DNA of 64,000 nt from Candidatus Levyibacteriota bacterium (GTDB lineage Bacteria > Patescibacteriota > Microgenomatia > Levybacterales > UBA12049), in assembly GCA_016199085.1 (NCBI GenBank), contig JACQHJ010000001.1, positions 72,477-136,476 on the forward strand, given 5' to 3'. This document shows, piece by piece, positions 1-64,000 of the stretch. The notes below the pieces were generated by a model, which was given only the letters and a program-made list of their open reading frames with translations, made no database searches and was not told the origin of the DNA. Numbering within the stretch: the first letter of the stretch is position 1; the number at the start of each line of letters is the position of its first letter. The translations under genes and the position numbers were made by a program.

Positions 1-7
1 TTCTGAG

Positions 8-526
8 ATGGAAAAAGACGTATTCAAAGAATTAGTTGCTAAAGGGTATTATATTAAAAATCCAAAAAATCAAAAAGCCTTCCTTATTGTTTTTGGAATA
101 TGGTCTTTATTTACTTTAAATATTTTTCTTGCATTCACGTTCTTTTTCCTTGCTAAGAAATTAAATGGAAGAACGGCTCTTGGTGATGAAATAGATTATA
201 AAATTGACGGTCTTAAACTCTTCTTAAAATCAATGGATAGAAACTATAAATGGCAGGCGGAAAAATTCTATATCGTTGAACAAATGATCCCCTATGCAAT
301 GGCACTTGGCTACATTGATAAGTTTATGGAAGCGTTAAAAATAATAAAACCAGATTATAACCCCTCCTGGTATAGAGGATATAGCGGAAATTTCTATGTA
401 GGTTATGCGGCTTTTTACGCAGCGTCAGCTTCTAATATGACAACATCTGCTCCTTCTTCGTCAAGCGGTTTCTCAGGTGGATCGTCCGGCGGTGGTGGAG
501 GCGGAGGGGGAGGAGGAAGCTGGTGA
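8..526 (+). CDS. C-terminal part of a DUF2207-like membrane protein; probably begins upstream of the window
   Basis: TM segments, a conserved PYAMALG..W block and a terminal run SSGFSGGSSGGGGGGGGGGSW, as in the DUF2207 C-terminus; the ORF abuts the window edge. Confidence 0.5.
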   Translation: MEKDVFKELVAKGYYIKNPKNQKAFLIVFGIWSLFTLNIFLAFTFFFLAKKLNGRTALGDEIDYKIDGLKLFLKSMDRNYKWQAEKFYIVEQMIPYAMALGYIDKFMEALKIIKPDYNPSWYRGYSGNFYVGYAAFYAASASNMTTSAPSSSSGFSGGSSGGGGGGGGGGSW

Positions 527-945
527 AAATTAGAGGTTATAAAAATTCAGATTATTCTTCAGTTAAATTAATACTCAAACAATCAGATCTTTACGACGAG
601 ATTTGGGATAGTGAAGAAAACTTAAAGGGAATGATTGATAAAAATCCAGAGTCTATTTTAGTTACTGAAGATAATACAAAGCTTATTGCAGTTATTTATT
701 TAATTTCATTTGGTTCAAAAGTATCATTTATTTTTAGGTTGGCTGTAAAAAAAGAATATAGGAATAAAGGAATTGCAACCAAGCTTGTCGAGTTTGCTAA
801 AGATGTTTTATCTAAAAAAGGAGTATCTGAGGTCGGTCTTTTCGCTGATGCAAATAACAAACAGCTCTATAGGTTTTATAATAAACGATCATTTCAAACA
901 TCAAATAAGCATTGGATTTATCTTTGGAAAAAATTAAGTCAATAA
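523..945 (+). CDS. GNAT-family N-acetyltransferase
   Basis: Acetyl-CoA-binding-like motif RLAVKKEYRNKGIATKLV, about 140 aa; GTG start overlaps the upstream stop. Confidence 0.5.
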   Translation: MKIRGYKNSDYSSVKLILKQSDLYDEIWDSEENLKGMIDKNPESILVTEDNTKLIAVIYLISFGSKVSFIFRLAVKKEYRNKGIATKLVEFAKDVLSKKGVSEVGLFADANNKQLYRFYNKRSFQTSNKHWIYLWKKLSQ

Positions 946-1154
946 TTTAATTTTTATCATCTCTTGACAGGAAAACTTGACAGTAGTATACAAAGGTTGT
1001 GAAAGGGAATTCTTTAAAAAGAACATATCCACACGGTGGAGGATTATTTTGGCAAAAGGCATATAAAAGAAACGGAAAATTGGTAAAGGCTCATTTTAAA
1101 ACAAAACCGGACAACATAACCTCTAATAACAGAAAGAATATTTTGGGATATTAG

Positions 1155-2249
1155 CTATTTTTCCCAAGGAAAGTGGTCTCTTCCAAAGTGGCCATAAGCA
1201 GAAGTTCTTAAATAAATTGGTCTTTGTAGATTTAATCCTTCAATTATTCCTTCAACAGAGGTATCTAAAAGTTGTTTCATAAAATCCTTTATAACTTTTA
1301 TATTTTTTTTCTCTGTTTGGAAAGTTTCAACATCCTGCATAACGGGTTTTTTAGCTCCGATAAAATAGGCAAGCCTTACTTCTGCTTTGTCTGCAAGTTT
1401 TTCTTTAACAATGTTTTTGGCAAGGTATCTGGCAGCATAAGCCCCACTTCTGTCAACTTTTGTCGGATCTTTTCCGCTAAAAGCTCCTCCCCCAACCCTT
1501 GCATATCCTCCGTATGTGTCAACGATAATTTTCCTTCCAGTCAGTCCTGCGTCTGATGCGGGTCCTGGCATATGCCAAACACCAGTTCCATTTACAATCA
1601 AGTCTTTAATGTTTATCTTAAATCCAAATTCATCCAAAACATACCCTACAACTTCTTTATAAAGGTCTTTTTTAACCTCTTTTATGTCAACATCTTCTCT
1701 GTGGGGAACTGCAATTACAACCTGGAGGATCCTAGAAGGCAGTCCGTTTTTATACTCTATAGTTACCTGAGATTTTCCATCAGGGCGAAGATATTTTAAA
1801 ATCTTTTTCTCTCGGACTTCGTCAATTCTTTGCGTTAATTTATGTGCAATCATTATCGGAAGGGGCATTAATGTTTTTGTTTCCCTGCAGGCAAATCCAA
1901 ACATCATGCCTTGATCTCCTGCGCCTTTTTTCTTTACTCCTTGTGCAATTTCCCTTGATTGTTCGTGGATATATATTTCAATAGGGGATTTGTCGCTAAA
2001 ATTGAAAATATCCTCTGTATATCCTAGGTCTCTTATTCTTTTTCTGGCAACTTTTTCATAGTCTATCTTCGCATTGGCGGTTACTTCTCCCGCAAGAACG
2101 ACTCTGTTAAAGGCAGCCATTGTTTCAACCGCAACTCTTCCATAAGGATCATGTCTTAAGACCTCGTCTAGGATTGCATCCGATATTGAATCACAAATCT
2201 TATCCGGGTGTCCGCTGCAAACTGATTCTGACGTAAAAATATAATCCAT
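1155..2249 (-). CDS. metK: S-adenosylmethionine synthetase
   Basis: GHPDKICDSISDAILDE, GAGDQG and GGGAFSGKDPTKVDRSGAYAARYLAKN signatures. Confidence 0.95.
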   Translation of the reverse strand: MDYIFTSESVCSGHPDKICDSISDAILDEVLRHDPYGRVAVETMAAFNRVVLAGEVTANAKIDYEKVARKRIRDLGYTEDIFNFSDKSPIEIYIHEQSREIAQGVKKKGAGDQGMMFGFACRETKTLMPLPIMIAHKLTQRIDEVREKKILKYLRPDGKSQVTIEYKNGLPSRILQVVIAVPHREDVDIKEVKKDLYKEVVGYVLDEFGFKINIKDLIVNGTGVWHMPGPASDAGLTGRKIIVDTYGGYARVGGGAFSGKDPTKVDRSGAYAARYLAKNIVKEKLADKAEVRLAYFIGAKKPVMQDVETFQTEKKNIKVIKDFMKQLLDTSVEGIIEGLNLQRPIYLRTSAYGHFGRDHFPWEK

Positions 2250-2373
2250 AAAAAAACTCTCAAAAAGAGAGTCAAGATTTTGTCTTTTTAAGACCTCATC
2301 CTCCAGGCACCGTAGTCTTTCTCGGTTGCCGGTCCGCTACTTTGCGGGCTCTCTTGATGAACAATACTTTAAA
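2250..2373 (-). promoter_or_regulatory. SAM-I-family riboswitch-like leader (SAM-I/IV-like, no P4) with an intrinsic terminator, directly upstream of metK
   Basis: Minus-strand RNA UUCAUCAAGAGAGCCCGC..GCGGACCGGCAACC..GGUGCCUGGAGGAUGAGG carries the P1, AAGAG, GCAACC, GGUGCC and GAUGAG core elements. It is followed by CUCUCUUUUUGAGAG plus a U7 tract immediately before the AUG. Confidence 0.55.
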
Positions 2374-3063
2374 TTATTGATTCATTGCATTCTGACATGC
2401 TGCTTTTGCGTCTGCGTCTGTTATTGAATCACAAAGCGATGAATCATAACCTGTTCCCTCATTGTCTTTCATTATTTTTGTCGTTTCTTCCATCATTTTC
2501 GAATAGTCTGTGAATTTAACGTTGGATGGGGGATTAAATTTGGATTGATCAGCTCCCCATGGGTTGCATTTATAATCAAGTTGCTTATTATAGTCAAAAT
2601 ATTTATTTGCCTCATTGGTCTCGGTTTTTAGATCATCTGGGGAAATAGTCATTTTTATCCCGCTTTCCATTTGATCTCCCCAAATATAATTGTCATTGCC
2701 TTTTCTAATCATACTCATATTTGTTACTTTTCCATCTACGGTGGTTTGAAAATCTCCGCGCATATTGCCTGAAGAAACATACACGGTTCCTTTTCCTGAG
2801 AATTCATTATCTGTGCCTGTCATGTCGAAGCTGCAAGTGACATTGGCCCCGCTTGTAATAAGGTTAACCAAGGAATTCATAGCTGAATTTGTGGTTTGCT
2901 CTCCAGAAGTAGTATTTGATGTTTGGTTTTGCTGGGGAGTAGTATTTTTACCAAACATTAAGTATCCGCCAAGCCCAAGCAAAAGAAGAATAATAACTGC
3001 GGCTGCGATAATTAATTGTTTTTGTTTTAACATTAAAAAAGAGTATATAACGCAAATTTTCAA
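2374..3063 (-). CDS. hypothetical secreted or membrane-anchored protein (N-terminal TM, S/T/N-rich, four Cys)
   Basis: Hydrophobic N-terminus AAAVIILLLLGLGGYLMFG followed by a polar domain; no recognisable family. Confidence 0.45.
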   Translation of the reverse strand: MKICVIYSFLMLKQKQLIIAAAVIILLLLGLGGYLMFGKNTTPQQNQTSNTTSGEQTTNSAMNSLVNLITSGANVTCSFDMTGTDNEFSGKGTVYVSSGNMRGDFQTTVDGKVTNMSMIRKGNDNYIWGDQMESGIKMTISPDDLKTETNEANKYFDYNKQLDYKCNPWGADQSKFNPPSNVKFTDYSKMMEETTKIMKDNEGTGYDSSLCDSITDADAKAACQNAMNQ

Positions 3064-3115
3064 TAGTCAATAGTAATTAAAACCCTTGACAAATACATTT
3101 AAAAAAGAGCAATAA

Positions 3116-3304
3116 TTGTATATGGCAAAGAAAGCAGCTAAAAAGACAAAATACGAAAGCTTTAAGCTCTACGGTAAATATGAGAGGGCACAGATTGCAA
3201 TTTTTACAGTAACTGACCTTTTAATAGGTGTAGTTTTGGGATACCTGCTCCAGCCATATATCGCCGCTGCTATTACAGCCTACGCTGCAAATTCCGCCTT
3301 CTAA
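3116..3304 (+). CDS. small hypothetical membrane protein (62 aa)
   Basis: Lys-rich N-terminus and one TM; a TTGACA..AATAAT-like promoter lies just upstream. Confidence 0.3.
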   Translation: MYMAKKAAKKTKYESFKLYGKYERAQIAIFTVTDLLIGVVLGYLLQPYIAAAITAYAANSAF

Positions 3305-4749
3305 ATTCTTGGGAATAGAGATTTTTGTAAGGCTATATCGGTCTTTGTAAATTGGTCGACAATTTTCTTTGCGGTTTGCGGCATAAAAGGCTCAAGTAAA
3401 ATACCAATTTCCACAATCTGATCTACAGCGTGGGCGAGAATTGCCGACAATTCTCTTCCTTTGTGATTGGTTGAGACCTTTAGAAGTTCCCAGGGTTTTT
3501 CCTCATTTATGAATTTATCCAATTTTGTAATTTTTTGAAAAACAAGGCTTAGTGCTTCATTGAACCTAAATTCATCCAATGCTTTTTTATAGTCTTCAAT
3601 AATGTCTATGAAATGGAAATTTTTCTCTCCGGCAAGTGTTTTAAATCCCGAAGTCTCGCATAGCTTACTAACTCTTGCGATTAAATTTCCAAGTCCGTTT
3701 GCCAAATCTGCGTTATAAACTTGCCTAAACTTTTCTTCTGAGAAATCTCCATCACTAAAAGGAGAAAATTTGGAAAGACAGTAATAGCGAAGAGCGTCTG
3801 CTCCGTATTTTTCTATTAAAACACTTGGGTCAATAACGTTTCCTAAACTTTTAGACATTTTCTGTCCGTTAACCGTAAAGTATTCATGGACAAAGATTTT
3901 TTTGGGTAAGAAAAGTCCGGCCGAGATTAAAAATGCAGGCCAATAAACGGCGTGGAATCTGATTATTCCTTTCCCGATAACATGAAGATCTGCTGGCCAC
4001 CATTTTTTATAAAGATTTTCATCGGATCCAAATCCAACCGCTGTTTGGTAAATGTTTAAAGCGTCAAACCAGACATAAACTTTTTGTGTCGGATCGTTAG
4101 GGACCGGAACTCCCCAGTTTTTTGCCCTTTCATTTGATCTTGAAATACTTATATCTTCAAGACCCTTTTTAACAAAGGAGAGCATTTCGTTTCTTCTAAA
4201 GTCAGGAACTATTTCAAGCTCGTTTGATTCAATTAGTTTTAAGATTTTATCAGTATAGTTTGAGAGTTTGAAAAAATAGTTTTCTTCGCTTACTTCTTCA
4301 AGTGGTTTTCCCGGGTGTTCATGGCACTCTCCGTTTTCATCAAGTTCTTCTTTGGTATAAAACTGCTCGCATCCTACGCAATAAAGACCTTTATACGATT
4401 TCTTATAAATATCTTTTTGACAAAGTTGCCAAAGTTTCTGGGAGGATTTGATGTGTTTTTCTTCGCTTCCTTTGACTATGCTGTCAAATTTAATACCAAG
4501 TTTTTCCCAAAGATCCAAAAAAAGCTTTCCGTTTTTATCAACCAGCTCCTGAACGGTTATTCTTTCTTCTTCTGCAGCCTGGACATTTTTTAAAGAGTTT
4601 TCGTCATAGCCACATGACAAAAAAACGTCTTTTCCAAGAGTTTTTTGATACCTTGCAATCGTGTCTGATTGAATAAATTCAAGCGCATGGCCCAGGTGGG
4701 GCCTAAAATTCACGTATGGTATTGCGTTTGTAATATAGTATTTGTTCAT
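3301..4749 (-). CDS. metG: methionyl-tRNA synthetase, compact form
   Basis: HIGH-type motif PHLGHALE near the N-terminus and KMSKSLGNVI; 482 aa with no C-terminal appended domain. Confidence 0.9.
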   Translation of the reverse strand: MNKYYITNAIPYVNFRPHLGHALEFIQSDTIARYQKTLGKDVFLSCGYDENSLKNVQAAEEERITVQELVDKNGKLFLDLWEKLGIKFDSIVKGSEEKHIKSSQKLWQLCQKDIYKKSYKGLYCVGCEQFYTKEELDENGECHEHPGKPLEEVSEENYFFKLSNYTDKILKLIESNELEIVPDFRRNEMLSFVKKGLEDISISRSNERAKNWGVPVPNDPTQKVYVWFDALNIYQTAVGFGSDENLYKKWWPADLHVIGKGIIRFHAVYWPAFLISAGLFLPKKIFVHEYFTVNGQKMSKSLGNVIDPSVLIEKYGADALRYYCLSKFSPFSDGDFSEEKFRQVYNADLANGLGNLIARVSKLCETSGFKTLAGEKNFHFIDIIEDYKKALDEFRFNEALSLVFQKITKLDKFINEEKPWELLKVSTNHKGRELSAILAHAVDQIVEIGILLEPFMPQTAKKIVDQFTKTDIALQKSLFPRI

Positions 4750-4788
4750 CGATTGAATTGTAACAAAGATTGCAAGCTAAGGAAAGAA

Positions 4789-5124
4789 TTAATGTTTTCT
4801 AAAAAAGAAAAGTTCAGTTGCTGCAAATAATATAAAAAGCAAAACCAGGAAGAAGGTTTGGTTAAGATTATTTAATCTAAGAATTAAATAAATCAAAGAA
4901 AAAGTAGCAAGAAGTAACCCTTGGATTTTATTTGCAAAAATAAACCAAACGGTTGTCCAAAGAAAAATAAACAAAAGTAAAAAACCAATAGGTATTGCTG
5001 TTATTTTAAGAGAGGAAAAAGAAACAGTTGTATTGGGTGAAAAGGCAAAGACAAGATAGATTAAGCAAATTAAAGAAATAACAGAAAGAACAGGAAGGAT
5101 TAAAAGTTTCTTTCTTTTTCGCAT
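4789..5124 (-). CDS. hypothetical multi-pass small membrane protein
   Basis: 111 aa, almost entirely hydrophobic helices. Confidence 0.35.
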   Translation of the reverse strand: MRKRKKLLILPVLSVISLICLIYLVFAFSPNTTVSFSSLKITAIPIGFLLLFIFLWTTVWFIFANKIQGLLLATFSLIYLILRLNNLNQTFFLVLLFILFAATELFFFRKH

Positions 5125-5227
5125 ATATAAAAGTTTAGCATAAACAAACTTCTTTCAGGCTTTGGAAGTAGGTTTTGTTAACTGTGTTATTAAATGTGCA
5201 GGAATTAATTGAGGTCCAATTTCCCTC

Positions 5228-5265
5228 TTGACAAGATTTTGGCAGTCGTGATATATTACTGCTAA
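5228..5265 (+). promoter_or_regulatory. hrcA promoter (TTGACA-18-TATATT) overlapped by a CIRCE-like inverted repeat TTGGCAGTC-N9-TACTGCTAA
   Basis: Each arm matches the CIRCE consensus TTAGCACTC-N9-GAGTGCTAA at 7 of 9 positions with a compensatory change; it sits about 75 nt upstream of the hrcA start. Confidence 0.45.
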
Positions 5266-5339
5266 CCTGGATACGACGCATTTTCAGTAAGATATATTTG
5301 TAGATCTATACGGGCGCTTATCTGGGTAAAGGATTTATT

Positions 5340-6071
5340 ATGCACGACTTAACGTCTAGACAAGTCGATATTTTAAAAAGTCTCATCGAAGAATATATAG
5401 AGACTGCGGAAGCGGTCGGCTCTGAGACTTTAGAAAAAAAGCATAATTTGTCTGCAAGCCCTGCAACGATTCGAAACGAAATGGTTCGGCTTACAGAGCT
5501 TGGGTACCTTAAAAAACCGCACATCTCGGCTGGTAGAGTTCCGACTCCCTTGGGGATGAGGTTCTACGTCAAGCAGCTGATGAAAGAAAAAGAGCTCTCG
5601 GTTGCAGAAGAAGTCTCATTAAAGGAAAAAGTTTGGGATTTAAGAGAAAAAGAAAGAGTTTTCTTAAAAGAATTAACCAAAACTTTGGCTGAGCGAACAA
5701 AAGCTTTGGCAATAACAACAACCGATGAAGGAGATCTTTTCTGTGCAGGCTATGCAAATGTTTTGGACAATCCGGAGTTTTTGGATATTGATGTAACCAA
5801 GAATTTATTATCGGCAGTTGACGAATTTGAATATTTCAAGAGCCTGTTTTCAGAACAGGAAGATGATGACGAGATCCATATACTCCTTGGAGAAGATCTT
5901 GGACCAAGATTAAACGGTCCATACGGATTTGTCTATATAAAATACCATACGCCTATGAAGTTAACAGGAAAAGTTGGCGTTTTGGGACCGGCAAGACTTA
6001 ATTATAACTTTGTTGTCCCAACTGTAAGATATTTCGGAGATTTAATAGGAGAGATAGCAAAGGGTTGGTAA
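5340..6071 (+). CDS. hrcA: heat-inducible transcription repressor HrcA
   Basis: N-terminal winged-HTH SRQVDILKSLIEEYIETAEAVGSETL and TIRNEMVRLTELGYL; gene order hrcA-grpE-dnaK. Confidence 0.9.
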   Translation: MHDLTSRQVDILKSLIEEYIETAEAVGSETLEKKHNLSASPATIRNEMVRLTELGYLKKPHISAGRVPTPLGMRFYVKQLMKEKELSVAEEVSLKEKVWDLREKERVFLKELTKTLAERTKALAITTTDEGDLFCAGYANVLDNPEFLDIDVTKNLLSAVDEFEYFKSLFSEQEDDDEIHILLGEDLGPRLNGPYGFVYIKYHTPMKLTGKVGVLGPARLNYNFVVPTVRYFGDLIGEIAKGW

Positions 6072-6072
6072 A

Positions 6073-6501
6073 ATGAAAAAAAATGAAAAGAAAATCGATA
6101 CAAATGAATTTGAGAACCTTGAAAATCAACTAAAAAGGGCATTGGCTGACTATCAAAACTTGGAAAAAAGGATAGCAGGTGAAAAAAGCGAGTGGATTAA
6201 GTTATCTAATAAGGATTTACTGCTTAGACTTTTACCCGGACTTGACAGTTTGCTTTTAGCCGAGAAACATACCCAAGATGATGGAGTTAAAGTTTCAATA
6301 AGACACTTTTTGGATATTTTGGAACAAGAAGGTGTCAAAAAAATTGAAACAGAGGGGAAAGATTTTGACCCTAAAGCAATGGAAGCGGTTTCAACAAGAG
6401 TTGGAGAAGAAGGAAAGGTAGTAGAAGAGTTAAGAGCAGGATATACGCTTTTTGACTTGGTACTTAGACCAGCGCAAGTAATAGTAGGAAGCAAAAGTTA
6501 A
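6073..6501 (+). CDS. grpE: nucleotide exchange factor GrpE (short, 142 aa)
   Basis: LLPGLDSL, FDPKAMEAV and GYTLFDLVLRPAQVIV conserved blocks; operon context. Confidence 0.85.
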   Translation: MKKNEKKIDTNEFENLENQLKRALADYQNLEKRIAGEKSEWIKLSNKDLLLRLLPGLDSLLLAEKHTQDDGVKVSIRHFLDILEQEGVKKIETEGKDFDPKAMEAVSTRVGEEGKVVEELRAGYTLFDLVLRPAQVIVGSKS

Positions 6502-6568
6502 AAGCGAAAAGTTTAGAAATATTTTGAATTTTTCATTTTTAATTTTATAATATAGAAAGAAATAAATT

Positions 6569-8488
6569 ATGGGAAAAATAATTGGAATTGATTTAGGTAC
6601 AACAAACAGCGCTGTTGCGGTAATGGAGGGAGGAACTCCCAAAATTATACATTCTGCTGAAGGGCGTAATGTTATTCCATCGGTAGTTGATCCGATATCT
6701 CATGTCGTGGGAGACGTTGCTAAAAGACAAATTGTCTTAAAGCCTAAAACGACAGTCTTTTCCATAAAGAGACTGATGGGAAGGAAATTTAATGATGATT
6801 CGGTTCAGTTTGATATTAAATGGCTTCCCTATACAATCAAAGCCGGAAGAGACGGAATGGCCGATGTCGAAGTTGACGGAAGAACATTTACTCCTCAGGA
6901 AATTTCCGCAATGATATTGCAAAAGATAAAATCCGATGCAGAGGCGTACCTTGGAAGCAAAGTTACTCAAGCTGTTATCACAGTCCCAGCATATTTTGAT
7001 GACAGTCAAAGACAAGCTACAAAACAGGCTGGTGAAATCGCAGGACTTGAAGTATTAAGAATCATAAACGAACCAACAGCAGCGGCTTTGGCCTATGGCC
7101 TTGATAAGAAAAATGCCCATACAATTGCAGTCTATGATCTAGGCGGCGGAACTTTTGATATCTCAATTTTGGAACTTGGAGAAGGAGTCTACCAGGTAAA
7201 ATCAACAAACGGAGACACCCATCTTGGTGGAGACGATTTTGATCAGACAATAATAGATTATTTGGCCGAAGAATTCAAAAAAGAAAACGGTATTGATCTT
7301 AGGAAAGATCCACAAGCGCTTCAAAGACTTAGAGAATCTGCTGAAAAAGCAAAGATAGAATTGTCTTCATCTCAGGAAGCACAAATTAACCAACCCTTTA
7401 TCACCCAAGGCGAAGGCGGAACGCCACTTCATCTAACAATGACTTTAACCAGAGCAAAGCTTGAGCAAATAGTTGATCCCTTGATTCAAAAAACACTTAA
7501 ACCTGTAGAGCTTGCGTTAAAAGATGCAAAAATTAAAGTTTCGGATATTGACGAAATCGTAATGGTAGGCGGAATGACGAGAATGCCAAAGGTCTTAGAA
7601 ACCGTTACCAAGTTTTTCGGCAAAGAGTCAAACAAATCAGTCAATCCGGACGAAGTAGTTGCAATCGGAGCTGCAATCCAGGGGGGAGTTTTAGGAGGAG
7701 AAGTCAAGGATGTATTACTTTTAGACGTTACTCCTCTAACGCTTGGTATTGAAACCTTGGGTAGTGTATCAACTCCTTTAATTGAGAGAAATACAACTAT
7801 TCCAACTTCCAAATCTCAGGTTTTTTCTACAGCAGCTGACAATCAAACACAGGTAGAAATAAATGTACTGCAGGGGGAGCGACCAATGGCAGCTGATAAT
7901 AAATCCCTTGGAAGGTTTGTTCTAGACGGAATTCCACCTGCTCAAAGGGGTGTTCCTCAAATTGAAGTTGCATTTGATCTTGATGCTTCTGGAATATTAA
8001 ATGTAAAAGCAACCGATAAGGCAACTGGTAAAGAGCAAAGCATTAAAATAACAGGATCAACTGGTTTAACCAAAGAAGAAGTTGAGAAGATGACCAAAGA
8101 GGCTGAAGTTCATGCCGCAGAAGATGCACAGAAACGCGAAAAAATTGAAGCAAGAAACCAAGCAGACAGTCTTATCTTTACTGCCGAGAAATCACTCAAA
8201 GACGCAGGAGACAAAGTAACAGAAGAAGTTAAAAGCCAGGTTGAAGAGAAAGTCTCTGCACTAAAGGGGATTTTAGATTCAGGTTCTAAAGAAGATTTGG
8301 AAGCAAAAACCAAAGAGCTTTCAGATGCATTGCAAAAAGTAGGACAGGCTATGTATCAAAAACCAGGACAACAACCAGATGCTCAGGCTTCAGATGCAGC
8401 CGAGCCTAAGCCGGATGGAGAAGCTTCAAAAGACAGTGGGGAAAGTTCTAAAAAAGAAGAACCTGTTGAAGGAGAAGTAGTTAACTAA
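6569..8488 (+). CDS. dnaK: molecular chaperone DnaK (Hsp70)
   Basis: [21 protein letters not shown] and EKAKIELSS signatures; 639 aa. Confidence 0.97.
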
Positions 8489-8902
8489 ATGAAAAATTTA
8501 AAAACCGAGATTCTAGCACTTGCAAACTATGCAGATTTCTCAAAAGATGGAAAGCTAAGCATTATAGGAATTTTTGATCGTATATTCACTAAGGAAACTC
8601 CAAGCTCGTTTATTAGAGGTTTTTTGGTTTTTAGTATTTCCGGTGGGGAAAATAATTCAAAGCATCTCATTACGGTAATAATTAAAGATAGTTCAGGAAA
8701 AATAATACTTGAGAAAAAAGTAGAGATAGTTATGGGCTCTTCAGGTAAGGGAAATTTTATAGCAGAATTAGTTGGTCTTCCCTTGCCTGTATTTGGAGAA
8801 TATAAGGTTATTTTAAAAACACTTGAAAAGGAAATTGGAAACATAAATTTTTTTGTTACACTTCCTGATCAAGTAGTAAATAATACCCCACCCGTTAATT
8901 AG
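8489..8902 (+). CDS. hypothetical protein translationally coupled to dnaK (TAAATG)
   Basis: Its start overlaps the dnaK stop; 137 aa, no recognisable domain. Confidence 0.5.
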   Translation: MKNLKTEILALANYADFSKDGKLSIIGIFDRIFTKETPSSFIRGFLVFSISGGENNSKHLITVIIKDSSGKIILEKKVEIVMGSSGKGNFIAELVGLPLPVFGEYKVILKTLEKEIGNINFFVTLPDQVVNNTPPVN

Positions 8903-8937
8903 TTATATAGTTTATATTTTACACATAAAAGGGAGAC

Positions 8938-9825
8938 ATGAATTACGAGCGTTATAGAAGCGAAGCTTCAGACATTAATTTTTTTGGGAGATTAGAAGGA
9001 TCTATTGATTCTCCTTTTGTTTCTGCAGAAGTTGTTGATTTATCTAAAAAAAATTGGCAAAAGAGCGATTTTCAGTTAGCAAAATGGCATGTGCATGCAG
9101 AAGATCATGTAACATATCAATCCAATAAAGGTTTAGTTCATTTTAAATCCAGGAATCAGGATGGTATTTATGAGGTTTTATATGAACCCGTTGCTTATGA
9201 ATTGGGTAAAAAGTATCTTGGTCTTGACTATCCTGCGACAACAGCCAGTTATTTTTTTAATAATAATACATTGATTATAGGAACACTTTCTCATGCCTTT
9301 TTTACCCAAACTCTTCATACGGCTTCATCAGTATTTCAATCCGTTTTTTTCAAAAGATTAGATCCTTATTCATTTTTGGGTGAAACAGTTGCTGCGATTT
9401 GGTACAGAAATTGGGATTGGTTAGGAGAAAAATATGATAGTGTAATTTTTGGCCAAAATCTTTCTGGTTCATCGGCCTATTATATTATTGATAGAACTCA
9501 TATATTCAAAGGACCAAGGGGAGATATAAGCCAAGATCAATTAAAGAATTATGAAATTAATAATGTGTGGTGGTGGAATAAAAATAATTCAAAAATTAAA
9601 TTAGAAAATTGTCTCCCTTTTGTTAAAAAGATAGAACGGATTCCCGATGAGGTTATAAAGGCAATATGTCTAAAATGGGCAGATAAGATTGGAGAAATTG
9701 ATAATATTAATAAAAACAGATATCTGCGAATGGCGGAAGATTTAGCAAGCTATTTAATAGGCAATAAATGGCTAGTAAGACAAGAGCTTAGCGCATACTT
9801 TAATCATGGAATTCTCTCAATTTAG
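8938..9825 (+). CDS. hypothetical protein (295 aa) between dnaK and dnaJ
   Basis: Long ORF with no recognisable motif; followed by a terminator. Confidence 0.5.
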   Translation: MNYERYRSEASDINFFGRLEGSIDSPFVSAEVVDLSKKNWQKSDFQLAKWHVHAEDHVTYQSNKGLVHFKSRNQDGIYEVLYEPVAYELGKKYLGLDYPATTASYFFNNNTLIIGTLSHAFFTQTLHTASSVFQSVFFKRLDPYSFLGETVAAIWYRNWDWLGEKYDSVIFGQNLSGSSAYYIIDRTHIFKGPRGDISQDQLKNYEINNVWWWNKNNSKIKLENCLPFVKKIERIPDEVIKAICLKWADKIGEIDNINKNRYLRMAEDLASYLIGNKWLVRQELSAYFNHGILSI

Positions 9826-9854
9826 AAGATTATAATCCCAAAACTAAAAAAGAA

Positions 9855-9876
9855 AGCGCGTAATACGCGCTTTTAT
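9855..9876 (+). terminator. rho-independent terminator (AGCGCG-UAAUA-CGCGCU plus U-tract)
   Basis: Perfect 6-bp GC stem followed by TTTT. Confidence 0.5.
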
Positions 9877-9892
9877 AATATAATAAAAGCCT

Positions 9893-10780
9893 ATGGCAGA
9901 CAAAGATTATTATTCAATTCTTGGTGTTTCAAAATCAGCAAGCGCAGAAGATATTAAAAAAGCATATAGAAAGCTTGCACTTCAGTATCATCCTGATAGA
10001 AATAAAGGGAAAGAGTCTGAGGATAAATTTAAAGAAGTGACTAAAGCTTATGAGGTTTTATCTGATCCTTCAAAGAGACAAACCTACGATCAATTCGGAG
10101 AAGCTGCTTTCCAACAAGGCGGGCCTGGCGCAGGAGGACCTTTTGGAGGAGGATTTCAAGGACAAGGCGGACAATACGGACCCTTTACTTATACATATAC
10201 AACAGGAGGTAATGCGGGTGGTTTTGACTTCGGTGGATTTTCAGACCCCTTTGATATCTTTGAACAGTTCTTTGGAGGAGCAAATCCATTCAGTAGGACT
10301 CAAAGAAGGCCTACTTATGCACTTTCAATTTCCTTTATGGATGCTATAAACGGAGCAACAAAGAAAGTTAATTTAGGAGGAAAAACTCAAACTATTAAAA
10401 TCCCGGCAGGAGTTGATAGTGGATCAAGAATAAGATTTGGAGATTCCGAAGTCATAATTGAAGTAGAGCCTCATAGGAAATTTCAAAGACAGGGATATGA
10501 TATCGTAACCGAGGAAGAAATATCTTTTCCGAAAGCAGCATTAGGAGATGAGCTGGAAGTTGAAACGGTACAGGGAAATGTAAGAATAAAAATTCCTGCA
10601 GGTACTCAGCCGGAAACTGTGATTAGATTAAGAGGAAAAGGAGTAAGAATGTTAAGGGGGTCAGGTCATGGGGATCATTACGTAAGAATAAAGGTAACTG
10701 TCCCCAAAAACCTAACAGGACATCAAAGAGAGATTTTGAAAGAATTTGAAGAAGGTAAGAAAAAATCTAGCTGGTTTTAA
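9893..10780 (+). CDS. dnaJ: DnaJ-family co-chaperone with a J domain and G/F region but no CxxCxGxG zinc finger (type II/CbpA-like)
   Basis: DYYSILGV...YHPDRNKG J-domain, a Gly/Phe-rich linker and a C-terminal beta domain; no Cys repeats. Confidence 0.8.
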
Positions 10781-10794
10781 TTTATAATTAAAAA

Positions 10795-11220
10795 ATGATA
10801 TATATCTTTTTAGGATTAGTTTTTTATACATCGTTGCTTCTTATTGGAACATTTGCTTCTAGAATGGCAAATACAAATTTGGTTTCTGCGATTGTCAGTT
10901 TATTTTCTGCAATTATCCCAACACTTGTTGCAATACCGCTTTTAAATAAGGCAACAATTGAAAATCAAAGAATAGGAGTAATGGCTGCTATAATAGCAGG
11001 TCTTATTGTCGGCCTTTTTACTTTGGTTTTAAATAAAAGTTTAGCTGTAAATAAAGTAGGTATCGTTATTCCAATTATCTTTGGTGGATCAATATTTTTA
11101 TCAACAATACTAAGTTATTTTATTTTTAAAGAAAAAGTAAGTTTAATGCATGGAATTGGCCTTGGTTTTTTAGGGATTGGGATTTTAATCATAACCTACG
11201 TAAAGTTTGTTGAAAAATAA
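10795..11220 (+). CDS. four-TM small membrane protein (EamA/SMR-like half transporter)
   Basis: 141 aa with four hydrophobic helices. Confidence 0.4.
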   Translation: MIYIFLGLVFYTSLLLIGTFASRMANTNLVSAIVSLFSAIIPTLVAIPLLNKATIENQRIGVMAAIIAGLIVGLFTLVLNKSLAVNKVGIVIPIIFGGSIFLSTILSYFIFKEKVSLMHGIGLGFLGIGILIITYVKFVEK

Positions 11221-11241
11221 AAATCAGTCTTTGTTTGTAAT

Positions 11242-11595
11242 TTGTCCTCAATCTTATATACTAAATATATGTACAGACTGCCTTTTGACCTTGTTAAATT
11301 TTGGTATGTAGAAGCGCCTCTTTCTTTAATCAGTTTTTTCGGCATTGTTAATAAGCAATTTTTAACTCTTTTTTCTCTTCCCCTGATGCTTAAGACTTTT
11401 TTCAGGCCCTGGAAGAATGAATACAGGGAAGGCTTGGTGGGATTTTCTATCTTTATGGGAATTGCATTTAAAACTCTCTTTATCCTTATAGATTTGGTTA
11501 TCCTGGCTTTTCTAATAGTATCAGAAGCTATATTATTTGTCTGGTTTTTGGCGTTTCCGGCAGTTATTGTTTATCTATTTTTAATTAAACTATGA
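11242..11595 (+). CDS. hypothetical membrane protein
   Basis: 117 aa, hydrophobic. Confidence 0.35.
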   Translation: MSSILYTKYMYRLPFDLVKFWYVEAPLSLISFFGIVNKQFLTLFSLPLMLKTFFRPWKNEYREGLVGFSIFMGIAFKTLFILIDLVILAFLIVSEAILFVWFLAFPAVIVYLFLIKL

Positions 11596-13961
11596 AATTT
11601 TACGCAAGACTTTATTCTTTCTACAACAGCTTAGTTATTAAGCTTTGTAGGGCTTTCTTACTTATCGCTCTAATTCCTCTTTCCTTTCTTTCCTTAACTG
11701 ACTTACTTTATCCAAACTTTATAATTGCGGTTTTGTCGATTTTTCTAATCTTTGAAATATTTTTTAAGTTTAAGGTTGAAAGACTAATGCCTAGGGTTTT
11801 GGTATCAGAAAACAGCGATGATCCGCTTAATTCATTTACGCTTTTGGCATTAAGCTCATTTTTAACAAGCTCCAATACCCAAAAACTAATTGAAAATCTT
11901 TTAAATAAACCTCAGGTTAAGTTCATTTTGGAAAAAGCAGATATTGAAAGAAAGCAGTTAAAGCTGGTCGATATAGATAAAAATGAGCTTGCCAAAGAAG
12001 CACTTCATGTTGCAAAGCAGGCAAACGGAAAATACGTTACAACCATGGATTTAATCACCTCCCATCTTTTGTTATCTGAATCCCAGACAAAACTTTTGTT
12101 TTCCAAAAAACTAAAGCCTGAGGATCTGGAAGCAATTTTAATCTGGGCCAGAAACAGATATAAAAAAGAGGAAAATCCAAAGCGCACTCATCTTTTCTGG
12201 GGAGAAGGAATTGCCGAAGACTGGGTCTATGGCTGGACAAATGAAACGCAAAAATACATGCTTGATCTAACCTCCCAATTTATCAACAAAAAGAAAAACG
12301 CAATCGGGCGAATAAACGAATATAATCAATTACTCGAAAGTTTATATGCAGGCAAAAGCACTATTCTGGTGGGAGAGTCGGGAAGCGGTAAGACGGCGGT
12401 TGTTGAGCATTTGGCAAGAGAAAGCTTTACTGGTCTTTTATCAAAAAACCTTTTCCACCAAAGAATATTTCAATTAATGGTAGATGCTTTTATGGCAGGA
12501 GCTACAACGCAGGGCGAACTTGAACAAAGGCTTGATAATATTATCCAAGAGGTGTCTCACAGTGGGAACATCATAGTTTTCATTCCAAATATTGATAATA
12601 TCCTTGGGAATTCAAGCTTTAACTTAAATATCTCCGGAGCATTAATTCCTTATATTAAAAACGGCAATATCAGGATTATCGCAACTGCAACCCCAGCTTC
12701 TTTTAAAAAATATGTCGAGGCAAATCCTTCATTTATGGAAAACTTCTCGGTCATTAAGTTTGAGAATCTTGACAGGGCAAAAGTACTTGAAATCCTGTTT
12801 AGAAAAGCATCTTTTATAGAAGAAAAAACCAAAACGGTTTTAACCTATAAGGCAATACTTTCCAGCTTTAACTTTGCCAATTCATATATCAAGGAAAAAG
12901 TTCTTCCCGGAAGCGCAGTCATTCTACTTGAGGATACGGCAAACGCAGTTTCACTCTCCGGAAAGGCAATAGTTGAGGAACAAAATGTTGAGGAACAAAT
13001 AACAAAGAAAGTGCATATGAATGTCGGAGAGCCAAAACAGGTAGAGAAAAATCTTCTCTTAAATCTCGAAAAGCAAATGCATTTAAGAGTAATAGGTCAA
13101 GACGAAGCCGTCTCAACGATATCTGAGGCTATTAGAAGAGTAAGGGCAGGACTTAAAACTTCCCAAAAACCCATCTCATTTTTGTTTTTGGGGCCAACAG
13201 GAGTTGGTAAAACAGAAACGGCAAAAGCTTTGGCGCAGAGTTATTTCGGAGACGATAAAAAAATGATCAGGCTTGATATGAGTGAGTTCTCAGGAATTGA
13301 CGGAGAGAAAAGACTATTGGGAGCTCCTCCTGGTCAGGGAGATGAAAAAGGACAACTAACAGAAAGTATTTATGACAATCCATATTCAATGGTTTTACTT
13401 GATGAGTTTGAAAAAGCAGATCAAAAAATCCTTGATTTGTTTTTACAGGTGTTTGACGATGGAAGACTGACTGATAATAAAGGAAAGACAGTTTCATTTA
13501 TAAACTCTGTTATTATTGCAACTTCAAATGCAGCCTCAGAATATATTAGAGAACAAATTGGTAAAGGAGTAAAAGTAGACGGGAGTTTTTACAGCCAGCT
13601 GTTGGAATATTTACAAACCAAGCAAATATTTAAACCTGAGCTTTTAAACAGATTTGACGCAATTATTGTCTTTAAGCCACTTAATCAGGCTCAAATCCAA
13701 CAAATTGTTAAAATACTTCTAACTGAATTTACAAATAGACTTAAAGAGAAAGACATTGTAGCTTCATTTGATGAAAAGATAGTAGCAAAAATTGCAAATG
13801 AGGGGTTTGATAAGGATTTTGGAGCAAGACCCTTAAGAAGATTTATTCAGGACAACATTGAAGATTTAATTGCCCAGAAAATGTTAAAAGATGAGATTAA
13901 AAGGGGAGATAAGATTTTAATTTCAGTAGACACAAATGGCAATATTGAGATAAACAAATAA
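11592..13961 (+). CDS. Hsp100/Clp-family double AAA+ ATPase with an N-terminal TM anchor, no M-domain and a degenerate D1 Walker B / Arg finger
   Basis: D1 Walker A GESGSGKT; the position of the ClpB Walker B reads IIVFIPNID rather than hhhhDE; D2 has GPTGVGKTETAKALA and LLDEFEKAD. The first ~65 residues are hydrophobic. Confidence 0.85.
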   Translation: MKFYARLYSFYNSLVIKLCRAFLLIALIPLSFLSLTDLLYPNFIIAVLSIFLIFEIFFKFKVERLMPRVLVSENSDDPLNSFTLLALSSFLTSSNTQKLIENLLNKPQVKFILEKADIERKQLKLVDIDKNELAKEALHVAKQANGKYVTTMDLITSHLLLSESQTKLLFSKKLKPEDLEAILIWARNRYKKEENPKRTHLFWGEGIAEDWVYGWTNETQKYMLDLTSQFINKKKNAIGRINEYNQLLESLYAGKSTILVGESGSGKTAVVEHLARESFTGLLSKNLFHQRIFQLMVDAFMAGATTQGELEQRLDNIIQEVSHSGNIIVFIPNIDNILGNSSFNLNISGALIPYIKNGNIRIIATATPASFKKYVEANPSFMENFSVIKFENLDRAKVLEILFRKASFIEEKTKTVLTYKAILSSFNFANSYIKEKVLPGSAVILLEDTANAVSLSGKAIVEEQNVEEQITKKVHMNVGEPKQVEKNLLLNLEKQMHLRVIGQDEAVSTISEAIRRVRAGLKTSQKPISFLFLGPTGVGKTETAKALAQSYFGDDKKMIRLDMSEFSGIDGEKRLLGAPPGQGDEKGQLTESIYDNPYSMVLLDEFEKADQKILDLFLQVFDDGRLTDNKGKTVSFINSVIIATSNAASEYIREQIGKGVKVDGSFYSQLLEYLQTKQIFKPELLNRFDAIIVFKPLNQAQIQQIVKILLTEFTNRLKEKDIVASFDEKIVAKIANEGFDKDFGARPLRRFIQDNIEDLIAQKMLKDEIKRGDKILISVDTNGNIEINK

Positions 13962-14019
13962 ATTTACCCTCTTAATCTTCTTGAAGCAAGGCTCCCAAAA
14001 TGATATACTTGTCTCCATT

Positions 14020-15231
14020 ATGCCAGCAATACAAAGAAGTGAATTTGCTCTTGCTTTAAATCAGGTTTCAAACGAAAGAGGCCTCGATCCGGCTATTGTT
14101 TTGGAAACAGTTCAAAACGCAATTCTTGCAGCATATAGAAAAGATCACCCTGAAGCTGAACTTGAAGAATTTAGAGCTGAACTTAATGCCAATACGGGAG
14201 AGGCTAAAATATTTCATAAAGATGAAGACGTAACTCCTCCCGGCTTTGGAAGAATTGCAGCCCAGACCGCAAAACAGGTAATACTGCAAAAGATAAGAGA
14301 GAAGGAAAAAGAAACAATCATCTCTGACTTTAGACAAAGAATTGGAACAATAGTCAATGGTATGGTCCTAAGATTTGCAGGACCAAATGTGATAGTCGAT
14401 ATCGGAAAAACAGAAGCTATCATGCCTCCAAACGAGCAGATTGTAAATGAAAAATATCATCTAAACCAAAGATTAACCGTCTATATTGTTGAAATTAAAG
14501 AAGGCTTAAGAGGAGAAGAAGTAGTTGTCTCAAGAGCCGCAAACGGACTTTTAGAAGGTTTATTTAAAAGAGAAGTTCCTGAAGTCGCCCAGGGAGCGGT
14601 AGAAATAAAGTCAATTGAAAGAGAACCCGGCAACAGAAGCAAAGTCGCAGTCTACTCAAACCAGTCGGGCATTGATCCTGTCGGAAGCTGTGTCGGACAA
14701 AAAGGAGTCAGAGTTCAGGCTATTATTGCCGAATTTAACGGAATAGAAAAAATCGATATCATCCAATGGCAGGAAGCAATAGAAAAATATGTTCAGGCAG
14801 CACTTTCTCCCGCAAAACAATTAACGGTTAAGATAGATGAAGATGAAAAATTGGCCAAAGTAAAAGTTGCCCCTGAAGAACTTTCTTTGGCAATCGGAAA
14901 AGACGGCCAAAACGTAAGGCTTGCTTCAAAGTTAACAGGCTACAGAATTGAAATTGAAGGAGACGAAAAGCTTTCAGCAATTCCCCAGGAGGAAGCAAAA
15001 CCAAAGGAAGAGGTAGATAAAGAGAAAGCGAGCAAAGAACCAAAGGGAAAAGAAAAAGCAGCTGAAGCAGTGCCCGCTGCAGCTGATGACAAAACTCCTA
15101 CGGTTTCAGAAGAGGTAAAAGCTGAGGAAGAAAGAATTGAAAAAGATATAGAAGGTCAGGCTCAAAGCGAATCAGAAGAGACAATGAACAAGGAAAGCAA
15201 ACCTAGTGAAGATTCCGACAAGTCTAAATAA
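14020..15231 (+). CDS. nusA: transcription termination/antitermination factor NusA with a K/E-rich C-terminal tail (the ORF could extend to a TTG at 13981)
   Basis: MPAIQRSEFALALNQVSNERGLDPAIVLETVQNAILAAYRK N-terminus and KH regions LAIGKDGQNVRLASKLTGYRIEI. Confidence 0.9.
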   Translation: MPAIQRSEFALALNQVSNERGLDPAIVLETVQNAILAAYRKDHPEAELEEFRAELNANTGEAKIFHKDEDVTPPGFGRIAAQTAKQVILQKIREKEKETIISDFRQRIGTIVNGMVLRFAGPNVIVDIGKTEAIMPPNEQIVNEKYHLNQRLTVYIVEIKEGLRGEEVVVSRAANGLLEGLFKREVPEVAQGAVEIKSIEREPGNRSKVAVYSNQSGIDPVGSCVGQKGVRVQAIIAEFNGIEKIDIIQWQEAIEKYVQAALSPAKQLTVKIDEDEKLAKVKVAPEELSLAIGKDGQNVRLASKLTGYRIEIEGDEKLSAIPQEEAKPKEEVDKEKASKEPKGKEKAAEAVPAAADDKTPTVSEEVKAEEERIEKDIEGQAQSESEETMNKESKPSEDSDKSK

Positions 15232-15285
15232 TATGAAAAATTATTTATTAAAAGTAAAATTCTTGTCGATAAAAGAAAATAATTT

Positions 15286-16752
15286 ATGGATAAACCAAGT
15301 AAGTCACAAAATGATAATAAATTCTACCCACCGGTAGTTGCGGTATTGGGCCACGTTGACCACGGAAAAACAACCCTTCTTGACGCAATCAGGAAAACCA
15401 ATGTAGCCTTACGAGAACACGGCGGTATTACCCAAAAAATCGGAGCCTCCCAAATTGAAGTAACACACGAGGGTAAAAAAGAATATATCACCTTTATAGA
15501 TACCCCCGGACACGAAGCTTTTTCCAATATGAGGGGAAGGGGAGTCGCAGCAGCTGATATTGGACTGCTTGTTATATCAAGTGTTGACGGGGTAATGCCG
15601 CAGACTGTTGAGAGCATCAATCTTCTAAAACAATCCAAAGTTCCTTTTATAGTTGTCTTTACAAAATCAGATGATCCTCAAAAATTGGTTGATAAAGCAA
15701 TCCAGCAGCTTTTAAAACAGGAAGTTATGCTTGAAAACTACGGAGGAGATGTGCCTTTTATAGAAGTAAGCGCCAAAGAGAATAAAAATATCGATAAACT
15801 TTTAGATTTAATACTTTTGGTCTATGAAGTCAAAAGACACGCAAACTTCTATCCCTTTTCCGACTCAGGTCCATTTATGGGTATTGTCATTGAATCAAAA
15901 CTTGATCAAAGATCAGGACCAAAAGCGACTGTTATAGTTAAAAACGGAAAGCTTAAATTCAAGGATGAAATCTACGCGGCAAACGCCAAGGGAAAAGTAA
16001 GAAGCCTTGTTACTAGCAACGGAAAGATAGTCACGGAGGCTGGGGTTGGTGAAGGAGTTGAAGTTTTGGGATTTGAAAGCGTTCCACCTGTTGGAGAAGT
16101 AGTCACGACAACGCCAAAAGAAGTAAAGCTTGAGTATAGTCAAGAAATTTCAAACCTGCCAACGTCTCCTTTTACGGAAGAAAACCAAAACATGCTTTCA
16201 GTTGTCTTATGTGCAGATAGCCAGGGGTCTTTGGAGGCTATAGCCAATTCAATGCCTGAGAAAGTAAAGTTTGTCATTAAAAAAACCGGAGACATTGAGG
16301 TCTCAGACATTTTATTTGCCAAATCAACAGGTTCAATAGTCTTAGGCTTTAACGTCAAATTAAAACCTGAGATTCAAACTCTTGCCAAAACTGAAAAAGT
16401 CCTGGTCAAAACCTACACCATTATTTATGAAATGATCGATGAGATAAGCGACTTTGTCCAAGGAAAACTTGAGGCTTTACAGGAAGAAATATTGGGAATT
16501 GGCAAGATCCTTGCCAGTTTCCCCTTTGAAAAAACTAAAGTCTGCGGAATACGAGTTGAAGAAGGAAGAATAGCAAAAGGCGATAAAGTAAGACTGACTA
16601 GAGGTGAGAGCGTAATCGGCGAAACAAGAATCATTTCTGTTAGAAAAGGCAAAGAACAGACCTCAAAAGTAGAACAAGGCCAAGAAGCAGGTATAATCCT
16701 CTCCCCTTTTCTTGACTTTACTATAGGAGATATGGTAATATCCCATAGCTAA
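15286..16752 (+). CDS. infB: translation initiation factor IF-2, minimal form starting at the G domain
   Basis: VVAVLGHVDHGKTTLLD, DTPGHEAF and TKSD GTPase motifs; 488 aa; nusA-infB synteny. Confidence 0.9.
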   Translation: MDKPSKSQNDNKFYPPVVAVLGHVDHGKTTLLDAIRKTNVALREHGGITQKIGASQIEVTHEGKKEYITFIDTPGHEAFSNMRGRGVAAADIGLLVISSVDGVMPQTVESINLLKQSKVPFIVVFTKSDDPQKLVDKAIQQLLKQEVMLENYGGDVPFIEVSAKENKNIDKLLDLILLVYEVKRHANFYPFSDSGPFMGIVIESKLDQRSGPKATVIVKNGKLKFKDEIYAANAKGKVRSLVTSNGKIVTEAGVGEGVEVLGFESVPPVGEVVTTTPKEVKLEYSQEISNLPTSPFTEENQNMLSVVLCADSQGSLEAIANSMPEKVKFVIKKTGDIEVSDILFAKSTGSIVLGFNVKLKPEIQTLAKTEKVLVKTYTIIYEMIDEISDFVQGKLEALQEEILGIGKILASFPFEKTKVCGIRVEEGRIAKGDKVRLTRGESVIGETRIISVRKGKEQTSKVEQGQEAGIILSPFLDFTIGDMVISHS

Positions 16753-16760
16753 ATACTTAA

Positions 16761-17696
16761 ATGGACAATTTAACCTTTACAAAAATTAAAGAAGCAATAG
16801 AAAAATATAATAATATTGCTATTGCAGTCCCAAGTAATCCTTTAATGGATGAGATGGCTGCTGCGCTTTCTTTATATCTTTCAATTTCAACTTTGGGCAA
16901 AAGTGTATCAATTGCATCTCCTACAACTCCTTTGGTTGAAGTTTCAAATCTCGTCGGAATCGACAGAGTTCAAAACACATTAGGCGGTGGAACAGGAGAC
17001 CTGGTCGTTTCTTTCCCATACAGGGAAGGAGAAATCGAAAAAGTTTCCTATACAAGAGATGATAATTTCTTAAACATTGTTGTCAAAGCCGGAGAATTAG
17101 GTCTTAACTTTGATGAAAAAGCTGTCAGGTTTACAAGAGGCGGAGCATCTCCCGAGCTTTTGTTTGTAATTGGCGCTGAAAGAGTAACCGATCTTGGAGC
17201 CCTTTATGACGTTAATAATCTTAAAGATACGGTTTTGGTAAACATTGATAACAAAGCCGGAAATCAAGGATACGGAGATATAGTAATGGTTTCAAACAAA
17301 CTTTCTTCAATCTCTGAAGCTGTTGCAAACTTACTCATTTCCTTAAATTACAAAATTGATATTGATGCGGCAGAAAATTTATTAGACGGAATAACCGCTG
17401 CAACAAATAATTTTCAAAACCCAAATACAAGTTCCTTGGCTTTTGAAATGGTGGGTATATTGATGAGAACTGGTGCTCAAAGAGCAACTCAACAAACTCT
17501 AGATCCAAGACAGGCACCAAGACAAGATAATTTTATTAAACAAACAGAAAGACAGATTAAAACTGAACAAATTGAAAGAAAAGAAAATGTTATTAGTCAG
17601 CAAAGTCCAATTAGTCAAGGAGCTCCGATAAACCAAACACCTCCTCCGGATGATTGGCTGGAGCCCAAAATATATAAAGGCTCAACCAACTTCTAA
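16761..17696 (+). CDS. DHH/DHHA1-family protein (NrnA-like) with a degenerate DHH motif
   Basis: IAIAVPSNPLMDEMAAAL occupies the place of the HxNPDGDAxGS motif; GGG-containing DHHA1-like C-terminal half; position after infB matches actinobacterial/firmicute synteny. Confidence 0.5.
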   Translation: MDNLTFTKIKEAIEKYNNIAIAVPSNPLMDEMAAALSLYLSISTLGKSVSIASPTTPLVEVSNLVGIDRVQNTLGGGTGDLVVSFPYREGEIEKVSYTRDDNFLNIVVKAGELGLNFDEKAVRFTRGGASPELLFVIGAERVTDLGALYDVNNLKDTVLVNIDNKAGNQGYGDIVMVSNKLSSISEAVANLLISLNYKIDIDAAENLLDGITAATNNFQNPNTSSLAFEMVGILMRTGAQRATQQTLDPRQAPRQDNFIKQTERQIKTEQIERKENVISQQSPISQGAPINQTPPPDDWLEPKIYKGSTNF

Positions 17697-17763
17697 GCTA
17701 TTATTATTTATGGATGAAAGACCAGAAAACAGCTTTATTTAACATAGGTGTATTATAAGCTAT

Positions 17764-17937
17764 ATGAAACAAAAGGTTTTAAAATATGATGTGGTCTTTG
17801 AGGAACAGCCCGAAGGCGGTTATACTGCAATTGTGCCTTCTTTGCCAGGTTATATTAGCGAAGGAGACACATTTGAAAAAACAAAAGATAACATTGCCGA
17901 TGCTATCAAACTGTATTTAGAAGATTTGTCTAAGTAA
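17764..17937 (+). CDS. HicB-like (UPF0150) antitoxin-family small protein, 57 aa
   Basis: MKQKVLKYDVVFEEQPEGGYTAIVPSLPGYISEGDTFEKTKDNIADAIKLYLEDLSK matches the HicB/UPF0150 pattern; below the ORF-track size cutoff. Confidence 0.45.
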   Translation: MKQKVLKYDVVFEEQPEGGYTAIVPSLPGYISEGDTFEKTKDNIADAIKLYLEDLSK

Positions 17938-17985
17938 GTAGCGTTTTCCTAAAAACCCATTGTTAATAAGGGTTCTTTTAGCCCA

Positions 17986-18014
17986 TTGCTAATTTTATTC
18001 AAAATTGATATAAT
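17986..18014 (+). promoter_or_regulatory. promoter TTGCTA-17-TGaTATAAT (extended -10) for rpsO-pnp
   Basis: Sequence match about 40 nt upstream of the rpsO start. Confidence 0.45.
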
Positions 18015-18054
18015 ACAAATGATTTTATAAAGATAGAAGGTAAGAATATTTAAT

Positions 18055-18324
18055 ATGCCACTTAGTTCTTCACAGAAAAAAGACATAATTAAAGAATTTC
18101 AAACAGTCAAAGGAGATACGGGAAGTCCCGAAGTTCAGGTTGCGCTTTTAACGCATAGAATTGACAGATTAACAGAACATCTAAAGCTTCACGGACATGA
18201 CAATCACTCAAGACGCGGCCTTTTATCAATGATTGCAAAAAGAAGAAGACTAGTTAACTTTTTGGAGAAAGTGGACAAAAAGAGGTCCTCTGAAATTACA
18301 AAGAGAGTTGGACTAAAAGATTAA
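18055..18324 (+). CDS. rpsO: 30S ribosomal protein S15
   Basis: LTHRIDRLTEHLKLHGHDNHSRRGLLSMIAKRRRLVNFL. Confidence 0.95.
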   Translation: MPLSSSQKKDIIKEFQTVKGDTGSPEVQVALLTHRIDRLTEHLKLHGHDNHSRRGLLSMIAKRRRLVNFLEKVDKKRSSEITKRVGLKD

Positions 18325-18333
18325 GTAGATTTA

Positions 18334-20679
18334 ATGAAAAAAACCTCAGTAAGTACTGAAATCGCAGGAAAGACATTGACACTTGAGACAGGTGAACTAG
18401 CCAAACAAGCTACATCATCGGTTTTGGCCCGTCTTGGAGACACAATGGTTTTGGCAACCGTTGTTGCGGGATCTAAAAACACAGAACTTGATTATTTCCC
18501 ATTATCAGTTGAATACGTTGAAAGACTTTATGCTGGTGGAAGAATAAAAGGATCAAGATGGGTTAAAAGAGAAGGAAGACCAACGGATGATGCAATTTTA
18601 ACAGGAAGACTAATTGATAGATCAATTAGACCCCTTTTCCCAAAAGCATTTAAAAGAGATGTCCAAGTAGTAGTCACTGTTTTATCAGTTGACGGAGAAA
18701 ACGAACCGGATGTACTTTCCATCATTGCAGTATCCGCTGCACTTCACGCATCACCAATCCCATGGGACGGACCAGTTTCTGCAGTTAGAGTTGGACACGT
18801 TAAAGAAAACGGAAACGGAAAGACAGAGTTAATCATTAATCCGGGAAGTGCTGAATCAGATTTCTCAGAACTAGATCTTGTCGCAACCCAGACAAAAGAT
18901 AAAACCTTAATGCTTGAAGCAGGAGCTTTGCAGGTTTTGGAGGAAACAATGGTTGAGGCAATTGCTAAAGCCCACGTTGAAAACAAAAAGATAATTGAAT
19001 TTATCGAAGACTTTGCCAAAAAAGTAGACACTAAAAAAGAAGAAACACCAATTGATGCAGCCTTAAATGAAATGGTTGCAACACTAGATAAAAACTACAA
19101 AGACGAGATATTGGCTTTAATTCCCTCAAGAGCCAGTAAAGAAGGAAACGGCAATGAGGCAGGAGCCTTAATTGACAAAATCTATGAAAGCCAAAAAATG
19201 GCAAACCCTGAAGAAAATATTGACAAGAAAGTAATTGCAACTGCCCTTGAAAAAGTCATGTTTAAAGGAATTAGAGTAGATGTACTAAAAAAGAAAAAAA
19301 GAGCAGACGGAAGAAAAGTCGATGAGATAAGACAAATTGAAGTAAAGGTAGGACTTTTGCCAAGAACACACGGAAGCGCAATTTTCCAAAGGGGAGATAC
19401 ACAGGCTTTGACAGTTGTAACGCTTGGATCTCCCAGAATGGAACAATTGATTGAATCCGCAGAAGGAGAAGAAATTAAAAGATATATTCACCACTATTCA
19501 ATGCCTCCATATTCAATCGGTGAAACAGGCAGAATGGGAACACCATCCAGAAGAGAAATCGGACACGGAGCACTAGCTGAAAGAGCGATTGCAGCCGTTA
19601 TTCCAAGCCAGGATACTTTTCCCTATACGATTAGAGTCGTATCGGAAATCCTTTCTTCTAACGGATCAACATCAATGGCGTCAACCTGCGGATCAACGCT
19701 TGCCTTAATGGATGCAGGAGTTCCAGTTCTAAAACCTGTTGCAGGAATTGCCATTGGTCTTATGACGGGTGAAGATCCCGATAAAGAATATGTTTTATTA
19801 ACAGATATCTTGGGTCTTGAGGATTTCTCGGGAGACATGGATTTCAAAGTTGCAGGAACAGAGAGCGGTATTACGGCAATTCAACTGGATGTAAAAATAA
19901 AAGGGTTAAATATTACCCAGATAAAAGAAACATTTGAGAAAGCAAAGATAGCAAGGCTTGAGATTTTGCAGAAAATGCTTTCAGTAATCCCAACTTCAAG
20001 AGAAGAAGTTAGTGCATTTGCACCAAAGATTGAAATAGTTAAAATCCCGGTTGAAAAAATCGGAGAAGTAATCGGACCCGGAGGAAAAGTAATTAAAAAT
20101 ATTATCGCAACAACAGGAGCCACAGTTGACGTAGAAGATAACGGATCGGTTGCAATTTCAGGAACCTCTGAGGAAGCAGTCCAAAAAGCCGTTGAATGGG
20201 TAAAATCATTAACCAGAGAAATAACAGTCGGAGAAGCTTTTGAAGGTGAAGTAAAAAGAATACTTCCGTTTGGAGCATTCGTAGAATTCTTGCCTGGTAA
20301 AGAAGGAATGGTCCACGTTTCCAAAATGTCTACGGAATTTGTCAACAATCCAAACGACATTGTCCAAATAGGACAAAAAGTTAAAGTAAGAGTTGTTGAG
20401 ATTGACGATCAGGGAAGAATAAATCTTTCGATGCTTTTTGGAGCTGATGCAGAAGCTAAAGAAAAAGCGGGTCCACAAAGAGGTCCGCAAACTGGCGGAT
20501 ATGAACCAAGAGGCTTTACGCCCAGAGGTCCACAAAGAGGAGGACAAAGAAGTTTTGATAGAAGACCACCAATGGGAACAGCCGGACCTTCTTCAGAGCA
20601 TCCTTTGTCAATGCAGTTTAAAAGAGAAAGAAGAGAAAATTGGAGAAAAGATAAATACAGTAAGAAACCACGCTATTAA
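18334..20679 (+). CDS. pnp: polynucleotide phosphorylase with an RG/PQ-rich C-terminal tail
   Basis: Two RNase PH domains, KH (GPGGKVIKNI) and S1 domains, then GPQRGPQTGGYEPRGFTPRGPQRGGQR. Confidence 0.95.
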   Translation: MKKTSVSTEIAGKTLTLETGELAKQATSSVLARLGDTMVLATVVAGSKNTELDYFPLSVEYVERLYAGGRIKGSRWVKREGRPTDDAILTGRLIDRSIRPLFPKAFKRDVQVVVTVLSVDGENEPDVLSIIAVSAALHASPIPWDGPVSAVRVGHVKENGNGKTELIINPGSAESDFSELDLVATQTKDKTLMLEAGALQVLEETMVEAIAKAHVENKKIIEFIEDFAKKVDTKKEETPIDAALNEMVATLDKNYKDEILALIPSRASKEGNGNEAGALIDKIYESQKMANPEENIDKKVIATALEKVMFKGIRVDVLKKKKRADGRKVDEIRQIEVKVGLLPRTHGSAIFQRGDTQALTVVTLGSPRMEQLIESAEGEEIKRYIHHYSMPPYSIGETGRMGTPSRREIGHGALAERAIAAVIPSQDTFPYTIRVVSEILSSNGSTSMASTCGSTLALMDAGVPVLKPVAGIAIGLMTGEDPDKEYVLLTDILGLEDFSGDMDFKVAGTESGITAIQLDVKIKGLNITQIKETFEKAKIARLEILQKMLSVIPTSREEVSAFAPKIEIVKIPVEKIGEVIGPGGKVIKNIIATTGATVDVEDNGSVAISGTSEEAVQKAVEWVKSLTREITVGEAFEGEVKRILPFGAFVEFLPGKEGMVHVSKMSTEFVNNPNDIVQIGQKVKVRVVEIDDQGRINLSMLFGADAEAKEKAGPQRGPQTGGYEPRGFTPRGPQRGGQRSFDRRPPMGTAGPSSEHPLSMQFKRERRENWRKDKYSKKPRY

Positions 20680-20722
20680 AGCCACTAGTAACTTATAGCC
20701 AGTTTTTGTATTATAAAAATGT

Positions 20723-21784
20723 ATGGATTCTGTCCAAAATCTCGATAGTGACATCTTGAAATTAGAAGAAAAGGTAAAAGCCGCAAATCTTCCTTCGGAT
20801 TTAGTTGAAAAAGTAAACACAATGTTATCGATCATAAAAATGAGTTTAAAAACTGGCAACAGCCAGATCTCAAACTTTGAAAATATTCAAAATTATATTA
20901 ATTTAATTTGTTTACTTCCCTTTAACTCTGAAACCAAAGACACAATGGATATTAATTTTGCAAGAGAGGTTTTGGATAAAAACCATTACGGATTAACATC
21001 GGTCAAAAACACTATTTTGGAATATCTGTCAGCTTTGATTTTAAGTATGGAAAAAGCGTCAAGCGCTGAAATAAGAGCACCGATTCTTTGCCTTGTGGGA
21101 CTTGCCGGAACCGGAAAAACAACTCTGGCTTACTCAATCGCAGAGGCTTTGGGAAGAAATTATGAAAGAATTCCTTTTGGAGGAATGGGTGATGCTTTGG
21201 CACTTCGTGGACAATCAAGAAGTTTTGCCGATGCAGAACCTGGTCAGATTATTAAAAAGTTAATTCATGCAAAAAGCAAAAATAGCGTTATACTTCTAGA
21301 CGAACTCGATAGGGTTTCAGACAGTGCCAGGGCAGATATTATGGGAGTATTGGTAGAGCTACTGGATAGTGAACAAAATAAAGCATTTTCCGATCACTAT
21401 GTAGATTATCCTTTTGATTTATCCCATGTATTGTTTGTCGCAACGGCAAATAATACAACCAATATCTCAACAGCTGTACTAGACAGAATGGAGATAATCC
21501 AAATGCCATCATATTCAGATGAAGAAAAAACAGTTATCGGCAAAAATTATTTAATGCCTAAAATAATTAAACAAGCAGGGCTAGTTGAAGGTCAAATTGC
21601 TATTGAGGAAAGCGTCTGGCCGCTAATTATTAGACCCCTTGGTTTTGACAGCGGAACAAGAAGTTTGGAAAGAACATTGGAAACTATTGCAAGAAGAACG
21701 GCAAGATTAATAGTTGAAGGAAAATTAGATAAAAATGGTAGAATGATTGTAACAAACGAAAATATTAAACAATTTATTAGTTAA
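20723..21784 (+). CDS. lon: Lon-type AAA+ ATPase module without the S16 protease domain or the N-terminal substrate domain
   Basis: HYGL, ILEYL, ILCLVGLAGTGKTTLAYSIA, LLDELD, FSDHY, LFVATANN and LLDRMEII match LonA motif for motif. The ORF stops about 5 aa before RNase J begins. Confidence 0.75.
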   Translation: MDSVQNLDSDILKLEEKVKAANLPSDLVEKVNTMLSIIKMSLKTGNSQISNFENIQNYINLICLLPFNSETKDTMDINFAREVLDKNHYGLTSVKNTILEYLSALILSMEKASSAEIRAPILCLVGLAGTGKTTLAYSIAEALGRNYERIPFGGMGDALALRGQSRSFADAEPGQIIKKLIHAKSKNSVILLDELDRVSDSARADIMGVLVELLDSEQNKAFSDHYVDYPFDLSHVLFVATANNTTNISTAVLDRMEIIQMPSYSDEEKTVIGKNYLMPKIIKQAGLVEGQIAIEESVWPLIIRPLGFDSGTRSLERTLETIARRTARLIVEGKLDKNGRMIVTNENIKQFIS

Positions 21785-21786
21785 TT

Positions 21787-23442
21787 ATGGATGATAAAAT
21801 TTCAATAATTCCCCTAGGTGGTGCCTCAGACGTTACCAAAAACATGTATGTCTACGAATATAAAAACGAAATACTTTTGGTTGATTGTGGTCTTGGCTTT
21901 GCCAATGAAACAATGCTTGGAGTAGATCTTCTAATCCCAGATATTTCATATCTAAAAACATCTGGTAAGAAAATTGTCGGAATGGCAATAACCCACGGAC
22001 ATGAAGATCATATGGGAGCTCTTCCCTATATTCTTCCCGAACTTCCATCATTTCCAATTTATGCAACTCCATTAACAGCAGAGTTTGCCAACAGCAAACT
22101 TAATGAATTTGGAGTTACACAACGAGTTCAAAAAGTTGAGTTTAACGGAGGAGAATTAAAAATAGGCAGTTTCACAATCTCTTTTATAAGAATAACCCAT
22201 AGCGTTCCGGATACCTCAAATATCTTTATCAAGACTCCAGTTGGAAACTTCTATCACGGAAGTGATTTCAAATTTGATCTAACTCCCTATGACGGAAAGA
22301 AAACAGAATTTAAAAAAATTTCCCAGGCAGGAGACAGCGGAATTCTTTGTTTACTTTCAGACAGTTTAAGATCTGAAAAGCCTGGAAGGACACCGTCAGA
22401 AAGTAAACTAACTATGGCATTTGAAAAAGCCATGGAAGAAACAGAAGGAAAATTCCTGGTTACAACATATTCTTCTAATATCTCAAGATTAAATCAGGTC
22501 ATCCATGCGGCAGCAAGGTTAAATAGAAAAATCTGTTTTATCGGAAGATCTGTCATTAAATGTAAAGAAATTGCCCAATCAATGGGATATATGAATATTC
22601 CAAAAGGAATGGAGGTCGAAGTCAAAAACCTTCGAAACTTCAAAGATAAAGATTTGGTTTTAGTTGTTGCGGGAAGCCAGGGGCAGGAAAATTCCGCACT
22701 AACCAGAATAGTCAGCGATGAGTTTAAAGAAATAAAGTTAAGACCAGCCGACACTATTGTTTTTTCTGCGGAAGCAATTCCAGGAAATGAAATATCGGTA
22801 AACTCTTTGATAGATGAAATTGCCAAAAAGGGAGCAAGGGCAATTTATTCAGAAGTTTCGGATGAATTTCATGTTTCAGGACACGGCGCATCTGAGGATT
22901 TGATGTTAATGATGAGTCTTACTAGACCCCAAAACGTTATGCCGATAGGAGGCACTTACAGGCATATGGTTGCGTATAAAGCTTTGGCTAAAAGACAGGG
23001 AATTGATGATAAAAACATTTTTGTAGGAGGAAACGGTCAGGAAGTCGTCTTTAGTAAGAACGGCTCCCATTTTGGAAGAAGACTTAACCTAAAGAATGTC
23101 TACGTAGATCAAATATCAGGTGAAGAAGTGGAAAGTTTTGTCTTGATGGATAGGCAAAAAATAGCCAAAGAAGGAGTTGTGGTTGTAATCTGTGAAGTAG
23201 AGCAAGAAACAGGACAGATAGTTGATAATCCAAATATCATTGCCAGAGGATTTCCTTCACAGGATGCTCAGGATCTTTCCAAAAATCTCTCAAGGGAATT
23301 AAGGCTTGCATTATCACGTAAAAAAGAACCTGTCACAAACTGGATTTATATTAGGAGACTAATTGGTGAAGTTTCTGAGAAACACATCTTCAAAGCATTC
23401 AGGAAACACCCCATGGTTTTGCCCATTGTTATAGAAGTTTAA
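21787..23442 (+). CDS. rnj: ribonuclease J (metallo-beta-lactamase / beta-CASP)
   Basis: AITHGHEDHMGALP motif and beta-CASP-like C-terminus. Confidence 0.9.
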   Translation: MDDKISIIPLGGASDVTKNMYVYEYKNEILLVDCGLGFANETMLGVDLLIPDISYLKTSGKKIVGMAITHGHEDHMGALPYILPELPSFPIYATPLTAEFANSKLNEFGVTQRVQKVEFNGGELKIGSFTISFIRITHSVPDTSNIFIKTPVGNFYHGSDFKFDLTPYDGKKTEFKKISQAGDSGILCLLSDSLRSEKPGRTPSESKLTMAFEKAMEETEGKFLVTTYSSNISRLNQVIHAAARLNRKICFIGRSVIKCKEIAQSMGYMNIPKGMEVEVKNLRNFKDKDLVLVVAGSQGQENSALTRIVSDEFKEIKLRPADTIVFSAEAIPGNEISVNSLIDEIAKKGARAIYSEVSDEFHVSGHGASEDLMLMMSLTRPQNVMPIGGTYRHMVAYKALAKRQGIDDKNIFVGGNGQEVVFSKNGSHFGRRLNLKNVYVDQISGEEVESFVLMDRQKIAKEGVVVVICEVEQETGQIVDNPNIIARGFPSQDAQDLSKNLSRELRLALSRKKEPVTNWIYIRRLIGEVSEKHIFKAFRKHPMVLPIVIEV

Positions 23443-23484
23443 TTTAACTTGTAGTTAAGCTTCAAACTTCCTATAATAAAGTGT

Positions 23485-25593
23485 ATGGCAAAAAGAAGAC
23501 ACTACCAAAAACAAAAGTTTAAGATTAAGCTAAAGAAAAATACTGTTTATTCCATTTTTGCCTTTGGAGTAATCCTTTCCGGAATTCTTCTTGGTTCCTC
23601 TTTTGCAAAGACAGGTCCGGCACTAACTACGATTAATGATTATATAAAAGCCTATTTTGGCTTTTTATCATTTTTAGTCCCAATACTTTTAATAATCTTG
23701 GGTTTTTTCTTTTTAAGGCTAAAATTGTTTCTTTCAAGGCCAAACGTAAGTGTTGGATTCTTTATTCTGCTTTTATCCCTTCTTGGCCTTACCAAAGAAG
23801 GAATGATAGGAAACTATCTAAACCAGCTGATCGCCGAAGTCTTAAACGGATTCGGAGCTTTTGCAATTTACCTTGCAGGAGTATTGATAGGTATTATTGT
23901 CTTGTTTGATACTTCTTTAGATGAAGTATTCCAGGTAATATCTGCGGTCTTAGGCTTTATTCCAAAACTATTCCCAGGTAGAATTCTCGCCTTTTTCCAG
24001 AAAAAACAAATTCCTGCATTAGGGAACAAAGAAATGGTCATAAAAGGAATGGAGGACAACAAAAATAAAGATATTAAAATTAACTCAAACGTTGTCAAAA
24101 AAGACGAACCGTTCATTTCGGATAAGTTGGTTATGAATACTCCGGGAAAGCCGGGTGTTTGGAAGCTTCCCCCTTTGGATCTTTTATCCTCTGACAGTTC
24201 TCAAAAAGCAGATAGGGGAGACGTCAAAAAAATTGCGACCTTGATTGAAGATACTTTAAAAAGCTTTGGAATCGGAGCAAGGGTCGTTGAAGTCAACCTT
24301 GGTCCGGCCGTCACCCAGTATGCCTTACAGATTCCTCTTGGAACAAAAGTCTCCAAGATTACAAACCTTGCAAACGATTTGGCATTAAACACAGAAGCTC
24401 CAACAGGACAAATTAGGATTGAAGCGCCGATTCCAGGCAGAAACTTGGTTGGCGTTGAAATTCCGAATAAGTCTTTGGAAGTAGTCTCGTTAAGAACAAT
24501 GTTGTCTTCCGAGCCAATGAGAAAGAGCAAGTCAAAACTTGCGGTATCCCTTGGTCTTGATGTATCAGGAAATCCTTTGCTTGCCGATATTGGGAAAATG
24601 CCCCACGTTTTAATTGCTGGAACTACAGGCAGCGGAAAATCGGTTATGATAAACAGTTTCATAGCTTCACTTTTGTTTAGGGCAACACCCGATGAGATAA
24701 GGATAATTATGATTGATCCTAAAAGAGTTGAACTTACGGGTTATAACGGCATTCCTCATCTAATGACACCAGTCATTGTTGAGGTAGATAAGATTTTGGC
24801 TTCTTTAAAGTGGGCAATGAGTGAGATGGACAGAAGATACAAGACTTTTGCAGAACATGGAGTCAGAAACATTGATTCATATAATGAGCTGGCGGGGTTC
24901 CAAAGACTTCCTTATATTGTTATTTTCATTGACGAACTTGCAGATTTAATGGCTTATGCTCCTGTCGAGGTTGAAGATGCTATTGCAAGGCTTGCCCAGA
25001 TGGCAAGAGCCACAGGAATCCATTTAGTAGTCTCAACGCAGCGTCCATCTGTTGACGTTATCACAGGTCTTATCAAGGCAAATATTCCCTGCCGTATTGC
25101 CTTTAACGTTTCCTCCATGATTGACTCCCGTGTCATCATCGATATGCCCGGTGCTGAAAAACTCTTAGGTCGTGGGGACATGTTGTATATCCCTCCTGAT
25201 CAGGCAAAACCATCGCGCATCCAGGGAGCATTTGTTTCGGAAAAAGAAGTAAGAGGATTGGTTGATTTTCTCAAAAATGAAAATCCACCTGTACAATACA
25301 CAGAAGAAGTATTGGCAGAACCTCTTATTGCCGCCAAAAAAGGCATGGCTTCAATGGGGGGGGACGGAAAAGATGCGCTTTTTGATGAGTCCGTCAGAAT
25401 TATCTGCCAGCACGATAAAGCATCGGCATCGCTACTGCAAAGAAGACTATCAATTGGTTATTCAAGGGCGGCCAGAATACTAGACCAGCTTGAAGCAGTA
25501 GGAGCTGTAGGAAGACAAGAAGGAAGTAAACCAAGGGACGTTTTAATTACGAACGCTGATGAATTCATCGCAAATGTAAGTCAAAATCAGTAA
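23485..25593 (+). CDS. ftsK: DNA translocase FtsK/SpoIIIE
   Basis: N-terminal TM helices, Walker A GTTGSGKSV and a C-terminal gamma wHTH LLQRRLSIGYSRAARILDQLE. Confidence 0.9.
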   Translation: MAKRRHYQKQKFKIKLKKNTVYSIFAFGVILSGILLGSSFAKTGPALTTINDYIKAYFGFLSFLVPILLIILGFFFLRLKLFLSRPNVSVGFFILLLSLLGLTKEGMIGNYLNQLIAEVLNGFGAFAIYLAGVLIGIIVLFDTSLDEVFQVISAVLGFIPKLFPGRILAFFQKKQIPALGNKEMVIKGMEDNKNKDIKINSNVVKKDEPFISDKLVMNTPGKPGVWKLPPLDLLSSDSSQKADRGDVKKIATLIEDTLKSFGIGARVVEVNLGPAVTQYALQIPLGTKVSKITNLANDLALNTEAPTGQIRIEAPIPGRNLVGVEIPNKSLEVVSLRTMLSSEPMRKSKSKLAVSLGLDVSGNPLLADIGKMPHVLIAGTTGSGKSVMINSFIASLLFRATPDEIRIIMIDPKRVELTGYNGIPHLMTPVIVEVDKILASLKWAMSEMDRRYKTFAEHGVRNIDSYNELAGFQRLPYIVIFIDELADLMAYAPVEVEDAIARLAQMARATGIHLVVSTQRPSVDVITGLIKANIPCRIAFNVSSMIDSRVIIDMPGAEKLLGRGDMLYIPPDQAKPSRIQGAFVSEKEVRGLVDFLKNENPPVQYTEEVLAEPLIAAKKGMASMGGDGKDALFDESVRIICQHDKASASLLQRRLSIGYSRAARILDQLEAVGAVGRQEGSKPRDVLITNADEFIANVSQNQ

Positions 25594-25605
25594 GTATTCT
25601 TCCAT

Positions 25606-26247
25606 ATGGTTAAAGCAAGTGAGAGGCTTAGAGAAGAAAGAGCAGAAAAAGGCTTAAGTCTTGAAGAAGTATCACAAAGCACGAAGATAAAGGTCGTTTA
25701 TCTTGAATACATTGAAAAGGGGGAGTATGAAAAACTTCCTTCTGTTTCTCATGCATCCGGATTTGTCAGAAACTACGCCAAATTCCTTGGCCTTAACGAC
25801 GAAGAAGTACTGGGGCTTTTTAGGCGTGAATTTGATACAAATACCGCTTACAGGGTTTTGCCGAAAGGTTTTGAGGAAAAAGAAGAATTTCCCCTAAGAA
25901 GAATCAAGATACGACAAGCTTTTTTTGTAATAGGCTTTATTTTTCTTTTGCTTACTGGCTATATTCTTTTCCAGTACAGATACGCTTTTATCGATCCCCC
26001 CTTGGATCTAAATTCTCCTAAGGAAGAAGAAGTTGTTGCAGCAACTCAGATTACGGTCTCAGGGACCACAGATGCCGATTCAACGGTTTATGTAAATAAA
26101 AATGTAGTAACGGTTGGTAAAGACGGAAGTTTTGAAAAAAGACTAAGTGTATTCCCCGGTAAATTTACAATTGAGGTAAAAGCGGTTAATAAATTTGGTA
26201 AAACGGCTGAGATTAAAAGAGTAATAGAAATTAAACCTGCCTATTGA
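25606..26247 (+). CDS. RodZ-like HTH membrane protein
   Basis: N-terminal XRE-type HTH (LSLEEVSQSTKIKVVYLEYIE, SGFVRNYAKFLGL), a single TM and a C-terminal extracytoplasmic domain. Confidence 0.55.
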   Translation: MVKASERLREERAEKGLSLEEVSQSTKIKVVYLEYIEKGEYEKLPSVSHASGFVRNYAKFLGLNDEEVLGLFRREFDTNTAYRVLPKGFEEKEEFPLRRIKIRQAFFVIGFIFLLLTGYILFQYRYAFIDPPLDLNSPKEEEVVAATQITVSGTTDADSTVYVNKNVVTVGKDGSFEKRLSVFPGKFTIEVKAVNKFGKTAEIKRVIEIKPAY

Positions 26248-26278
26248 CCTTTTGCTGTTTTTAAGCTAATTTATTGAT

Positions 26279-26548
26279 ATGACAGATCCTGCCCAAGCGG
26301 CTTTATTTTTAGTAATTATCATCCTCACGGTACTTCTTGTAGTACTTGGAATTCAGGTCTATTTTATACTTAGGGAGCTTCGAAAAACAATTGATAAGGT
26401 CAATAAAGTACTAGACGATGCAAGCCTAATAACCGAAAGCGTAAGTAAGCCTATTTCTTCTTTATCTACCCTTGCAATGGGACTTAAAACTGGAGCAACC
26501 ATTGCAAAAATATTCCAGGGTAAAAAACACGACAAAAAAGATGAATAA
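26279..26548 (+). CDS. small membrane protein (DUF948-like)
   Basis: N-terminal TM followed by a helical region; 89 aa. Confidence 0.35.
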   Translation: MTDPAQAALFLVIIILTVLLVVLGIQVYFILRELRKTIDKVNKVLDDASLITESVSKPISSLSTLAMGLKTGATIAKIFQGKKHDKKDE

Positions 26549-26876
26549 CCAAAATCAGTCTAGCAGATTCTTTGACGGATTTTTGCTTGGCGTCATAGTA
26601 GGCGCTTTAGGCATATTTTTATTTGGTACAAAATCAGGCAAAAATTTAGTCAAAATTATCTCCGAACAGGGTCTTGAGGGTATTTCAAAATTAATGGAGG
26701 AATATAACTTAATGGATATTGAAGAGTTTGACGAAGAGCCGAAAGTCAAAAAAGAAGCTTCCCATAAACCCAAACATCATCAAGAAGAGACTAACGAAGA
26801 GGTAAAAGAGACGGTTGGTGAAGAAGTGGTTGAAAAAGCTCCTAAGAAAAGATTCTTCAAAAGGTTAAGTAATTAG
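26541..26876 (+). CDS. YtxH-like membrane protein (start reassigned to the ATG overlapping the upstream stop, ATGAATAA)
   Basis: FFDGFLLGVIVGALGIFLFGTKSGKNL resembles the YtxH family N-terminus. Confidence 0.45.
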   Translation: MNNQNQSSRFFDGFLLGVIVGALGIFLFGTKSGKNLVKIISEQGLEGISKLMEEYNLMDIEEFDEEPKVKKEASHKPKHHQEETNEEVKETVGEEVVEKAPKKRFFKRLSN

Positions 26877-27832
26877 AGGCCGAATTCCTCAATGTTGCCG
26901 TTATGTTCCTGAAGGGTTTTTGCATATCTGTTTTTACCGGATGAATCGGTAATGTAATAAAGATAGTCGGTCTCGGCAGGATTTAATGCTGCTTTGATGC
27001 TAGACAAGCCCGGATTTGAAATAGGAGCAGGCGGAAGGCCCGGATTTGTATATGTATTATATGGGGAATTTAGTCTCTTATCTTCATTGGTGAGGGATTT
27101 TTTCCACCATCTTTTTTCATCTTCCTGAAAACCTAGGGCATATTGCAAGGTTGCATCAATATCAAGCTTCATTCCAATTCCTAGCCTGTTGTAGATCACA
27201 GAGGCAACCAAGGGCCTATCTTCTTCAAGTCTTGCTTCTCTTTCAATAAGGGAGGCAAGAACTAAGGTTTGGGTATCTGACAGGTTATTTGTTTTAAGAC
27301 TTTTGACGCTATCGTATTTGGTCTGGAAATTGCTTTTAAAAATGGAAATTATCATATCTATGTCAGCGTCTCTTGGGATTAGATATGTATCGGGGAAGAG
27401 ATAGCCTTCGTTTTGGTCCAAAGTCAGTCTCCAGCTCTCATCATAATTTGGGATTTTTTCCTCTAAAATGTCGGCTATTTCTTCTGCCCTGTAGCCTTCT
27501 GGTATTGTTATCCAGATGTCCAAGGTTCCATGAGTCAGGCTTTCAGCTACCTCATAGGCACTCATCGAAGGATTGAGCCTGAAATCTCCGGCTTGGATCT
27601 TTTTATCAAGACCGTCTTTTTTGGTGATTAAGAAAAAGACAACAGGGTCTCTGATTAGCTTTTCATCTTTTAGGTTGTTGGCAATTTCCCGCACTCCTTG
27701 TCCGTTTTTGACCACGAAGATTTTAGGTGTTGTGTCTTGTGAGTTTACAGGCAGGACTCCGTTTTGCCACCAAAATATTGAAACTACTGCAAATACCAAA
27801 ACTAAGATGACTACTACTATTAGTCTTTTCAT
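26873..27832 (-). CDS. mltG: endolytic murein transglycosylase MltG (YceG family)
   Basis: N-terminal TM and LIEREARLEEDRPLVASVIYNRL..MKLDIDATLQY. Confidence 0.8.
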   Translation of the reverse strand: MKRLIVVVILVLVFAVVSIFWWQNGVLPVNSQDTTPKIFVVKNGQGVREIANNLKDEKLIRDPVVFFLITKKDGLDKKIQAGDFRLNPSMSAYEVAESLTHGTLDIWITIPEGYRAEEIADILEEKIPNYDESWRLTLDQNEGYLFPDTYLIPRDADIDMIISIFKSNFQTKYDSVKSLKTNNLSDTQTLVLASLIEREARLEEDRPLVASVIYNRLGIGMKLDIDATLQYALGFQEDEKRWWKKSLTNEDKRLNSPYNTYTNPGLPPAPISNPGLSSIKAALNPAETDYLYYITDSSGKNRYAKTLQEHNGNIEEFGL

Positions 27833-29097
27833 TCAAAACTAAGTATAGGAAAGTTTTTTAAAGAGTCCTTTCCTTCCTTAAGATTATACACTTTTTCGCT
27901 AAAAAGTGTATATAAAACCTCGCCAACCTCAACACTTTCTCCAATCTTTTTATTTAAATATATTCCGGATCCTTTCATTTCCGGAGCACCCAGGATTTTG
28001 GCAATATGGGTTATGTTTTTAATATTTAATTCATTAACGATTCCGGCTTTGGTGGCTTTTTCTTCATATACGTTTTTTGCCGGTTTTAGTCTCTCAGAAG
28101 TGATATTGGGATTTCCTCCCTGGGCTTTTATTATTTGCTTGAATTTTTCTAAAGCTATGCCTTTTTGAAGTATTGTTAGTGCAAGATTATATGTGTTTCC
28201 GAAATCTTTTAGCATTTTCTCCTTGTTTGGACTATCCTCAAAGCAAAGCTCCAAAAGTGCAGTTGCAATAGTTAAGCTTCTGACTTCCAAATCAATCGGC
28301 CTATCCTTATCTTGCTCCAAAACTTTTAAAGAGTCTCTTATCTCAAGTACGGGTCCGACGCCGCGTCCTGCAGGCTCATCGGTTTTGTAGATTAAAACAT
28401 TTATTTTCATCTTAAACCTTTTTGCCAGATATTTAAATTTCTCACTTATTAACTTTGCATCTTTTAAGGTGTGGACTTTGACGTGTTTTCCGTATGGTAA
28501 ATCAATGACAATATGTGTTGCTCCAAAAGCGACTTTTTTTGCCATTATCGAGATTACGACTTTATCATAGGATTCAAATAAAAGGGGTTTTTCAACCTGG
28601 ATAATAATGTCATCGGCAGGTGCTATGTGAAAGCTTCCTCCCCAGACAATGCAGCCGTTTGTCTTTTTAACTACTTCCATAATCTTTTGTTTGGAAAGTT
28701 TAACCGGCGCCAATACTTCCATGTCATCGGCTGTTCCGTCAGGGCTCGTTATTGCCCTAGACGAGCTTTTGGGGATTTTAAATCCTGCTGCTGCAACTAT
28801 GGCGACTATTATAGGAGTGGTTCTGGTTGCAGGTACTCCTCCTATTGAATGTTTGTCGGCAACGATGCCTTCAAACTCGAGTTTTTCTCCTGTTTCAACC
28901 ATTGCCTTGGTTAAATAATAGAGTTCTTGTTCACTAAATCCTTTGGAATAGCCTGAGGCTGCAAAATATGTAGTTAAAATATCACCAAATCTTTTTTTAG
29001 AGATCTCATCCATGATGGCGTAGATTTCCTCATAGGAAAGGCCTTTCCCTAAAAGTTTTTTTCTTACGGCATTTATTGCCAAGTGTTTTTCATCCAT
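27829..29097 (-). CDS. thymidine/AMP phosphorylase-family enzyme (glycosyl transferase family 3)
   Basis: HSIGGVPATRTTPIIVAIVAAAG and SRAITSPDGTADDMEVL motifs. Confidence 0.8.
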   Translation of the reverse strand: MDEKHLAINAVRKKLLGKGLSYEEIYAIMDEISKKRFGDILTTYFAASGYSKGFSEQELYYLTKAMVETGEKLEFEGIVADKHSIGGVPATRTTPIIVAIVAAAGFKIPKSSSRAITSPDGTADDMEVLAPVKLSKQKIMEVVKKTNGCIVWGGSFHIAPADDIIIQVEKPLLFESYDKVVISIMAKKVAFGATHIVIDLPYGKHVKVHTLKDAKLISEKFKYLAKRFKMKINVLIYKTDEPAGRGVGPVLEIRDSLKVLEQDKDRPIDLEVRSLTIATALLELCFEDSPNKEKMLKDFGNTYNLALTILQKGIALEKFKQIIKAQGGNPNITSERLKPAKNVYEEKATKAGIVNELNIKNITHIAKILGAPEMKGSGIYLNKKIGESVEVGEVLYTLFSEKVYNLKEGKDSLKNFPILSFE

Positions 29098-29242
29098 AAA
29101 TTTACGGCCTTATCTGGCGCATTGCAATATGTGCTGCCTGTTTTAAAACTCTTAAAAGAAATGAAAACCAGTTGTTGATTGTGCGATATATACTTGGCCA
29201 GATGTTTTTTAGGAAAATATAAATTCTGCTTTGGTTCATGAT

Positions 29243-29974
29243 TTAGGTTTTAACCAGTCTTGCTTTAATAGCGAGTCTTTTCCAGATTGTCCCAGGAGGC
29301 GTACAGGTAATTAAAGTAATGTAGCTATCATCAAAGCTTTGCTCCAAAACTGATGTGTTATCAGGGTCAACAACCAATATACTTTCAATCCTGTATTTGT
29401 AGGTTACATTTCCGGCACTGACTATTATTTCATCTCCTATGGTTAATTTGTAAAGAAAGGTAAAGATTGTTTTATAGTTTCCTTCCTGGTAAAGCTGGGG
29501 AAGAGTTGAATGGCCAAAAATTACTGCATTTCCGTTATCAGGCGGTACAGCGGTTCCTCCGTAATTTACCAAATGTTTAAGTAAATCTGTATCAACTGCC
29601 GAAACTTCTGCGTCTTTTATGTCAATTTTGGGAATGGATATCTTATAAAAGGCGGTTTTAATATTTTCCGATTTATCATACTTGTAACTTGGAAACCAGT
29701 TCTGGGCATTTGTATAATCAACTCCGGAAAGAGTCTGAGAAGCACCTGTTAAAAGAGAGTTGATCGAGCTTTGGGTTACGAGTGTACTTTTAGGAATCGG
29801 TGAGTTGATTTCGGAATTGGCAAAAACAGGTGCAAAGTATAATTGCCAGGAAATCAAAGGGAAAAAGACGTAGCCTGCTACTAAAATTCCCATAGCAATG
29901 ATAAAAAGGCTAACCAGCTTTAAGAATTTTTTCCTCCCTATTGTTGCTCGTCTTTTTTTATATACCTTTACCAT
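29243..29974 (-). CDS. sortase-family transpeptidase
   Basis: N-terminal TM anchor, FGHS and TLITC motifs. Confidence 0.65.
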   Translation of the reverse strand: MVKVYKKRRATIGRKKFLKLVSLFIIAMGILVAGYVFFPLISWQLYFAPVFANSEINSPIPKSTLVTQSSINSLLTGASQTLSGVDYTNAQNWFPSYKYDKSENIKTAFYKISIPKIDIKDAEVSAVDTDLLKHLVNYGGTAVPPDNGNAVIFGHSTLPQLYQEGNYKTIFTFLYKLTIGDEIIVSAGNVTYKYRIESILVVDPDNTSVLEQSFDDSYITLITCTPPGTIWKRLAIKARLVKT

Positions 29975-32302
29975 TTAATTAGAAGAGATATTAATAGTTA
30001 TATTATTGGGATTTTTAGGAAGCGTTGATGAGACAAAGGGCAGATTGGGTGTTACCCTTATATCAACTTCTTTAACATTTGTCAGATTTGAAAGCATGTT
30101 CTTTGTCTTCACTACATCTGTCCCTGCAATCTGTTTAATAAGGTCTTGGGTATTTATGTTTGGGAAGAGCTTTGCAGAAACCACCAAGTCTGCGGTTATA
30201 TCTTCATTTTTTTGTAATTTTATGTTTTTGGCATTAACGCTAAACTCACTTTTATCAATGGAAAAGGCAGAGTTGTCAAACATTTTCTCAGACAGTTTCT
30301 TTACGTCTTTATTGTCATATGAGAGAAAATCAAAAGAAACAGTTGCGGAAAGACTAACCTTATCTGCCTGGTCGTCCTCTTTTTTATCAAACTTTTCTTT
30401 GGTTAACGTTGTATCAACAAACTGGGGAAGAATTGTTCTTCCATCCTTTACTTTAGATGCAATGTCGCCTTTTGCTTTATCAGACAAGGTTTTAGGAAGT
30501 TCAGATCGAAGTTTTGCCAGATCATTATCTGAAACTACGGTTACATTTTTCTTTGTTCCGCCAGAGAATGCATTGTCATTTTTTCCGGCAACTGTTTTAC
30601 TTGTGCCGACTGTGAATTTGGCGCCACTTGGAAGATTTGATTCTGTTCCTATTTCCTCAGCTGTTACGTTTACGTTTGTAGTTCCGGGTTTTGTCCCTGA
30701 GAAGACGTCTCCTGAGGCAGAAGCTACTTTAATAGAAGAGTCTAAGACAAATTTAAGTCCGGTTGAAGAGGTAATTACGGTTCCTGAGTTTAAACTTACA
30801 GAGTCTGTATCGTTATTAAAGATTGTTACCGTTCCTTTGGCTTTTGTACCGATATCTTTCTTTCCGCTTGCATTAACAGTCGTTGATCCCTCTTCATCAA
30901 CTGGGATAAGTTCTGCTCCTAAGGTGTTGTCGTCAATATTGGTTTGTCCGTTTGGAGTAAAAGTTATACTTTGGGTTTTTTCATCTGTTTTTGGATCAAC
31001 GATTAACGTTACCTTGGCACTTGTTTGGAAAATGAAGGTAAAGAAGATAAAAAGAGCCAAAATTAAACCTCCAAGGGCAAAAGCAATAAATTTAATGTCT
31101 TTTACGCTTCGAACTTTAATTAGAGGAAGAATTAGAATAAAATACTTTTTAAGTAACCCCATTACGTCAATTGAGACAGTTTTAGCTTTGGTTGCAGTTT
31201 CAACCGCAAGTTCCGGTGTTCCATAGCTTTCTTCTTCAAGCTTTACGTCTTGGGGGATCTCGGCGGATCTAAATTCAAGTTCTTCTTTGGGAAGATCGGC
31301 TAGAGGTTCTTTGGCAGATGCTACCTTTGCTACAGGAGGAGCCTGCTTGACAACGTCGCCACTACTAAAGCCGAAAAACTCCAAAGACGAGTCTTTGCCC
31401 ACATAGTCTAATTTTCCCTCACTCTTTTCCTCTTCGAATGGTTTTGGCTTTGCTTCTTCCATTGATTCATCGTCGGTTTTTATCACTTCCGGCTCTTCAT
31501 CCTCTTTTTTGGCAAATTCTTTAGAAAGAGTTTGGTTATGGTCAAAGATAAGAGCCGTTCCCATCTGAGTTGCGGCACCCAGTAGCACTGCTTTTATATC
31601 TGCGTCCTGGGGAAGACTCATAATTTGGGGGATATGTAAAAAGGGAAGTGATTTACTCCACTTGTGGTTTATAAATTCCTGGGTTAGTTCGTCTTCTTCG
31701 CTATCTAAGACAATAATTCTTGCGGGCATTACTTCGGGGATTTGGAAGTGTTTTAAGACGGTATCAACTGTGTGAGTAACTGATTCGTGTATCTCGGATG
31801 ATCTTACCTCCATTATCTTTCCCGCTCTTATTAAAGAAACGGAGAGGTATTTCTTGCCAACGTCGACAAGGATGGCTGTAACCGGCGCTCCTTCATCTTT
31901 GTGGATTAGATTAACAACGCTTTCTGTAAAGACCAAAAAGCCGATTGGATCAAGGGATAATTCTTCTCCTGCTTTTTTAAGTTTCTCCAGATACTCTTTT
32001 TTAATCTTATTGTCTTCAACCCAGGATTCTTTTAAACCAAAAATAGTTTTGTGGGTTTCGATATCCTTAGGGAGTACTTCTTCGGCAGCGGTTATTGCCT
32101 TATCAAGTACGTTTAGGAATTCTTCGGTTGAGGCGTCCTCAATCGTATTGGTGAATTCTTCTTCGGAGTCGTTTAGGTATTTGATTGTGGTACCAATTTT
32201 CTCAAATACCACAGCCTTAACTTTTTCGTTTCTTAAAATAAGAGATAAGAAATATTCGGATTTTTCTTTTTTATCAAGAAAGGGCAGTGTCGAAATATTC
32301 AT
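29975..32302 (-). CDS. PilM-like actin-fold N-terminal domain fused through one TM to a large S/T/N-rich extracellular beta-rich domain
   Basis: KVKAVVFEKIG and AILVDVGKKYLSVSLIRAGKI resemble PilM/FtsA; a mid-protein TM; C-terminal half rich in T/S/N/V/K. Confidence 0.4.
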   Translation of the reverse strand: MNISTLPFLDKKEKSEYFLSLILRNEKVKAVVFEKIGTTIKYLNDSEEEFTNTIEDASTEEFLNVLDKAITAAEEVLPKDIETHKTIFGLKESWVEDNKIKKEYLEKLKKAGEELSLDPIGFLVFTESVVNLIHKDEGAPVTAILVDVGKKYLSVSLIRAGKIMEVRSSEIHESVTHTVDTVLKHFQIPEVMPARIIVLDSEEDELTQEFINHKWSKSLPFLHIPQIMSLPQDADIKAVLLGAATQMGTALIFDHNQTLSKEFAKKEDEEPEVIKTDDESMEEAKPKPFEEEKSEGKLDYVGKDSSLEFFGFSSGDVVKQAPPVAKVASAKEPLADLPKEELEFRSAEIPQDVKLEEESYGTPELAVETATKAKTVSIDVMGLLKKYFILILPLIKVRSVKDIKFIAFALGGLILALFIFFTFIFQTSAKVTLIVDPKTDEKTQSITFTPNGQTNIDDNTLGAELIPVDEEGSTTVNASGKKDIGTKAKGTVTIFNNDTDSVSLNSGTVITSSTGLKFVLDSSIKVASASGDVFSGTKPGTTNVNVTAEEIGTESNLPSGAKFTVGTSKTVAGKNDNAFSGGTKKNVTVVSDNDLAKLRSELPKTLSDKAKGDIASKVKDGRTILPQFVDTTLTKEKFDKKEDDQADKVSLSATVSFDFLSYDNKDVKKLSEKMFDNSAFSIDKSEFSVNAKNIKLQKNEDITADLVVSAKLFPNINTQDLIKQIAGTDVVKTKNMLSNLTNVKEVDIRVTPNLPFVSSTLPKNPNNITINISSN

Positions 32303-32310
32303 ATATACTT

Positions 32311-34107
32311 TTAATCTACTTTGGCATAGATTCTTTTATATCCTTTACCTAAATTCTCTTGCTTTATTATTCTAAAACTTTTAATCGCTCCTGTAAACTC
32401 AACGTGCGGCCCTCCGCAAAATTCCCTGGAATAATCTCCTATAAAATACACCTTTACATTATCAGAATACTTTTCATCAAACAGTCCTATGGCTCCAAGC
32501 TCCTTAGCCTTGGCAAGAGGCATAATTTCAAAGTGGACAGGGAGGTTGTCTTTAATTTTACCTCTTACTATTTCTTCAACCTTTCGAAGTTCTCCTTCGG
32601 AGAGCATTTTGTCGTGGTTAAAGTCAAAGCGGAGACGCTCTGAGGTTATATTACTTCCAGATTGGTGGAGTTTATCTCCAAAGATGTCTCTTAATGCCTG
32701 GTGTAAAAGATGTGTTGCAGTGTGTCCTTTGATTGTTAGCTCGGAAGTATCAGCAAGGCCACCTTTAAACATGCCTGAAGAGGCTGTTTTGGATAATTCT
32801 TTGTGTTTTTCCATTGAATCAGCAAATTCTTGATCGTTAAAGGTGTAACCCATGCTTTTTATCTGTGTTGGGGAAAGTCCATATGATGTATAGAGATTAA
32901 AGGCAGTTTCTGCAGAAATGATCTTAAATCCTTTAAGCTCATCTCCTACTTCGATTTCATCTTTAACATTAATCTCTAAAAATTTCTTTGCCTCACTCAG
33001 AGCCTTTTTATATTTTTGGCCTTCTTCTAATATGGAATTTTTAATGAGTTCAAAGTTTGCTTTAAGGCTTTCGTCTGTTTTAGAGCATTCTTCTACAATT
33101 GCAGTGAGAATAGAGGAGAGTTGATCTTGGTTTACCTCTCCCAGGTTATCGATGGCTCTTCTTATCAGTCTTCGAAGGATATATCCTCTTTCTTTATTAG
33201 ACGGTTCTACTTTTGCATCAAGAAGGTAAGCTGAGGCACGAAGGTGGTCTGCAATGATTCTAAACTCTCTTTGGTTTTCTTTGTAGGATTTAGAAGTTGC
33301 GGATTCAATAGCGTCAATGATTGGTTTAAAAAGAGAAGTTTGGAAAATATCAGACTTATTTTCTACTGCAGCCAATAATCTTTCAACTCCTCCTCCAAAA
33401 TCAACGTTTTTGTTAGGTAATTCTTTAAACCCGTCTTCTGTTTTTATGTATTGCATAAAGACAGAATTGGCAATTTCTGAAAATTTACCACATTCACATT
33501 TAACAGGATTATCGCCTTCACATTTATCAGTATGTTCAATATCGTCGAATCTAAAATATACTTCTGTATCCGGTCCTCCAGGTTCACCGATTGGCATTTT
33601 GTCAGGGGTTCCACTTCTTGACCACCAGTTAGTATCATCTGCAAAAATTCTATCTTCAAGTCCTTCTTTTACTAGTACATCTTTCCAGATCTTTTCTGCT
33701 TCAGTGTCATAGCCAATATTTTCATATCCATTAAAAACAGATATATATAGTTTTTCTTTAGGTAACCTTAGCTCTTTGGTTAGAAATTCCCAAAGCCAGG
33801 GGATTTCTTCGGATTTGAAATAATCTCCCAAGGACCAGTTGCCTAGCATTCTGAAAAATGTTGTATGCCTATTATCTCCAACTTCTTCAATATCAACTGC
33901 TCTGAAGCAATTTTGTACGTCAACAAGCCTGTTTCCAGAAGGGTGAGGTTCGCCTAAAAGATATGGAACCAGTGGCTGCATGCCGGAAGAGGTGAAAAGA
34001 GTTGTTGGATCATTCTCTGGAACCAAAGGAGAGTTGGTAATTTGTTTATGTTTTCTTTTTTCAAAAAAAGAAATATAAACGTCTATTATTTGCTTAGTAC
34101 TTAACAT
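32311..34107 (-). CDS. alaS: alanyl-tRNA synthetase, compact (no C-Ala domain)
   Basis: FTSSGMQP and FFRMLGNWSLGDYFK class II motifs; editing-domain motifs HTATHLLHQAL and CGGPHV. Confidence 0.85.
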   Translation of the reverse strand: MLSTKQIIDVYISFFEKRKHKQITNSPLVPENDPTTLFTSSGMQPLVPYLLGEPHPSGNRLVDVQNCFRAVDIEEVGDNRHTTFFRMLGNWSLGDYFKSEEIPWLWEFLTKELRLPKEKLYISVFNGYENIGYDTEAEKIWKDVLVKEGLEDRIFADDTNWWSRSGTPDKMPIGEPGGPDTEVYFRFDDIEHTDKCEGDNPVKCECGKFSEIANSVFMQYIKTEDGFKELPNKNVDFGGGVERLLAAVENKSDIFQTSLFKPIIDAIESATSKSYKENQREFRIIADHLRASAYLLDAKVEPSNKERGYILRRLIRRAIDNLGEVNQDQLSSILTAIVEECSKTDESLKANFELIKNSILEEGQKYKKALSEAKKFLEINVKDEIEVGDELKGFKIISAETAFNLYTSYGLSPTQIKSMGYTFNDQEFADSMEKHKELSKTASSGMFKGGLADTSELTIKGHTATHLLHQALRDIFGDKLHQSGSNITSERLRFDFNHDKMLSEGELRKVEEIVRGKIKDNLPVHFEIMPLAKAKELGAIGLFDEKYSDNVKVYFIGDYSREFCGGPHVEFTGAIKSFRIIKQENLGKGYKRIYAKVD

Positions 34108-34222
34108 GCATATATTATATCAGGCTATAGTTCGGTTTGAAATGTATCCTTACATGAAAGAAGAACCTCTGAAAATAAGTTTCTGGCTCGATTTAAATAC
34201 AGAAAAGATATAGAATAATATT

Positions 34223-37200
34223 ATGAATTTAACTAATTTTGTTAAGTATTGCCTTGGATATGTTAAGTTAACGAAACAAAGATCCTTTTTCTCCCAACAA
34301 AAAAATAGCCTAGAGCTTGATAAGGACCAACTAAATCTTGAAGGTTTGCTAAATGGAGAAGCAGATGGTCAATTAGCGGAGATAATAAATTTAAAGACGT
34401 TTTATTCAAATGATCCTAAAAATATAAGTGGGGAAGAAGAAGAGCAGTATCTGAAAGAAAAAAATTTAGCCAACAAAATTCAAGAAATTTACAATAAGTT
34501 TAGAAACGATCAGTTCACCAAAGAAATCGCAATAAACTTTGGATATTTTGAAATAGAATTAACCTTGGATAATGTTAACGAAGAAGATCAAGATGTGGAG
34601 ATTCAAGAAAAAGAAGTCAAGATAAGTAAATATCCTCTTTTTTCTCTTCCAGTAAAAATCGAAACACAAATAGAAAATGGAATCTACAAGTATTATCTTT
34701 ATTATTCGGACCAAGAGATTAAAGTAAATCTTAATGTATTAGAGAAATTATTTGATGAAAATAATAAAGCAGATACTTTTTATCAATTGATAGAAAAGAT
34801 TGGGGAGGAAGAGATCCAGGGCAAATTTTCTTTACCCATAATTGAGCATGACATACTTTATGAGACTTGGGATAAAGTAAGAGCATTATTAAAACTCACA
34901 GATGCAAAATTTGAGGATGAATCCTTCAATTTAGAAGAAAGTACTCTGTCTTTAAATTCAAAAAGTAATTATTTTTTAGCTGAAGATCTTTTAAAATTGT
35001 CTAAAATAGAAGCAGAAGAACTTAAGGGAACAGCGCTAGAGAGTTGGGTAAGTGATGCGGAAACAAATCTGGAAAGCGAAGTACCCAGTGAGGAGCAATT
35101 ATATTTCCCATTTCCATACGATAGATTTCAGCTTAAGTCACTTTCATTATTGGGTAATCAAGCATCCATAATTCAGGGACCTCCGGGAACAGGAAAATCA
35201 GAAACTATTGCTAATATCTTGTGTCATTTGGCTGCTAATGGAAAAAAAGTTTTGTTTATAAGTCAAAAATCCCAAGCATTGAAAGTGGTTAAAGATAAAT
35301 TAAAAAAAACTGGAATTAATTATATGTTTGGTTATGTTCCCAATCCAGCCTCCGCAAGCGTTACCGAAGAAGATGAAACGGATGGAATTGCCCCACAGCT
35401 TACTGCCTTAAATACTTTTATACAGAAGATGACTTATAAATTAAACTATTGGAATGAGAGAAAGGAGACATTAGGGACAATCTCTCAAAGAATAGGAGGA
35501 TTAAAAAAAAGTTTTAACTCAGTTATAGAAGATGAAAGAAATTATTTTACTCTTCATGAAGAACTAAATGAGCTCTTAAGATATAAAAGTGAAATCGGTA
35601 ATAATAAGGACTTTTTTGAAAATGCTGATTCTGAAAAATGGGAGAAGATTAAAGAATTGATTAATCAATTCCAGGCAGTTGATCTTGAATTATTAAAATA
35701 TAAAAAAAATAATAACGATTTCTCAAATAGATTCCCAATAGAACTTTTCCAAAACGAACAATATTCAATTAAGATTAATGAAATATTGAGTAATGTTTCT
35801 AAAACAGGTTATGATAGAAATTCAAAATTTTTTAGATGGTTGAATAATACTAAAAGAAACATAATATTAAGAAATGTAAGATCCGCCCTTCCCTCCGAAG
35901 TTATTAATGAAATCGACAAAATACTAAATAGTGAAATAAGTAAACATGAATCCAGTAGGCAATTAACTGAGTTAAATGAATTTATCATATTTAGAGAAAA
36001 TACTGTCTTAAAGCAGAAGATTAATGAAGAAATTAAAAAAGGTCTAGAGGTAATCGGTCTAAACATAGACCAATATAAAAATATAGAAAAAATAATAAAA
36101 CAGACTGGCATTGATTTCAAAATCTACAAGGATAAGATTGAAAAGATTAACGAGCTAGAAATACAATTGAAAGATTTAGCAAAAAATTATGATCTTTCAG
36201 AATTGAGAAAAAGCATTAACTCTTCTAAAATTAGTAGATCAAATGTTATAAGCTCCTATATTCAAAATATAATTAACAAAAGAATTATGGACAAGTGGAT
36301 GCTTCAAAATATAAAAAGAGTAGTTCTTAGATTAGCAAAAGCATTTGGTAAGTCGAAGAAAGCATACAAAACCTTCGATGAGCTTAGGAGAGATCCGGAA
36401 AATTTCAATTCTATTATTGACTTAGTGCCTGTATGGATTATGGAGCTTGACGATGCGAGTAGAATTATTCCATTAATGCCCAGAATGTTTGATTATGCAA
36501 TTCTAGACGAAGCTTCTCAATGCAATGTAGCCTATACGCTTCCAGTAATGTTCAGAGCTAAAAAAATTGTCTTTGTGGGTGATCCAGAGCAAATGAGAGA
36601 TAGCACGATTCGATTTAAAGCAAACAGGGATTTTGATGAGCTTGCTAAAAAATATAGTATTCCAGGTGATTTGCAAATAAAATCCACTGGAAATGCAGTC
36701 CAGTCAGTACTAGACATAGCCTTACTTAGAGGATTTAATTCTAATAATCTTCAGTATCATTACAGGTCACCAAAGGAACTTATCGGATTTAGTAATCAAT
36801 ATTTTTACAAACCCAAGGGTAAAGAATTAATCGCATTGAACAACAACTATCTTACATATAGAGATACCAACAGGATAATGTTAGTTCACGAAGTTGAGAA
36901 TAAAAAAAATAATAACGAAGAGATAGCAGATAATATTAATATTGCTGAAGCTAAAGCTATATTAAGTTTTTTTAAGGAATTAAGAGAAAATCCTAATACT
37001 AAAGATAAATCTATAGGTATTTTAACCTTCTTTAATGGACAAGCAACTTATATAAGAGAATTATTTGAGCAAGAAGGATTTAAGGAAGAAGACGATAACT
37101 ACATAGTTAGTATTATTGAAGGTATTCAAGGAGACGAAAAAGATATTATTTTGTATTCTTTTGTAATTAGAGAACTCGATCAAAAAAGAAAATATGGAGC

Positions 37201-38026
37201 ATTAACTGGAGAAGGAGGAGATATTTTAGGTGATATAAATAAGGGAAGGGTAAATGTTGCTTTTACTCGAGCTAGATTACAGGTTCATTGCTTTGTTAGT
37301 ATGGACCCACTTCCTGATAGAATTTGGATTAAAAAATTTATAGACTATATTAAAGAAAATGGAGAAATTAATTTCTATTCGAGCGAATTAAATGATTTTG
37401 ATTCTTTTTTTGAAAAAGAATTTTACGCATATGTAAAAGACTCACTCTCAAAGGAGTATCTTATCCAAAACCAGGTAGAAAGTTGTGGTTTTAAGATTGA
37501 TTTTGTAATCTCCTATAAGCAAACAGGTAAAAGACTCGCAATTGAATGTGATGGCCCAACACATTTCGAAAATGAAGTTGATCAAGAGCTCGGTATTTAT
37601 GTTGAAAGCGATGAAGAAAGACAAACTGTTCTGGAGGCGGCAGGTTGGAGTTTCTATAGAATTAAATATTCAGACTGGATAGATAAGAACAAAGTTAAGG
37701 ATGTATTTATAAATGAAATTAAAAATTATTTCAAAATTTCTTCTGAGAGAGAAACTATTATAGCAAAACCCAAAATAAGTAAGTATGAAGGTATAAAGAT
37801 AGATTTCGATTTAAATCCATATTTGAATAACAAAGAAGTTTGGTTCCTGTTGTCGGTTTGGGGTAAAAAGAGTGGTCAATTTATTGGATTTCAAAATAAA
37901 TTTTGTTATTCTCTAGGTAGATATCTTTCTAGGAAACCTGAGTTAACAGTTAAACAAGCAAACTATGGAAGATATCTTCTTAATACAGCAATTAAAAAAG
38001 GATTTTCCCTAGATGGAATTAAATGA
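34223..38026 (+). CDS. DUF4011 + SF1 (Upf1-like) helicase + C-terminal DUF559 / Vsr-like PD-(D/E)xK nuclease fusion
   Basis: Walker A GPPGTGKSE; LDEASQ; VGDPEQM; NYRSPKELIGFSNQYFY; VAFTRAR; C-terminal FKIDFVISYK...LAIECDGPTHF...AGWSFYRI. Confidence 0.8.
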   Translation: MNLTNFVKYCLGYVKLTKQRSFFSQQKNSLELDKDQLNLEGLLNGEADGQLAEIINLKTFYSNDPKNISGEEEEQYLKEKNLANKIQEIYNKFRNDQFTKEIAINFGYFEIELTLDNVNEEDQDVEIQEKEVKISKYPLFSLPVKIETQIENGIYKYYLYYSDQEIKVNLNVLEKLFDENNKADTFYQLIEKIGEEEIQGKFSLPIIEHDILYETWDKVRALLKLTDAKFEDESFNLEESTLSLNSKSNYFLAEDLLKLSKIEAEELKGTALESWVSDAETNLESEVPSEEQLYFPFPYDRFQLKSLSLLGNQASIIQGPPGTGKSETIANILCHLAANGKKVLFISQKSQALKVVKDKLKKTGINYMFGYVPNPASASVTEEDETDGIAPQLTALNTFIQKMTYKLNYWNERKETLGTISQRIGGLKKSFNSVIEDERNYFTLHEELNELLRYKSEIGNNKDFFENADSEKWEKIKELINQFQAVDLELLKYKKNNNDFSNRFPIELFQNEQYSIKINEILSNVSKTGYDRNSKFFRWLNNTKRNIILRNVRSALPSEVINEIDKILNSEISKHESSRQLTELNEFIIFRENTVLKQKINEEIKKGLEVIGLNIDQYKNIEKIIKQTGIDFKIYKDKIEKINELEIQLKDLAKNYDLSELRKSINSSKISRSNVISSYIQNIINKRIMDKWMLQNIKRVVLRLAKAFGKSKKAYKTFDELRRDPENFNSIIDLVPVWIMELDDASRIIPLMPRMFDYAILDEASQCNVAYTLPVMFRAKKIVFVGDPEQMRDSTIRFKANRDFDELAKKYSIPGDLQIKSTGNAVQSVLDIALLRGFNSNNLQYHYRSPKELIGFSNQYFYKPKGKELIALNNNYLTYRDTNRIMLVHEVENKKNNNEEIADNINIAEAKAILSFFKELRENPNTKDKSIGILTFFNGQATYIRELFEQEGFKEEDDNYIVSIIEGIQGDEKDIILYSFVIRELDQKRKYGALTGEGGDILGDINKGRVNVAFTRARLQVHCFVSMDPLPDRIWIKKFIDYIKENGEINFYSSELNDFDSFFEKEFYAYVKDSLSKEYLIQNQVESCGFKIDFVISYKQTGKRLAIECDGPTHFENEVDQELGIYVESDEERQTVLEAAGWSFYRIKYSDWIDKNKVKDVFINEIKNYFKISSERETIIAKPKISKYEGIKIDFDLNPYLNNKEVWFLLSVWGKKSGQFIGFQNKFCYSLGRYLSRKPELTVKQANYGRYLLNTAIKKGFSLDGIK

Positions 38027-38110
38027 AGTTAGCATTATGTTGCCATTTTATTATTTCTTCTTACCTTTGTTTTAATCCTCTACGCCTTTCTCATAGCATA
38101 AATAAACCGA

Positions 38111-38788
38111 TTACGAATGGCGGATGCCATACCAGCACATACACCAAGCGTAGTCTTTTTGTTCAATCCTGCTTGTGCAATCCTTGATAGGAAGTATTGG
38201 ATTATTCTTCAATTCATCAGCTGTATATTTTTTGCCCTGATACTTACTGCATTCTTCACAGCAATCCTGCGTTTCAACTTCAAAATAAGTGGGTAAAATA
38301 CCACCGATAGTGCCTAATTGAATTTCATAGTTATGAACGGATTTTAAGTAACTATAAGGGTCATGTCCTCTACGCAATTGATAAAGTGCCTGTGCAAAAG
38401 CTATCATTTTTGCATGGTGTAAAATACTTGATCTCTTGTCATAATCATTCTCAATTTCAGGCGGATGTCCCACCAATCTATTAGAGACTCCCCATACTAT
38501 GTCGTAGGATTTTGGTTTTGTTCCCCATTTTTTGGATAATTCAGCCTCAATTTTTAAATAATCATTAACAGTAGCTCCTAAATATTGGAGTTCTTTAAAA
38601 AAATCTGCCGCTAGGGCATCCTCCTGCGTTAAAATATCTGAATTAAATATGGTTTGTGTGGTTCTAATGAAACATTCTTCACCACATTTTTCGCATTTAG
38701 TCTTTCTCTTAGGTAGTTTCTCAAAAATAGCTCCGCAATATGGGCATTTATTGCGGTTTCTATCATCTTTTTTTTCGAATAGTCCCAT
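38111..38788 (-). CDS. hypothetical protein with an N-terminal Zn-ribbon (CPYCG..CEKCG) and a Cys-rich C-terminus
   Basis: CxxC pairs at both ends; no recognisable family. Confidence 0.4.
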   Translation of the reverse strand: MGLFEKKDDRNRNKCPYCGAIFEKLPKRKTKCEKCGEECFIRTTQTIFNSDILTQEDALAADFFKELQYLGATVNDYLKIEAELSKKWGTKPKSYDIVWGVSNRLVGHPPEIENDYDKRSSILHHAKMIAFAQALYQLRRGHDPYSYLKSVHNYEIQLGTIGGILPTYFEVETQDCCEECSKYQGKKYTADELKNNPILPIKDCTSRIEQKDYAWCMCWYGIRHS

Positions 38789-38848
38789 AGAGTCGATTAT
38801 ATATCATATTTGTGTATAATAAATTCTAATATCGCCCATTTAGGAGAA

Positions 38849-39412
38849 TTAAAACTCTGCATTTACTTCTAGCATTTCCATTCCTTCCTTATCTTCCAAT
38901 GTCAGTGTCTGTCCGCAGCTATCAAAATTTCCAGTTGCAATAACATATTGATCTAAATACTTACTAAAATCTAGATTTCTAACATACGGAAGCCTAACTA
39001 CATCTCCATCATTTTTAATAAGAACTGTTCTTTTATAAGTTTGTCTTGGTGCAAAATAATCTAGGAATGGATCAAGAAGAGGAATCTGCGAAGGAATATT
39101 GTCTTCTATATTTAATACTCTTATTTCTCCAATCTGGGATTGGGATCCTTTATCACAAAGTATTTTTCCTCCTCCGAATATTCCAAATACTGATAAAGCA
39201 AGGAATACTCCCATAATTCCAAGACTTCCTTTTAAAGTAAAGGAAAATGCTTTTTGTTTCTTTATATCTTCCAAAAGCTCAACGATCCTATATAAGGGGT
39301 TTCCTACATGGATATCTATTAAATCATCCTTTGTTTTTGAATAATGCGTATTTTCCTTAAAAAACTTTGAGATAGGATCTTTTGCCATCAATATAATTGT
39401 TACGCCTAACAA
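38849..39412 (-). CDS. hypothetical single-pass membrane protein
   Basis: Central TM GIMGVFLALSVFGIFGGG. Confidence 0.4.
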   Translation of the reverse strand: MLGVTIILMAKDPISKFFKENTHYSKTKDDLIDIHVGNPLYRIVELLEDIKKQKAFSFTLKGSLGIMGVFLALSVFGIFGGGKILCDKGSQSQIGEIRVLNIEDNIPSQIPLLDPFLDYFAPRQTYKRTVLIKNDGDVVRLPYVRNLDFSKYLDQYVIATGNFDSCGQTLTLEDKEGMEMLEVNAEF

Positions 39413-39720
39413 TAATAAATTGCAAGTAGAAATGTAACTTAAATTACCACAATTAAAATATGACTCTTATGTAGTTTGGGCAGGTAAAAATAGTAAAAGA
39501 GACTTATAGGAAATTGCTATAGTTAGGTTAACTTTTGTTTTAGTTTGAAATAGTTATTTGAGGCTATAAAGTATTCAAATATTCGTTTGACAAACCAAGC
39601 GACTTGGATAATTATACATATGTATAAGTAATTTCTTCATATCTTGAAGAAATTTACACAGGGTGTTATAATTGCAGTCCTTTGTACTGCCCCTAAGTAC
39701 ATTAAAATTGAATTTATCAC

Positions 39721-39794
39721 AAAGCCGACGAGATTCGAACTCGTAACCTTCCCGTTAGTAGCAGGTTGCTCTGTCCAGTTGAGCTACGGCTTTG
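39721..39794 (-). tRNA. tRNA gene with a short variable loop, no encoded CCA, and a hand-folded anticodon loop CU-ACU-AA
   Basis: Minus-strand AAAGCCG-UA-GCUC-AACUGGACA-GAGC-A-ACCUG-CUACUAA-CGGGA-AGGUU-ACGAG-UUCGAAU-CUCGU-CGGCUUU-G. Acceptor, D and T arms are canonical; the anticodon stem has an A-A mismatch. Confidence 0.6.
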
Positions 39795-40457
39795 ATAGTT
39801 AAAACTTACTAAAGTGGCCCGTCTAATTAACTAATTAGCCCATACGATTAGAAGTCGTTAGGAACTAAAAGACCATTAGGTAGAGTTTTCCAGAGCTTCC
39901 CATCTACCAAGATGTACGGAAGCTCTGTTGGTATTTCTACCCCGAACTTATCGTCCGTATTCATGATTAACCACCTCTATCTGGCATCGGTTCAAAGAAC
40001 TTAAGCCTGCCCGACTTCTCTTTGTCGTGCATACCAGAGAATAGTCTTTCGACGGACCACTTATAATAACTTTTAAAGTACTTTCCCTTTTTTTACTATT
40101 TAATAATTATTTTTACTTCATGTTAAATAGCAAAAAATAGCTCGACTTGTAAAACCTACAAGGCGAGCGTGTTCCAAGTCGCACCAATGATCAATTGTTT
40201 TAGAAACTTACCTCACCTTGAGGCTTCGTAGGGTCTCATGTCGTTAACTCGACCCTAGCCCTACTAGCCCGTTTCTAAGGCGTTCTACTAGAGCCGAGTA
40301 AACGATATGAAACTCAACTATATATGGTATATCATTTAGCACTCGAAAAATCAACTGCCAACTTACAGTTTCGTGTCTGCCATTACTTGCTCAAACTACA
40401 TAAGTGCCTAAAATATCTCTTGACTTTAAAATTTAAAAATTTTATAGTCCACCTTAT

Positions 40458-40784
40458 ATGGAAATTGAGCCTCCAATACAGCAACTTTTAGATTTTTGTA
40501 GACAAGGAAGAACTTTGGTAACAGGCTTTACAAATAAAACATACAATTTGCCAACCGGCGAACAAAAAACAAGCTACTCTTTTGTTTTAGAAAGACGTAA
40601 CTTAAGAAGTCAGCTCCCGACAACCTTAGATGTATTCAATCAAGCAAGAGTTGTTGTTTCTCACTGCGCCTGGAAACTAAGCGAAACTCCACAAGGAAGA
40701 AGATTGGTAGAAAATATTACTGCGATTGGTAGAGTCAGACCTAACCCAGATCAACCAACAACCATTTTTGGTCTTAGACGCTAG
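40458..40784 (+). CDS. hypothetical protein (108 aa)
   Basis: ORF only; preceded by TTGACT-17-TTATAG. Confidence 0.3.
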   Translation: MEIEPPIQQLLDFCRQGRTLVTGFTNKTYNLPTGEQKTSYSFVLERRNLRSQLPTTLDVFNQARVVVSHCAWKLSETPQGRRLVENITAIGRVRPNPDQPTTIFGLRR

Positions 40785-40804
40785 CCTTTTTATCTAACCA
40801 TCCC

Positions 40805-41143
40805 TTGTTGTATAATTCAAAAATGATTCCGCGTACAGAATTACAACTTGAACATGTAGGTATGGAAGTAGATACATATCAGACGATTGCTGTTTTTAAG
40901 TCTGATTGGGCGAGAAATCCTCAGGATGTAATAACGGCAAAAGACAAATTAAAAAGGGATTTTCATCCCTCAACCTTAAGAATAAGGCAAGATGCCGAAG
41001 TTACAGAAACACCAGATGAGATAGTTTTCCATCCCATACTTGTTTGGACGGCAACCTGGATACATGGGTATACTCCCATAGTGCCTAATCTTGTAGATCT
41101 GCATGAAGATTATCTGTTTCATTACAACCTTCCTGCGTTATAG
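40805..41143 (+). CDS. hypothetical protein (112 aa)
   Basis: ORF only. Confidence 0.3.
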   Translation: MLYNSKMIPRTELQLEHVGMEVDTYQTIAVFKSDWARNPQDVITAKDKLKRDFHPSTLRIRQDAEVTETPDEIVFHPILVWTATWIHGYTPIVPNLVDLHEDYLFHYNLPAL

Positions 41144-41147
41144 ATAT

Positions 41148-41900
41148 ATGTCAAGAAAACTTGAAGCAAGAGAAAACGCCAAAAAAGGAATCAGAGACCA
41201 GGACCCCCGCGTAGAAGTCCCACGCTTTATCCCTCCAATGTTGGTTGGGGAATTAGGAACCAGGAATCTGTCTTTGCTTGACAGGCAGAAACGCTTCTAT
41301 GAGGTTAAGGCAGACGGGTACAGAACCATAGTAACCATTAGGCATGGCGAGGATGGCCCAATAGTCAGGCTATTATCAAAAAACGGAAAAGATATAACCC
41401 AAAGATTTCCTTTGGTTACAACTCAACTTGCAGACATAAAAGATGAAGTCGTATTAGACGGAGAAATGGAAGCTTTAAGACCAAGGCCAGATGCACTGGG
41501 AATAACAACCCAAGAAGAAAACGCCCTTTTTGAGATGTATGGAGGTTTGGTTCCTGACAGGAATTTACTTTCTCTTTCAGCCATTCATTTAAGACACGTA
41601 GATTACAGACTTAGGTTATTTGATATCCTGTTTTTAAACGGAAGGCATTTGACTACAAAGCCTCTTTCGGAAAGAAAGCTTTATTTAAATGAAGTTGTTC
41701 CGGATGAGTTAAGCGCAGTTTCGACTGTTCCATATTTTGAATATACCTCCGATGCAGCACTGCTTAGGCTTTTAAAAGCAGTTGATAAATTCGGTCTTGA
41801 AGGAATGGTAGCTAAAAGAACAGACAGCGTTTATACGCCGGGTAGAAGAAGCGACAGATGGCTAAAGATAAAAAGAACACCGCAACAACCAATCCACTAG
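41148..41900 (+). CDS. ATP-dependent DNA ligase, nucleotidyltransferase domain only (no OB domain)
   Basis: PPML start, motif I YEVKADGYR, motif III DGEME, motif IV EGMVAK and motif V GRRSDRWLKIK; the ORF ends right after motif V. Confidence 0.7.
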   Translation: MSRKLEARENAKKGIRDQDPRVEVPRFIPPMLVGELGTRNLSLLDRQKRFYEVKADGYRTIVTIRHGEDGPIVRLLSKNGKDITQRFPLVTTQLADIKDEVVLDGEMEALRPRPDALGITTQEENALFEMYGGLVPDRNLLSLSAIHLRHVDYRLRLFDILFLNGRHLTTKPLSERKLYLNEVVPDELSAVSTVPYFEYTSDAALLRLLKAVDKFGLEGMVAKRTDSVYTPGRRSDRWLKIKRTPQQPIH

Positions 41901-41954
41901 CTCTTGCCCTATAGTTTGCCTTTTAGAAACATTTTCTGTATAATCCCATCTGGC

Positions 41955-43451
41955 ATGGCAGTAAGAAATGAAGCAATAGAGCAATCCGCACAAGCAATCT
42001 CTTTTCCTTTCGCACACGGTACAAGGCCTGAAACAGCTCGTATGTTAATTGACGCACGGGAATCAGGAGTCTTAGAAGGGCTAAGACCGGCAGTACGCGA
42101 ACTAATTGATAGATATTACGGAACAGATGCAAGCCTAAAAGATCTTGGCGTTGCTGCAGGAATGAGCACAAGTCACATCGGCGTAAGACTTAGACAGGGA
42201 CTGGAAGAAATAAGAGAACTTTTGGGAGACGAAGTTACGGAAAAATACCCAAAAGAAGCAACTCTACTTAAGTTAGCCATGCCAAGACCACCAAGAGATT
42301 TAGATCAGGTTCAAGCGCCTTTTCCGATTTCTGTAAGACTTGACACACCTCAAAAAGAAACAAGACACAAAGAGGCAATGCAAAGAGTTTTTGAAAGACC
42401 CCCTGTCTATTTTAAGTCTTCAGAATATTTGCTCAGAAGATATGTTCCTCCTAAAATGCCTGACCAAGAACCCCATGGAGAATTAATGCCTATGACCCAA
42501 AGGGTATTAACTTTAATAGGAAGGGGACTTACCTACGCTGAAATTGCTCCGATAGTCGGAATGTCAACGAAAATGGTTGGGTTCGTAATAGGAAGAAAAG
42601 TTATCCGTCCGGTCATGCAAGTTTCTAACCCGCATGAAGCATTGGTAGTAAGTTTAACAAAGGGTCTTGTTAGTCTTCGCGAAGCCTCGAAAGGGTTAAA
42701 TTTATCAGACGAAAATGTTGACAGTCTATCAATTCGGGCAGTAGAAGTATTAATTGCTGATACAGTTGATAATCTTGGAATGACCAGAAAGCAGATAGGA
42801 GAAAGAATAGGTAATACAGAAAGTGCAATCGAAGACCTCAGGACAAGAATATATCAAAAACTTGGAGTATTAAGTAAAGCTCAGGCCACTGTATTTGTTA
42901 TGGCATATGTTAAGAAAGCTATGTATGAGAGAAGATATCCTATAAAAGATACGATTGAAGGTGGGGGATCTTTTGAGGATTATCATGCACCTGAAGCTCC
43001 TGATATTCAATACACTATTGATTATTTAAAAAATGTTGGAATTAGTGAGCGTGATAAGCAGGCATTTCTTATTCATTTCCTTTGGTCTGAAGGTAGGGGT
43101 ACATACGCTTTGATTAGAAGACATTTACGGTTAGAAGACAGACCAATAATAGAAGTTTTGCTTAATAGAGTAATCGATGCAGAAGTGGATCCGAGATATT
43201 CAATTCCTGTTTTGGATATCTATCACAATATTTTTGCTCCCATCGAACTTGCAAGAGTTATTTTTTTCAACAATAAAGGAGAAAGGACTTATGAAAGATT
43301 TAGGGCGTTGGTAGATATCTGTAGGAAAAGAATAAGAGAAGAGCATATAACAGGCTATAAGCCTTCTACGAGAACAGAGCTTAATATTGAGGCACAAAGA
43401 CTTCTTGATCAGAGAAAAGCGGCAAGGCAGGAGGTTGTAGTTTTTGACTAA
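41955..43451 (+). CDS. regulator with three tandem sigma70-r4 / LuxR-type HTH units and an unknown C-terminal domain
   Basis: LKDLGVAAGMSTSHIGVRLRQGLEEIR, LTYAEIAPIVGMSTKMVGFVIGRKV and RKQIGERIGNTESAIEDLRTRIYQKLGV. Confidence 0.5.
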   Translation: MAVRNEAIEQSAQAISFPFAHGTRPETARMLIDARESGVLEGLRPAVRELIDRYYGTDASLKDLGVAAGMSTSHIGVRLRQGLEEIRELLGDEVTEKYPKEATLLKLAMPRPPRDLDQVQAPFPISVRLDTPQKETRHKEAMQRVFERPPVYFKSSEYLLRRYVPPKMPDQEPHGELMPMTQRVLTLIGRGLTYAEIAPIVGMSTKMVGFVIGRKVIRPVMQVSNPHEALVVSLTKGLVSLREASKGLNLSDENVDSLSIRAVEVLIADTVDNLGMTRKQIGERIGNTESAIEDLRTRIYQKLGVLSKAQATVFVMAYVKKAMYERRYPIKDTIEGGGSFEDYHAPEAPDIQYTIDYLKNVGISERDKQAFLIHFLWSEGRGTYALIRRHLRLEDRPIIEVLLNRVIDAEVDPRYSIPVLDIYHNIFAPIELARVIFFNNKGERTYERFRALVDICRKRIREEHITGYKPSTRTELNIEAQRLLDQRKAARQEVVVFD

Positions 43452-43474
43452 ACCTCAAGTGATATAATTAAAAA

Positions 43475-44356
43475 ATGAAAATCCTCTTCGATACAGATAT
43501 CGGTTCAGACATAGATGATGCCTTATGCCTTGCCTATTTATTGGCTAATCCCAGCTGTGATTTATTGGGTGTTACTACGGTAACCGGAGAGGCTGAGAAA
43601 AGAGCGATGATTATTAGCGCCTTGTGTCAAAACGCGGGAAAGAATATACCTATTTTTCCAGGAGCAGAGACTCCTCTTTTGATTTCTCAAAAGCAAATCC
43701 AAGCTCCTCAGGCTTTAGCTTTGGATAAATGGCCGCACAAAAAGTCTTTTCCTAAAAGGGAAGCAGTACGTTTTCTGCAAGAGACTATTCGTAACAATCC
43801 TCACGAGATAACTCTGTTGGCAACAGGACCATTAACTAATATTGCACAGCTTTTTAAAATTGATGAAGAAATACCTTCACTTTTAAAAGGTTTGGTGCTT
43901 ATGTGCGGGGCGTTTAATGATAAGGCTGCTAACTTGGGTACTTGTGATTCTGTTGAGTGGAATGCTCTTGTCGATCCACATGCTGCAGATATAGTTTATA
44001 AATCAGCTGTTAAATCCCATAAATCGGTGGGGTTAAATGTTACATGTAAGGTAAAATTAAAGAAAGAGGTTTTAAAAAAACGATTAAGTGTTAGTCATTT
44101 ACTTACTCCTATAGCTGACTTTGCTGAGATTTGGTTTCAAGAAGAAGGCGAGGCTACTTTCCACGATCCACTGGCAGCCATCACAATTTTTAACCAAGAT
44201 GTATGTGTTTTTGAAAACGGAAAAGTAGAAGTTGAATTAATAAGTGAAGAACTCAAAGGAATGACCTATTTCACCCCTGGAGAGGGTCAAAATCAAGTTG
44301 CTTTACACGTTAATATAGATAAGTTTTTCGACAGTTATTTTGCAGTGTTTAAGTAA
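43475..44356 (+). CDS. inosine-uridine preferring nucleoside hydrolase family
   Basis: N-terminal DTDIGSDIDDA (DxDxxxDD) motif. Confidence 0.85.
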   Translation: MKILFDTDIGSDIDDALCLAYLLANPSCDLLGVTTVTGEAEKRAMIISALCQNAGKNIPIFPGAETPLLISQKQIQAPQALALDKWPHKKSFPKREAVRFLQETIRNNPHEITLLATGPLTNIAQLFKIDEEIPSLLKGLVLMCGAFNDKAANLGTCDSVEWNALVDPHAADIVYKSAVKSHKSVGLNVTCKVKLKKEVLKKRLSVSHLLTPIADFAEIWFQEEGEATFHDPLAAITIFNQDVCVFENGKVEVELISEELKGMTYFTPGEGQNQVALHVNIDKFFDSYFAVFK

Positions 44357-44416
44357 TAACTATATGCGGTTATTATATAGAGGATTGTTGAATACATAAC
44401 TACCTCATAGTAATTA

Positions 44417-44445
44417 TTGACATCTGTTACATTTTTTGCTACAAT
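44417..44445 (+). promoter_or_regulatory. strong sigma70-type promoter TTGACA-17-TACAAT
   Basis: Near-consensus hexamers about 300 nt upstream of the 44745 ORF. Confidence 0.5.
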
Positions 44446-44616
44446 TTACCCAACAATTAAAGAGTGCGTTTAAAGAAGAAGAGTAAGTTTAATATTAGAT
44501 TTTAGCAAGTGATGACAGCTGAAAGCATCATAATCGAAAATTAACTGAAAAGAGCTTCTTAGCACAGAACCGAAGAAAGCATTTGCAAGTAGGTTTATAA
44601 ATGAGCTATCTATAGA

Positions 44617-44733
44617 CTCTGTCAAGGTTGACACAGAGCTTTTTTAGTACAAAATAGATAGGAATAAAGGTGGTACCACGGGAATTCCCGTCCTTGTTTC
44701 GAAAGTAATTTCGAAATGAAGACGGGTTTTTTT
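44617..44733 (+). promoter_or_regulatory. structured 5' leader with two intrinsic-terminator-like hairpins and a competing antiterminator palindrome
   Basis: Hairpin 1 is CUCUGUCAAGGUUGACACAGAG plus U6. Hairpin 2 is CCCGUCC...GACGGG plus U7. The ACGGGAAUUCCCGU palindrome shares the CCCGUC strand with hairpin 2. Confidence 0.45.
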
Positions 44734-44744
44734 ATGGAGAAAAT

Positions 44745-45875
44745 ATGAAAGAATTTGGGCAACATTTTTATATTCCGGAAGGAATTTTAGTTCAAGGACC
44801 AAGCATAGCTAACGGTTCTGGCTCTTTTGTGGCAGAAGCGCATAGTGATGAGGTATTAACGCCAGGTGCAATTAATTGTTTGAGAGATCAATTCGCGATA
44901 GACATGGAACTAGTTGCAGCTGATCTTAAAAGCGATGGATTAGCAAGGCAATATGCTGGCTCGTTATTTAAAAAACTAGTAGGTAATGGAGCAAATACAC
45001 TTGAACAGCTAGTAATAGCTGGATCACAGGAGTTTTACCATGTTGGTAAATATGTTTTAGGGCCATTGGCAGTAAGTGTTGTAGATACTGTTTTAAAAGG
45101 GTGTAATGGAAAAGCCATCTTTCCTGCAAGGGATGCAACTCCCTTTTTCCATATCGCTAAAACTCTCAAGAAGCTTAATCCAGATGCTTATCCAGTAGCC
45201 ATGGATGATATTGTAAATCCTGATTTTAATAGAACGCTATGGGGAGTAGAAGATGAAGAAGATCAAGATCCAGAAGGTGAAGTAATGTCAGTTTCCCACC
45301 CATTAGTACAAAAACTTTTATCTCAAATGGGATTTTTCTCTGATCAGCCTAAAACTTTTATAGAAGTAGGTTGCTGGGGTTCAATGGTAGATGAGTTAAA
45401 TAAAGCAATGAAGAAAGGTGATATACCCACAGAAGAATATTCTGTTTATTTCCTATATACACATTTGCCAAATAATATTTATGGCTTTACCAATATTGTT
45501 GGAGAAAATATACCCGAAGACGTACTTGAGACAATAGCAGATACATGGGAAGCATTCCCTAAATTTTACAAAAAGGTAAAAAAATTAGTCGAAGAAGACG
45601 GCATAGTAAAAGGTTCACGAGTGTTTGTCAACTCACCTTTTTTGCAACCTTGGACAGAAGCTGCTTTACAGGGTGTTGAAGATGCAGCAAGTGATTTCAT
45701 TTGTCAAGGACAAGTTATAAATCCTCAAGATGAGTTGTTAAAACTTTGGCGATTATCTATTCAAGCGCAGTCTGGCCAATTTACTGGAGTATTACCTGGA
45801 CATACAAAAACATGGTCTAAAGGAGAAGAATGGAAAGCTAATTGGAAATGGGGGAGGGTTCCGCCATTAAAGTAA
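44745..45875 (+). CDS. hypothetical protein (376 aa), first gene of the leader-controlled operon
   Basis: ORF only; GC noticeably above the local background. Confidence 0.4.
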   Translation: MKEFGQHFYIPEGILVQGPSIANGSGSFVAEAHSDEVLTPGAINCLRDQFAIDMELVAADLKSDGLARQYAGSLFKKLVGNGANTLEQLVIAGSQEFYHVGKYVLGPLAVSVVDTVLKGCNGKAIFPARDATPFFHIAKTLKKLNPDAYPVAMDDIVNPDFNRTLWGVEDEEDQDPEGEVMSVSHPLVQKLLSQMGFFSDQPKTFIEVGCWGSMVDELNKAMKKGDIPTEEYSVYFLYTHLPNNIYGFTNIVGENIPEDVLETIADTWEAFPKFYKKVKKLVEEDGIVKGSRVFVNSPFLQPWTEAALQGVEDAASDFICQGQVINPQDELLKLWRLSIQAQSGQFTGVLPGHTKTWSKGEEWKANWKWGRVPPLK

Positions 45876-45887
45876 AAGGAGCAAAGT

Positions 45888-46673
45888 ATGTTTAATAAGT
45901 TATTCAAAAATAATAAGCCAATGATTGGAATGATCCATTTACCACCCTTACCGGGGTATATAAAACATCCCGGAATGGATGCAGTGATAAAAAAAGCCCT
46001 AATAGATTTGAATACATTGCAAAAAGCAGGTTTTGACGGGGTGTTAATTGAGAATGACAATGATCAGCCACATCAAATTGGAGTTTCAAAAAGTATTACT
46101 GCATCGTTTACTAAAGTAATGAAACAGGTCTGTAAAGAAGCAAAAATACCTGTTGGAATGGAGATAATTTATGATATGCCACAAACTATCAAAACCGCTC
46201 ATAAAGTGGGAGCAGATTTTGTACGCCTTGATGTTTTCGTAGATACTGTTTTGACAAAATGGGGAAAAATACCATCCCAAGCTAAAGAGCTGGTTGTCTT
46301 AAAAGAGAAAATAGGTGCAAAAGAATTAGTCATGTTAACTGATATTCAAGTTAAGCATGCGCAAATGTTAGATAAAAAGACTTTAGAACAATCAGCTAAA
46401 GAAGCAGCTCAATATATTTCTAATGCGCTGATAGTTACAGGAGATTGGACAGGTCATCCTCCTTTTATTAATGATTGCAAGAAAGTAAAAAAAGCTGCAA
46501 AAGCAACACCTCTCCTTATTGGTAGCGGTTTGGATAGTAAGAATATTAAGAAGTTATTTAAATATGCAGACGGTGCAATTGTGGGAACTTCAATTAAAAC
46601 AGGAGATTATATTGATCTTGTCAAAGCAACAAATCTTATAAATGTTGTTAAAAAAATAAGGAGTAAGATATGA
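45888..46673 (+). CDS. BtpA/SgcQ-family TIM-barrel protein
   Basis: MIGMIHLPPLPGY...GFDGVLIEN N-terminal signature. Confidence 0.7.
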   Translation: MFNKLFKNNKPMIGMIHLPPLPGYIKHPGMDAVIKKALIDLNTLQKAGFDGVLIENDNDQPHQIGVSKSITASFTKVMKQVCKEAKIPVGMEIIYDMPQTIKTAHKVGADFVRLDVFVDTVLTKWGKIPSQAKELVVLKEKIGAKELVMLTDIQVKHAQMLDKKTLEQSAKEAAQYISNALIVTGDWTGHPPFINDCKKVKKAAKATPLLIGSGLDSKNIKKLFKYADGAIVGTSIKTGDYIDLVKATNLINVVKKIRSKI

Positions 46674-47491
46674 AAATTATTAGCGTTGGCGACATAGGTA
46701 TTGATGAATATGTAGATCTCGGTATTAAAAAACCAGGAGGAATTGCTTTTAACTTTGCTGTTAATGTTATTAAAAACAATACTGATTGTTCTTTGCTAAG
46801 TGTAATAGGGAAAGATCAAGAAGGAAAACAGCTAAAAAACCTATTGCACAGTTTAAATATTGATATATCTCATCTTCAGAAAGTAAATGGGAAAACAGCT
46901 AAGCAGAATATTGCGCTTAAAGAAAATGGAGAGAGAAAATTTGTTGGATACAATGCTGGAGTTTTTAATAAATGGCATCTAAGTAAAAAGGATATTAACT
47001 TTATTTTAAAACATAATGTTGTTTTTGTTTCCCTATCTGATGGGCTGGAAGACATAGTTCATGCAATAGCTAATTTACAAGGAAATATAACAAAAATAAT
47101 TGACTTTTCTCAGGATTATAAATTTGCTGATTTTGAATCTGAGGATAACTTAATCGCAAAACATTGTATTAATTTCGACATTATTTTCATAGGAGGAAAT
47201 GAAAAATTGATAAAGCGAGTTAAAACACTCGGTGCTAAATTTTCTGAGAAGTTATTTATTCTTACTCTTGGCAACCAAGGAAGTCTAGCGTTTCAAAACG
47301 ACAGATCTTATTTTCAAAAGGCAAAGAAAATAAAGAAGATTATTGATACAACTGGATGCGGTGATGCATTCCAAGCAGGTTTTGTTACTGCTTATTTAAA
47401 CAATAAAGATATTCAACAAGCTTTAAACTCTGGAGCAAAACAAGCAGAGTCTGTAATAACTCATATTGGCTCTACGGAATTAAATTTATAA
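46670..47491 (+). CDS. PfkB-family carbohydrate/nucleoside kinase
   Basis: DTTGCGDAFQAGFV PfkB signature 2 and an N-terminal GG-containing sugar-binding region. Confidence 0.8.
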   Translation: MKIISVGDIGIDEYVDLGIKKPGGIAFNFAVNVIKNNTDCSLLSVIGKDQEGKQLKNLLHSLNIDISHLQKVNGKTAKQNIALKENGERKFVGYNAGVFNKWHLSKKDINFILKHNVVFVSLSDGLEDIVHAIANLQGNITKIIDFSQDYKFADFESEDNLIAKHCINFDIIFIGGNEKLIKRVKTLGAKFSEKLFILTLGNQGSLAFQNDRSYFQKAKKIKKIIDTTGCGDAFQAGFVTAYLNNKDIQQALNSGAKQAESVITHIGSTELNL

Positions 47492-47493
47492 AT

Positions 47494-48369
47494 ATGGAAA
47501 CTATTAAACCAGTACCAGTAGAAATAGCTAAGGAAAATAAAGGTATCCTAAAAGTCAAAGAAACTCTTAAGAATGGAGGATGGGCATTCTTTGATGTTGA
47601 CGGAACACTTGAAGATACAAATGGAATTCCAATTGATCTTAATACGTACTTACAGTTACTAATATCTAATGGTGTTGAGTTAGGCATTTCTACCGGAAGA
47701 TGCCAAACAGACTTAATCAGGTTTTTTAGCAAAGTAGGTGATTCATATAGGCAGTTATTTAAGGGGTGGTTATTTTTGGAAGATTCACACGTAACTGTTG
47801 AGCCAGGCAATTCCATAAATGAAGCAGCAATATTGACTGACCCTAAGACTTTACAAGAAATGGAAATGTTTGAGAAGTTATTTACTTCTAGTTGGTTACC
47901 TTCGGAGGCTTTACCTGGTTGGGGTTTCTTGAAAAACTTACCTGCTCCTCCAGTTAAATTACCACAATATCCTCACTATGGAACAGTAGCTATTTGGGAG
48001 AAAGGACCTTATGAAAGTCCTGAATATGGATTAATGATGGTGTGGGCGTTAAATGCAGCAAGACAGTTAGGTATAGAGACTATAGAATTTTTAGAAACAG
48101 GTGACGGATCTCTAAGGCTACTACAAAAAGGAATTAATAAGGGAACAGGATTAAAAACATTGGTAGAAAGAGGAATAATAGATTTAAGTAGAACTGTTTA
48201 TTTTGGAGATGCAAATAATGATATTTCAGCAGCAGAGATAGTATCAAATGGCGGTGGAGCAGTAGTAGCGCTTGCAAATGCCACAAGAGGTTTCAAAAAT
48301 GTCTCAACACACGTAACATCACATCCAGCAGGATTGGGTGTTATAGAGGTTGTAAAACAACTGTATTAA
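47494..48369 (+). CDS. HAD-superfamily (IIB/Cof-like) phosphatase
   Basis: FFDVDGTL motif I and GDANNDISAAE motif IV. Confidence 0.7.
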   Translation: METIKPVPVEIAKENKGILKVKETLKNGGWAFFDVDGTLEDTNGIPIDLNTYLQLLISNGVELGISTGRCQTDLIRFFSKVGDSYRQLFKGWLFLEDSHVTVEPGNSINEAAILTDPKTLQEMEMFEKLFTSSWLPSEALPGWGFLKNLPAPPVKLPQYPHYGTVAIWEKGPYESPEYGLMMVWALNAARQLGIETIEFLETGDGSLRLLQKGINKGTGLKTLVERGIIDLSRTVYFGDANNDISAAEIVSNGGGAVVALANATRGFKNVSTHVTSHPAGLGVIEVVKQLY

Positions 48370-48439
48370 ATTCAACCTTACAGATCTGCAAATACAATAA
48401 TTTCTTCCTAAGTTCGGTGGGCCATGTTATAATTTCTTG

Positions 48440-48786
48440 ATGCAAGTTATTAAATCTAAAGACAAAAGCTGGGAAGAAAACCAGGGCACAGTAAAAAGAT
48501 TTTAATTGATGATATAGATAAAAATAATGTTGTAGTTCAAGAAGTTAAAATAAAGCCGCAAGAAAGTGCTAGGACACATTTCCATAAAATCCAAACAGAA
48601 GTATTTTATTTTCTCACCCATAACGGGTACTGGGTTATGAATGGAGAAAAAAGGGAATTTGGAATTGGAGATATCCTAATCATAGGACCAATGGATGAAC
48701 ATTGTGTGGTAAATAGAACAAATAAAGATTACTTATATCTTGCTTTTAAATATAACTACGATTCTAAAGATATCTACTGGAAATAA
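48440..48786 (+). pseudogene. cupin-domain gene split by a frameshift in an A5/T4 homopolymer near 48495-48505
   Basis: Frame 1 gives MQVIKSKDKSWEENQGTVKRF then a stop. The shifted frame continues LIDDIDKNNVVVQEVKIKPQESARTHFHKIQTEVFYFLTHNGYWVMNGEKREFGIGDILIIGPMDEHCVVN, a cupin beta-barrel pattern. Confidence 0.5.
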
Positions 48787-48806
48787 AATGATATAATTTT
48801 TGGGCA

Positions 48807-49157
48807 ATGGATGATAAGAAATTTAAACAGTTAATTTCAGAAGCTTTGGATTCACTTCCTAAAGAATTTGCCCAAAAGTTAAATAATATCGGAGTTGTCG
48901 TCGAAGATACTCCAACTCCGCATCAACTTAAAAAAGTAGGTCTTCCTCCCTGGGCTTTGTTATTTGGTCTTTATGAGGGTATTCCTCAGACAAAAAGAGG
49001 AGTATATTACAGCCATATTCCTGATAAGATTACTATTTTTAAAAATTCAATAGAAAGGGTTGCAAGAACAGAAGAAGAAATTAGGGCCCAGGTTAGGGCA
49101 ACCGTAATTCATGAAATAGGACACCACTTTGGATTATCAGATGAACAGCTAAAGTAG
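48807..49157 (+). CDS. small HExxH zinc-metallopeptidase-like protein (DUF1025-like)
   Basis: VIHEIGHHFGLSDEQ. Confidence 0.5.
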   Translation: MDDKKFKQLISEALDSLPKEFAQKLNNIGVVVEDTPTPHQLKKVGLPPWALLFGLYEGIPQTKRGVYYSHIPDKITIFKNSIERVARTEEEIRAQVRATVIHEIGHHFGLSDEQLK

Positions 49158-49181
49158 TTAGCGGATGGTATAATTACCTTA

Positions 49182-49520
49182 ATGATAATTACTAAATCTA
49201 CCCCATTTACAAAAGACGAAATAGAAAAACTAAAAGAATTGTTTGATATTTATATTAAAACAGTTATAGATATTAAGAAAAAAGTTTGCTCAGCTGGTTG
49301 TGATAGGCATTTTGATTCGGAAAAGATTTTGCTTTCCGAAGGCTCCAATCAATCTAATCTCTGGGGCGGAGGAATTGATCTTGAGACAAAAATTATTGAC
49401 TGCAATTCTTTCATAAATGTAAGACCGACGGATAAAAACACAAGCAATGAAATTCAGGATCCAAAGATAAGAGAAGAGTTTGAAGATTTAACTAAATATT
49501 TTTTTGGAGAAGTCTTATGA
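49182..49520 (+). CDS. hypothetical protein (112 aa)
   Basis: ORF only. Confidence 0.3.
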   Translation: MIITKSTPFTKDEIEKLKELFDIYIKTVIDIKKKVCSAGCDRHFDSEKILLSEGSNQSNLWGGGIDLETKIIDCNSFINVRPTDKNTSNEIQDPKIREEFEDLTKYFFGEVL

Positions 49521-49777
49521 AAAATAAAGCAATACTGGGAGCACTTTCAATGGATTTAAAAAGAGTAGCTTTGGGATACCATAGAGGGTCTAATTTAATG
49601 GCTGAAAGATTTTTTGAAGAAGCTTTAAAAAGAAGAGACGAAATTGATTTAACCGATTTAAAACCATATTTATTAAAATGTCTTAAAAAGATTGAGAATA
49701 TTAAAAATCAGCAAAATGACAAGGCGGCAGATGACGCTCTTTTATACAGCACTATTTTTCAGAACGCGGCAGTGTAA
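49517..49777 (+). CDS. hypothetical protein (86 aa), ATGA-coupled to the upstream ORF
   Basis: ORF only. Confidence 0.3.
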   Translation: MKNKAILGALSMDLKRVALGYHRGSNLMAERFFEEALKRRDEIDLTDLKPYLLKCLKKIENIKNQQNDKAADDALLYSTIFQNAAV

Positions 49778-49788
49778 TAACTTCCCTC

Positions 49789-49818
49789 TTGACAGCCTAT
49801 AAAGTTATGTGGTATAAA
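49789..49818 (+). promoter_or_regulatory. promoter TTGACA-18-TATAAA upstream of rpoB
   Basis: CCCTCTTGACA extended -35 context, as upstream of hrcA. Confidence 0.4.
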
Positions 49819-49922
49819 AATAATCACTCTATAGGGAATACAAATGGAAAAGGTTAGAGACCTTTGCCATTTTTTTGGCGTTATTACCTAAGTCCTATAA
49901 GAAACTAAAACTTAATTATCTG

Positions 49923-52900
49923 ATGGCTAAAAAGGGCAACACAAAAGACAATAAGGACAAAATTTTAGGCAGGATCAATTGGGGAAGAGAGTTCGAACTA
50001 CTCCCTAAGCTTGATCTTCTTACCATCCAAAGGCAGTCTTATAATTGGTTTCTAAGTGAAGGAATTAAACAAGTCCTTGCGGAGATTTCTCCAATCGATG
50101 ACTTTACAGAAAAAAACTGGACACTTGAACTTAAGGATTACAGACTTGGAAAGGTCTCAACAACTCCAGAGATCGCTCTTTCCAAAGGAGTAACCTACGA
50201 CGCACCTCTCTATGTAAACGCAACCCTCACCAATAAAAAAACAGAAGCAAAATACAACCAGGAAGTTTTTTTAGGCGATATTCCCCAAATGACAGTCAGA
50301 GGCACATTTGTCATTAACGGAATCGAAAGAGCAGTCGTAAACCAGCTGGTAAGATCACCTGGAGTCTTCTTTACAGCAACAGCAGATAATGTTACCGGAA
50401 AAACTCTTTATACAGCAGAGATAAGACCGGTTCACGGTTCATGGCTTGAGTTTACAACGACAAGACATGAAACAATCATGGTAAAGATTGACAGAAGAAG
50501 AAAGTTTTTGGCAACAGCTTTCTTAAGGGCTCTTGGTATTTCCTCAAACGAAGACCTCAAAAACAAATTCAAAGACTTGGAAAGTGATGGAAAAACCTCA
50601 TTTATTGAAAACACTTTGCTTAAAGACGAATCCCAAGACAGTAATGAAGCTGTAATTGAGATTTTCAAGAAAATGCATCCAGGAGAACCGGTAGTTTTGG
50701 ATAAAGTCAGAGAAAATTTCCTGGGAATGTTTTTCAATAACAGAAGATATGATCTTGGAACCGTTGGAAGATACAAGATGAATAAAAAACTTGCAACGGT
50801 TAACGGATTTAACGCTCCGGCTGAAGATACAAAGATTTTAACAACAGAGGATATTATCGGAACAATCGCCCACCTTATTCAGCTTGCCAGAAACGGTGAG
50901 GGAGTAGACGATATTGATAACTTGGCAAATAGACGCGTCAGATGTGTTGGAGAATTGGTTCAGACAACCGCTTTTAGAATAGGAGCCCTAAGACTTGAAA
51001 GAAGTGTTAAAGAGCGAATGAGTTTAATCCAGGCAGATCAGCCTATTTCAATTGCGGGACTTATTAATGCAAGACCTATTATGGCCTCCATTAATGAATT
51101 CTTCAGAACCTCACAGCTATCCACAATACTTGATCAAACAAACCCACTCTCAGAAATAGACAACTTAAACAGGCTTACGGTTATGGGAACAGGCGGAATC
51201 TCAAGAGAACGTGCAGCCTTTTCAATTAGAGACATTAACGCTTCCCAATACTCAAGAATCTGTCCTATCAGAAGCCCTGAAGGACCAAATATCGGGTTAG
51301 TTACATATCTTGCCCTTTATGCAAAAGTAAATAAATTTGGATTCCTGGAAGCACCCTACAGAAAAGTTACCCATGAAAAAGGAGCAGCCAAGGCAACCAA
51401 TGAGATTGTTTATATGGACGCAGATGATGAGAAAAACCACTATATTACCCATTTAGGAGTAGTTGGTGAAAACGCAAAAATAACAGATGAAAGAATCCCT
51501 GCAAGATACAAGGGAGAATTTATCGAAACAGACAGAGCAAACATCGAATTTGTCGATATTGTTCCAAGACAGGTTGTTGGATCTGCAGCTTCTTTAATTC
51601 CGTTTGTATCACATGATGAAGCAAATAGAGCTCTTATGGGAACTCACATGCAGTGCCAGGCAGTGCCTCTTCTAAAACCTCAAAGCCCGATTATAGGAAC
51701 TGGAATGGAAAAAACAGTTTCTGAAATGATGGGAAGAGTAATCTATGCTCCGTTTGACGGTAAGATTGAATACGCTGATGCAGATAAAGTCATGCTTAAA
51801 GGAAAAGGATCAAAAGAAGAAGTAACATACTTTGTTAACTCATTCCAGAGAACTTCCCAGGCAACGGCTTATACCCAAAAAACAGTTGTTAATACAGGAG
51901 ACAGGGTTAAAAAAGGAGATCTTTTAATTGACGGCCCATCATCTGAAAATGGGGAACTCGCTTTAGGCCAAAATCTTTTGATTGCCTATATGGCATTTGA
52001 CGGTTTAGGCTATGAAGACGGTATCGTTATCTCAGACAGACTTGTCAAAGAAGATGCGCTTTCCTCAATTCATATTGAAAAATACGAAGCAGCAGTTGTT
52101 GAAACCAAACTTGGTCCTGAGGAAACAACCAGAGACATTCCCAATGTCTCAGAAGAAGATTTGGCAAACCTTGATGAAGACGGAATCGTAGTAGTAGGAT
52201 CTGAAGTTGAACCGGGAGATATTTTGGTTGGAAAAATCGCTCCAAAAGGTGAAACAGAGCTTTCTGCTGAGGAAAGACTGCTTCGGGCAATATTCGGAGA
52301 ACAGGCAAGAGAAGTAAGAGACACTTCCCTTCGAATTCCACACGGAGAAAGAGGAACTGTCATAAGTGTAGCAATACTTGATAGAAAAAAGGGAGACGAG
52401 CTGGAGCCTGGAACAATCAGAAAGATAATTGTAGAAGTAGCCCAACTTCGACACGTTGTTATAGGAGATAAACTTGCAGGTAGGCACGGAAACAAAGGTG
52501 TTATCTCAAAAATCTTACCTGAAGTTGACATGCCACATCTTTCCGATGGAACACCTGTTGATATTATCATTTCTCCAATCTCGGTTCTTGCCAGAATGAA
52601 CCTTGGACAGCTTTTAGAAGCTCATTTAGGCTGGGCTGCAAGGCAGTTAAATCAAAAAATAGCCATGCCTGTATTTGAAGAAGTTGATGAGCAAAATATT
52701 GAAGAAGAACTCAAAAAAGCAGGACTCCCTGTTAACGGAAAAGCAATACTTTATGATGGAAGAACAGGCCATCCATATGAAAACCCGGTAGTTGTAGGGA
52801 TTGAATACGTTATGAAGCTTATCCACATGGTTGAAGACAAAACCCATGCAAGAAGTACAGGTCCATATTCCCTGGTTACCCAACAGCCTTTGGGAGGAAA

Positions 52901-53360
52901 AGCCCAAATGGGAGGACAGAGGTTGGGAGAAATGGAAGTCTGGGCGCTGGAGGCACACAGGGCAAGATATACGCTGCAGGAAATGTTAACAACCAAATCA
53001 GATGACGTAGTAGGTAGAGCCAAAGCCTTTGAAGCTATTGTTAAAGGAACGGATATTCCAACACCTAAAGTTCCGGAAAGTTTTAAAGTACTTATTAAGG
53101 AATTAAACGCACTAGGTTTATCAGTTGTTCCGGTTGGTGCAACCATAATTGACAAACCTCTTGACGAGCCAATCGAATCAATCGAAGAAGTTAAAAAAGC
53201 AACCGAAGAAGAAGCGGTTGAGGGTGAAGCAAAGGAGCTTGCAGCAGAACTCGGCGGACAAGAGGTAATTGACGATGCAACAGATTCAGCTGCATCTTCG
53301 GGTGTTGACGTTGCCCAGGCCGGAGCAGAAACCGTAGAAGGAGAAAAAGTAAATGAATAA
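49923..53360 (+). CDS. rpoB: DNA-directed RNA polymerase beta subunit (ATG at 49923 preferred over the upstream TTG at 49875)
   Basis: Conserved RpoB blocks throughout, e.g. GDKLAGRHGNKGVISKI and NLGQLLEAHLGWAA. Confidence 0.95.
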   Translation: MAKKGNTKDNKDKILGRINWGREFELLPKLDLLTIQRQSYNWFLSEGIKQVLAEISPIDDFTEKNWTLELKDYRLGKVSTTPEIALSKGVTYDAPLYVNATLTNKKTEAKYNQEVFLGDIPQMTVRGTFVINGIERAVVNQLVRSPGVFFTATADNVTGKTLYTAEIRPVHGSWLEFTTTRHETIMVKIDRRRKFLATAFLRALGISSNEDLKNKFKDLESDGKTSFIENTLLKDESQDSNEAVIEIFKKMHPGEPVVLDKVRENFLGMFFNNRRYDLGTVGRYKMNKKLATVNGFNAPAEDTKILTTEDIIGTIAHLIQLARNGEGVDDIDNLANRRVRCVGELVQTTAFRIGALRLERSVKERMSLIQADQPISIAGLINARPIMASINEFFRTSQLSTILDQTNPLSEIDNLNRLTVMGTGGISRERAAFSIRDINASQYSRICPIRSPEGPNIGLVTYLALYAKVNKFGFLEAPYRKVTHEKGAAKATNEIVYMDADDEKNHYITHLGVVGENAKITDERIPARYKGEFIETDRANIEFVDIVPRQVVGSAASLIPFVSHDEANRALMGTHMQCQAVPLLKPQSPIIGTGMEKTVSEMMGRVIYAPFDGKIEYADADKVMLKGKGSKEEVTYFVNSFQRTSQATAYTQKTVVNTGDRVKKGDLLIDGPSSENGELALGQNLLIAYMAFDGLGYEDGIVISDRLVKEDALSSIHIEKYEAAVVETKLGPEETTRDIPNVSEEDLANLDEDGIVVVGSEVEPGDILVGKIAPKGETELSAEERLLRAIFGEQAREVRDTSLRIPHGERGTVISVAILDRKKGDELEPGTIRKIIVEVAQLRHVVIGDKLAGRHGNKGVISKILPEVDMPHLSDGTPVDIIISPISVLARMNLGQLLEAHLGWAARQLNQKIAMPVFEEVDEQNIEEELKKAGLPVNGKAILYDGRTGHPYENPVVVGIEYVMKLIHMVEDKTHARSTGPYSLVTQQPLGGKAQMGGQRLGEMEVWALEAHRARYTLQEMLTTKSDDVVGRAKAFEAIVKGTDIPTPKVPESFKVLIKELNALGLSVVPVGATIIDKPLDEPIESIEEVKKATEEEAVEGEAKELAAELGGQEVIDDATDSAASSGVDVAQAGAETVEGEKVNE

Positions 53361-56300
53361 CAATATGGATAAGAAAAATAAAGACATAACAATTTTGGAT
53401 TTCAAATCCCTAAAACTTTTACTTGCCTCAAAAGAGGATATTATGAACTGGTCATACGGTGAGGTAACCAAGCCTGAAACGATCAATTACAGAACACTAC
53501 GTCCTGAAAAAGACGGTCTTTTTGACGAGCGAATATTTGGTCCTACGAAAGACTGGGAATGTTATTGTGGAAAATACAAAAGAATCAGAAACAGAGGCAT
53601 AATCTGTGATAAATGCGGAGTCGAAGTAACTTTATCTCGTGTTAGAAGAGAGAGAATGGGACACATAGCACTTGCTTGTCCGGTTTCACACGTTTGGTTT
53701 TTCAAAGGATCCTCATCTCCTCTTTCATTAATCTTGGATATGTCTCAAAAAGCACTTGAAGGAGTAATCTATTATGCTTCATATTTGGTAACCGATCTTG
53801 ACGATGAAAAGAAAAAGCAGGCTCTTAAAGATCTTTCAAAGACAATTGAAAAAAGAAAACAAGATATTCAAAAAGATATTGAGTTAGAAGAAAAAAATCT
53901 TGCCAAAGAAATGGAAGCAAAGAAAAAAGAAACTTCCAAATCAAAAGGCGAGCAAAAACAACTGATTGAGCAGGAAATTGAGCTTTCCAAAAGACAAAAA
54001 ATTGCAAGACTTGAGGAAAGAGCAGCAGCAGAAAGCAAAAAAATCGATGAAATCGAAGAAGCTTTGTCAAAACTTTTAAGAAGCCTTAAAGTAGGAAGCG
54101 TTTTATCAGAAGACGAATACTTTAAGATTTTGGAATACGATATTCCTATCTTTTTCACCATCAAAACAGGAGCTGAAGGACTTGCGGAATTAATCGACAA
54201 GATCGGAATTGCACAATTAATAGTTGATCTAAGGGAAGAGACTGCAAAAGCCAAAGGACAAAAATACTTTAAATTAATCAAAAGATTAAGACTTTTGGAA
54301 GCAATGAGAAAAGCAGGAGTTGAGCCAAAATCAATGGTTTTTGGAGTATTGCCCGTAATCCCGCCGGATCTAAGACCTATGGTACAGCTTGCCGGAGGAA
54401 GATTTGCAACTTCAGACTTAAATGATTTGTACAGACGTGTTATTAACAGAAATAACAGACTAAAGCATTTAATGGCATTAGGAGCTCCAGAAATAATCTT
54501 AAGAAATGAAAAAAGAATGCTTCAGGAATCAGTCGATTCATTAATTGACGCAAGTCAGCGAACCAATCAGGTCGTTGCCTCACCTTTAAGAAGCCTTTCA
54601 GATATGCTACGTGGAAAACAGGGAAGATTTAGACAAAACCTTTTGGGTAAAAGAGTTGATTATTCAGGACGCAGTGTTATCGTCGTTGGCCCTGAGCTTG
54701 AACTCTCACAGTGCGGACTTCCAAAAGAAATGGCTTTGGAAATGTTTAAACCGTTTGTTTTAAGAGAGGTAATTGTCAGAGGATATGCTCCAAACATTAA
54801 AAGCGCAAAAAGATTTATCGAAAAAAGAAGTCCAGAAGTCTTTGATATTTTGGAAGAAATAACCAAAGGACATCCGGTTTTACTTAACCGTGCACCAACG
54901 CTTCATAAACTTGGTATCCAGGCATTTTATCCTGTTCTAATTGAAGGATCTGCTATTTCACTTCATCCTTGTGTCTGTTCCGGTTACAACGCAGACTTTG
55001 ACGGAGATCAAATGGCAGTTCATATTCCATTATCTGCCAAAGCCCAGGAAGAAGCGGCAACTCTTATGATGCCAAAACATAACCTTCTAAAGCCTGCAGA
55101 CGGTGCTCCGATTACTTTGCCAAACAAAGAAATGGCTCTTGGAATTTTCTACTTAACTTCTGTTGATGAATCGTTGAGAAAAGAAGATCCAAAAAGCTTT
55201 TCAGATATAAACGAAGCATTTTTATCTCATGCAATGGGAAGAATAATGCTTCGAGAACCAATTCTTGTAAAGCTCGACAGAGTCTCGGTTGAAACAACCC
55301 TTGGTAGACTAATGTTAAACGAAAGGCTTCCTAAAGACGTTGGTTTTATCAACGATTCGATTAAAGCAAGCGGAATTAAAAAGATTATTACAAATGCGAT
55401 TAAAACACTTACTGCAGATGAAGTAGAAGCTTTGATTGATAATATTAAATCTCTAGGCTTCTACGGATCAACAGTATCCGGAATTTCAGTCTCAGTCTTT
55501 GACAATGAAATGGTTGAAGGAAAGAAAAAGTTTATCGATGAAGCAGAGAAAAAAGTCGCCGCAATTGAAGACGATTATCTGGCAGGTCTTATCACAAACG
55601 ACGAGAAAAAACGTCTTTCAAACCAAGTCTGGCTTGAAACAACTGAAACAATCGCAGATTTAACCTGGGATAACCTAAAAACTGGAAACGTTATAAGAAC
55701 AATTATCGATTCTGAAGGAGCAAGAGCCGGAAAAGAACAGTTAAAACAGTTGTCTGCTATGAGAGGATTAATTTTGGATCCATTAGGAAGAATCGTTGAA
55801 CTTCCTATTAAATCTAACTTTAGAGAAGGTCTTTCAATCTTTGAATACGTATCTTCCGCCAGAGGTTCAAGAAAAGGTTTAACAGATTCGGCTTTGAAAA
55901 CCGCAAACGCAGGATATTTGACAAGAAGATTGGTTGACGTATCCCATGATGTAATCGTTCGAGCCGATGACTGCCAAACAACTGAGGGAATTCTGGTAGT
56001 TGATAACGAACCGGGTAGAACTGCGGCTTTTGGTGACAGAATCTTAGGCAGAACTGCAGCTTCTAAGGTTGTTTCACCAAAAACAAAAAAAGAAATAGTC
56101 AAACAAAATGAAGAAATCACCGAAGACAAAGCCAAAGACATAGTCAAAGAGGGTGTAACAGAAATTTATATTAAAAGCCCTATTACTTGTAAACTGGAAT
56201 ACGGAATCTGTGCCACCTGTTATGGATGGGATTTCTCAACCAAGAGAAAAGTTGATCTTGGCGTTCCTGTTGGAGTAATCGCAGCCCAGTCTATCGGAGA

Positions 56301-57066
56301 ACCCGGAACCCAGTTAACAATGAAAGTCAAACATTTCGGAGGTATCGTAATGAGTGACGTTACACAAGGGTTACCAAGAGTTGAAGAGCTTTTTGAAATG
56401 AGAACTCCAAAAAGTCTTTCACCAATCTCTGAGATAACAGGAAGAGTAAGCATTGAAACGGGTGAAGACGGATATATCTTAAGAGTTAAAAGCGCAAAAG
56501 CAAAACCCGTTGAAGAAAAAGAATATTTTGTTCCTCTTGCTTCAAACTTAACGGTTGAAGACGGAACAGATATTTTGGCAGGAACACAGCTTGCAACAGG
56601 CTATTTGGATCCAAAAGAGGTCATAAAGATTAAAGGACTTATCGACGCACAAAGATATATTATAACCGAAGCCCAAAAAGTATACGAATCACAGGGAATC
56701 GGAATAAACGACAAGCATTTTGAAACAATTCTTCGAAAAATGTCTGATAAGGTTATTGTCGAAACAGTCGGAGATACGGCCCTTATTCCCGGTGATTTTA
56801 TTACCAAAACCAGATTTGAACAGATAAACGCAGAGGTCTTGTCCCAAGGAGGAGAACCGGCAACAGCCAGACAGACAATTTTAGGTATTACAAAGTCGTC
56901 ACTTTTCTCTGATTCATGGCTTTCCGCATCATCGTTTCAGGAAACAACCAAAGTCTTAACTGAGGCAGCCTTAGAGGGCGCAGAGGATAAGCTTGTTGGC
57001 TTAAAGGAAAATGTAATCATCGGAAGACTCATCCCGGTTGAAGGAACAACCCCTGATACGGTATAA
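53353..57066 (+). CDS. rpoC: DNA-directed RNA polymerase beta' subunit
   Basis: Zn-finger CYCGKYKRIRNRGIICDKCGVEV, NADFDGDQMAVH catalytic motif, trigger loop; overlaps the rpoB stop. Confidence 0.95.
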   Translation: MNNNMDKKNKDITILDFKSLKLLLASKEDIMNWSYGEVTKPETINYRTLRPEKDGLFDERIFGPTKDWECYCGKYKRIRNRGIICDKCGVEVTLSRVRRERMGHIALACPVSHVWFFKGSSSPLSLILDMSQKALEGVIYYASYLVTDLDDEKKKQALKDLSKTIEKRKQDIQKDIELEEKNLAKEMEAKKKETSKSKGEQKQLIEQEIELSKRQKIARLEERAAAESKKIDEIEEALSKLLRSLKVGSVLSEDEYFKILEYDIPIFFTIKTGAEGLAELIDKIGIAQLIVDLREETAKAKGQKYFKLIKRLRLLEAMRKAGVEPKSMVFGVLPVIPPDLRPMVQLAGGRFATSDLNDLYRRVINRNNRLKHLMALGAPEIILRNEKRMLQESVDSLIDASQRTNQVVASPLRSLSDMLRGKQGRFRQNLLGKRVDYSGRSVIVVGPELELSQCGLPKEMALEMFKPFVLREVIVRGYAPNIKSAKRFIEKRSPEVFDILEEITKGHPVLLNRAPTLHKLGIQAFYPVLIEGSAISLHPCVCSGYNADFDGDQMAVHIPLSAKAQEEAATLMMPKHNLLKPADGAPITLPNKEMALGIFYLTSVDESLRKEDPKSFSDINEAFLSHAMGRIMLREPILVKLDRVSVETTLGRLMLNERLPKDVGFINDSIKASGIKKIITNAIKTLTADEVEALIDNIKSLGFYGSTVSGISVSVFDNEMVEGKKKFIDEAEKKVAAIEDDYLAGLITNDEKKRLSNQVWLETTETIADLTWDNLKTGNVIRTIIDSEGARAGKEQLKQLSAMRGLILDPLGRIVELPIKSNFREGLSIFEYVSSARGSRKGLTDSALKTANAGYLTRRLVDVSHDVIVRADDCQTTEGILVVDNEPGRTAAFGDRILGRTAASKVVSPKTKKEIVKQNEEITEDKAKDIVKEGVTEIYIKSPITCKLEYGICATCYGWDFSTKRKVDLGVPVGVIAAQSIGEPGTQLTMKVKHFGGIVMSDVTQGLPRVEELFEMRTPKSLSPISEITGRVSIETGEDGYILRVKSAKAKPVEEKEYFVPLASNLTVEDGTDILAGTQLATGYLDPKEVIKIKGLIDAQRYIITEAQKVYESQGIGINDKHFETILRKMSDKVIVETVGDTALIPGDFITKTRFEQINAEVLSQGGEPATARQTILGITKSSLFSDSWLSASSFQETTKVLTEAALEGAEDKLVGLKENVIIGRLIPVEGTTPDTV

Positions 57067-57078
57067 TACATTACTTTT

Positions 57079-57564
57079 ATGCCAACACTTAGTCAATTAT
57101 CTAGAAGAGGAAGAAACAGAAAAGTAAAAAAAGTTAAAGCAACCGCTTTAAGAAGGATCTTTAATGCAAGGGAAAGAAGATATAAAGCTATTGAAGGACC
57201 TCAAAAAAGAGGAGTAGTTACTTTGGTTAAAACTATGACTCCTAAGAAACCAAATTCGGCTCTTCGAAAAGTAGCCAGAGTTAAGCTTTCCAACAGAATG
57301 GAAGTAACAGCCTATATCCAGGGAGTTGGACACTCTCTTTCCGAGCACGGAATAGTACTTGTAAGAGGCGGAAGAGTAAAGGATTTACCTGGCGTAAAAT
57401 ATCATATAGTCAGAGGTAAATTTGATTTACAGGGTGTTGAAGGAAGAAGATCATCTAGAAGCAAATATGGAGCAAAAGCAGGCGGAGGACCGGTTAGAGT
57501 TGCAGGAACTGCACCAGCTCCGGCACCAGCGGCGCCGGCACCTGAAGCTCCAGTTGCAGCCTAA
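57079..57564 (+). CDS. rpsL: 30S ribosomal protein S12 with a ~27-aa Ala/Pro-rich C-terminal extension
   Basis: [18 protein letters not shown] and YHIVRG; after the usual SKYGAK end it continues [28 protein letters not shown]. Confidence 0.9.
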
Positions 57565-57574
57565 ATATTAAAAT

Positions 57575-58048
57575 ATGAGACACAAAAAAGTTGAAAAAAG
57601 ACAAATTGGACAAGACAAAGTATACAACAATCTTTTAGTAGCCAAGTTTATAAACCGCATTATGAAAGACGGTAAAAAGTCTGCTGCGCAAAAATCTTTC
57701 TATGGCGCACTAGAAGAACTTAAAAAGAGCGGATCAGATCCTCTTTCTCTTTTTGAATCCGCAATTGAAAATGTAGGACCAAAAGTTGAAGTTAAAGCAA
57801 GAAGAGTCGGAGGAGCATCATATCAAGTACCTTTAGAGGTAAGGGGAGATAGAAAAAATGCGCTTGCAATCAGATGGATTGTTGAAGCGGCAAGGGCAAG
57901 ATCAAACAGTGAATTTCATAGTTTCTCTCAAAAATTAGCTGCAGAAATCTTAGAAGCAGCCAAAAATGAAGGTGCAGCTATTAAAAAGCGAGATACAGTT
58001 CACAGAATGGCTGAAGCAAACAGAGCATTCTCCCACTTCAGATTCTAA
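57575..58048 (+). CDS. rpsG: 30S ribosomal protein S7
   Basis: Conserved S7 blocks; str-operon order. Confidence 0.95.
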   Translation: MRHKKVEKRQIGQDKVYNNLLVAKFINRIMKDGKKSAAQKSFYGALEELKKSGSDPLSLFESAIENVGPKVEVKARRVGGASYQVPLEVRGDRKNALAIRWIVEAARARSNSEFHSFSQKLAAEILEAAKNEGAAIKKRDTVHRMAEANRAFSHFRF

Positions 58049-58054
58049 AATGGT

Positions 58055-58255
58055 TTATGAAATTTGAGTAGATGTCCCAGAGGGATTAAATGCGTCAATA
58101 TTTTTACTGGCATCCAAAATTTCAATTCCCAAAACTTTTCCATTTTTATCTTCATCCACTAAAATAGCATCAGAGATTTTACGAGTACTCTCGTATTTTC
58201 CCTTTCCTAACTCAATATAAACTGCATCAATTTTTTTATCGTATTTAGTTCTCAT
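58055..58255 (-). CDS. DUF2283-family small protein on the opposite strand between rpsG and fusA
   Basis: MRTKYDKKIDAVYIEL..GKVLGIEILDAS matches the DUF2283 pattern. Confidence 0.45.
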   Translation of the reverse strand: MRTKYDKKIDAVYIELGKGKYESTRKISDAILVDEDKNGKVLGIEILDASKNIDAFNPSGTSTQIS

Positions 58256-58351
58256 AGGTATAATTTATTTTAACAAAGTTATGGAATGATTGCTTAACTT
58301 GTGCTATACTTACGTAGCTTCCAACTGTGGGAGTTTTTTTGAGTAAAATTT

Positions 58352-60451
58352 ATGGCTGAAGACAGGCTAAAAACATTAGATAAAGTAAGAAACATTGGCA
58401 TTATTGCCCATATTGACGCGGGTAAAACGACAACTACGGAGCGTATCCTTTTCTATACGGGAAAGACATATAAAATAGGAGATATTGACGAAGGAACGAC
58501 CCAGATGGACTGGATGGAACAGGAAAAGGAAAGAGGAATCACGATTGTTTCAGCAGCCACAACCGCATTTTGGAATGGTTACAGAATAAATATCATCGAC
58601 ACTCCCGGCCACGTTGATTTTACAGCCGAGGTTGAAAGATCTTTAAGAGTCTTAGACGGTGGCATTACGGTTTTAGATGCAGAAGAGGGAGTTCAATCCC
58701 AGTCAGAAACAGTCTGGAGACAGGCTGATAAATATAATGTTCCAAGACTTTGTTTTGTAAATAAAATGGATAAACTTGGTGCAGATTTTCTGGCAACAGT
58801 TAAATCAATTGAAGATAGGCTTGGTGCAAATCCACTTATTATGGTTTTACCAATCGGTGCAGAACACACATTTAAAGGAATTGTTCATTTAATGGAAATG
58901 AAAGCCTATATCTGGGGATCAGACGAGCTTGGTGCAAAATTTGAGGTAGCAGATATACCGGAAGAGATGAAGCAACAGGTAGAAGAGTATAGACATAAGC
59001 TTATTGAAAAAATTGCCGAAACAGATGAAGCATTAACAGATAAATATCTTCACGGAGAGGATATCACAAACGATGAATTAAAGACAGCGTTAAGACGAGC
59101 TGTCATTTCCTACAAACTTGTTCCAATTTTTGCAGGTTCATCTCTAAGAAACAAAGGAGTTCAGCCTCTTTTAGATGCAGTCGTTGATTATCTTCCATCT
59201 CCTTTGGATGTCGGAGTAACAAAAGGACACGATCCAAAAACCGATGAAATAGTTGAAAGAAAACCGCAAGCTTCAGAACCTTTGGCTGGACTTGCTTTCA
59301 AAATCCAGATTGATCCACACGTTGGAAAATTAACCTACTTTAGAGTCTATTCAGGAACAATCACGGCCGGTTCATATATCTACAACAGCACAAAAAACGA
59401 GACGGAAAGAGTCGGAAGAATTCTTTTAATGCACGCAAACCACAGGGAAGAAATAAAAGAAGCATATGCCGGAGAAATCGTAGCTTTGGTCGGACTTAAA
59501 GAAACAATTACGGGAGACACTTTGTGTGATGAAAAAGCACCAATAGTACTTGAAAAAATCACTTTCCCGGAACCGGTTATCTCTCTTGCCATTGAGCCAA
59601 AAACAAAAGCAGATCAGGAAAAACTAGGTCTTGCCCTAAAAAGGCTTTCCGAAGAAGATCCAACCTTTTCTATTAAAACAAACCATGAGACAAATCAGAC
59701 AATAATTTCAGGCATGGGAGAACTTCAGCTTGAAGTCATGGTTGATCGAATGAAAAGAGAATTCGGAGTTTTGGCAAATGTCGGAGCGCCTCAGGTTGCC
59801 TACAAGGAAACAATCAAAAGTGAAGCAAATGGAGAAGGAAAGTATATCCGCCAATCCGGAGGAAGAGGTCAATACGGTCACTGTTGGTTAAAGGTTGTTC
59901 CAAAGCCCCGTGGAGAAGGATTTGAATTTGTCGATGCAATTAAAGGTGGAGCAATTCCAGCAGAATTTATTAAAGCTATAGAAAAAGGTGTTAATGAAAC
60001 CTTGGCAAACGGAATTTTACTTGGTTATCCAGTTGTTGATTTGGAAGTAACTGTCTATGACGGAAGCTATCATGACGTTGATTCTTCAGAAGTAGCGTTT
60101 AAGATTGCCGCATCCCAGGCATTACAGGCAGCTTCTAGAAAAGCAGATATGGTACTTTTGGAGCCAATCATGAAAGTTGAAGTAACAACCCCATCTGAAT
60201 TTATGGGAGACGTAATCGGAGACCTTTCTTCAAAAAGAGCTCAGATTATGGGAACACAGGAGCATGGAAAGGCAACTGTAATTCTTGCGATGGTGCCCTT
60301 GGCAGAGCTTTCAGGCTATGCAACGACAATTAGATCAATGTCTCAAGGAAGAGCCTCATATTATATGGAACCTTCGCATTACGAAGAAGTTCCCCAAAAT
60401 ATTGTCCAACAGATGTTGGTAAAATCCACATTCACGGGAAGAGTTGAGTAA
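58352..60451 (+). CDS. fusA: elongation factor G
   Basis: [28 protein letters not shown] and NKMDK. Confidence 0.97.
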
Positions 60452-60518
60452 AAACTCTTCTTGACATTCTTTTTAAGAAACTGTATTTTCATTCCAATGC
60501 CCTGACAGGGTATTTTTT

Positions 60519-61523
60519 ATGCCAAAACCACAAGGATCAGAAACCAGAGCTACTACTCAAAGTCAAATTGAGAAAAGAGGCGGAATTAAAATTGACGCAT
60601 GGACAGGTGGCCCAAGAGGAAACGAAATTACAACTTATGTCGATCCAATTTCCCGTGCTTTAAGCGTCGTTTATGATATAACCTCATTAAGAAGTCCACG
60701 CGAAAATCCAAGAGCGAATTTGGGAAAGTATCGCAGACCAAGCACTTATCCCATAGCTGCCGATGTACCAGAACATGGCGCAGGAGAGTTAACTGAGGAA
60801 CAAAGACGAAGAATGGTAATAGGAAGTGAGATTACGCATGTTTTATGGAATTTATTGGTAGCCAGTAAAGCCGAAGGAGAGATAGTCGGAATTAGCAGGG
60901 AGGATTATAGTAGGTGGATTAATTTAAGAATCGGAAGTTATAGACAAGAATTTTTATTTATTGGTCCTCAAGATCCGCCCCTGCCAGATGTCAGGGCAGT
61001 AGAATACGAAGGTCAAAGCATCTATTTTCCCACACCAGAGCTTCTTGATGCATATGGAGTAGAAAAAAGAGCAGAACAGCCAAAGCATTTAATTGATGCT
61101 AAAAAACCATTTGAACCAGGGCTTTTGGGTATTAGAGGCAAGGGAAAGATTAAGGTTTCGGTAAATTCGGAACAAGGTTCAGATCGAATTAGTATAGCAG
61201 CTCTGGCGCATTTTACAGGCGTAAATGTCGAATATTTCCATGATGGAATATTGGAGATTGTTACACCGCAGCAGGCGTTAGATTTTATACCAGAGGATGA
61301 AATAAAAGCAAGAATGGAAAGTATCGAGCATAGTATTGGTTCGCTTGAGCATGATCGAAGAGAACCAGATGCTTCTGATCGAGAAATAGACATAAAAATT
61401 GCCCGACTTCATGCAGACCTTGCTGTCTATAAAGCCTTAGAACAAAGACTTTTTAACAATCCTTATGCCGCCGCAGATAAAGGAGCAACAGGTTCCGAAG
61501 ACGATAAAGATGGCCAAATCTGA
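60519..61523 (+). CDS. hypothetical protein (334 aa), higher GC than the flanks
   Basis: ORF only; composition shifts relative to fusA. Confidence 0.35.
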   Translation: MPKPQGSETRATTQSQIEKRGGIKIDAWTGGPRGNEITTYVDPISRALSVVYDITSLRSPRENPRANLGKYRRPSTYPIAADVPEHGAGELTEEQRRRMVIGSEITHVLWNLLVASKAEGEIVGISREDYSRWINLRIGSYRQEFLFIGPQDPPLPDVRAVEYEGQSIYFPTPELLDAYGVEKRAEQPKHLIDAKKPFEPGLLGIRGKGKIKVSVNSEQGSDRISIAALAHFTGVNVEYFHDGILEIVTPQQALDFIPEDEIKARMESIEHSIGSLEHDRREPDASDREIDIKIARLHADLAVYKALEQRLFNNPYAAADKGATGSEDDKDGQI

Positions 61524-62176
61524 ATTTGATCAGGATTTGGTATTTCGGGAACAGCTTCTGTAGGCTTTGGGGGAGCAAGATCCAACCACAATCTCTCAAG
61601 TTGAGGATAAAAACTATCATTTAGAATTTCTTGTGGGGTCTTTTCTTTATAATCTTCCTCGCCTCCGTTTATTAAAATAATCCTATCTTGGGTAAGCCGT
61701 TTTGAGATCGCGGCTTCTTTTTGTTTATCACTGAGCCTGTTCCATTCAACTCTTGCCAGTTTTCTTGTCCAGAGACCTATTAATTGACCACTACTTTCTT
61801 CTTTAAACATTTTATCTCTAAGTTGTTGTTTGTATCTTCTTTTTCCATCCGTGCTTGATTTTACCTCTACTTTTACTTCTCTTACCCTAAAACCCGGAAC
61901 AAATACTATGGTTAAATCGCTCCCTTCTGCATATTGCGCATTTAGAGTTACATTTTCAACGATTTGAGTTTGAGATTCAATTATGCGTTTCGTCCTAACT
62001 TCAACAGCCGCCCCCCTGGCATTCCAGAGATTTGGTGGAACAGTCCCTTCCTCAGATCGTATTGCCATTAATGTACCTCTCCAAAGATAGAAAGGAAGTT
62101 GTGGCAAGTTTGGATGATGAGGCTGCGGGCGTAAGCCTCGAAGATTTACGGTAGCTGGTGGTACTTCAACTGCCAT
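61463..62176 (-). CDS. hypothetical protein with a possible PD-(D/E)xK-like D...EVK motif (start may be the internal Met at 62068)
   Basis: GSDLTIVFVPGFRVREVKVEVK; 3' end overlaps the 60519 ORF by about 60 nt. Confidence 0.3.
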   Translation of the reverse strand: MAVEVPPATVNLRGLRPQPHHPNLPQLPFYLWRGTLMAIRSEEGTVPPNLWNARGAAVEVRTKRIIESQTQIVENVTLNAQYAEGSDLTIVFVPGFRVREVKVEVKSSTDGKRRYKQQLRDKMFKEESSGQLIGLWTRKLARVEWNRLSDKQKEAAISKRLTQDRIILINGGEEDYKEKTPQEILNDSFYPQLERLWLDLAPPKPTEAVPEIPNPDQIQIWPSLSSSEPVAPLSAAA

Positions 62177-62266
62177 CTAATTCATTGTTGAAGTATTTAA
62201 AGTTTTTTGTCAATGACTAATGTATTAATTGACTTATTTCTTGATCGTTAATATAATCCGTAAATT

Positions 62267-62605
62267 ATGCCAAACGGTCTTGAGCTTGAAGTGTATCTAT
62301 TATCAGGTTGGAAAACTTATGATCGTGTTCCAAGTACCGAAAGGCAATTTTTCCTTAGGCAACCAGAGCATGCTGGAATTAGAGAAAAAATTGTCTTTAT
62401 CCAAGAAACCAAACCAAGGCCATTCACTTTTGTTACCAGAACTGTATCAAGTCTTGGGTTAGGGGATGTAGAGGCTGGAACTACAATTAGGGAATTACTC
62501 ACAGTTTTAACCTGGGGAGAATCTTTTTATTTTGCGGAAACATACATAGACGCCGATAAAGGCTCAAAAGATTACCCCCCAGTTCATAGAATAACTCAGC
62601 GATAA
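62267..62605 (+). CDS. hypothetical protein (112 aa)
   Basis: ORF only. Confidence 0.3.
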   Translation: MPNGLELEVYLLSGWKTYDRVPSTERQFFLRQPEHAGIREKIVFIQETKPRPFTFVTRTVSSLGLGDVEAGTTIRELLTVLTWGESFYFAETYIDADKGSKDYPPVHRITQR

Positions 62606-62611
62606 GGCTAA

Positions 62612-62839
62612 TTATTTCTTGCTCATTTTGGCATACCAATCATAGAGAGCCCAAACGCCAGCTATACCAACCAATACATATACGAGATTAGCAAGACCAG
62701 GCCATGTACCAAACAGTAAGCCTACGACATTCCAATCTTGTCCTCCCATGTATGCACCAAGTCCAATGAGGCCCCAATTTAAAGCTCCTACAATTATTAA
62801 TACCATTGCTGCTGTCGGAACGTATTTCAAATTAATCAC
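62612..62839 (-). CDS. DUF378-family small membrane protein
   Basis: VGALNWGLIGLG...DWNVVGLLFG...ANLVYVLVGIAGV. Confidence 0.5.
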   Translation of the reverse strand: MINLKYVPTAAMVLIIVGALNWGLIGLGAYMGGQDWNVVGLLFGTWPGLANLVYVLVGIAGVWALYDWYAKMSKK

Positions 62840-62882
62840 CCCCCTTTTTGTATAAACTAAACCTAATTAAATCATTAGCCTT

Positions 62883-63521
62883 TTGGTGACAATTGTCAAG
62901 CCTTATAAAACTATAGACAAATTAAAGCCTAAACTATATACTCCGGTTGTAATGATAAGACGAGAAGTTTGGTCTTTTACAACTCCTGTCCATATGCGCC
63001 TCGCAGAAGAAGGTCCAAGATTTGATCTTAACTTTGGCCAAAGAATTAGACAATCTGGAATAAAAGATAGCGTGCAAAGAAAAATCTTTTCCCACGAGAT
63101 TTTATCTAAATTGCCTTTGGAAAAAGCGCCTTCTCAGCCTGCACCGGCTGAGCTGGACATAAGTGAAGAGGAAATGCTTGCACGCGGTTGGGATCTCTTG
63201 CCTCATGCTCCAAGGTTACATTATAGGTCAATAGTTAGAGGAGGGTATATTTTTACTCTTCATCAAATTTTATCAGGAGTACTGCAATTTCAGACAGCAA
63301 GGATAGAAAGACCGGATATTATTGATTTAGTAACTGTTACAAATGATCTTTTGGAAATACAGACAAGGCAAATTGACTTCGATAACCCGCAAAACTCTAG
63401 AGTGTTACGCCATCGTGCTAATGATGAGAGTGTGATTGACGATATAGAAAGGAAAGTTCAAGAGCTTATCTCCCCAAACCCTGTTCAGTTGGAATTTGCA
63501 GGCAACATTTTTAGTGTATAA
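62883..63521 (+). CDS. hypothetical protein (212 aa)
   Basis: ORF only. Confidence 0.3.
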   Translation: MVTIVKPYKTIDKLKPKLYTPVVMIRREVWSFTTPVHMRLAEEGPRFDLNFGQRIRQSGIKDSVQRKIFSHEILSKLPLEKAPSQPAPAELDISEEEMLARGWDLLPHAPRLHYRSIVRGGYIFTLHQILSGVLQFQTARIERPDIIDLVTVTNDLLEIQTRQIDFDNPQNSRVLRHRANDESVIDDIERKVQELISPNPVQLEFAGNIFSV

Positions 63522-63530
63522 TCTATTTCT

Positions 63531-63860
63531 ATGGCAAAAAAAAGTCCTTCTCCGTTTGGTTTTTATTTTTCCTATCTGGATAAAGTAGATAAAGGCGTAA
63601 AAGATACAGAAGAATTCGGCTCAATGCTAATTTTGGGTATGGTTGAGGAACTTGGAGAAATGAGTAGAGCCTATCTAGCAAAGCACGGAAGAAAACCAAG
63701 AAACATTGCGGCTCAACAAGACGAGGCATATGAGAGGGAGCTAGGCGATATTTTAGTGTCCATACTTCGCCTTGCCAGAATTAAGGATATTAATCTGCAT
63801 GAGGCTTTAATGTATTCTTTGCAAAAAATCGAAAGAAGAAAGAATAACCCCAAAAAGTAG
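63531..63860 (+). CDS. MazG-like nucleotide pyrophosphohydrolase (small all-alpha NTP-PPase)
   Basis: GMVEELGEMSRAY and ELGDILVSILRLA (EExxE...ExxD) motifs. Confidence 0.5.
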   Translation: MAKKSPSPFGFYFSYLDKVDKGVKDTEEFGSMLILGMVEELGEMSRAYLAKHGRKPRNIAAQQDEAYERELGDILVSILRLARIKDINLHEALMYSLQKIERRKNNPKK

Positions 63861-63913
63861 CCTTTGAAACAAAACCTCAGCCTTCCCGTTATATATCTAA
63901 CAAAGTTATTATT

Positions 63914-64000
63914 ATGAAAGCATTATTGCCGTTTAGTCTTTTGGTTAATATTGTTTTTTCTATCGTAGAATTCTTTTTAGGCATAAGAATTCTTTTGAGG
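63914..64000 (+). CDS. 5' end of a small membrane protein running off the window (possibly YggT-like)
   Basis: MKALLPFSLLVNIVFSIVEFFLGIRILLR. Confidence 0.25.
   Translation, partial: MKALLPFSLLVNIVFSIVEFFLGIRILLR

Follow-up and report, generated by a model that had tools for sequence, protein, structure and literature searches.

The leader of the metK gene in a genome of Candidatus Levybacteria (Patescibacteria) belongs to the known SAM-I/IV riboswitch family, of which it is an ordinary representative with a good score. In all likelihood it operates as a SAM riboswitch of this class, switching the gene off by means of a terminator hairpin located beside the start codon. The window (the whole stretch of DNA analyzed, 64 kb in length) was scanned on both strands with Rfam models, and two matches above the gathering score were obtained: one tRNA and RF01725, the model of the SAM-I/IV aptamer. 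The RF01725 match is found on the minus strand (2266..2365), covers the full length of the model (positions 1-99) and reaches 55.6 bits, compared with a gathering score of 41.1. Its E-value is 2e-6 when cmscan is run on the window and 1.1e-8 on a local segment of 351 nt. Within the SAM clan (CL00012), RF01725 is the best and sole match above threshold at the metK leader; the scan retains the best match per clan, and a lower-scoring, overlapping match of the same clan was discarded in its favor. RF01725 is reportedly the 'SAM-I-IV-variant' of Weinberg et al. 2010. Other environmental SAM-I/IV elements, fetched with the core pattern, score 46-67 bits; the score of the window is therefore mid-range, and the leader can be viewed as a typical member of the family. 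From this membership we infer that the leader binds SAM.

The gene under presumed control lies directly downstream. It is an ORF on the minus strand (1155..2249, with its AUG at 2249-2247) that encodes S-adenosylmethionine synthetase, a product of 364 aa carrying the three Pfam domains of MetK (PF00438, PF02772 and PF02773) and 100% identical to the NCBI entry 'methionine adenosyltransferase [Candidatus Levybacteria bacterium]', a protein from a MAG. At 74% identity or more, this MetK has over 120 related cluster representatives, an indication that a large Patescibacteria clade is involved. The sequence of the minus strand from 2364 to 2247 reads UUGUUCAUCAAGAGAGCCCGCAAAGUAGCGGACCGGCAACCGAGAAAGACUACGGUGCCUGGAGGAUGAGGUCUUAAAAAGACAAAAUCUUGACUCUCUUUUUGAGAGUUUUUUUAUG. 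Altogether, the family match and the gene context bear out the initial annotation, which had placed a variant of the SAM-I family upstream of metK.

Aptamer fold and conservation of the leader

From P1 to the P1 3′ strand, the window matches all upper-case consensus bases of RF01725; A63 of J3/1 in the model falls on the single deleted column of the alignment. The core columns are invariant in the clade alignment. Alignment to the model places the P1 5′ strand, UCAUC, at 2356..2360 and the P1 3′ strand, GAUGA, at 2296..2300, within a GAUGAGG motif (2300-2294). J1/2 is AAGA (2352..2355), invariant in the clade alignment, and together with G2351 it makes up the conserved AAGAG (2355-2351). P2 (2331..2351) is aligned to the model as a simple hairpin with a CCGC/GCGG core, an AAAGUA loop and one C.A mismatch; it is a single helix, with neither an internal loop nor a K-turn. 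The CGGCAACC motif (2331-2324) comes next, and P3 (2306..2330), supported by both the model alignment and RNAalifold, is short and shows the conserved GGCAACC...GGUGCC arrangement, with GGUGCC at 2311-2306. Its loop, L3, is AAAGA. J3/1 is the pentanucleotide UGGAG (2301..2305), and no hairpin is found inside the junction. Hence, the motifs listed by the initial annotation (UCAUC-AAGAG, CCGC/GCGG, CGGCAACC, P3, GGUGCC and GAUGAGG) are all present on the minus strand and in the order given.

That annotation had also described the leader as devoid of P4. For the junction this description holds, given the 5 nt of J3/1; for the leader as a whole it does not, as a hairpin 3′ of P1 with the sequence GUCU(U)-AAA-(A)AGAC (2282..2294) aligns with the 3′ hairpin of the model and represents P4 of SAM-I/IV in its relocated position. 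Past this hairpin lie an A-rich linker, AAAA (2281-2278), and the tetranucleotide UCUU (2277-2274), a segment (2274..2281) recognized by duplex permutation and by minimum free energy (MFE) folding. UCUU would be the 3′ strand of the PK-2 pseudoknot, and the L3-tail duplex test identifies AAGA of L3 (2319-2316) as its 5′ strand. The earlier call of a SAM-I/IV fold was thus essentially right, with two parts missed: the external P4 hairpin and PK-2.

Covariation in homologous leaders was found for P1, P2, P4 and PK-2. RNAalifold, run on 13 clade leaders, recovered P1, P2 and P3 with compensatory changes at 7 of 16 pairs, among them the outer two pairs of P1 and pairs of P2. In the MAFFT alignment of aptamer and tail, P1 to P3 were well aligned and P4 and the tail were scrambled; for this reason, P4 and PK-2 were judged by direct reading and by permutation of duplex energies instead of column counts. 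Direct reading of P4, which is GUCU/AGAC in the window, revealed compensatory variants in relatives: GUCC/GGAC, AUCC/GGAU, UCCUU/AAGGA, UUCUU/AAGAA and GUCGUC/GACGAC. For PK-2, cognate L3-tail duplexes of the clade leaders had a mean energy of -3.78 kcal/mol versus -2.81 kcal/mol for swapped partners (permutation p 0.0025; the leaders compared are related, not independent, and such p-values overstate the support). The pairs read in relatives are AGAC/GUCU, AGAU/AUCU, AAAGAU/AUCUUU, GAUU/AAUC, UGUUUU/AAAACA and AAGCUU/AAGCUU. The AAGA/UCUU combination of the window offers four possible pairs only, and PK-2 is therefore rated as likely in this leader.

Orthologous leaders were gathered in three ways: a protein-guided scan of contigs (among the matches listed), a pattern scan of metagenomes and look-ups of MetK homologues. 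RF01725 is found at or above 41.1 bits in at least 14 related metK leaders (L205, L145, L201, L211, L192, L202, L209, L204, L213, L148, L207, L002, L087 and L206) and is the best match, below threshold, in seven more (L097, L212, L208, L195, L108, L001 and L214). Levybacteria-type metK leaders above threshold score 42-60 bits. Conservation extends to the neighborhood: across the clade, metG (methionyl-tRNA synthetase) precedes metK, in some cases with a small hypothetical gene in between, as seen in the window (metG at 3301-4749, minus strand) and in L201, L202, L204, L205, L208, L209, L211 and L213.

A large freshwater group with RF01725 scores of 65-67 bits was also detected (L082, L083, L085, L088, L111, L126 and many others of L081-L200). 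In this group, a 3′ tail, GCGACAAA, is complementary to the P2 loop and 3′ arm, UUUGUCGC, and covaries with it (UUAGUC with GACUAA). After the tail comes a CCCACC/GGUGGG terminator with a 3′ arm similar to GGUG of the core. A tentative interpretation of the sequences is that the tail may follow a different pairing scheme or form an anti-aptamer helix.

Predicted terminator hairpin and proposed antiterminator

The terminator scan independently reports a hairpin of seven pairs followed by a T-run at 2255..2273 (GACUCUC-UUUUU-GAGAGUU). It contains the CUCUC-UUUUU-GAGAG hairpin (2271-2257) already described in the initial annotation, and the U7 tract (2250..2256) adjoins the start codon, again as described there. 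The stem is weak for a terminator, with three G-C pairs out of seven and with A-U and G.U as the outer two pairs. As judged from the sequence, the element nonetheless has the features expected of a predicted intrinsic terminator: a hairpin containing G+C, a U-run directly after it and a conserved position relative to the aptamer. The arms covary in relatives (CCUCUC/GAGAGG, CCUCUU/AAGAGG, CCUCUUG/CAAGAGG and CCUCUUUU/AAAAGAGG), and a run of U6-U7 is present in 19 of the 20 clade leaders that have the hairpin, in most of them directly followed by AUG. In L148, L003 and L087, the hairpin with its U-tract does not adjoin the start codon: about 110, 115 and 30 nt, respectively, separate it from metK downstream, an arrangement that makes sense only for a terminator and argues for real transcription termination. 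Conservation, compensatory changes in the arms and these detached hairpins all support the terminator reading of the initial annotation, and metK is most likely shut off through the hairpin next to its start codon.

A purely translational mechanism deserves consideration at this point. In such a scheme, the aptamer would be the same, and the CUCUC/GAGAG hairpin would mask the ribosome-binding site (GAGAG, at a distance of 7 nt from the AUG) in the absence of any termination. The abutment of U-tract and AUG does place the 3′ arm of the hairpin at Shine-Dalgarno distance, and relatives show GAGAGG, GAGGGG or AAGAGG in that arm; the weakness of the stem and the lack of a clean U-tract after the hairpin of L209 point in the same direction. 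Furthermore, two leaders of the same clade have no terminator, and their start region is covered instead by PK-2 or by P4: in L002 (2387-2476), the PK-2 3′ strand, AAGCUU, directly abuts the AUG, and in L212 (1087-1221), the loop of the external hairpin contains the AUG. Close relatives thus alternate between translational and transcriptional platforms. However, neither the nearly universal U-run nor the detached hairpins would be expected from translational control alone, and L148 and L087 carry a separate Shine-Dalgarno-like sequence. In addition, a motif of this kind is rare in the window (9 of 39 long ORFs, the remaining 30 being devoid of it), and the arm in the window is GAGAG rather than GAGG. 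We consider translational control without termination improbable. GAGAG is not claimed as a Shine-Dalgarno sequence, in view of the scarcity of such motifs. Transcription termination remains the preferred reading, to which a second, translational layer of control can plausibly be added in the window because the U-run abuts the AUG and the hairpin covers the ribosome-binding region.

In many ORFs of the window, the ATG is preceded at a distance of only 8-17 nt by a TATAAT-like box. Examples with such a box and no Shine-Dalgarno sequence are the plus-strand starts at 23485, 34223, 43475 and 57079 and the minus-strand ORFs 32311-34107 and 38111-38788 (starts at 34107 and 38788). Combined with the absence of Shine-Dalgarno motifs in most long ORFs, the proximity of these boxes to the ATG suggests that leaderless mRNAs, or mRNAs with very short leaders, occur in this genome.

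The two folds of the leader were compared by their energies. The unconstrained MFE structure (-37.5 kcal/mol) contains neither the aptamer nor the terminator: it is an antiterminator fold with a helix between AAGAGAG (2355-2349), which comprises J1/2 and the start of P2, and CUCUCUU (2271-2265) of the terminator 5′ arm and loop. A second pairing, of AGGAU (2302-2298; J3/1 and P1 3′ strand) with AUCUU (2278-2274; PK-2 tail), extends P4. Enforcing P1 and the terminator yields -34.4 kcal/mol. For a transcript that has reached the decision point (103 nt) and still lacks the 3′ arm, the antiterminator has -33.9 kcal/mol versus -25.5 kcal/mol for the enforced fold. Because the antiterminator fold is lower in energy, read-through would be the default state, and the ligand would pay for P1, PK-2 and the terminator. 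This is the logic expected for an OFF switch acting on metK.

Folding at the decision point produced the same long-range helix in 17 of 20 clade leaders. The helix has 7 bp in the window, 9 pairs in L001 and L209, 10 in L205 and L213, and 10 perfect pairs in L108 and L148 (AUCAAGAGAG with CUCUCUUGAU). When the 5′ region was paired with the terminator half, cognate duplexes outperformed swapped partners (p 0.002, with the same overstatement that relatedness of the leaders imposes on permutation values). In 11 of 20 leaders, the real terminator loop outdid 95% or more of the random loops; the UUUUU loop of the window was not significantly better than random loops (p 0.13). Compensatory examples include UGAU/AUCA versus UGAC/GUCA (L202, L204) and AAGAG/CUCUU versus ACGAG/CUCG (L214). 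As J1/2 is purine-rich and the arm is pyrimidine-rich, their complementarity is in part to be expected if the 3′ arm is required to look like a Shine-Dalgarno sequence. When the 5′ region and the terminator were aligned as a composite, the antiterminator was found in at least two registers owing to an AUCAUCA repeat, so that covarying pairs cannot be counted on a single consensus structure. Taking folding and comparative analysis together, we infer the existence of a ligand-free antiterminator. MFE folding did not pick the classic alternative, a helix between GAGG(U) of the P1 3′ strand and (A)CCUC in the terminator arm; this pairing has 4-5 bp in several relatives and can be drawn in the window only with a bulge.

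The proposed switch would operate as follows. Upon SAM binding, P1 (UCAUC/GAUGA) would close the three-way junction of P1, P2 and P3, and the external P4 and the L3-tail PK-2 (AAGA/UCUU) would form. CUCUC would then be free to pair with GAGAG, giving rise to the hairpin-U7 terminator just before the AUG; any transcript escaping termination would have its ribosome-binding region buried in the same hairpin. Without SAM, AAGAGAG would capture the CUCUCUU segment, joined in relatives by the adjacent P1 5′ strand, and AGGAU of the P1 3′ strand would pair with the AUCUU tail of PK-2. Under such circumstances the terminator could not form, and metK would be transcribed and translated.

Transcription of the leader

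The window lacks 33 nt that are present in its three nearest relatives, L201 (1040-1090), L145 and L192, the junction being located at about 2362/2363 (2361-2376). The 33 nt contain, in these relatives, a TTGACA-17-TTAAAT promoter that directly precedes P1. The aptamer of the window starts about 10 nt past the stop codon (2376-2374) of the upstream ORF (2374-3063), and a promoter scan detected no promoter-like site between that ORF and P1. Since a dedicated promoter is missing, transcription must come from upstream, where the upstream gene has a promoter-like site at 3070..3042. On sequence grounds, the aptamer probably acts on read-through transcripts initiated there.

One might argue that loss of its promoter, with no substitute between the upstream ORF and P1, has turned the leader into a decaying or bypassed element with an intact aptamer sequence and no regulation, but we deem this extremely unlikely, as the conserved core nucleotides and helices are all intact, the Rfam score is second only to that of L205 among clade leaders, and a switch of the terminator type works equally well on read-through from the upstream gene and its promoter-like site.

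Internal P4 and comparison with known SAM riboswitches

Two types of J3/1 are found among relatives. J3/1 is short (4-5 nt) in the window and in L192, L145, L201, L202, L204, L205, L207, L208, L097, L108, L148 and L002. In L206, L209, L211, L212, L213, L214, L001 and L003, it contains an internal mini-hairpin of the SAM-I type with 3-4 bp (AUUCC-loop-GGAAGAUG). Leaders of both types have an unsplit P2, an external hairpin and a candidate PK-2, with the exception of L003, where no PK-2 pairing is evident and no Rfam match is obtained. All other leaders with an internal P4 have RF01725 as their best match, and four of them (L206, L209, L211 and L213) are at or above the gathering score. In a neighbor-joining tree of MetK, built without bootstrap values, the two types are interspersed among each other, and classic SAM-I is found in the sister group. 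This interleaving suggests that a vestigial internal P4 may have been lost repeatedly among Levybacteria-type leaders.

A broader scenario, which we put forward tentatively and hold to be somewhat short of an even chance, is that the architecture changed in situ: a SAM-I ancestor would have gained PK-2 and then lost P4 repeatedly, thus giving rise to SAM-I/IV in this lineage. The same scenario includes the unusual antiterminator, with the J1/2 region (in relatives, also the adjacent P1 5′ strand) mimicked by the terminator 3′ arm.

Feedback of SAM on metK through a described riboswitch class is, in itself, routine annotation with a modest evolutionary and mechanistic angle. On the evolutionary side, it documents SAM-I/IV in Patescibacteria, an under-studied phylum; in the literature searched, we found no description of native SAM riboswitches from this phylum. 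The leaders also make up a natural set whose sole difference is whether a vestigial P4 is kept, and this makes them useful for studying how the peripheries of SAM-I, SAM-I/IV and SAM-IV evolved. On the mechanistic side, the platform is compact, with terminator, ribosome-binding region and start codon fused. Patescibacteria of this kind have very small genomes. Ligand-controlled elements have been proposed as tools for such organisms (PMC11665869).

The closest known system is SAM-I/IV itself, whose architecture has been described (PMC6890682; PMC2864571). The class lacks P4 in the junction and has a P4 helix after P1 that forms, with a pseudoknot between the P3 loop and the 3′ end, the 'PK-2 subdomain' (PMC6890682; PMC8525861, summarizing Trausch et al. 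2014). SAM binding stabilizes PK-2, which is needed for regulation (PMC8525861, summarizing Trausch et al. 2014), and P2 is devoid of an internal loop (PMC2864571). The window shares the core of SAM-I type (CAUC-AAGAG, CAACC, GGUG and GAUG), the unsplit P2, the absence of a junction hairpin, and the hairpin 3′ of P1 followed by an A-rich linker and a likely L3-tail PK-2; like other members, it lies upstream of a gene of SAM metabolism and scores above the gathering threshold. Differences are also observed. SAM-I/IV has been described from 'several phyla, marine', mostly from metagenomes (PMC2864571), whereas the host of the window belongs to the Patescibacteria (Candidatus Levybacteria). In the window, a predicted intrinsic terminator that merges with the start codon serves as the expression platform, and the proposed antiterminator draws on J1/2 plus the initial bases of P2 (in relatives, also on the P1 5′ strand); sister leaders keep an internal P4 of 3-4 bp. 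Crystal structures of SAM-I/IV are 4L81/4OQU (env87).

SAM-IV (RF00634) resembles the window in having a hairpin 3′ of P1 and a PK-2 that runs from the P3 loop to the 3′ end (PMC6890682). It differs in its P2, which is split into P2a and P2b, and in the presence of PK-1 besides PK-2 (PMC6890682); neither trait is found in the window, whose best match in the clan is RF01725.

SAM-I (S-box, RF00162) and the window agree in the core motifs for ligand binding and in the OFF logic, exerted on metK via a terminator. Unlike SAM-I, the window shows none of the three hallmarks of the class (P4 in a four-way junction, a K-turn or internal loop in P2, and an L2-J3/4 pseudoknot) within 2365-2296. Classic SAM-I leaders with the U-tract adjoining the AUG are, however, found upstream of metK in distant Patescibacteria (L004-L008 and L063). 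Leaders L004-L008 (MetK identity 56-61%) have a K-turn-like P2, a palindromic CUAG L2-J3/4 pseudoknot and a full P4, and their terminator U-run leads straight into the AUG. In these SAM-I leaders, the apparent partner of the terminator 5′ arm is the P1 3′ strand, whereas the corresponding arm of the window would pair with J1/2 and the start of P2.

Follow-up and report, generated by a model that had tools for sequence, protein, structure and literature searches.

The stretch of DNA analyzed here (64,000 nt of a Candidatus Levyibacteriota contig, hereafter the window) carries the genes of the DnaK-DnaJ-GrpE chaperone system in the order hrcA-grpE-dnaK-ORF137-ORF295-hairpin-dnaJ, all on the plus strand, in agreement with the original prediction that two genes are inserted between dnaK and dnaJ. 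The following features were located:

5228..5257, plus strand: sigma-70-like promoter upstream of hrcA (TTGACA-18 nt-TATATT with TG extension), assigned by consensus match only
5239..5265, plus strand: variant CIRCE-like inverted repeat TTGGCAGTC-N9-TACTGCTAA, overlapping the -10 element
5340..6071, plus strand: hrcA, 243 aa (Pfam HrcA, 1.8e-14, and HrcA_DNA-bdg)
6073..6501, plus strand: grpE, 142 aa (Pfam GrpE, 2.1e-31)
6569..8488, plus strand: dnaK, 639 aa, stop codon TAA at 8486-8488
8489..8902, plus strand: ORF137 (DUF6941), 137 aa, start codon directly at the dnaK stop codon
8930..8935, plus strand: putative Shine-Dalgarno-like AGGGAG in the 35-nt spacer upstream of ORF295, read from the sequence
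8938..9825, plus strand: ORF295, 295 aa, atypical protein-kinase-like, of an uncatalogued family
9852..9874, plus strand: GC-rich hairpin between ORF295 and dnaJ
9893..10780, plus strand: dnaJ, class B (type II)

The ATG of ORF137 had been described as overlapping the dnaK stop codon; in the sequence TAAATG at 8486-8491 it abuts TAA with a 0-nt spacer. A Shine-Dalgarno-like GGAG for ORF137 is present in the last dnaK codons. The tight spacing is consistent with translational coupling to dnaK, and the output of ORF137 is therefore probably proportional to that of DnaK. ORF137 shares the reading frame of dnaK in the window, but a DnaK-DUF6941 readthrough fusion was rejected because relatives show offsets of -1, +1 and +2 and the fusion is thus not conserved. 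In the DnaJ encoded downstream, a G/F-rich linker joins a J domain with HPD to the C-terminal domains, and its sole Pfam matches are DnaJ and DnaJ_C; both in the window and in all relatives it lacks the zinc finger, with 0 Cys and no CxxCxGxG motif, i.e., it belongs to class B everywhere.

The predicted hrcA promoter matches the consensus at 11 of 12 positions and is the best candidate between 4700 and 11300. Control of the operon by HrcA and CIRCE during heat shock, as assumed in the original prediction, is plausible via the variant palindrome at this promoter, whereas the canonical CIRCE (TTAGCACTC-N9-GAGTGCTAA) is missing at up to three mismatches. The variant, found by a relaxed scan, differs from the canonical element by four mismatches in the form of symmetric C-to-G and G-to-C changes, and occurs only once in the 64 kb window, where chance would produce 0 matches. 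Moreover, the same variant is located directly after the -35 element in the related locus L001, and L009 has a similar repeat at this place. Judged by its sequence and position, the repeat is a probable HrcA operator, which makes heat-shock co-regulation of the inserted genes plausible.

Neither inserted protein had been assigned to a recognized family in the original prediction, which does not hold for ORF137. Its residues 7-123 align to positions 1-124 of the 125 positions of the Pfam profile DUF6941 (PF22091), a full-length match with 58.6 bits (E 1e-15) at a gathering cut-off of 27 bits, and a precomputed PF22091 match exists for 12 of 12 ORF137 homologues. The AlphaFold model (pLDDT 89.8) comprises an Ig/macroglobulin-like beta-sandwich of residues 5-124, followed by a disordered, polar tail with the final residues P-V-N. 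In every locus with upstream sequence (the window, L001/2, L003/4, L006-8, L009/10, L012, L015-17, L019-21 and the P0004 contig) DUF6941 starts -1 to +13 nt from the end of dnaK, and this adjacency persists down to about 25-30% DUF6941 identity. Scanning with the DUF6941 profile yielded three loci in metagenome contigs and a single locus in genome contigs, identical to L003. Literature searches found neither a paper naming DUF6941 or PF22091 nor one on the Patescibacteria dnaK/hrcA operon.

For ORF295 the absence of a catalogued family was borne out, as no model of Pfam, NCBIfam, PADLOC or PHROG matched, yet the original description was incomplete in that it missed an atypical kinase fold. The AlphaFold model (pLDDT 86.0) predicts a bilobal kinase fold, backed by two methods, with CtkA, HipA, HipT, CotH and type II PI 4-kinase as structural neighbours; the fold group also holds further lipid kinases such as MavQ, the sugar kinase Fam20B and kinases of coat proteins, actin and tRNA synthetases. 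An exhaustive HMMER search with ORF295 returned 11 true relatives with conserved motifs, while a 13th match, P0026, was judged spurious and left out, being an algal protein of proline-rich repeats. In a word-indexed search of 5.8 billion proteins the ORF295 sequence retrieved only itself, and the family profile retrieved the query and P0025; the family profile had no match in metagenome contigs, and the only match of a PDB profile search for relatives of ORF295, a designed helical repeat, was spurious. No Pfam match at E ≤1 was obtained for CotH (PF08757) or PI3_PI4_kinase (PF00454) with the query or the family, nor for HipA_C/HipA_N with the query or the 12 members of the family, and aligning the family profile to E. 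coli HipA with hhalign yielded a probability of 0.1%.

The putative catalytic set of ORF295 comprises Lys70, Glu83, Asp160, Lys165 and Asp185. Within the family alignment K70, E83 (E/D), D160, Y182 and D185 are invariant, and K or R is common at 165; this invariance speaks for a constrained active site and against a decaying pseudogene. K70 ends strand 65-71 and E83 lies within helix 79-94, both invariant in all members covering the region, and their position in the predicted secondary structure makes them a putative pair of ATP-binding Lys and alphaC Glu. D160, assigned as the catalytic-loop Asp, follows helix 144-156 and D185, assigned as the DFG-type metal-binding Asp, follows strands 169-173 and 179-183, both being invariant in 12 of 12 members at a spacing of 25 residues, comparable to 23 in HipA. 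The catalytic-loop Asn that serves as second metal ligand about 5 residues after the catalytic Asp is not conserved: position 168, which aligns best with it, is occupied by S, H or Q, and by N in a single member. At position 167 the family often has D, and another metal ligand may replace the Asn, or the chemistry may be non-canonical. On the basis of these models, the ORF295 family appears to represent a new, uncatalogued family of atypical protein kinases with a CtkA/HipA/CotH/PI4K-II-like fold.

H. pylori CtkA (3akj), an atypical Ser/Thr kinase, shares 15-17% identity with ORF295 at a TM-score of about 0.45, without a family link at the sequence level; the gene of CtkA lies on a mobile element, tfs3, and its product targets host cells (PMC5536186), whereas ORF295 is chromosomal and part of a chaperone operon. 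ORF295 likewise shares 9-15% identity with Bacillus CotH (5jda) and type II PI 4-kinase (4pla, 4hnd), proteins of the spore coat and of eukaryotic membranes, respectively, as opposed to a chaperone operon. As compared to the kinases HipA and HipT of the HipBA and HipBST systems, the ORF295 family has H, S, N or Q where HipA has Asn314, neither a HipB-type HTH protein nor a HipS antitoxin is encoded next to ORF295, and the upstream partner DUF6941 persists without the kinase.

The original prediction had proposed comparing the gene arrangement with that of relatives, and it was found to be kept in part: DUF6941 after dnaK is retained, while the second gene is not a fixed member. All six contexts of the kinase family that were examined show dnaK-DUF6941-kinase, followed by dnaJ in the five loci where the contig reaches past the kinase (the L019 contig ends there), and in relatives 0-12 nt separate the kinase gene, which overlaps DUF6941, from dnaJ. 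A merely local origin of the insertion is thus refuted by DUF6941, which follows dnaK in all homologous loci examined, and by the kinase-like gene, found at this position in six independent, deeply diverged loci. The second slot of relatives contains the kinase, an unrelated protein of 102-117 aa or nothing; small unrelated ORFs occur in at least seven lineages and an empty slot in one. Most lineages possess DUF6941 without the kinase. The small ORFs were considered as remnants or domains of the kinase, but BLASTP found no match and hhalign gave a probability of 0.2%, which indicates that they are unrelated to it.

Pairwise identity across the six contexts is 20-38% for the kinase as compared to 47-74% for the adjacent DnaJ. 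Moreover, the phylogenies of DUF6941 and the kinase are discordant by sequence comparison: L009 and L021 share 61% identity in DUF6941 and 20% in the kinase, while the window and L018 share 38% in the kinase and 31% in DUF6941. In L009 both inserted genes have a GC3 of about 34%, whereas the flanking dnaK and dnaJ are at about 60%, and this contrast points to horizontal exchange, a behaviour commoner in accessory or selfish genes. A foreign origin of the two genes in the window was rejected: their GC3 of 21.7 and 22.3 is normal next to dnaK (27.8) and dnaJ (23.0), and their lower overall GC stems from codon positions 1 and 2. Profile matches to mobile-element genes, which the original prediction had named as the outcome that would speak against it, were not found: viral contigs contained no match for the DUF6941 or kinase profile, and tblastn against phages and plasmids gave none. 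Likewise, no integrase, transposase or repeats flank the inserted genes, and among the contexts examined they were never encountered outside the dnaK-dnaJ slot.

We propose, at about even chances, that ORF137 and ORF295 together constitute an accessory module of the DnaK-DnaJ-GrpE operon, specific to a clade of Levybacteria-like CPR bacteria. Gene order, coupling-compatible spacing, conservation, folds, conserved catalytic-type residues and the promoter/operator motif were observed directly. From the gene context we infer a chaperone accessory or client role of both proteins; physical interaction with DnaK/DnaJ, kinase activity and the nature of the substrate belong to this inferred part as well. 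ORF137, an Ig-like beta-sandwich of the cytoplasm that carries a flexible tail, would be the constant part of the module and would bind DnaK and/or the class B DnaJ as co-factor, adaptor or assembly factor. ORF295 would be the optional part, an active phosphotransferase whose expression, like that of the chaperones, would depend on the CIRCE-controlled promoter. Its substrates would be DnaK, DnaJ, GrpE, DUF6941 or chaperone clients, thereby tuning the cycle under stress. A more far-reaching version of this proposal, a "chaperone code", is doubtful: here the kinase would phosphorylate DnaK or the class B DnaJ under heat shock with DUF6941 as docking or specificity subunit, and lineages would swap the content of the second slot (kinase or small basic protein) via recombination in the dnaK and dnaJ flanks.

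The role proposed for ORF137 would resemble that of Thermus DafA or E. coli CbpM, both presumably unrelated to it. DafA is a dnaK-operon protein that assembles the DnaK3-DnaJ3-DafA3 complex, from which it is displaced by substrate (PMC3727329). It is likewise small and lineage-specific, and its partner DnaJ is of class B without zinc finger as in the window; however, DafA has about 8 kDa and is encoded after dnaJ, whereas DUF6941 is a 15-kDa beta-sandwich encoded between dnaK and dnaJ. The two are likened by gene context. By this analogy, a DafA-like role might belong to DUF6941 or to the 102-117-aa proteins in the second slot of relatives. CbpM, encoded in one operon with the class B J-protein CbpA, modulates the latter and controls the CbpA-DnaK interaction (PMC4063869). 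It is comparable as a small, lineage-restricted regulator encoded beside a class B J-protein, but it is helical and MerR-like, encoded downstream of cbpA and inhibits via the J domain, whereas ORF137 is all-beta, Ig-like and coupled to dnaK, and no Pfam link exists between the two. A precedent for a bacterial kinase directly switching Hsp70 activity is Legionella LegK4, which acts on T495 of Hsp70, a conserved threonine of the substrate-binding domain (PMC13215673). Contrarily to ORF295, which is atypical, endogenous and encoded in the dnaK operon of the bacterium itself, LegK4 is a Hanks-type secreted effector acting on host Hsp70.

The self-match of ORF295 in the word-indexed search might suggest that the two ORFs are open by chance only, or that they are pseudogenes in decay without a function. 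This reading is effectively refuted, since the homologues (11 HMMER relatives of ORF295, the Pfam match and 12 homologues of DUF6941) and the confident AlphaFold models of both proteins identify them as real genes, which are full-length in the same slot across deep divergence. Rather improbable, but with more in its favour, is a selfish or accessory cassette, in which ORF295 would be a HipA/CtkA-like, growth-arresting toxin or defence effector with DUF6941 or DnaK as its antagonist or regulator; the cassette would lodge in the essential operon and move between lineages by recombination in the conserved dnaK and dnaJ flanks. The toxins HipA and HipT and the secreted effector CtkA are among the closest bacterial structural relatives of ORF295, and the very fast evolution of the kinase, the discordant histories, the variable second slot and the GC3 contrast in L009 would all fit; additionally, the overall GC of the two inserted genes in L009 is near that of toxin-antitoxin genes of related loci (YafQ 37%, PIN 38%). 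One of the 12 kinase family members weakly matches the PD-T4-6 model (E 0.018), but with 12 x 5027 comparisons made this value lacks significance, and neither ORF137 nor ORF295 matched a defence-system model of PADLOC-DB 2.0. Furthermore, an HTH-type antitoxin and relatives in PADLOC, PHROG, plasmids, phages and viral contigs are all missing, the genes keep to the dnaK-dnaJ slot without flanking mobility genes or repeats, their GC3 in the window is not anomalous, and the presence of DUF6941 without the kinase in most lineages means that it is not an obligate antitoxin.

It is also unlikely that ORF295 is a kinase with a non-chaperone substrate (a lipid, a small molecule or an envelope or translation protein), DUF6941 being an independent stress protein and the operon providing timing only. 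The range of substrates in the fold group, from lipids and sugars to coat proteins, actin and tRNA synthetases, and the atypical metal-binding Asn position are in line with such a function, as are the hairpin and the spacers in the window, by which the kinase gene is less tightly coupled than in relatives. However, the position of the kinase between DUF6941 and dnaJ in all six contexts despite near-saturated divergence, with the overlap and short distances seen in relatives, is an exclusive linkage that would be unusual for mere co-regulation.

Few bacterial gene clusters are as conserved and as well studied as the DnaK-DnaJ-GrpE operon, and the lineage-specific, operon-embedded proteins DafA, CbpM and HspR have each exposed a regulatory principle. 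That an ultra-small, genome-reduced CPR clade keeps an extra dnaK-coupled gene, and several of its lineages also a kinase of a family not seen elsewhere, suggests that bacterial Hsp70 is here subject to a lineage-specific layer of accessory or regulatory proteins that has so far not been described. If the module acts on the chaperones, there would be a first clue to the function of DUF6941, the kinases would define a new atypical family, and endogenous phospho-regulation of bacterial Hsp70 could be tested directly with recombinant proteins; the chaperone code, if true, would be the first case of a bacterial Hsp70 system regulated by an endogenous kinase from its own operon, and would assign a function to DUF6941. 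Should the genes instead be a selfish cassette, they would be an unusual case in which an essential operon serves accessory genes as a safe harbour and as an anchor for recombination.

Lastly, the element between ORF295 and dnaJ, originally described as a strong GC-hairpin terminator, does form a stable stem. The hairpin GAAAGCGCGU-AAU-ACGCGCUUUU is a perfect inverted repeat with a 10-bp stem including 5 G-C pairs (dG -13.6 kcal/mol, z = -4.0 vs shuffles) and is specific to this genome, being missing from all related loci. The run 3' of it is UUUUAUAAU; the U-run (UUUUAU) is short and for the most part paired to an A-run upstream of the stem, and the terminator scan called the hairpin on the minus strand only and not on the plus strand. 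The hairpin may act as a partial terminator or as a transcript-stabilising stem-loop.

In the window, which derives from a Candidatus Levybacteria metagenome-assembled genome, two genes encoding proteins of 137 and 295 aa (ORF137 and ORF295, identical to NCBI HY344_00445 and HY344_00450) lie between dnaK and dnaJ, as had been predicted from the sequence:

5340-6071, plus strand, hrcA
6073-6501, plus strand, grpE
6569-8488, plus strand, dnaK
8489-8902, plus strand, ORF137 (137 aa)
8938-9825, plus strand, ORF295 (295 aa)
9893-10780, plus strand, dnaJ

The TAAATG that had been read as an overlap of dnaK and ORF137 is found at 8486-8491, but the dnaK stop codon and the ATG lie side by side, with a spacer of 0 nt, and the two genes share one reading frame. 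An SD-like GGAG lies within the final dnaK codons (…GAA GGA GAA GTA GTT AAC TAA), and relatives carry equivalent purine-rich motifs in the codons for EEGEVV, the conserved peptide at the DnaK C-terminus. Since these codons double as the SD-like sequence of the coupled downstream gene, selection may act on the motif twice, as a peptide and as a ribosome-binding site. In the window (8456-8488) and in the homologous loci of related genomes (L001-L021), every DnaK ends in EEGEVV plus one of the residues E, N, S, G and K, and DnaK of L015 bears an additional EEDKRG extension.

ORF137 had been considered family-less; this does not hold, since it matches Pfam DUF6941 (PF22091) over its full length (58.6 bits). 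Its AlphaFold model, based on an alignment of 13 sequences, is confident (pLDDT 89.8) and shows nine strands in an all-beta domain (residues 5-124), beyond which the tail is modelled with low confidence. The protein has no signal peptide, and the conserved residues, mainly Gly, Pro and hydrophobic ones besides K22 and D30, form no obvious catalytic constellation. The DUF6941 tails (window 8864-8899 and homologues), polar and disordered, differ in length; they end in x-N-COOH in 12 of 13 lineages, usually as P-x-N, and the terminal Asn is kept with or without overlap of the tail by the next gene. This ending may be a C-terminal docking motif.

ORF295 had no match among the Pfam, NCBIfam, PADLOC and PHROG models, and a word-indexed search returned the query as sole match. 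When 1.84 billion representatives were searched exhaustively with HMMER, 11 true relatives with 21-41% identity were recovered; a twelfth match, an algal repeat protein, was discarded as spurious. The confident model (pLDDT 86, pTM 0.87) gave as best structural matches CtkA (15.4), CotH (15.1), type II PI 4-kinase (13.4-13.6), HipA-family toxins (11.6-12.9), actin-fragmin kinase (12.2), MavQ (11.4), Fam20 (about 10-11) and PI3K/PIKK (about 8-11). Foldseek independently ranked CtkA first (E 1.5e-4, probability 1.0, TM 0.45), with HipT also among its matches. Placed on the predicted secondary structure, the invariant columns of the family fall at canonical elements of a kinase: K70 ends a strand of the N-lobe, the next helix contains E83, D160 directly follows the helix preceding the catalytic loop, and D185, after two short strands, occupies the DFG-equivalent position. 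D160 and D185 are 25 residues apart, similar to the 23 residues between D309 and D332 of HipA, and K or R is common 4-5 residues past D160. Conservation does not extend to the canonical metal-binding Asn: position 168 is H, S, N or Q. We conclude that ORF295 belongs to a new family, defined by sequence, of kinase-like proteins of the atypical kind and that it is probably catalytically competent.

The dnaK-ORF-ORF-dnaJ arrangement is conserved in its first part: with DnaK C-termini confirmed by translation, DUF6941 directly follows dnaK (spacing -1 to +13 nt) in every homologue with upstream contig sequence, whereas the gene in the position between DUF6941 and dnaJ (slot 2) varies between lineages. 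The order dnaK-DUF6941-kinase was found in all six kinase contexts examined (window, L009/L010, L018, L019, L020 and L021), despite kinase identities of only 20-38%, and dnaJ comes next in each except L019, where the contig ends past the kinase gene. At least seven lineages encode a 102-117-aa protein in slot 2 instead (L001 6395-6721; L003 3076-3384; L005 440-778; L014 471-824; L015 1750-2070; L016 475-810; L017 495-833), and in one lineage the slot is empty. This small protein, uncatalogued and without a Pfam match, has a variable N-terminus and, at its centre, a conserved motif of a beta-hairpin plus a helix (…F/Y-x-G-[DNS]-x-[ED]-E/K-A…); it also includes a basic stretch rich in Lys and Arg, and its C-terminal helix is amphipathic or of TM type; kinship with the kinase was rejected, as sequence comparisons show no relation. 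The gene for the small protein overlaps the 3' end of DUF6941 in every case. The overlap of the slot-2 gene with the DUF6941 3' end measures 17-56 nt in relatives, where the distance to dnaJ is -10 to +31 nt; the window stands apart, with a 35-nt spacer before ORF295, containing its own SD-like AGGGAG, and a hairpin-containing 67-nt spacer before dnaJ. DnaJ is of class B at all loci (HPD motif, no zinc finger, essentially no cysteine). The contig of L003/L011 (GCA_964411775.1, CAYPLU010000016.1) is publicly labelled 'uncultured Gammaproteobacteria bacterium'; because of its synteny (hrcA-less grpE-dnaK-DUF6941-small ORF-class B dnaJ-nusA-infB) and a DnaJ 57% identical to that of the window, a CPR/Microgenomates origin is suggested, and it is probably mis-binned or mislabelled.

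The histories of the DUF6941 and kinase genes are discordant in pairwise identities: L009 and L021 share 61% in DUF6941 and 20% in the kinase, the window and L018 31% and 38%, and the window DUF6941 groups with small-ORF-associated genes (50-56%). In L009 (50.7% GC), the DUF6941 and kinase genes (7598-8858) have a GC3 of about 34% as compared to about 60% for dnaK, dnaJ and most neighbours, which implies that this lineage acquired the pair recently. The slot therefore has the behaviour of an exchangeable cassette, with recombination in the conserved flanks as the probable mechanism. The L009 island is sharp and limited to accessory genes; a 202-aa ORF after dnaJ (9812-10420) has a GC3 of 30.5%. 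GC3 of ORF137 and ORF295 in the window showed no anomaly. The original prediction had named mobile-element kinship as one point on which it might fall; phage, plasmid and viral collections held no relatives of the inserted genes, and defence-system models were likewise without match.

Control by HrcA through its operator CIRCE, assumed in the original prediction, may stand in modified form: canonical CIRCE was not found at up to three mismatches, but a symmetric variant, the palindrome TTGGCAGTC-N9-TACTGCTAA (5239-5265), overlaps the best promoter-like site of the region, that of hrcA (TTGACA-18-TATATT, 5228-5257). It is unique within the window (chance expectation 0 matches), recurs identically in L001 immediately past the -35 element and has a related variant in L009, so that heat-shock co-expression of the inserted genes is plausible. 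The hairpin at 9852-9874, taken for a strong terminator, is indeed stable (dG -13.6 kcal/mol, z = -4.0), but only a short U-run follows it, and the consensus terminator scan called it on the minus strand only. A second promoter-like site (TTGAAT-16-TATAAT, 10/12 matches) in the grpE-dnaK spacer (6524-6551, plus strand), within an AT-rich imperfect palindrome, is a possible internal promoter of dnaK.

Chaperone operons with embedded accessory proteins are already known. Thermus DafA (PMC3727329) and E. coli CbpM (PMC4063869), each lineage-specific and encoded in an operon, modulate class B J-protein systems; Legionella LegK4 exploits direct phospho-control of Hsp70 (PMC13215673). DafA and CbpM are the closest functional analogues of the inserted proteins, and LegK4 that of the kinase, each without homology to them. 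New here are the players themselves and a kinase within a chaperone operon; the literature searched made no mention of DUF6941, PF22091 or the operon variant. The arrangement is confirmed and conserved, and it is more specific than could be seen from the sequence alone.

Across near-saturated divergence, DUF6941 keeps its strict position at the dnaK stop codon, and the kinase its own between DUF6941 and dnaJ; this is best explained by a functional tie of both proteins to the chaperone system, although we infer their function in uncultured organisms. That ORF137, optionally with ORF295, forms a clade-specific accessory module of DnaK-DnaJ has, in our estimate, an even chance of being correct, and it is doubtful that the kinase acts on a specific chaperone substrate. 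The cassette-like evolution and the HipA-like fold would also suit a selfish toxin-like or defence-like cassette, a reading we consider rather improbable. Substrates are diverse within this fold group, so the kinase might have a non-chaperone target and gain mere co-regulation from the operon, which appears unlikely. Chance frames or pseudogenes are scarcely credible, being ruled out by homologues and confident models for both ORFs.

About 800 nt downstream of dnaJ, the window encodes a two-ring Clp/Hsp100 ATPase of 789 aa (11592-13961, plus strand; AAA, AAA_2 and ClpB_D2-small domains), a neighbourhood that recalls Thermus dnaK-grpE-dnaJ-dafA-clpB; in related loci, dnaJ leads directly to nusA-infB. 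Such ATPases usually start with a soluble Clp N-domain; here the first 60-70 residues or so are strongly hydrophobic, with two TM-like segments. Two small membrane ORFs, one EamA-like, precede clp (10795-11220 and 11242-11595), and the other overlaps its start by 4 nt. The sole tRNA in the window (39719-39794, minus strand, 76 nt; Rfam tRNA 58 bits) was called tRNA-Ser with anticodon ACT; it has A34 and lacks a long variable arm, each of which is unusual in bacterial tRNA-Ser. Finally, upstream of ORF 1155-2249 on the minus strand there is a SAM-I/IV riboswitch aptamer (2266-2365, minus strand; 55.6 bits, gathering score 41.1).

Follow-up and report, generated by a model that had tools for sequence, protein, structure and literature searches.

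In the 64-kb window analysed here (the window being the whole stretch of DNA, 64,000 nucleotides, from Candidatus Levyibacteriota), two overlapping genes appear, by their sequences, to encode a single membrane-integrated AAA+ module: a large two-ring ATPase of the Clp/Hsp100 type (11592-13961) and a small membrane protein (11269-11595) that would be its obligate partner and that had been overlooked in an earlier note on this DNA. Hsp100/Clp proteins are textbook soluble threading motors, and the tyrosines of their pore loops are considered essential. We put at roughly one half the probability that the module is a CPR-specific, membrane-integrated Hsp100 derivative, in which the first ring (D1) would act as a scaffold, the second (D2) would be the sole motor and the grip, exerted at the membrane, would be of a non-canonical kind.

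A Clp/Hsp100-type ATPase with a predicted membrane anchor

The open reading frame at 11592-13961 on the forward strand starts with ATG, was verified to be present and encodes 789 residues that are 100% identical to a protein of a Candidatus Levybacteria MAG. Pfam recognises AAA (residues 258-366, E = 1.9e-16), a weak AAA_lid_9 (398-472), AAA_2 (527-691, E = 2e-45) and ClpB_D2-small (697-776, E = 4.5e-24), which is the tandem arrangement of class I Clp/Hsp100 proteins, the second module being of the AAA_2 type and followed by ClpB_D2-small. The top matches in the PDB are ClpB and ClpC (E about 1e-107), Foldseek places the AF2 model next to ClpC and ClpB (E = 1e-48 to ClpC), and hhalign aligns residues 129-789 with canonical Clp proteins at a probability of 100. 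By sequence, this is a two-module protein derived from the class-I Clp/Hsp100 ATPases. On the curated NCBIfam Clp equivalogs every score falls far below the cutoff; it reaches 444.6 bits for ClpB TIGR03346 (cutoff 1232.1) and 394.8 bits for ClpA TIGR02639 (cutoff 993.15), and with ClpB PRK10865 it obtains 362.3 bits (cutoff 1417). As the earlier note had it, this is the only Clp-type gene of the window, which we searched by tblastn with ClpP, ClpX, ClpA, ClpB and a levybacterial ClpB-like protein. The only other match of these searches was a Lon ATPase-only gene.

The two genes and the N-terminal part of the ATPase are laid out as follows.

11269-11595 (+): small membrane partner, 108 aa, whose stop overlaps the ATPase start in ATGA (HMM, conservation, AF2)
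11592-13961 (+): TM-anchored two-ring Clp/Hsp100-type ATPase, 789 aa (Pfam, PDB matches, homologues, AF2, Foldseek, hhalign)
11592-11777 (+): N-terminal amphipathic helix (residues 2-11), TM1 (14-35) and TM2 (43-62) (Kyte-Doolittle, AF2, conservation, codon positions)
11787-12191 (+): helical N-domain, residues 66-200, probably divergent Clp_N-like (AF2, profile-profile alignment)
12201-12239 (+): superfamily signature GEGIAEDWVYGWT in the linker between N-domain and D1 (conservation; AF2 confidence is low there)

The predicted N-terminal TM helices are borne out, and there are two of them: Kyte-Doolittle windows of 19 residues reach 1.8-2.15 over residues 10-40 and 40-61, and AF2 draws helices at 14-35 and 43-62 with a pLDDT of 84-89. 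The earlier note had allowed that this hydrophobic stretch might lie upstream of the true start; it turns out to be real coding sequence. M1, K61 and P67 are invariant among homologues, K61 lying in TM2 together with a near-invariant E55; all 120 closest homologues are about 790 residues long, most of them at 100% query coverage; and the first 66 codons differ from those of 80%-identical homologues at 28-30 third positions and at 7-10 second positions. In addition, this ATG and the stop codon of the gene before it overlap in ATGA. A downstream start at Met66, which would exclude the TM region, is ruled out by the conserved N-terminus, the third-position excess, this overlap and the in-frame fusions described below. 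Membrane tethering of the ATPase is supported by hydropathy, AF2 helices and codon-position statistics.

Behind the TM helices, AF2 draws eight helices at residues 78-189. The second repeat of this N-domain (residues 129-190) aligns in hhalign to the second canonical Clp_N repeat. Neither Pfam, whose Clp_N model (PF02861) describes two 4-helix repeats, nor NCBIfam has a match in the N-domain; for Pfam this holds on residues 66-213 even at E <= 1. In the linker that follows, W211 of the signature is near-invariant down to 25%-identical relatives.

A degenerate first ring

Motifs and architecture were mapped in three independent alignments (HMMER, MAFFT and hhalign), and close-homologue conservation was counted in 120 levybacterial homologues.

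12300-12962 (+): D1 AAA+ module, catalytically degenerate (HMMER, MAFFT, hhalign, conservation)
12372-12395 (+): D1 Walker A, GESGSGKT (alignments)
12501-12524 (+): D1 pore loop, ATTQGELE, without Tyr (alignments)
12573-12596 (+): D1 Walker B, IVFIPNID (alignments)
12681-12695 (+): D1 sensor-1, T367, kept (alignments)
12735-12749 (+): D1 Arg-finger positions, MENFS (alignments)
12963-13031 (+): short D1-D2 connector, residues 458-480, without M-domain coiled coil (HMMER, MAFFT, hhalign)

Walker A of D1 is intact, whereas Walker B and the Arg fingers are lost, just as the first reading of the sequence had proposed. In all three alignments P332-N333 stand opposite D270-E271 of T. thermophilus ClpB and D278-E279 of E. 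coli, and R331/R332 align with E383/N384. The concern that these residues had been mis-registered is removed by the agreement of the three methods and by identical flanking anchors. The loss is family-wide: the Walker B Asp position is a Pro in 120/120 homologues, an Arg is found at neither finger position in any of them, and G261, G264, G266 and K267 of the P-loop (G-x-x-G-x-G-K) are invariant. It is because of this pattern that D1 is read as non-hydrolysing, a prediction that is thereby supported. The other half of the original proposal, that D1 binds ATP, is plausible; nucleotide binding is uncertain because the residue after the P-loop Lys, a Thr in our protein (GKT), is replaced by Glu in most relatives (GKE in 105 of 120), and because GK is missing altogether from D1 in 14 of 103 superfamily representatives. 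The sensor-1, on the other hand, had been called altered and is not: T367 stands opposite E. coli T315, the later of the two threonines in the canonical GATT motif and the residue that we take to be sensor-1. It is T or S in 116 of the 120 homologues, and only the neighbouring T314 position differs.

In the pore loop, ATTQGE replaces AKYRGE and no homologue (0/120) carries an aromatic residue. D1 has neither the Walker B DE nor the RR fingers that make the D1 of ClpB catalytically competent. The absence of an M-domain, the coiled coil that ClpB carries in its small D1 subdomain, is also confirmed: the alignment with ClpA runs unbroken from D1 into D2, and the part of E. coli ClpB from about residue 400 to 525 has no counterpart in the ATPase in the MAFFT, HMMER or hhalign alignment.

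A complete ATPase site behind remodelled pore loops

13032-13676 (+): D2 AAA+ module, ATPase site intact, including sensor-1 N646 (HMMER, MAFFT, hhalign, conservation; N646 from alignments)
13191-13214 (+): D2 Walker A, GPTGVGKT (alignments)
13278-13310 (+): D2' loop, remodelled, MSEFSGIDGEK (alignments)
13320-13355 (+): D2 pore-1 loop, remodelled, GAPPGQGDEKGQ (alignments)
13389-13412 (+): D2 Walker B, MVLLDEFE (alignments)
13545-13583 (+): site of the ClpP-docking loop, reads IREQIGKGVKVDG without any insertion or conserved IGF/IGL (alignments)
13641-13658 (+): D2 Arg finger, R687 (alignments)
13680-13919 (+): D2-small domain (ClpB_D2-small) (Pfam, conservation)
13818-13844 (+): sensor-2 GARPLRR in D2-small (conservation)

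D2 had been described as fully canonical. This stands for the ATPase site, where Walker A, Walker B, sensor-1, the Arg finger and sensor-2 are invariant, but not for the pore-1 and D2' loops, which differ from the canonical ones. Compared with the canonical GAPPGYVGYEEGG, the pore-1 loop lacks two residues and, in whatever register it is aligned, offers no aromatic side chain; in place of GYVG stands the shorter and acidic G(E/Q)G(D/S)EKG (PGQGDEKG in our protein). A single homologue in 120 has an aromatic residue there. In fact, the loop is conserved in its remodelled form (E in 116, K in 114 and G in all 120), which argues for selection rather than decay. ClpB grips the polypeptide through its pore-loop residues Y251 and Y653/V654 (PMC6546751), and the ATPase has the tyrosine of neither loop, KYR in D1 or GYVG in D2.

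The IGF/IGL/VGF motif for ClpP docking, carried on a helix-loop-helix insertion, is absent from D2 in the alignments, and the loop has a ClpB-like length. The query reads QIGKGV at this site, where other members of the family often have another residue in place of the G (G 47, A 24, Q 18, E 13, S 11). Without an IGF/IGL loop the ATPase would be unable to dock ClpP, and without an M-domain it would escape M-domain/DnaK control. No ClpP was found in the 64-kb window by tblastn, nor, by signature, in the flanks of 80 loci. Public annotation names the family 'ATP-dependent Clp protease ATP-binding subunit ClpC', a name that implies a coupling to ClpP which the sequence does not support.

A probable small membrane partner

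The partner gene probably starts at ATG 11269 (the ORF listing gives TTG 11242). Its product has 16 invariant alignment columns, an invariant motif T-x-F-x-P-(W/L)-K-N-E-Y-R-x-G-L and the membrane-embedded charges K68, D75 and E86. The family comprises 1266 clusters, every one of them 'hypothetical' and without Pfam; Pfam and NCBIfam searches with the partner gave no match, and a fold search gave no significant one. Gene calling often misses the partner altogether. In loci with enough flank to be informative, the partner HMM finds it directly upstream of the ATPase on the same strand in 76/76 cases. It is adjacent to the ATPase gene in L009, L091, L092 and L094, fused to it in frame in L033, L047, L050, L053, L067 and L073, and fused at the N-terminus of the distant members P0195, P0197, P0222 and P0224, so that in some lineages partner and ATPase are one polypeptide. 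The AF2 model (pLDDT 83.8) draws residues 56-107 as a single helix. From fusions with one extra TM, the partner may be either a hairpin with the PWKNEYR loop outside or a single span with this loop inside.

Distribution and gene neighbourhood

Relatives of the ATPase occur in 202 species-representative genomes. About 100 clusters at 50% identity share its architecture, and those that are named all belong to Patescibacteria. N-terminal TM segments are present in 103 of the 109 full-length superfamily representatives (50% clusters); D2 keeps GKT, DE and Arg in all 103, GY[VI]G is found in none, RR in D1 is found in one, and in 25 an aromatic residue occurs at some other place in the D2 loop. The sequence of this loop differs between clades of the superfamily and is tightly conserved within Levybacteria. 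A profile of 30 distant members matched mostly canonical ClpC and ClpB, and the names of the relatives were only Berkelbacteria and 'Patescibacteria group'. Going by the available organism names, the module is restricted to Patescibacteria (CPR): the levybacterial genomes examined share it in conserved form, and distant relatives occur in other members of the group. At the N-terminus of some superfamily members, two CxxCxGxG repeats form an element that resembles a DnaJ-type zinc finger. Among the papers searched, none describes a membrane-anchored Hsp100 in CPR.

A GYVGY-type paralogue lies directly upstream of the gene pair in L003 and in 7 of 80 loci. Since this canonical paralogue coexists with it in some related genomes, the ATPase is not a degenerate housekeeping ClpB; its sequence marks it as a specialised second Hsp100. 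In the source genome its gene is found just downstream of hrcA-grpE-dnaK-dnaJ, and across 80 loci nusA lies downstream in 58 and dnaJ upstream in 21, the gene sitting in core-gene synteny beside nusA-infB. This synteny gives little functional direction, and no consistently linked cargo gene was found among the neighbourhoods examined. A CIRCE/HrcA operator was sought with up to 3 mismatches and none was found; the regulatory-site search returned only a promoter-like site upstream of hrcA.

Comparison with known AAA+ systems

With ClpB and Hsp104 the ATPase shares two AAA+ modules, a D2 (about 40% identical) made of AAA_2 and ClpB_D2-small with all ATPase motifs, and the lack of a ClpP loop. 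It differs from them in having no M-domain, no D1 Walker B or Arg fingers and no KYR and GYVG tyrosines, and in having an N-terminal TM hairpin and an obligate small membrane partner. Its D1-D2 junction is like that of ClpA, without a full M-domain, and its best Foldseek matches are ClpC chains; unlike ClpA, ClpC and ClpE, it has no IGF/IGL/VGF loop or insertion (the IGK of our protein is not conserved in the family) and no UVR or half-M-domain.

In NSF-D2, p97-D1 and PEX1/PEX6-D1 the P-loop is kept and the catalytic residues and pore-loop aromatics are lost; such a ring serves assembly while the other ring is the motor. These are soluble proteins of the classical AAA clade, and their active ring has aromatic pore loops. 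A ring of this kind is predicted for the ATPase too, which would be membrane-anchored and has no aromatics in the pore loop of its presumed active ring. In FtsH and Msp1/ATAD1, an N-terminal TM anchor sets the entrance of the AAA+ pore at the membrane, for the quality control or extraction of membrane proteins (PMC8943139; PMC12793716). Both differ in having only one AAA module, which is of the classical clade and has an aromatic pore loop; FtsH adds an M41 protease to it, and their homology to the ATPase is limited to the AAA+ core; Pfam Peptidase_M41 has no match in the ATPase, which has no protease domain.

Among AAA+ proteins, Torsins stand nearest to Clp/Hsp100. A hydrophobic domain at the N-terminus associates them with the membrane, their pore loops carry no aromatics, and they depend on transmembrane cofactors and are thought not to thread (PMC5425593). 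The ATPase resembles them in its Clp/Hsp100 kinship, its N-terminal membrane association, its non-aromatic pore loops and its transmembrane partner (PMC5425593). Yet Torsins are luminal, eukaryotic proteins with a single AAA module and no Arg finger of their own, activated by LAP1/LULL1, whereas the ATPase is bacterial and has two rings and a complete D2 site with its invariant Arg finger R687. Pfam Torsin reaches 5.2e-4 on this two-module protein, below the cutoff. The resemblance would be a functional analogy and not family membership.

How might the module work?

In the reading we favour, the large protein would begin with a TM hairpin of two helices, continue with a divergent domain resembling Clp_N and end in the modules D1 and D2. 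D1, without the Walker B Asp and both Arg fingers (and, in this species, without the catalytic Glu), would be an assembly ring that at most binds nucleotide, by analogy with NSF-D2 or PEX1/6-D1, and D2, with all ATPase motifs kept, would be the only motor. Because few residues join the TM hairpin to the N-domain, the N-domain/D1 face of the presumed hexamer would be held against the inner face of the membrane, beside the small partner. D2 hydrolysis would then most likely remodel or pull membrane-embedded proteins without the help of canonical aromatic pore loops, and either the small partner or proteins delivered by it are the candidate clients. Against this speak the non-aromatic pore loops of the sole active ring, which argue against processive pulling; here Torsin is the closest precedent (PMC5425593). 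We tentatively entertain, at less than even odds, that the pair represents an undescribed class, a Clp/Hsp100 double ring, with D1 as scaffold and D2 as motor, built 1:1 with a small polytopic protein as a core component of the CPR envelope. Such an assembly, working without aromatic pore loops, could be a bacterial counterpart of membrane remodellers of the Torsin type, or else an ATP-driven conduit or extractor on a common axis with a circle of some 30 TM helices.

The Torsin precedent can be taken further, to a switch that does not thread at all: the D2 ATP cycle would alter the conformation or oligomeric state of the assembly with its partner and so regulate a membrane process, perhaps envelope biogenesis, division or lipid handling, with no pulling of polypeptide. 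Its appeal lies in Torsins themselves, being Clp/Hsp100-close, membrane-associated, cofactor-dependent and devoid of aromatic pore loops (PMC5425593), in the two polar or acidic, non-aromatic loops and the obligatory transmembrane partner of the ATPase, and in the clade-to-clade variation of the D2 loop, as expected where no generic polypeptide has to be gripped. We nevertheless regard it as doubtful: in 103/103 representatives D2, unlike a Torsin, supplies the Arg finger itself and has all its catalytic residues, two rings with a Clp_N-like domain are the typical apparatus of a substrate-processing Hsp100, and the D2 loop varies little among Levybacteria. The earlier note had proposed a membrane-tethered disaggregase or unfoldase. 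The tether is supported; the disaggregase or unfoldase, in the form proposed, is not, there being no pore-loop tyrosines, no IGF/IGL and no M-domain. An otherwise conventional machine that threads aggregated or misfolded polypeptide through its pore by D2 power is in our view unlikely. The fold and the D2 ATPase site do resemble those of ClpB/ClpC, the gene of the source genome follows hrcA-grpE-dnaK-dnaJ, some relatives bear the zinc-finger-like CxxCxGxG pair and 25/103 have an aromatic residue somewhere in the D2 loop. However, the equivalents of Y251 and Y653/V654 (PMC6546751) are missing in 119-120 of 120 homologues and GY[VI]G in all 103 representatives, the D2' loop is changed, there is no M-domain for coupling to DnaK and no ClpP loop, a separate GYVGY-type paralogue is available for such work, and the dnaJ linkage holds in only 21/80 loci.

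Could the pore continue into the membrane? In a hexamer of ATPase and partner, the TM helices, roughly 30 in all, might form a conduit that continues the axis of the AAA+ pore. Through such an ATP-driven translocon or extraction channel, protein or another polymer would move across or out of the membrane, in the manner of Bcs1, FtsK or T7SS EccC. Gene pair and fusions imply a fixed 1:1 stoichiometry and many TM helices per ring, conserved charges lie inside the TM segments (E55 in TM2 of the ATPase; K68, D75 and E86 in the partner), and the pore lining is polar or acidic rather than of the greasy, gripping type. The case is however purely architectural, no cargo gene is consistently linked and the topology of the partner is ambiguous between hairpin and single span; we hold this proposal to be quite improbable. 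Least credible of all, and largely refuted, is that the gene is an artefact of annotation or that its product is a pseudo-enzyme in decay or serves as an accessory ATPase in defence, such as DolB of the anti-phage system Dodola. A degenerate D1 and a PADLOC match to DolB (residues 368-659, E = 9e-38) might suggest this, but the frame is intact, strong purifying selection shows in more than 150 invariant columns of the ATPase and in 16 of the partner, and the gene is found in 202 species-representative genomes in core synteny next to nusA-infB. The DolB match is partial, taking in the AAA core of D2 and only the last, generic part of D1, and the neighbours are core genes; we rejected it.

The family constitutes a large and strongly conserved bacterial branch of Hsp100 that is predicted to be membrane-embedded, with a presumed pseudo-ATPase D1, both tyrosine loops replaced and the D2 ATPase complete. 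It bears on whether AAA+ proteins can do work without aromatic pore loops, a question that Torsins also pose. Patescibacteria have minimal genomes and poorly understood envelopes, and a conserved membrane ATPase is therefore a promising candidate for envelope or proteostasis functions peculiar to the lineage. Should the pair indeed represent an undescribed class, the cell envelope of CPR/Patescibacteria would have in it a core component that defines the lineage.

Membrane-anchored Clp/Hsp100 protein and its gene pair

The gene pair (window coordinates) and the Pfam domains of its larger product are:

11269-11595 (+), small membrane protein (the partner), 108 residues if translation starts at ATG 11269
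11592-13961 (+), two-ring Clp-type ATPase, 789 residues without interruption
ATPase residues 258-366, AAA
ATPase residues 398-472, AAA_lid_9 (weak)
ATPase residues 527-691, AAA_2
ATPase residues 697-776, ClpB_D2-small

The ATPase is a Clp/Hsp100 superfamily member, yet it fails the defining tests of ClpB and of ClpA/ClpC. NCBIfam models for ClpB, ClpA, ClpK, ClpG and ClpV match it strongly, yet far under all curated cutoffs (for ClpB, a score of 444.6 against a cutoff of 1232.1). Among solved structures, T. thermophilus ClpB and B. subtilis ClpC come nearest (E about 1e-107), the second AAA+ module (D2) supplying nearly the whole score. No curated Pfam or NCBIfam model covers the family, and our literature search found no paper describing it. 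An identical protein is recorded from a Candidatus Levybacteria MAG (143-kb contig; Patescibacteria group, Microgenomates, Levyibacteriota).

The N-terminal transmembrane region, suspected in the earlier note, does belong to the protein. Hydropathy is high (Kyte-Doolittle windows above 1.6) over residues 10-40 and 34-61, and the AF2 model (46-sequence alignment, mean pLDDT 80.5) has helices at 2-11, 14-35 and 43-62 (pLDDT 84-89), with an N-domain of eight helices (78-189) and then both AAA+ modules behind them. Length in the 120 nearest database homologues is about 790 residues, and most span 100% of the query; M1, K61 and P67 never vary, and E55, within TM2, hardly does. When codons 1-66 are set against those of three homologues about 80% identical, differences fall mostly on third positions (28-30, versus 7-10 on second positions). 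Finally, the ATG shares ATGA with the stop codon of the preceding ORF.

Motif states of the two AAA+ modules

HMMER against PDB sequences, MAFFT with E. coli ClpB, E. coli ClpA and a levybacterial ClpB-like protein, and hhalign of the family profile against a canonical profile all gave one common register. It bears out most of what had been read from the sequence: the first module (D1) has an intact Walker A (canonical GEPGVGKT, here GESGSGKT) and has lost both Walker B (FIDELH, D278 and E279, to FIPNID, P332 and N333) and the arginine fingers (ERRFQ, R331 and R332, to MENFS, E383 and N384), while the D1-D2 junction is ClpA-like, in contrast to ClpB with its M-domain there. The supposed alteration of sensor-1 in D1 disappears on alignment, T367 (ATAT) falling on T315 of the canonical GATT, which we take to be sensor-1, with T or S in 116/120 homologues. 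The IGR adenine-pocket motif of D1 is kept, as is the P-loop. D1 cannot use canonical hydrolysis chemistry.

D2, earlier called fully canonical, is so in Walker A, Walker B, the sensor-1 Asn, the arginine finger and sensor-2, and is a complete ATPase; its pore-1 and D2' loops are changed. The pore-1 loop, canonically GAPPGYVGYEEGG, reads GAPPGQGDEKG, two residues shorter and with no aromatic, and because the flanking GAPPG and GQLTE anchors are identical, no re-registration can bring back the Tyr. The D2' loop is SGIDGEK (MEKHSVS in ClpB). The D1 pore loop, which the earlier note missed, has gone from AGAKYRGEFE to AGATTQGELE. In ClpB, Y251 and Y653/V654 intercalate into the substrate (PMC6546751). 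No ClpP-docking insertion is found at the ClpC VGF/ClpA IGL position, and the IGK there lacks conservation across the family. The protein thus has neither ClpP loop, M-domain nor aromatic pore loops.

Conservation and distribution

Across 120 levybacterial homologues (54-100% identity), the glycines and the Lys of the D1 P-loop never vary; the residue after the Lys is Glu in 105/120 and Thr in only nine, the query included. Pro occupies the D1 Walker B Asp position in all 120, the catalytic Glu position holds E in 95, N in 18 and D in 6, and Arg stands at either D1 finger position in none. An aromatic occurs in the D1 pore loop of none and the D2 loop of one, and the replacement D2 loop, G(E/Q)G(D/S)-E-K-G, is itself conserved (E 116/120, K 114/120, G 120/120). 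This pattern argues for a selected new state, not decay.

A search with the query N-terminus plus D1 against 1.84 billion 50%-identity representatives returned 97 matches at E <= 1e-30. Among the best 150 matches, 109 proteins are full-length, and 103 of these have TM segments at the N-terminus. In D2, GKT, DE and the Arg finger are kept in every one of the 103, and GY[VI]G occurs in none; in D1, GK[TS] is kept in 35, Walker B DE in only 20 and RR in only one. Of the elements specific to the superfamily, the most conserved is GEGIAEDWVYGWT (residues 204-216), which lies between the N-domain and D1 in a low-confidence part of the AF2 model; its Trp is still present at 25% identity. Possible roles are those of an interfacial anchor, a partner contact or a substitute substrate contact. 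Two distant members (P0249, P0212) carry two CxxCxGxG motifs, DnaJ-type zinc-finger-like, before the TM segments, which suggests that the protein there has a cytosolic head for binding clients or metal.

A genome scan found relatives in 202 species-representative genomes. Recovered organism names all belong to the CPR (Levybacteria, Gottesmanbacteria, Microgenomates, Berkelbacteria, 'Patescibacteria group'). Many TPA records of the levybacterial gene pair (including loci L011, L012, L022 and L024-L026) bear the title 'uncultured Gammaproteobacteria bacterium', and one that of 'Candidatus Woesearchaeota archaeon'; such names seem to be placeholders or wrong assignments.

A small membrane partner

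The gene directly 5' of the ATPase, which the earlier note missed, encodes a 108-residue protein with homologues of the same length and no match in Pfam or NCBIfam; all 1266 of its database clusters are named 'hypothetical', and gene callers frequently skip it. It is nevertheless highly conserved, with invariant residues F11, W12, N28, T43, F45, P47, K49, N50, E51, Y52, R53, G55, L56, K68, E86 and P97. A partner HMM located the gene immediately 5' of the ATPase, in the same orientation, in 76/80 genome loci; the remaining four are truncated by a contig end. In six levybacterial loci the two are in frame as one ORF of 826-891 residues; in five of these fusions the ATPase part is without its own N-helix and TM1, leaving one TM, and in the sixth (L067) a masked stretch prevents judging its TM state. 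Among distant members, the motif FSxxLLxxTLFxPW[KR]RD forms the ATPase N-terminus itself in P0195, P0197, P0222 and P0224 (25-31% identity) and the partner motif lies in an adjoining small gene at loci L009, L091, L092 and L094. From such Rosetta-stone fusions and the universal adjacency it follows that partner and ATPase work together.

AF2 models the partner (pLDDT 83.8) as a helix (4-35), a short helix, a conserved loop (45-55) and a hydrophobic helix (56-107); a fold search with this model found no similar solved fold. If 56-107 is a hairpin, the PWKNEYR loop would lie outside the cell, judging from the fusions; if it is a single span, the loop would be cytoplasmic.

Gene neighbourhood

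The window order, tightly packed, is hrcA-grpE-dnaK-(two ORFs)-dnaJ-EamA-like-partner-ATPase-nusA-infB, and synteny with core genes recurs: nusA follows in 58/80 loci and dnaJ precedes in 21/80. We searched for a CIRCE element and found none. The ATPase is not the housekeeping ClpB. Locus L003 has, 3 kb upstream, an 858-residue paralogue (2197-4773) with Clp_N, DE, RR and a GYVGY loop, without M-domain or ClpP loop, with SHR replacing KYR in the pore loop of D1, and ending in a long low-complexity tail. A GYVGY-type paralogue lies directly 5' of the pair in seven more loci (L045, L048, L049, L051, L056, L065, L089). No ClpP, ClpX or second ClpB lies within the 64-kb window.

Other features of the window are:

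8489-8902, DUF6941 protein, between dnaK and dnaJ
8938-9825, unannotated 295-residue ORF, likewise
9853-9873, perfect 21-nt palindrome AAAGCGCGTATTACGCGCTTT, just 5' of dnaJ
15286-16752 (+), IF2 of only 488 residues, missing the long N-terminal part found in E. coli; also short (492-495) in L001 and L003
20723-21784 (+), 353-residue Lon AAA+ module plus Lon_lid only, without N-domain or protease domain; 40% identity to E. coli Lon residues 291-580; same place 3' of pnp in L001 and L003
29975-32302 (-), 775-residue protein that weakly matches Baseplate_J (E = 1.6e-5); the genes around it are otherwise cellular
34223-38026 (+), 1267-residue fusion of an SF1 helicase (AAA_11/AAA_12) with a REase_MTES_1575/DUF559-type nuclease, in a 30% GC stretch (34001-38000) about 7 percentage points below the flanking DNA; it seems to be an acquired island or a defence gene
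41103-43451 (+), 265-residue ATP-dependent DNA ligase adenylation domain alone, then a 515-residue protein with several sigma-70 region-4/GerE helix-turn-helix units

Proposed mechanism

How could such a machine work? NSF-D2 and PEX1/6-D1 are parallels for a D1 that serves as a nucleotide-binding scaffold. We envision that the ATPase would form a hexamer in which D1, with its retained P-loop and IGR motif, would play that part. The N-domain/D1 face would be pressed to the membrane because only a few residues link TM2 to the N-domain. Canonical threading is doubtful, since the pore lining is polar and acidic. The main rival is a Torsin-like switch. The closest precedent for an AAA+ protein that is related to Clp, associated with membranes, dependent on a partner and devoid of aromatic loops is Torsin, whose own mechanism is still unsettled (PMC5425593).

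What the analysis shows is a two-ring Hsp100 derivative that is anchored in the membrane and has a small membrane protein as its obligate partner, an architecture and two-gene module that we consider very probable. That the power of D2 would remodel or extract membrane-embedded proteins, or the partner itself, is a more tentative proposal, to which we give less than even odds. The explanation as a whole we put at about even odds (roughly 0.5).

Follow-up and report, generated by a model that had tools for sequence, protein, structure and literature searches.

A LonA-derived AAA+ ATPase without protease and N-terminal domains in Levybacteria and other Patescibacteria

Lon proteases and a gene for their motor part only

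Lon is the standard example of a protein in which an AAA+ motor and a protease share a single chain. In LonA (endopeptidase La; E. coli and Y. pestis Lon, B. subtilis LonA, human LONP1), the motor is accompanied by an N-terminal substrate-binding domain and by an S16 protease domain with a Ser-Lys dyad. A protease-independent 'chaperone' activity of Lon has reportedly been seen, in the work of Wohlever, Baker and Sauer of 2014 (cited in PMC9961632) and for yeast Pim1; in these cases the protease is present but unneeded, and the N domain takes part. Another derivative, LonC, is ATP-independent: it keeps the protease, its ATPase being degenerate and inactive, and like LonB, which carries a membrane insertion, it consists of an AAA-like part plus S16. 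LonC (Meiothermus taiwanensis, PDB 4FW9) is listed as a Lon class (PMC9961632). Lon has also been grouped with ClpX and ClpA-D2 in the HCLR clade (PMC7239648). HslU and ClpX are single-ring AAA+ motors encoded apart from their partner peptidases, and have docking elements (a C-terminal tail, the IGF loop) and an aromatic-hydrophobic pore loop.

The gene described here is, in a sense, LonC reversed, since it has lost one of the two activities as well but keeps a full ATPase and no protease. It was found in a stretch of 64 kb, the whole of which was analysed and which we call the window; this stretch is AT-rich (∼37% GC) and dense with housekeeping genes.

20723..21784, + strand: Lon-derived AAA+ ATPase ORF, 353 aa, complete, without N domain and S16 (ORF call, Pfam, NCBIfam, structure match)
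21782..21789, + strand: junction with the next gene, made of the TAA stop (21782-21784), a 2-nt spacer and the ATG of RNase J; a tight operon junction

The frame opens with ATG, and Pfam recognises AAA (aa 122-260) and Lon_lid (aa 283-335) in its product and no other domain. Thus the S16 domain with its Ser-Lys dyad (PF05362, Lon_C) and the N-terminal LON substrate-binding domain (PF02190) are both missing from the protein, and the AAA+ module is complete, with Walker A and B, sensor-1 Asn, arginine finger, sensor-2 Arg and Lon lid. The lon model TIGR00763 aligns through its positions 253-572 of 795 only, at 321.3 bits, i.e. below the curated equivalog cut-off of 608.05, and NF008053 gives a score of 250 against a cut-off of 891. 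The start of the protein corresponds to about position 253 of LonA, and the region covered comprises the three-helix linker, the AAA+ base and the lid. Matches to solved structures fall on the linker and ATPase part of B. subtilis, E. coli, Y. pestis and human Lon, the top one being B. subtilis Lon 3m6a (E 2.4e-70, query residues 10-352). The AF2 model (pLDDT 78, pTM 0.73, with aa 155-167 as the sole low-confidence stretch) superposes on LonA chains with TM values of 0.7-0.8, and on 6N2I, an engineered fragment of the E. coli Lon AAA+ domain, with a TMt of 0.85; 6N2I is a laboratory truncation, whereas the present protein stands alone naturally. It shares with LonA the NTD3H and AAA+ fold (36-38% identity, TM 0.7-0.85), and the same Walker A and B, bridging Glu, sensor-1, trans arginine finger and sensor-2. 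It is clearly derived from the AAA+ half of LonA and would work like that half, but it is not a Lon protease. Nor does it belong to LonB or LonC, because it has no S16, no hydrophobic insertion and intact ATPase motifs. ClpX/HslU membership is contradicted by the ClpX models of NCBIfam, which score 15.8-17.2 bits against cut-offs of 359-371; what the protein has in common with HslU and ClpX is limited to being an HCLR-clade motor that stands alone. We also considered the defence ATPases of PADLOC (BrxL, IetA, DolB and others); these gave weak partial AAA matches, 32 bits for the best one, DolB, the operon is a housekeeping one, and membership was rejected.

A first-pass annotation, made from the DNA letters alone, had described a LonA match spanning the ATPase and the α-helical subdomain, which the TIGR00763, Pfam and 3m6a alignments bear out. 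Every motif that it quoted (HYGL, ILCLVGLAGTGKT, LLDELD, FSDHY, LDRMEII, RSLER) is present in the 353-aa protein; the end, announced at about 40 residues after RSLER, lies 36 residues beyond it, and RNase J comes directly next, as stated, with its ATG at 21787. The annotation had also noted that no S16 domain is encoded adjacently and that the large N-terminal substrate domain is missing. Both observations extend to the window as a whole. When the latter was searched by tblastn with full-length E. coli Lon (used as a probe only), residues 254-580 alone were matched, and the S16 and Lon-N domains of three canonical LonAs found nothing better than E = 0.04 in the 64 kb. Protease and N-domain coding potential is therefore absent from all frames of the 64 kb.

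A family of short forms

Three explanations had been left open by the first-pass annotation: a truncated pseudogene, a split gene or a genuine, proteolytically inactive Lon-derived ATPase. The first one, to which a frameshifted lon or an assembly artefact may be added, draws on nothing else than the a priori expectation of finding a fused protease in Lon, and the comparative data refute it. The best 120 homologues are all 347-360 aa long, 66-91% identical, and made of AAA and Lon_lid only; those with a name belong to Candidatus Levybacteria or to the Patescibacteria group. Among 50%-identity representatives there are more short forms, at 40-56% identity, ending 1-3 residues from the same C-terminus. 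A profile for distant forms brought at least 120 further listed clusters, all of 342-456 aa and with AAA and Lon_lid only, labelled mostly Candidatus Dojkabacteria and in some cases Nomurabacteria or 'Patescibacteria group'; their contigs measure 560-846 kb. Altogether, at least 237 homologue clusters were listed, every one without S16; in this comparison with orthologues all of them are short (342-456 aa) and finish directly behind the lid. Short-form contigs reach 863 kb and come from four independent data sources (NCBI, JGI, ENA, Logan), the stop being at the same position in hundreds of independent assemblies. Compared with a 90%-identical orthologue, the gene has a dN/dS of 0.083 at a dS of ∼1.0; pairs that are farther apart show saturation at synonymous sites, with the protein still 66-69% identical. 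Finally, the catalytic residues are invariant, no S16 remnant exists in any frame, and the RNase J gene that starts 2 nt downstream is complete, as it is downstream of the short form in 62/67 relatives. The gene is intact and strong purifying selection acts on it, and we give practically no credence to a pseudogene or artefact. The third explanation is the one supported by the family-wide short architecture, the dN/dS of 0.08 and the complete RNase J downstream.

When the conserved core was analysed by NJ, the short forms made up one side of a single branch facing 45 canonical LonAs, in 200/200 bootstraps, with the caveat that the LonA sample is biased by the way of fetching and that long-branch attraction is possible. 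The short forms constitute a fast-evolving, monophyletic family that is separate from LonA and belongs to Patescibacteria/CPR (Levybacteria, Dojkabacteria and others). Given this single clade and the short architecture throughout the family, it looks as if the N and protease domains had been lost once, long ago, the short form having been passed on vertically since then. The nearest full-length LonA relatives are generic ones (e.g. of Clostridiales), among which a CPR parent was not found. A scan of genome collections with a distant member (P0163) was swamped by ordinary LonA through the DPEQN motif, which both have, L007 and L008 being the only useful loci. Tandem-AAA Lon proteins (P0121, P0123, P0125 and others), tried as Rosetta-stone fusions, were discarded: they have the canonical GPPG.GKT and E.GVR and lack the family signature. 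They ranked high through summed scores only. The N-terminal extensions seen in some members are low-complexity tails rich in Q, P, S and T, and were rejected as functional clues.

The second explanation, a split gene, can be put as a two-component Lon: an ATPase ring would dock on a separately encoded S16 ring, as HslU does on HslV, and proteolysis would occur in trans. ClpX and HslU, of the same clade, are known to operate so, and the pore loop of the short form (see below) is still constrained, as would be expected if substrates were threaded somewhere. However, split genes usually remain adjacent, and besides the 64-kb window, S16 and Lon-N genes are missing from 1.1 Mb of flanks around 89 family loci (±10 kb) as well as from the Pfam-annotated neighbours in three unrelated genomic contexts. 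A trustworthy full-length Lon from the short-form lineages was not found either: the only two CPR-labelled contigs with a full-length LonA are mis-binned contaminants, one (L068) because its Lon is 83-85% identical to that of Gammaproteobacteria, the other (L058) because of its GC content, 70.9% compared to 36-43% in all genuine loci. Unlike HslU and ClpX, for which partner and docking elements are described, the short form has revealed no partner, no docking motif and no adjacent peptidase gene. The protein ends 1-3 residues past the final lid strand, and in the Levybacteria branch there is no conserved docking tail at the C-terminus; the family C-terminus, N-[ILF]-[KR]-x-[FY]-x-x, is this last strand. 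An HbYX-like docking motif was considered for it and rejected, the aromatic residue being at -3 or -4 rather than penultimate. These results weaken the split-gene proposal as far as neighbouring genes are concerned, and a two-component Lon with its partner encoded elsewhere in the genome is in our opinion unlikely.

Nucleotide cycle and central pore

The roles of individual residues, including that of the trans-acting arginine finger, were taken from the cryo-EM paper on Y. pestis Lon (PMC7239648) and mapped on 312 sequences: 120 of Levybacteria type, 117 of Dojkabacteria type and 75 canonical LonAs. All features are on the same strand as the gene.

20723..21052, + strand: helical linker corresponding to LonA NTD3H (three-helix bundle above the pore), aa 1-110 (alignments, AF2 helices)
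21098..21121, + strand: Walker A, GLAGTGKT, aa 126-133 (K132/T133 invariant; alignment)
21206..21244, + strand: pore loop 1, RGQSRSFADAEPG, aa 162-174 (alignment, residue mapping against PMC7239648)
21287..21304, + strand: Walker B, VILLDE, aa 189-194 (D193/E194 invariant)
21449..21451, + strand: sensor-1 Asn243 (LonA N473), invariant
21485..21487, + strand: trans-acting arginine finger Arg255 (LonA R484), invariant in 237/237 short forms
21569..21727, + strand: α-helical lid, Pfam Lon_lid, aa 283-335 (Pfam, alignment)
21659-21661, + strand: sensor-2 Arg313 (LonA R542, acting in cis), inside the lid (residue mapping)

K132/T133, D193/E194, N243, R255 and R313 are kept in 312/312 sequences. The bridging Glu (E217, LonA E447) is invariant in the Levybacteria type and in LonA, and present in 109/117 sequences of the Dojkabacteria type; this conservation, together with the invariant trans arginine finger, would suit an oligomeric ring of the HCLR clade in which a neighbouring subunit completes the active site. 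The nucleotide engine of the short form is intact. The family nevertheless has its own signature, GL.G.GKTT and RPLG[FY]D.G.R where LonA has GPPG.GKTS and YTREAGVR. Position 127, a Leu here, is occupied by a hydrophobic residue (L/I/V) before the P-loop across the short forms, in place of the Pro present in all LonA (GPPGxGKT); Ile or Val replaces the Pro of the RGDP segment of LonA; and the lid motif RPLG[FY]D is family-specific, its Pro305 being invariant in 237/237 short forms.

Helices of the AF2 linker cover residues 2-21, 25-44, 49-63, 77-87 and 92-111; Y58 (LonA Y294) is conserved across the family, and position 61 (LonA W297) is Leu here but Trp in most members. In pore loop 1, the LonA pattern RGHRRTY[VI]GA[LM]PG has become RGQSRxF[S/A/P]DAEPG in the Levybacteria branch, where RGQSR.F.DAEPG is nearly invariant. 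Instead of the Y398/I399 pincer and the tandem R395/R396 of LonA, the 353-aa protein has F168-A169 and S165-R166, with S165 standing for R395, F168 for Y398 and A169 for I399. The first tandem Arg is replaced by Ser in 120/120 Levybacteria-type sequences, and the Ile/Val399 position is taken by a small residue in that branch. At the Tyr398 position, the counts are F107/Y7/M5/L1 for the Levybacteria type and S41/Y26/F14/E11 for the Dojkabacteria type, as compared to Y75/75 for LonA. Two acidic residues are new in the short forms, D170 (207/237) and E172 (236/237), at positions which in LonA are Gly and Leu/Met (75/75). The net charge of the 13-residue loop is 0 in 120/120 Levybacteria-type sequences and +3 in 75/75 LonAs. 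The surface that contacts substrates has been re-specified and is not decaying.

We propose, with a probability of about 60%, that the gene encodes an autonomous, ring-forming and ATP-hydrolysing Lon-type motor devoid of a proteolytic chamber: an ATPase that remodels or unfolds proteins, with a pore of altered chemistry and possibly basic clients, co-expressed with genes of RNA decay and translation. Ring assembly of the Lon type and ATP hydrolysis are most likely, given an arginine finger that acts in trans. In LonA the hexamer owes part of its stability to the P domain, and for this reason an AAA+ module on its own may have to oligomerise by other means. Tight constraint on pore loop 1 itself makes it probable that the central pore is still in use; a Phe-small pair would take over from the Tyr-Ile/Val pincer, in a loop that is neutral to acidic and not +3. 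Since the ring would have neither a degradation chamber beneath it nor a Lon N domain on top, the outcome would be chaperone-like remodelling or unfolding without proteolysis, the clients being plausibly basic proteins. In the Dojkabacteria-type branch, canonical threading of polypeptides is uncertain, because the aromatic pore residue is not conserved there. Whichever its clients, such a motor would be a natural and permanent version of the protease-independent activity mentioned above, since it has neither the protease nor the N domain that those Lons retain. That a deep, conserved clade has kept the motor with every ATPase residue, given up the protease and N domain and rebuilt pore loop 1 indicates that selection can act on the Lon motor for a function independent of the protease, and offers a natural minimal system for the long-running question of Lon's 'chaperone' activity.

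The same loop could be read differently. The Tyr-hydrophobic pincer and one tandem Arg are lost, the aromatic varies within the Dojkabacteria branch, and the products of the neighbouring genes pnp, rnj, ftsK and UDG work on nucleic acids. The protein might then be a nucleotide switch that does not thread anything, a ring or a monomer changing conformation with ATP on DNA or RNA; RuvB, of the same clade, or the DNA binding reported for the Lon lid would be comparable. But a change of the loop from +3 to 0 goes in the wrong direction for nucleic-acid threading, and the rest of the loop and the NTD3H positions Y58 and W61 are conserved, as one would expect of a Lon-like axial channel. We hold such a switch to be very improbable.

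Gene neighbourhood and annotation

The gene, LonAAA for short, is part of the order hrcA-(grpE)-dnaK-...-dnaJ-...-clpB/C-nusA-infB-(311-aa ORF)-rpsO-pnp-[LonAAA]-rnj-ftsK, its closest neighbours being the following.

18055-18324, + strand: rpsO, upstream partner (ORF call, Pfam)
18334-20679, + strand: PNPase (pnp), upstream partner (ORF call, Pfam)
21787-23442, + strand: RNase J (rnj), downstream partner, complete, 551 aa (beta-CASP, RNase_J_C)
23485-25593, + strand: FtsK, downstream partner (ORF call, Pfam)

Co-expression with these genes of RNA decay and translation would be expected from the arrangement. The best promoter-like site of the region lies upstream of rpsO (17986-18014), in a promoter scan that was not above chance, and no terminator-like site was found on the plus strand in the pnp-LonAAA and LonAAA-rnj spacers, by a scan likewise not above chance. 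Among relatives, rnj is immediately downstream of LonAAA in 62/67 evaluable cases, the spacer having a median of 3 nt and being ≤5 nt or replaced by an overlap in ∼49/75, and pnp is immediately upstream in 45/59 and farther upstream in 12 more. Contact with rnj outlasts insertions between pnp and LonAAA: a bAvd and reverse transcriptase pair in one locus (L005), an acetyltransferase in another (L006). In two loci of the Dojkabacteria type (L087 and L088, ∼40-44% identity), LonAAA is the first gene after pnp, and UDG and others precede rnj. A third lineage (L089) has the order yidC-jag-rplY-[LonAAA]-x-ftsA-x-groES-groEL-clpB, with neither pnp nor rnj nearby.

An arrangement of this kind invites the idea of an accessory of RNA decay, working in a degradosome-like manner with PNPase and/or RNase J and remodelling RNPs or the nucleases, possibly by way of the conserved basic C-terminal tail that the neighbouring PNPase carries. 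Such a tail would be suited by an acidic or neutral pore, and the adjacency to rnj (62/67 Levybacteria-type loci), its survival after insertions and the position right after pnp in the Dojkabacteria type are all in keeping with such an accessory. Yet in the third lineage LonAAA sits between rplY and ftsA away from pnp and rnj, other genes separate it from rnj in the Dojkabacteria-type loci, and Pfam finds no RNA-binding domain in the 353-aa protein. Moreover, pnp...rnj...ftsK/spoIIIE is an old gene order conserved in Firmicutes and Actinobacteria, and the adjacency to pnp and rnj may therefore stem from genome compaction and not from function; we count it as weak evidence for function. An RNA-decay accessory, which overlaps in part with the protease-free motor that we favour, seems doubtful to us.

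A bolder version combines the two: the short-form CPR lineages would be without any Lon protease, and the re-tooled Lon motor would serve them as a protease-free unfoldase or remodeller tied to RNA decay, its acidified pore engaging, for example, PNPase at its conserved basic C-terminal tail, or else other basic proteins, RNA-binding or ribosomal. We regard it as speculative and rather improbable. If true, it would reveal a degradosome or ribosome-quality-control component of a novel type, and an autonomous cellular function of the Lon ATPase would have been demonstrated in nature. The significance of the family would rise if the short-form lineages lack all S16 protease or if the link with RNA decay holds.

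Genes for chaperones are found within 10 kb in all three contexts: hrcA-dnaK-dnaJ-clpB here, dnaJ in the two Dojkabacteria-type loci and groES/EL-clpB in the third lineage. Their closeness may be a matter of conserved gene order only. No CIRCE/HrcA operator exists in the window, and regulation by HrcA/CIRCE was rejected.

We found no description in the literature of protease-less LonA-type ATPases or of Lon in CPR; the short-form family is so far undescribed and is widespread in several CPR/Patescibacteria lineages. Its members are labelled 'AAA family ATPase' by NCBI and 'ATP-dependent Lon protease' by JGI, and through the JGI label, metabolic and proteostasis reconstructions of CPR may credit these genomes with a protease that they lack.

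Genes flanking the Lon-type ATPase

16761-17696, + strand: ORF of 311 aa between infB and rpsO, no Pfam match
18334-20679, + strand: PNPase, with a basic tail formed by the last ~80 codons (about 20440-20679)
8532-9965 of L005 (a database locus from Levybacteria GCA_016182185.1): bAvd accessory gene and reverse transcriptase

Elsewhere in bacteria, the slot that the 311-aa ORF occupies between infB and rpsO is filled by rbfA/nrnA/truB. Every relative examined has an ORF at this position: it is 301-319 aa long and without Pfam match in four Levybacteria loci, while the ORFs of the Dojka-type loci, also devoid of a Pfam match, are of 442 and 219 aa; in a further database locus, L007, the ORF has 376 aa and lay outside the Pfam scan. 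The PNPase carries, after its S1 domain, a C-terminal tail of 65-90 aa, which is basic and rich in Gly, Pro and Arg. A motif of this tail, EHPL[SA]xQx[KR]RER, and its terminal Tyr are conserved across all the Levybacteria relatives examined. PNPase tails of the Dojkabacteria type are basic too, but different from those of Levybacteria. In L005, pnp is separated from the gene of the Lon-type ATPase by an insertion, namely the bAvd accessory gene and the reverse transcriptase, which together resemble a diversity-generating-retroelement cassette.

Other Lon proteins

Among the representative Lon-related proteins from the homologue search, P0121, P0123, P0125, P0127 and about 30 others contain Lon-type AAA modules in tandem, two or three per protein, i.e. 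an unusual multi-ring Lon architecture. An example is provided by P0121, a Dependentiae protein of 1113 aa. Pfam confirms Lon_C in P0121 and P0123, and the S16 active-site motif is present in several of the other tandem proteins. Judged by their motif signature, these proteins are unrelated to the short protease-less family. Two contigs, L068 and L058, which bear the labels Saccharibacteria and Patescibacteria group, respectively, encode an ordinary full-length LonA. They are almost certainly mis-binned: the Lon of L068 shares 83-85% identity with proteins that carry a Gammaproteobacteria label, and the GC content of L058 is 70.9%.

Further features of the window

1155-2249, - strand: S-adenosylmethionine synthetase gene
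2266-2365, - strand: SAM-I/IV riboswitch, directly upstream of the synthetase gene; its score of 55.6 bits exceeds the gathering threshold
29243-29974, - strand: sortase gene
29975-32302, - strand: ORF of 775 aa adjoining the sortase gene, no Pfam match
34223-38026, + strand: helicase-nuclease of 1267 aa with AAA_11/AAA_12 and REase_MTES_1575 domains
39719-39794, - strand: tRNA of 76 nt (Rfam, 58 bits), tRNA-Ser with anticodon ACT according to ARAGORN

The sortase and the 775-aa ORF, a pair kept in the Levybacteria relatives, may represent a sortase and its own surface-protein substrate. The helicase-nuclease strongly matches two PADLOC entries, the candidate defence protein PDC-S37 (4e-70) and Hhe (1.7e-35), and is contained in a segment (~34000-38000) of 30% GC, as compared to ~37% for the window, with a tRNA gene nearby; this segment has the appearance of a small island, either of defence genes or mobile. 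In the tRNA at 39719-39794, the acceptor stem (AAAGCCG/CGGCTTT) is rich in A-U pairs and a long variable arm is missing; the class-I shape and the A34 anticodon of this tRNA are both unusual for a bacterial tRNA-Ser.
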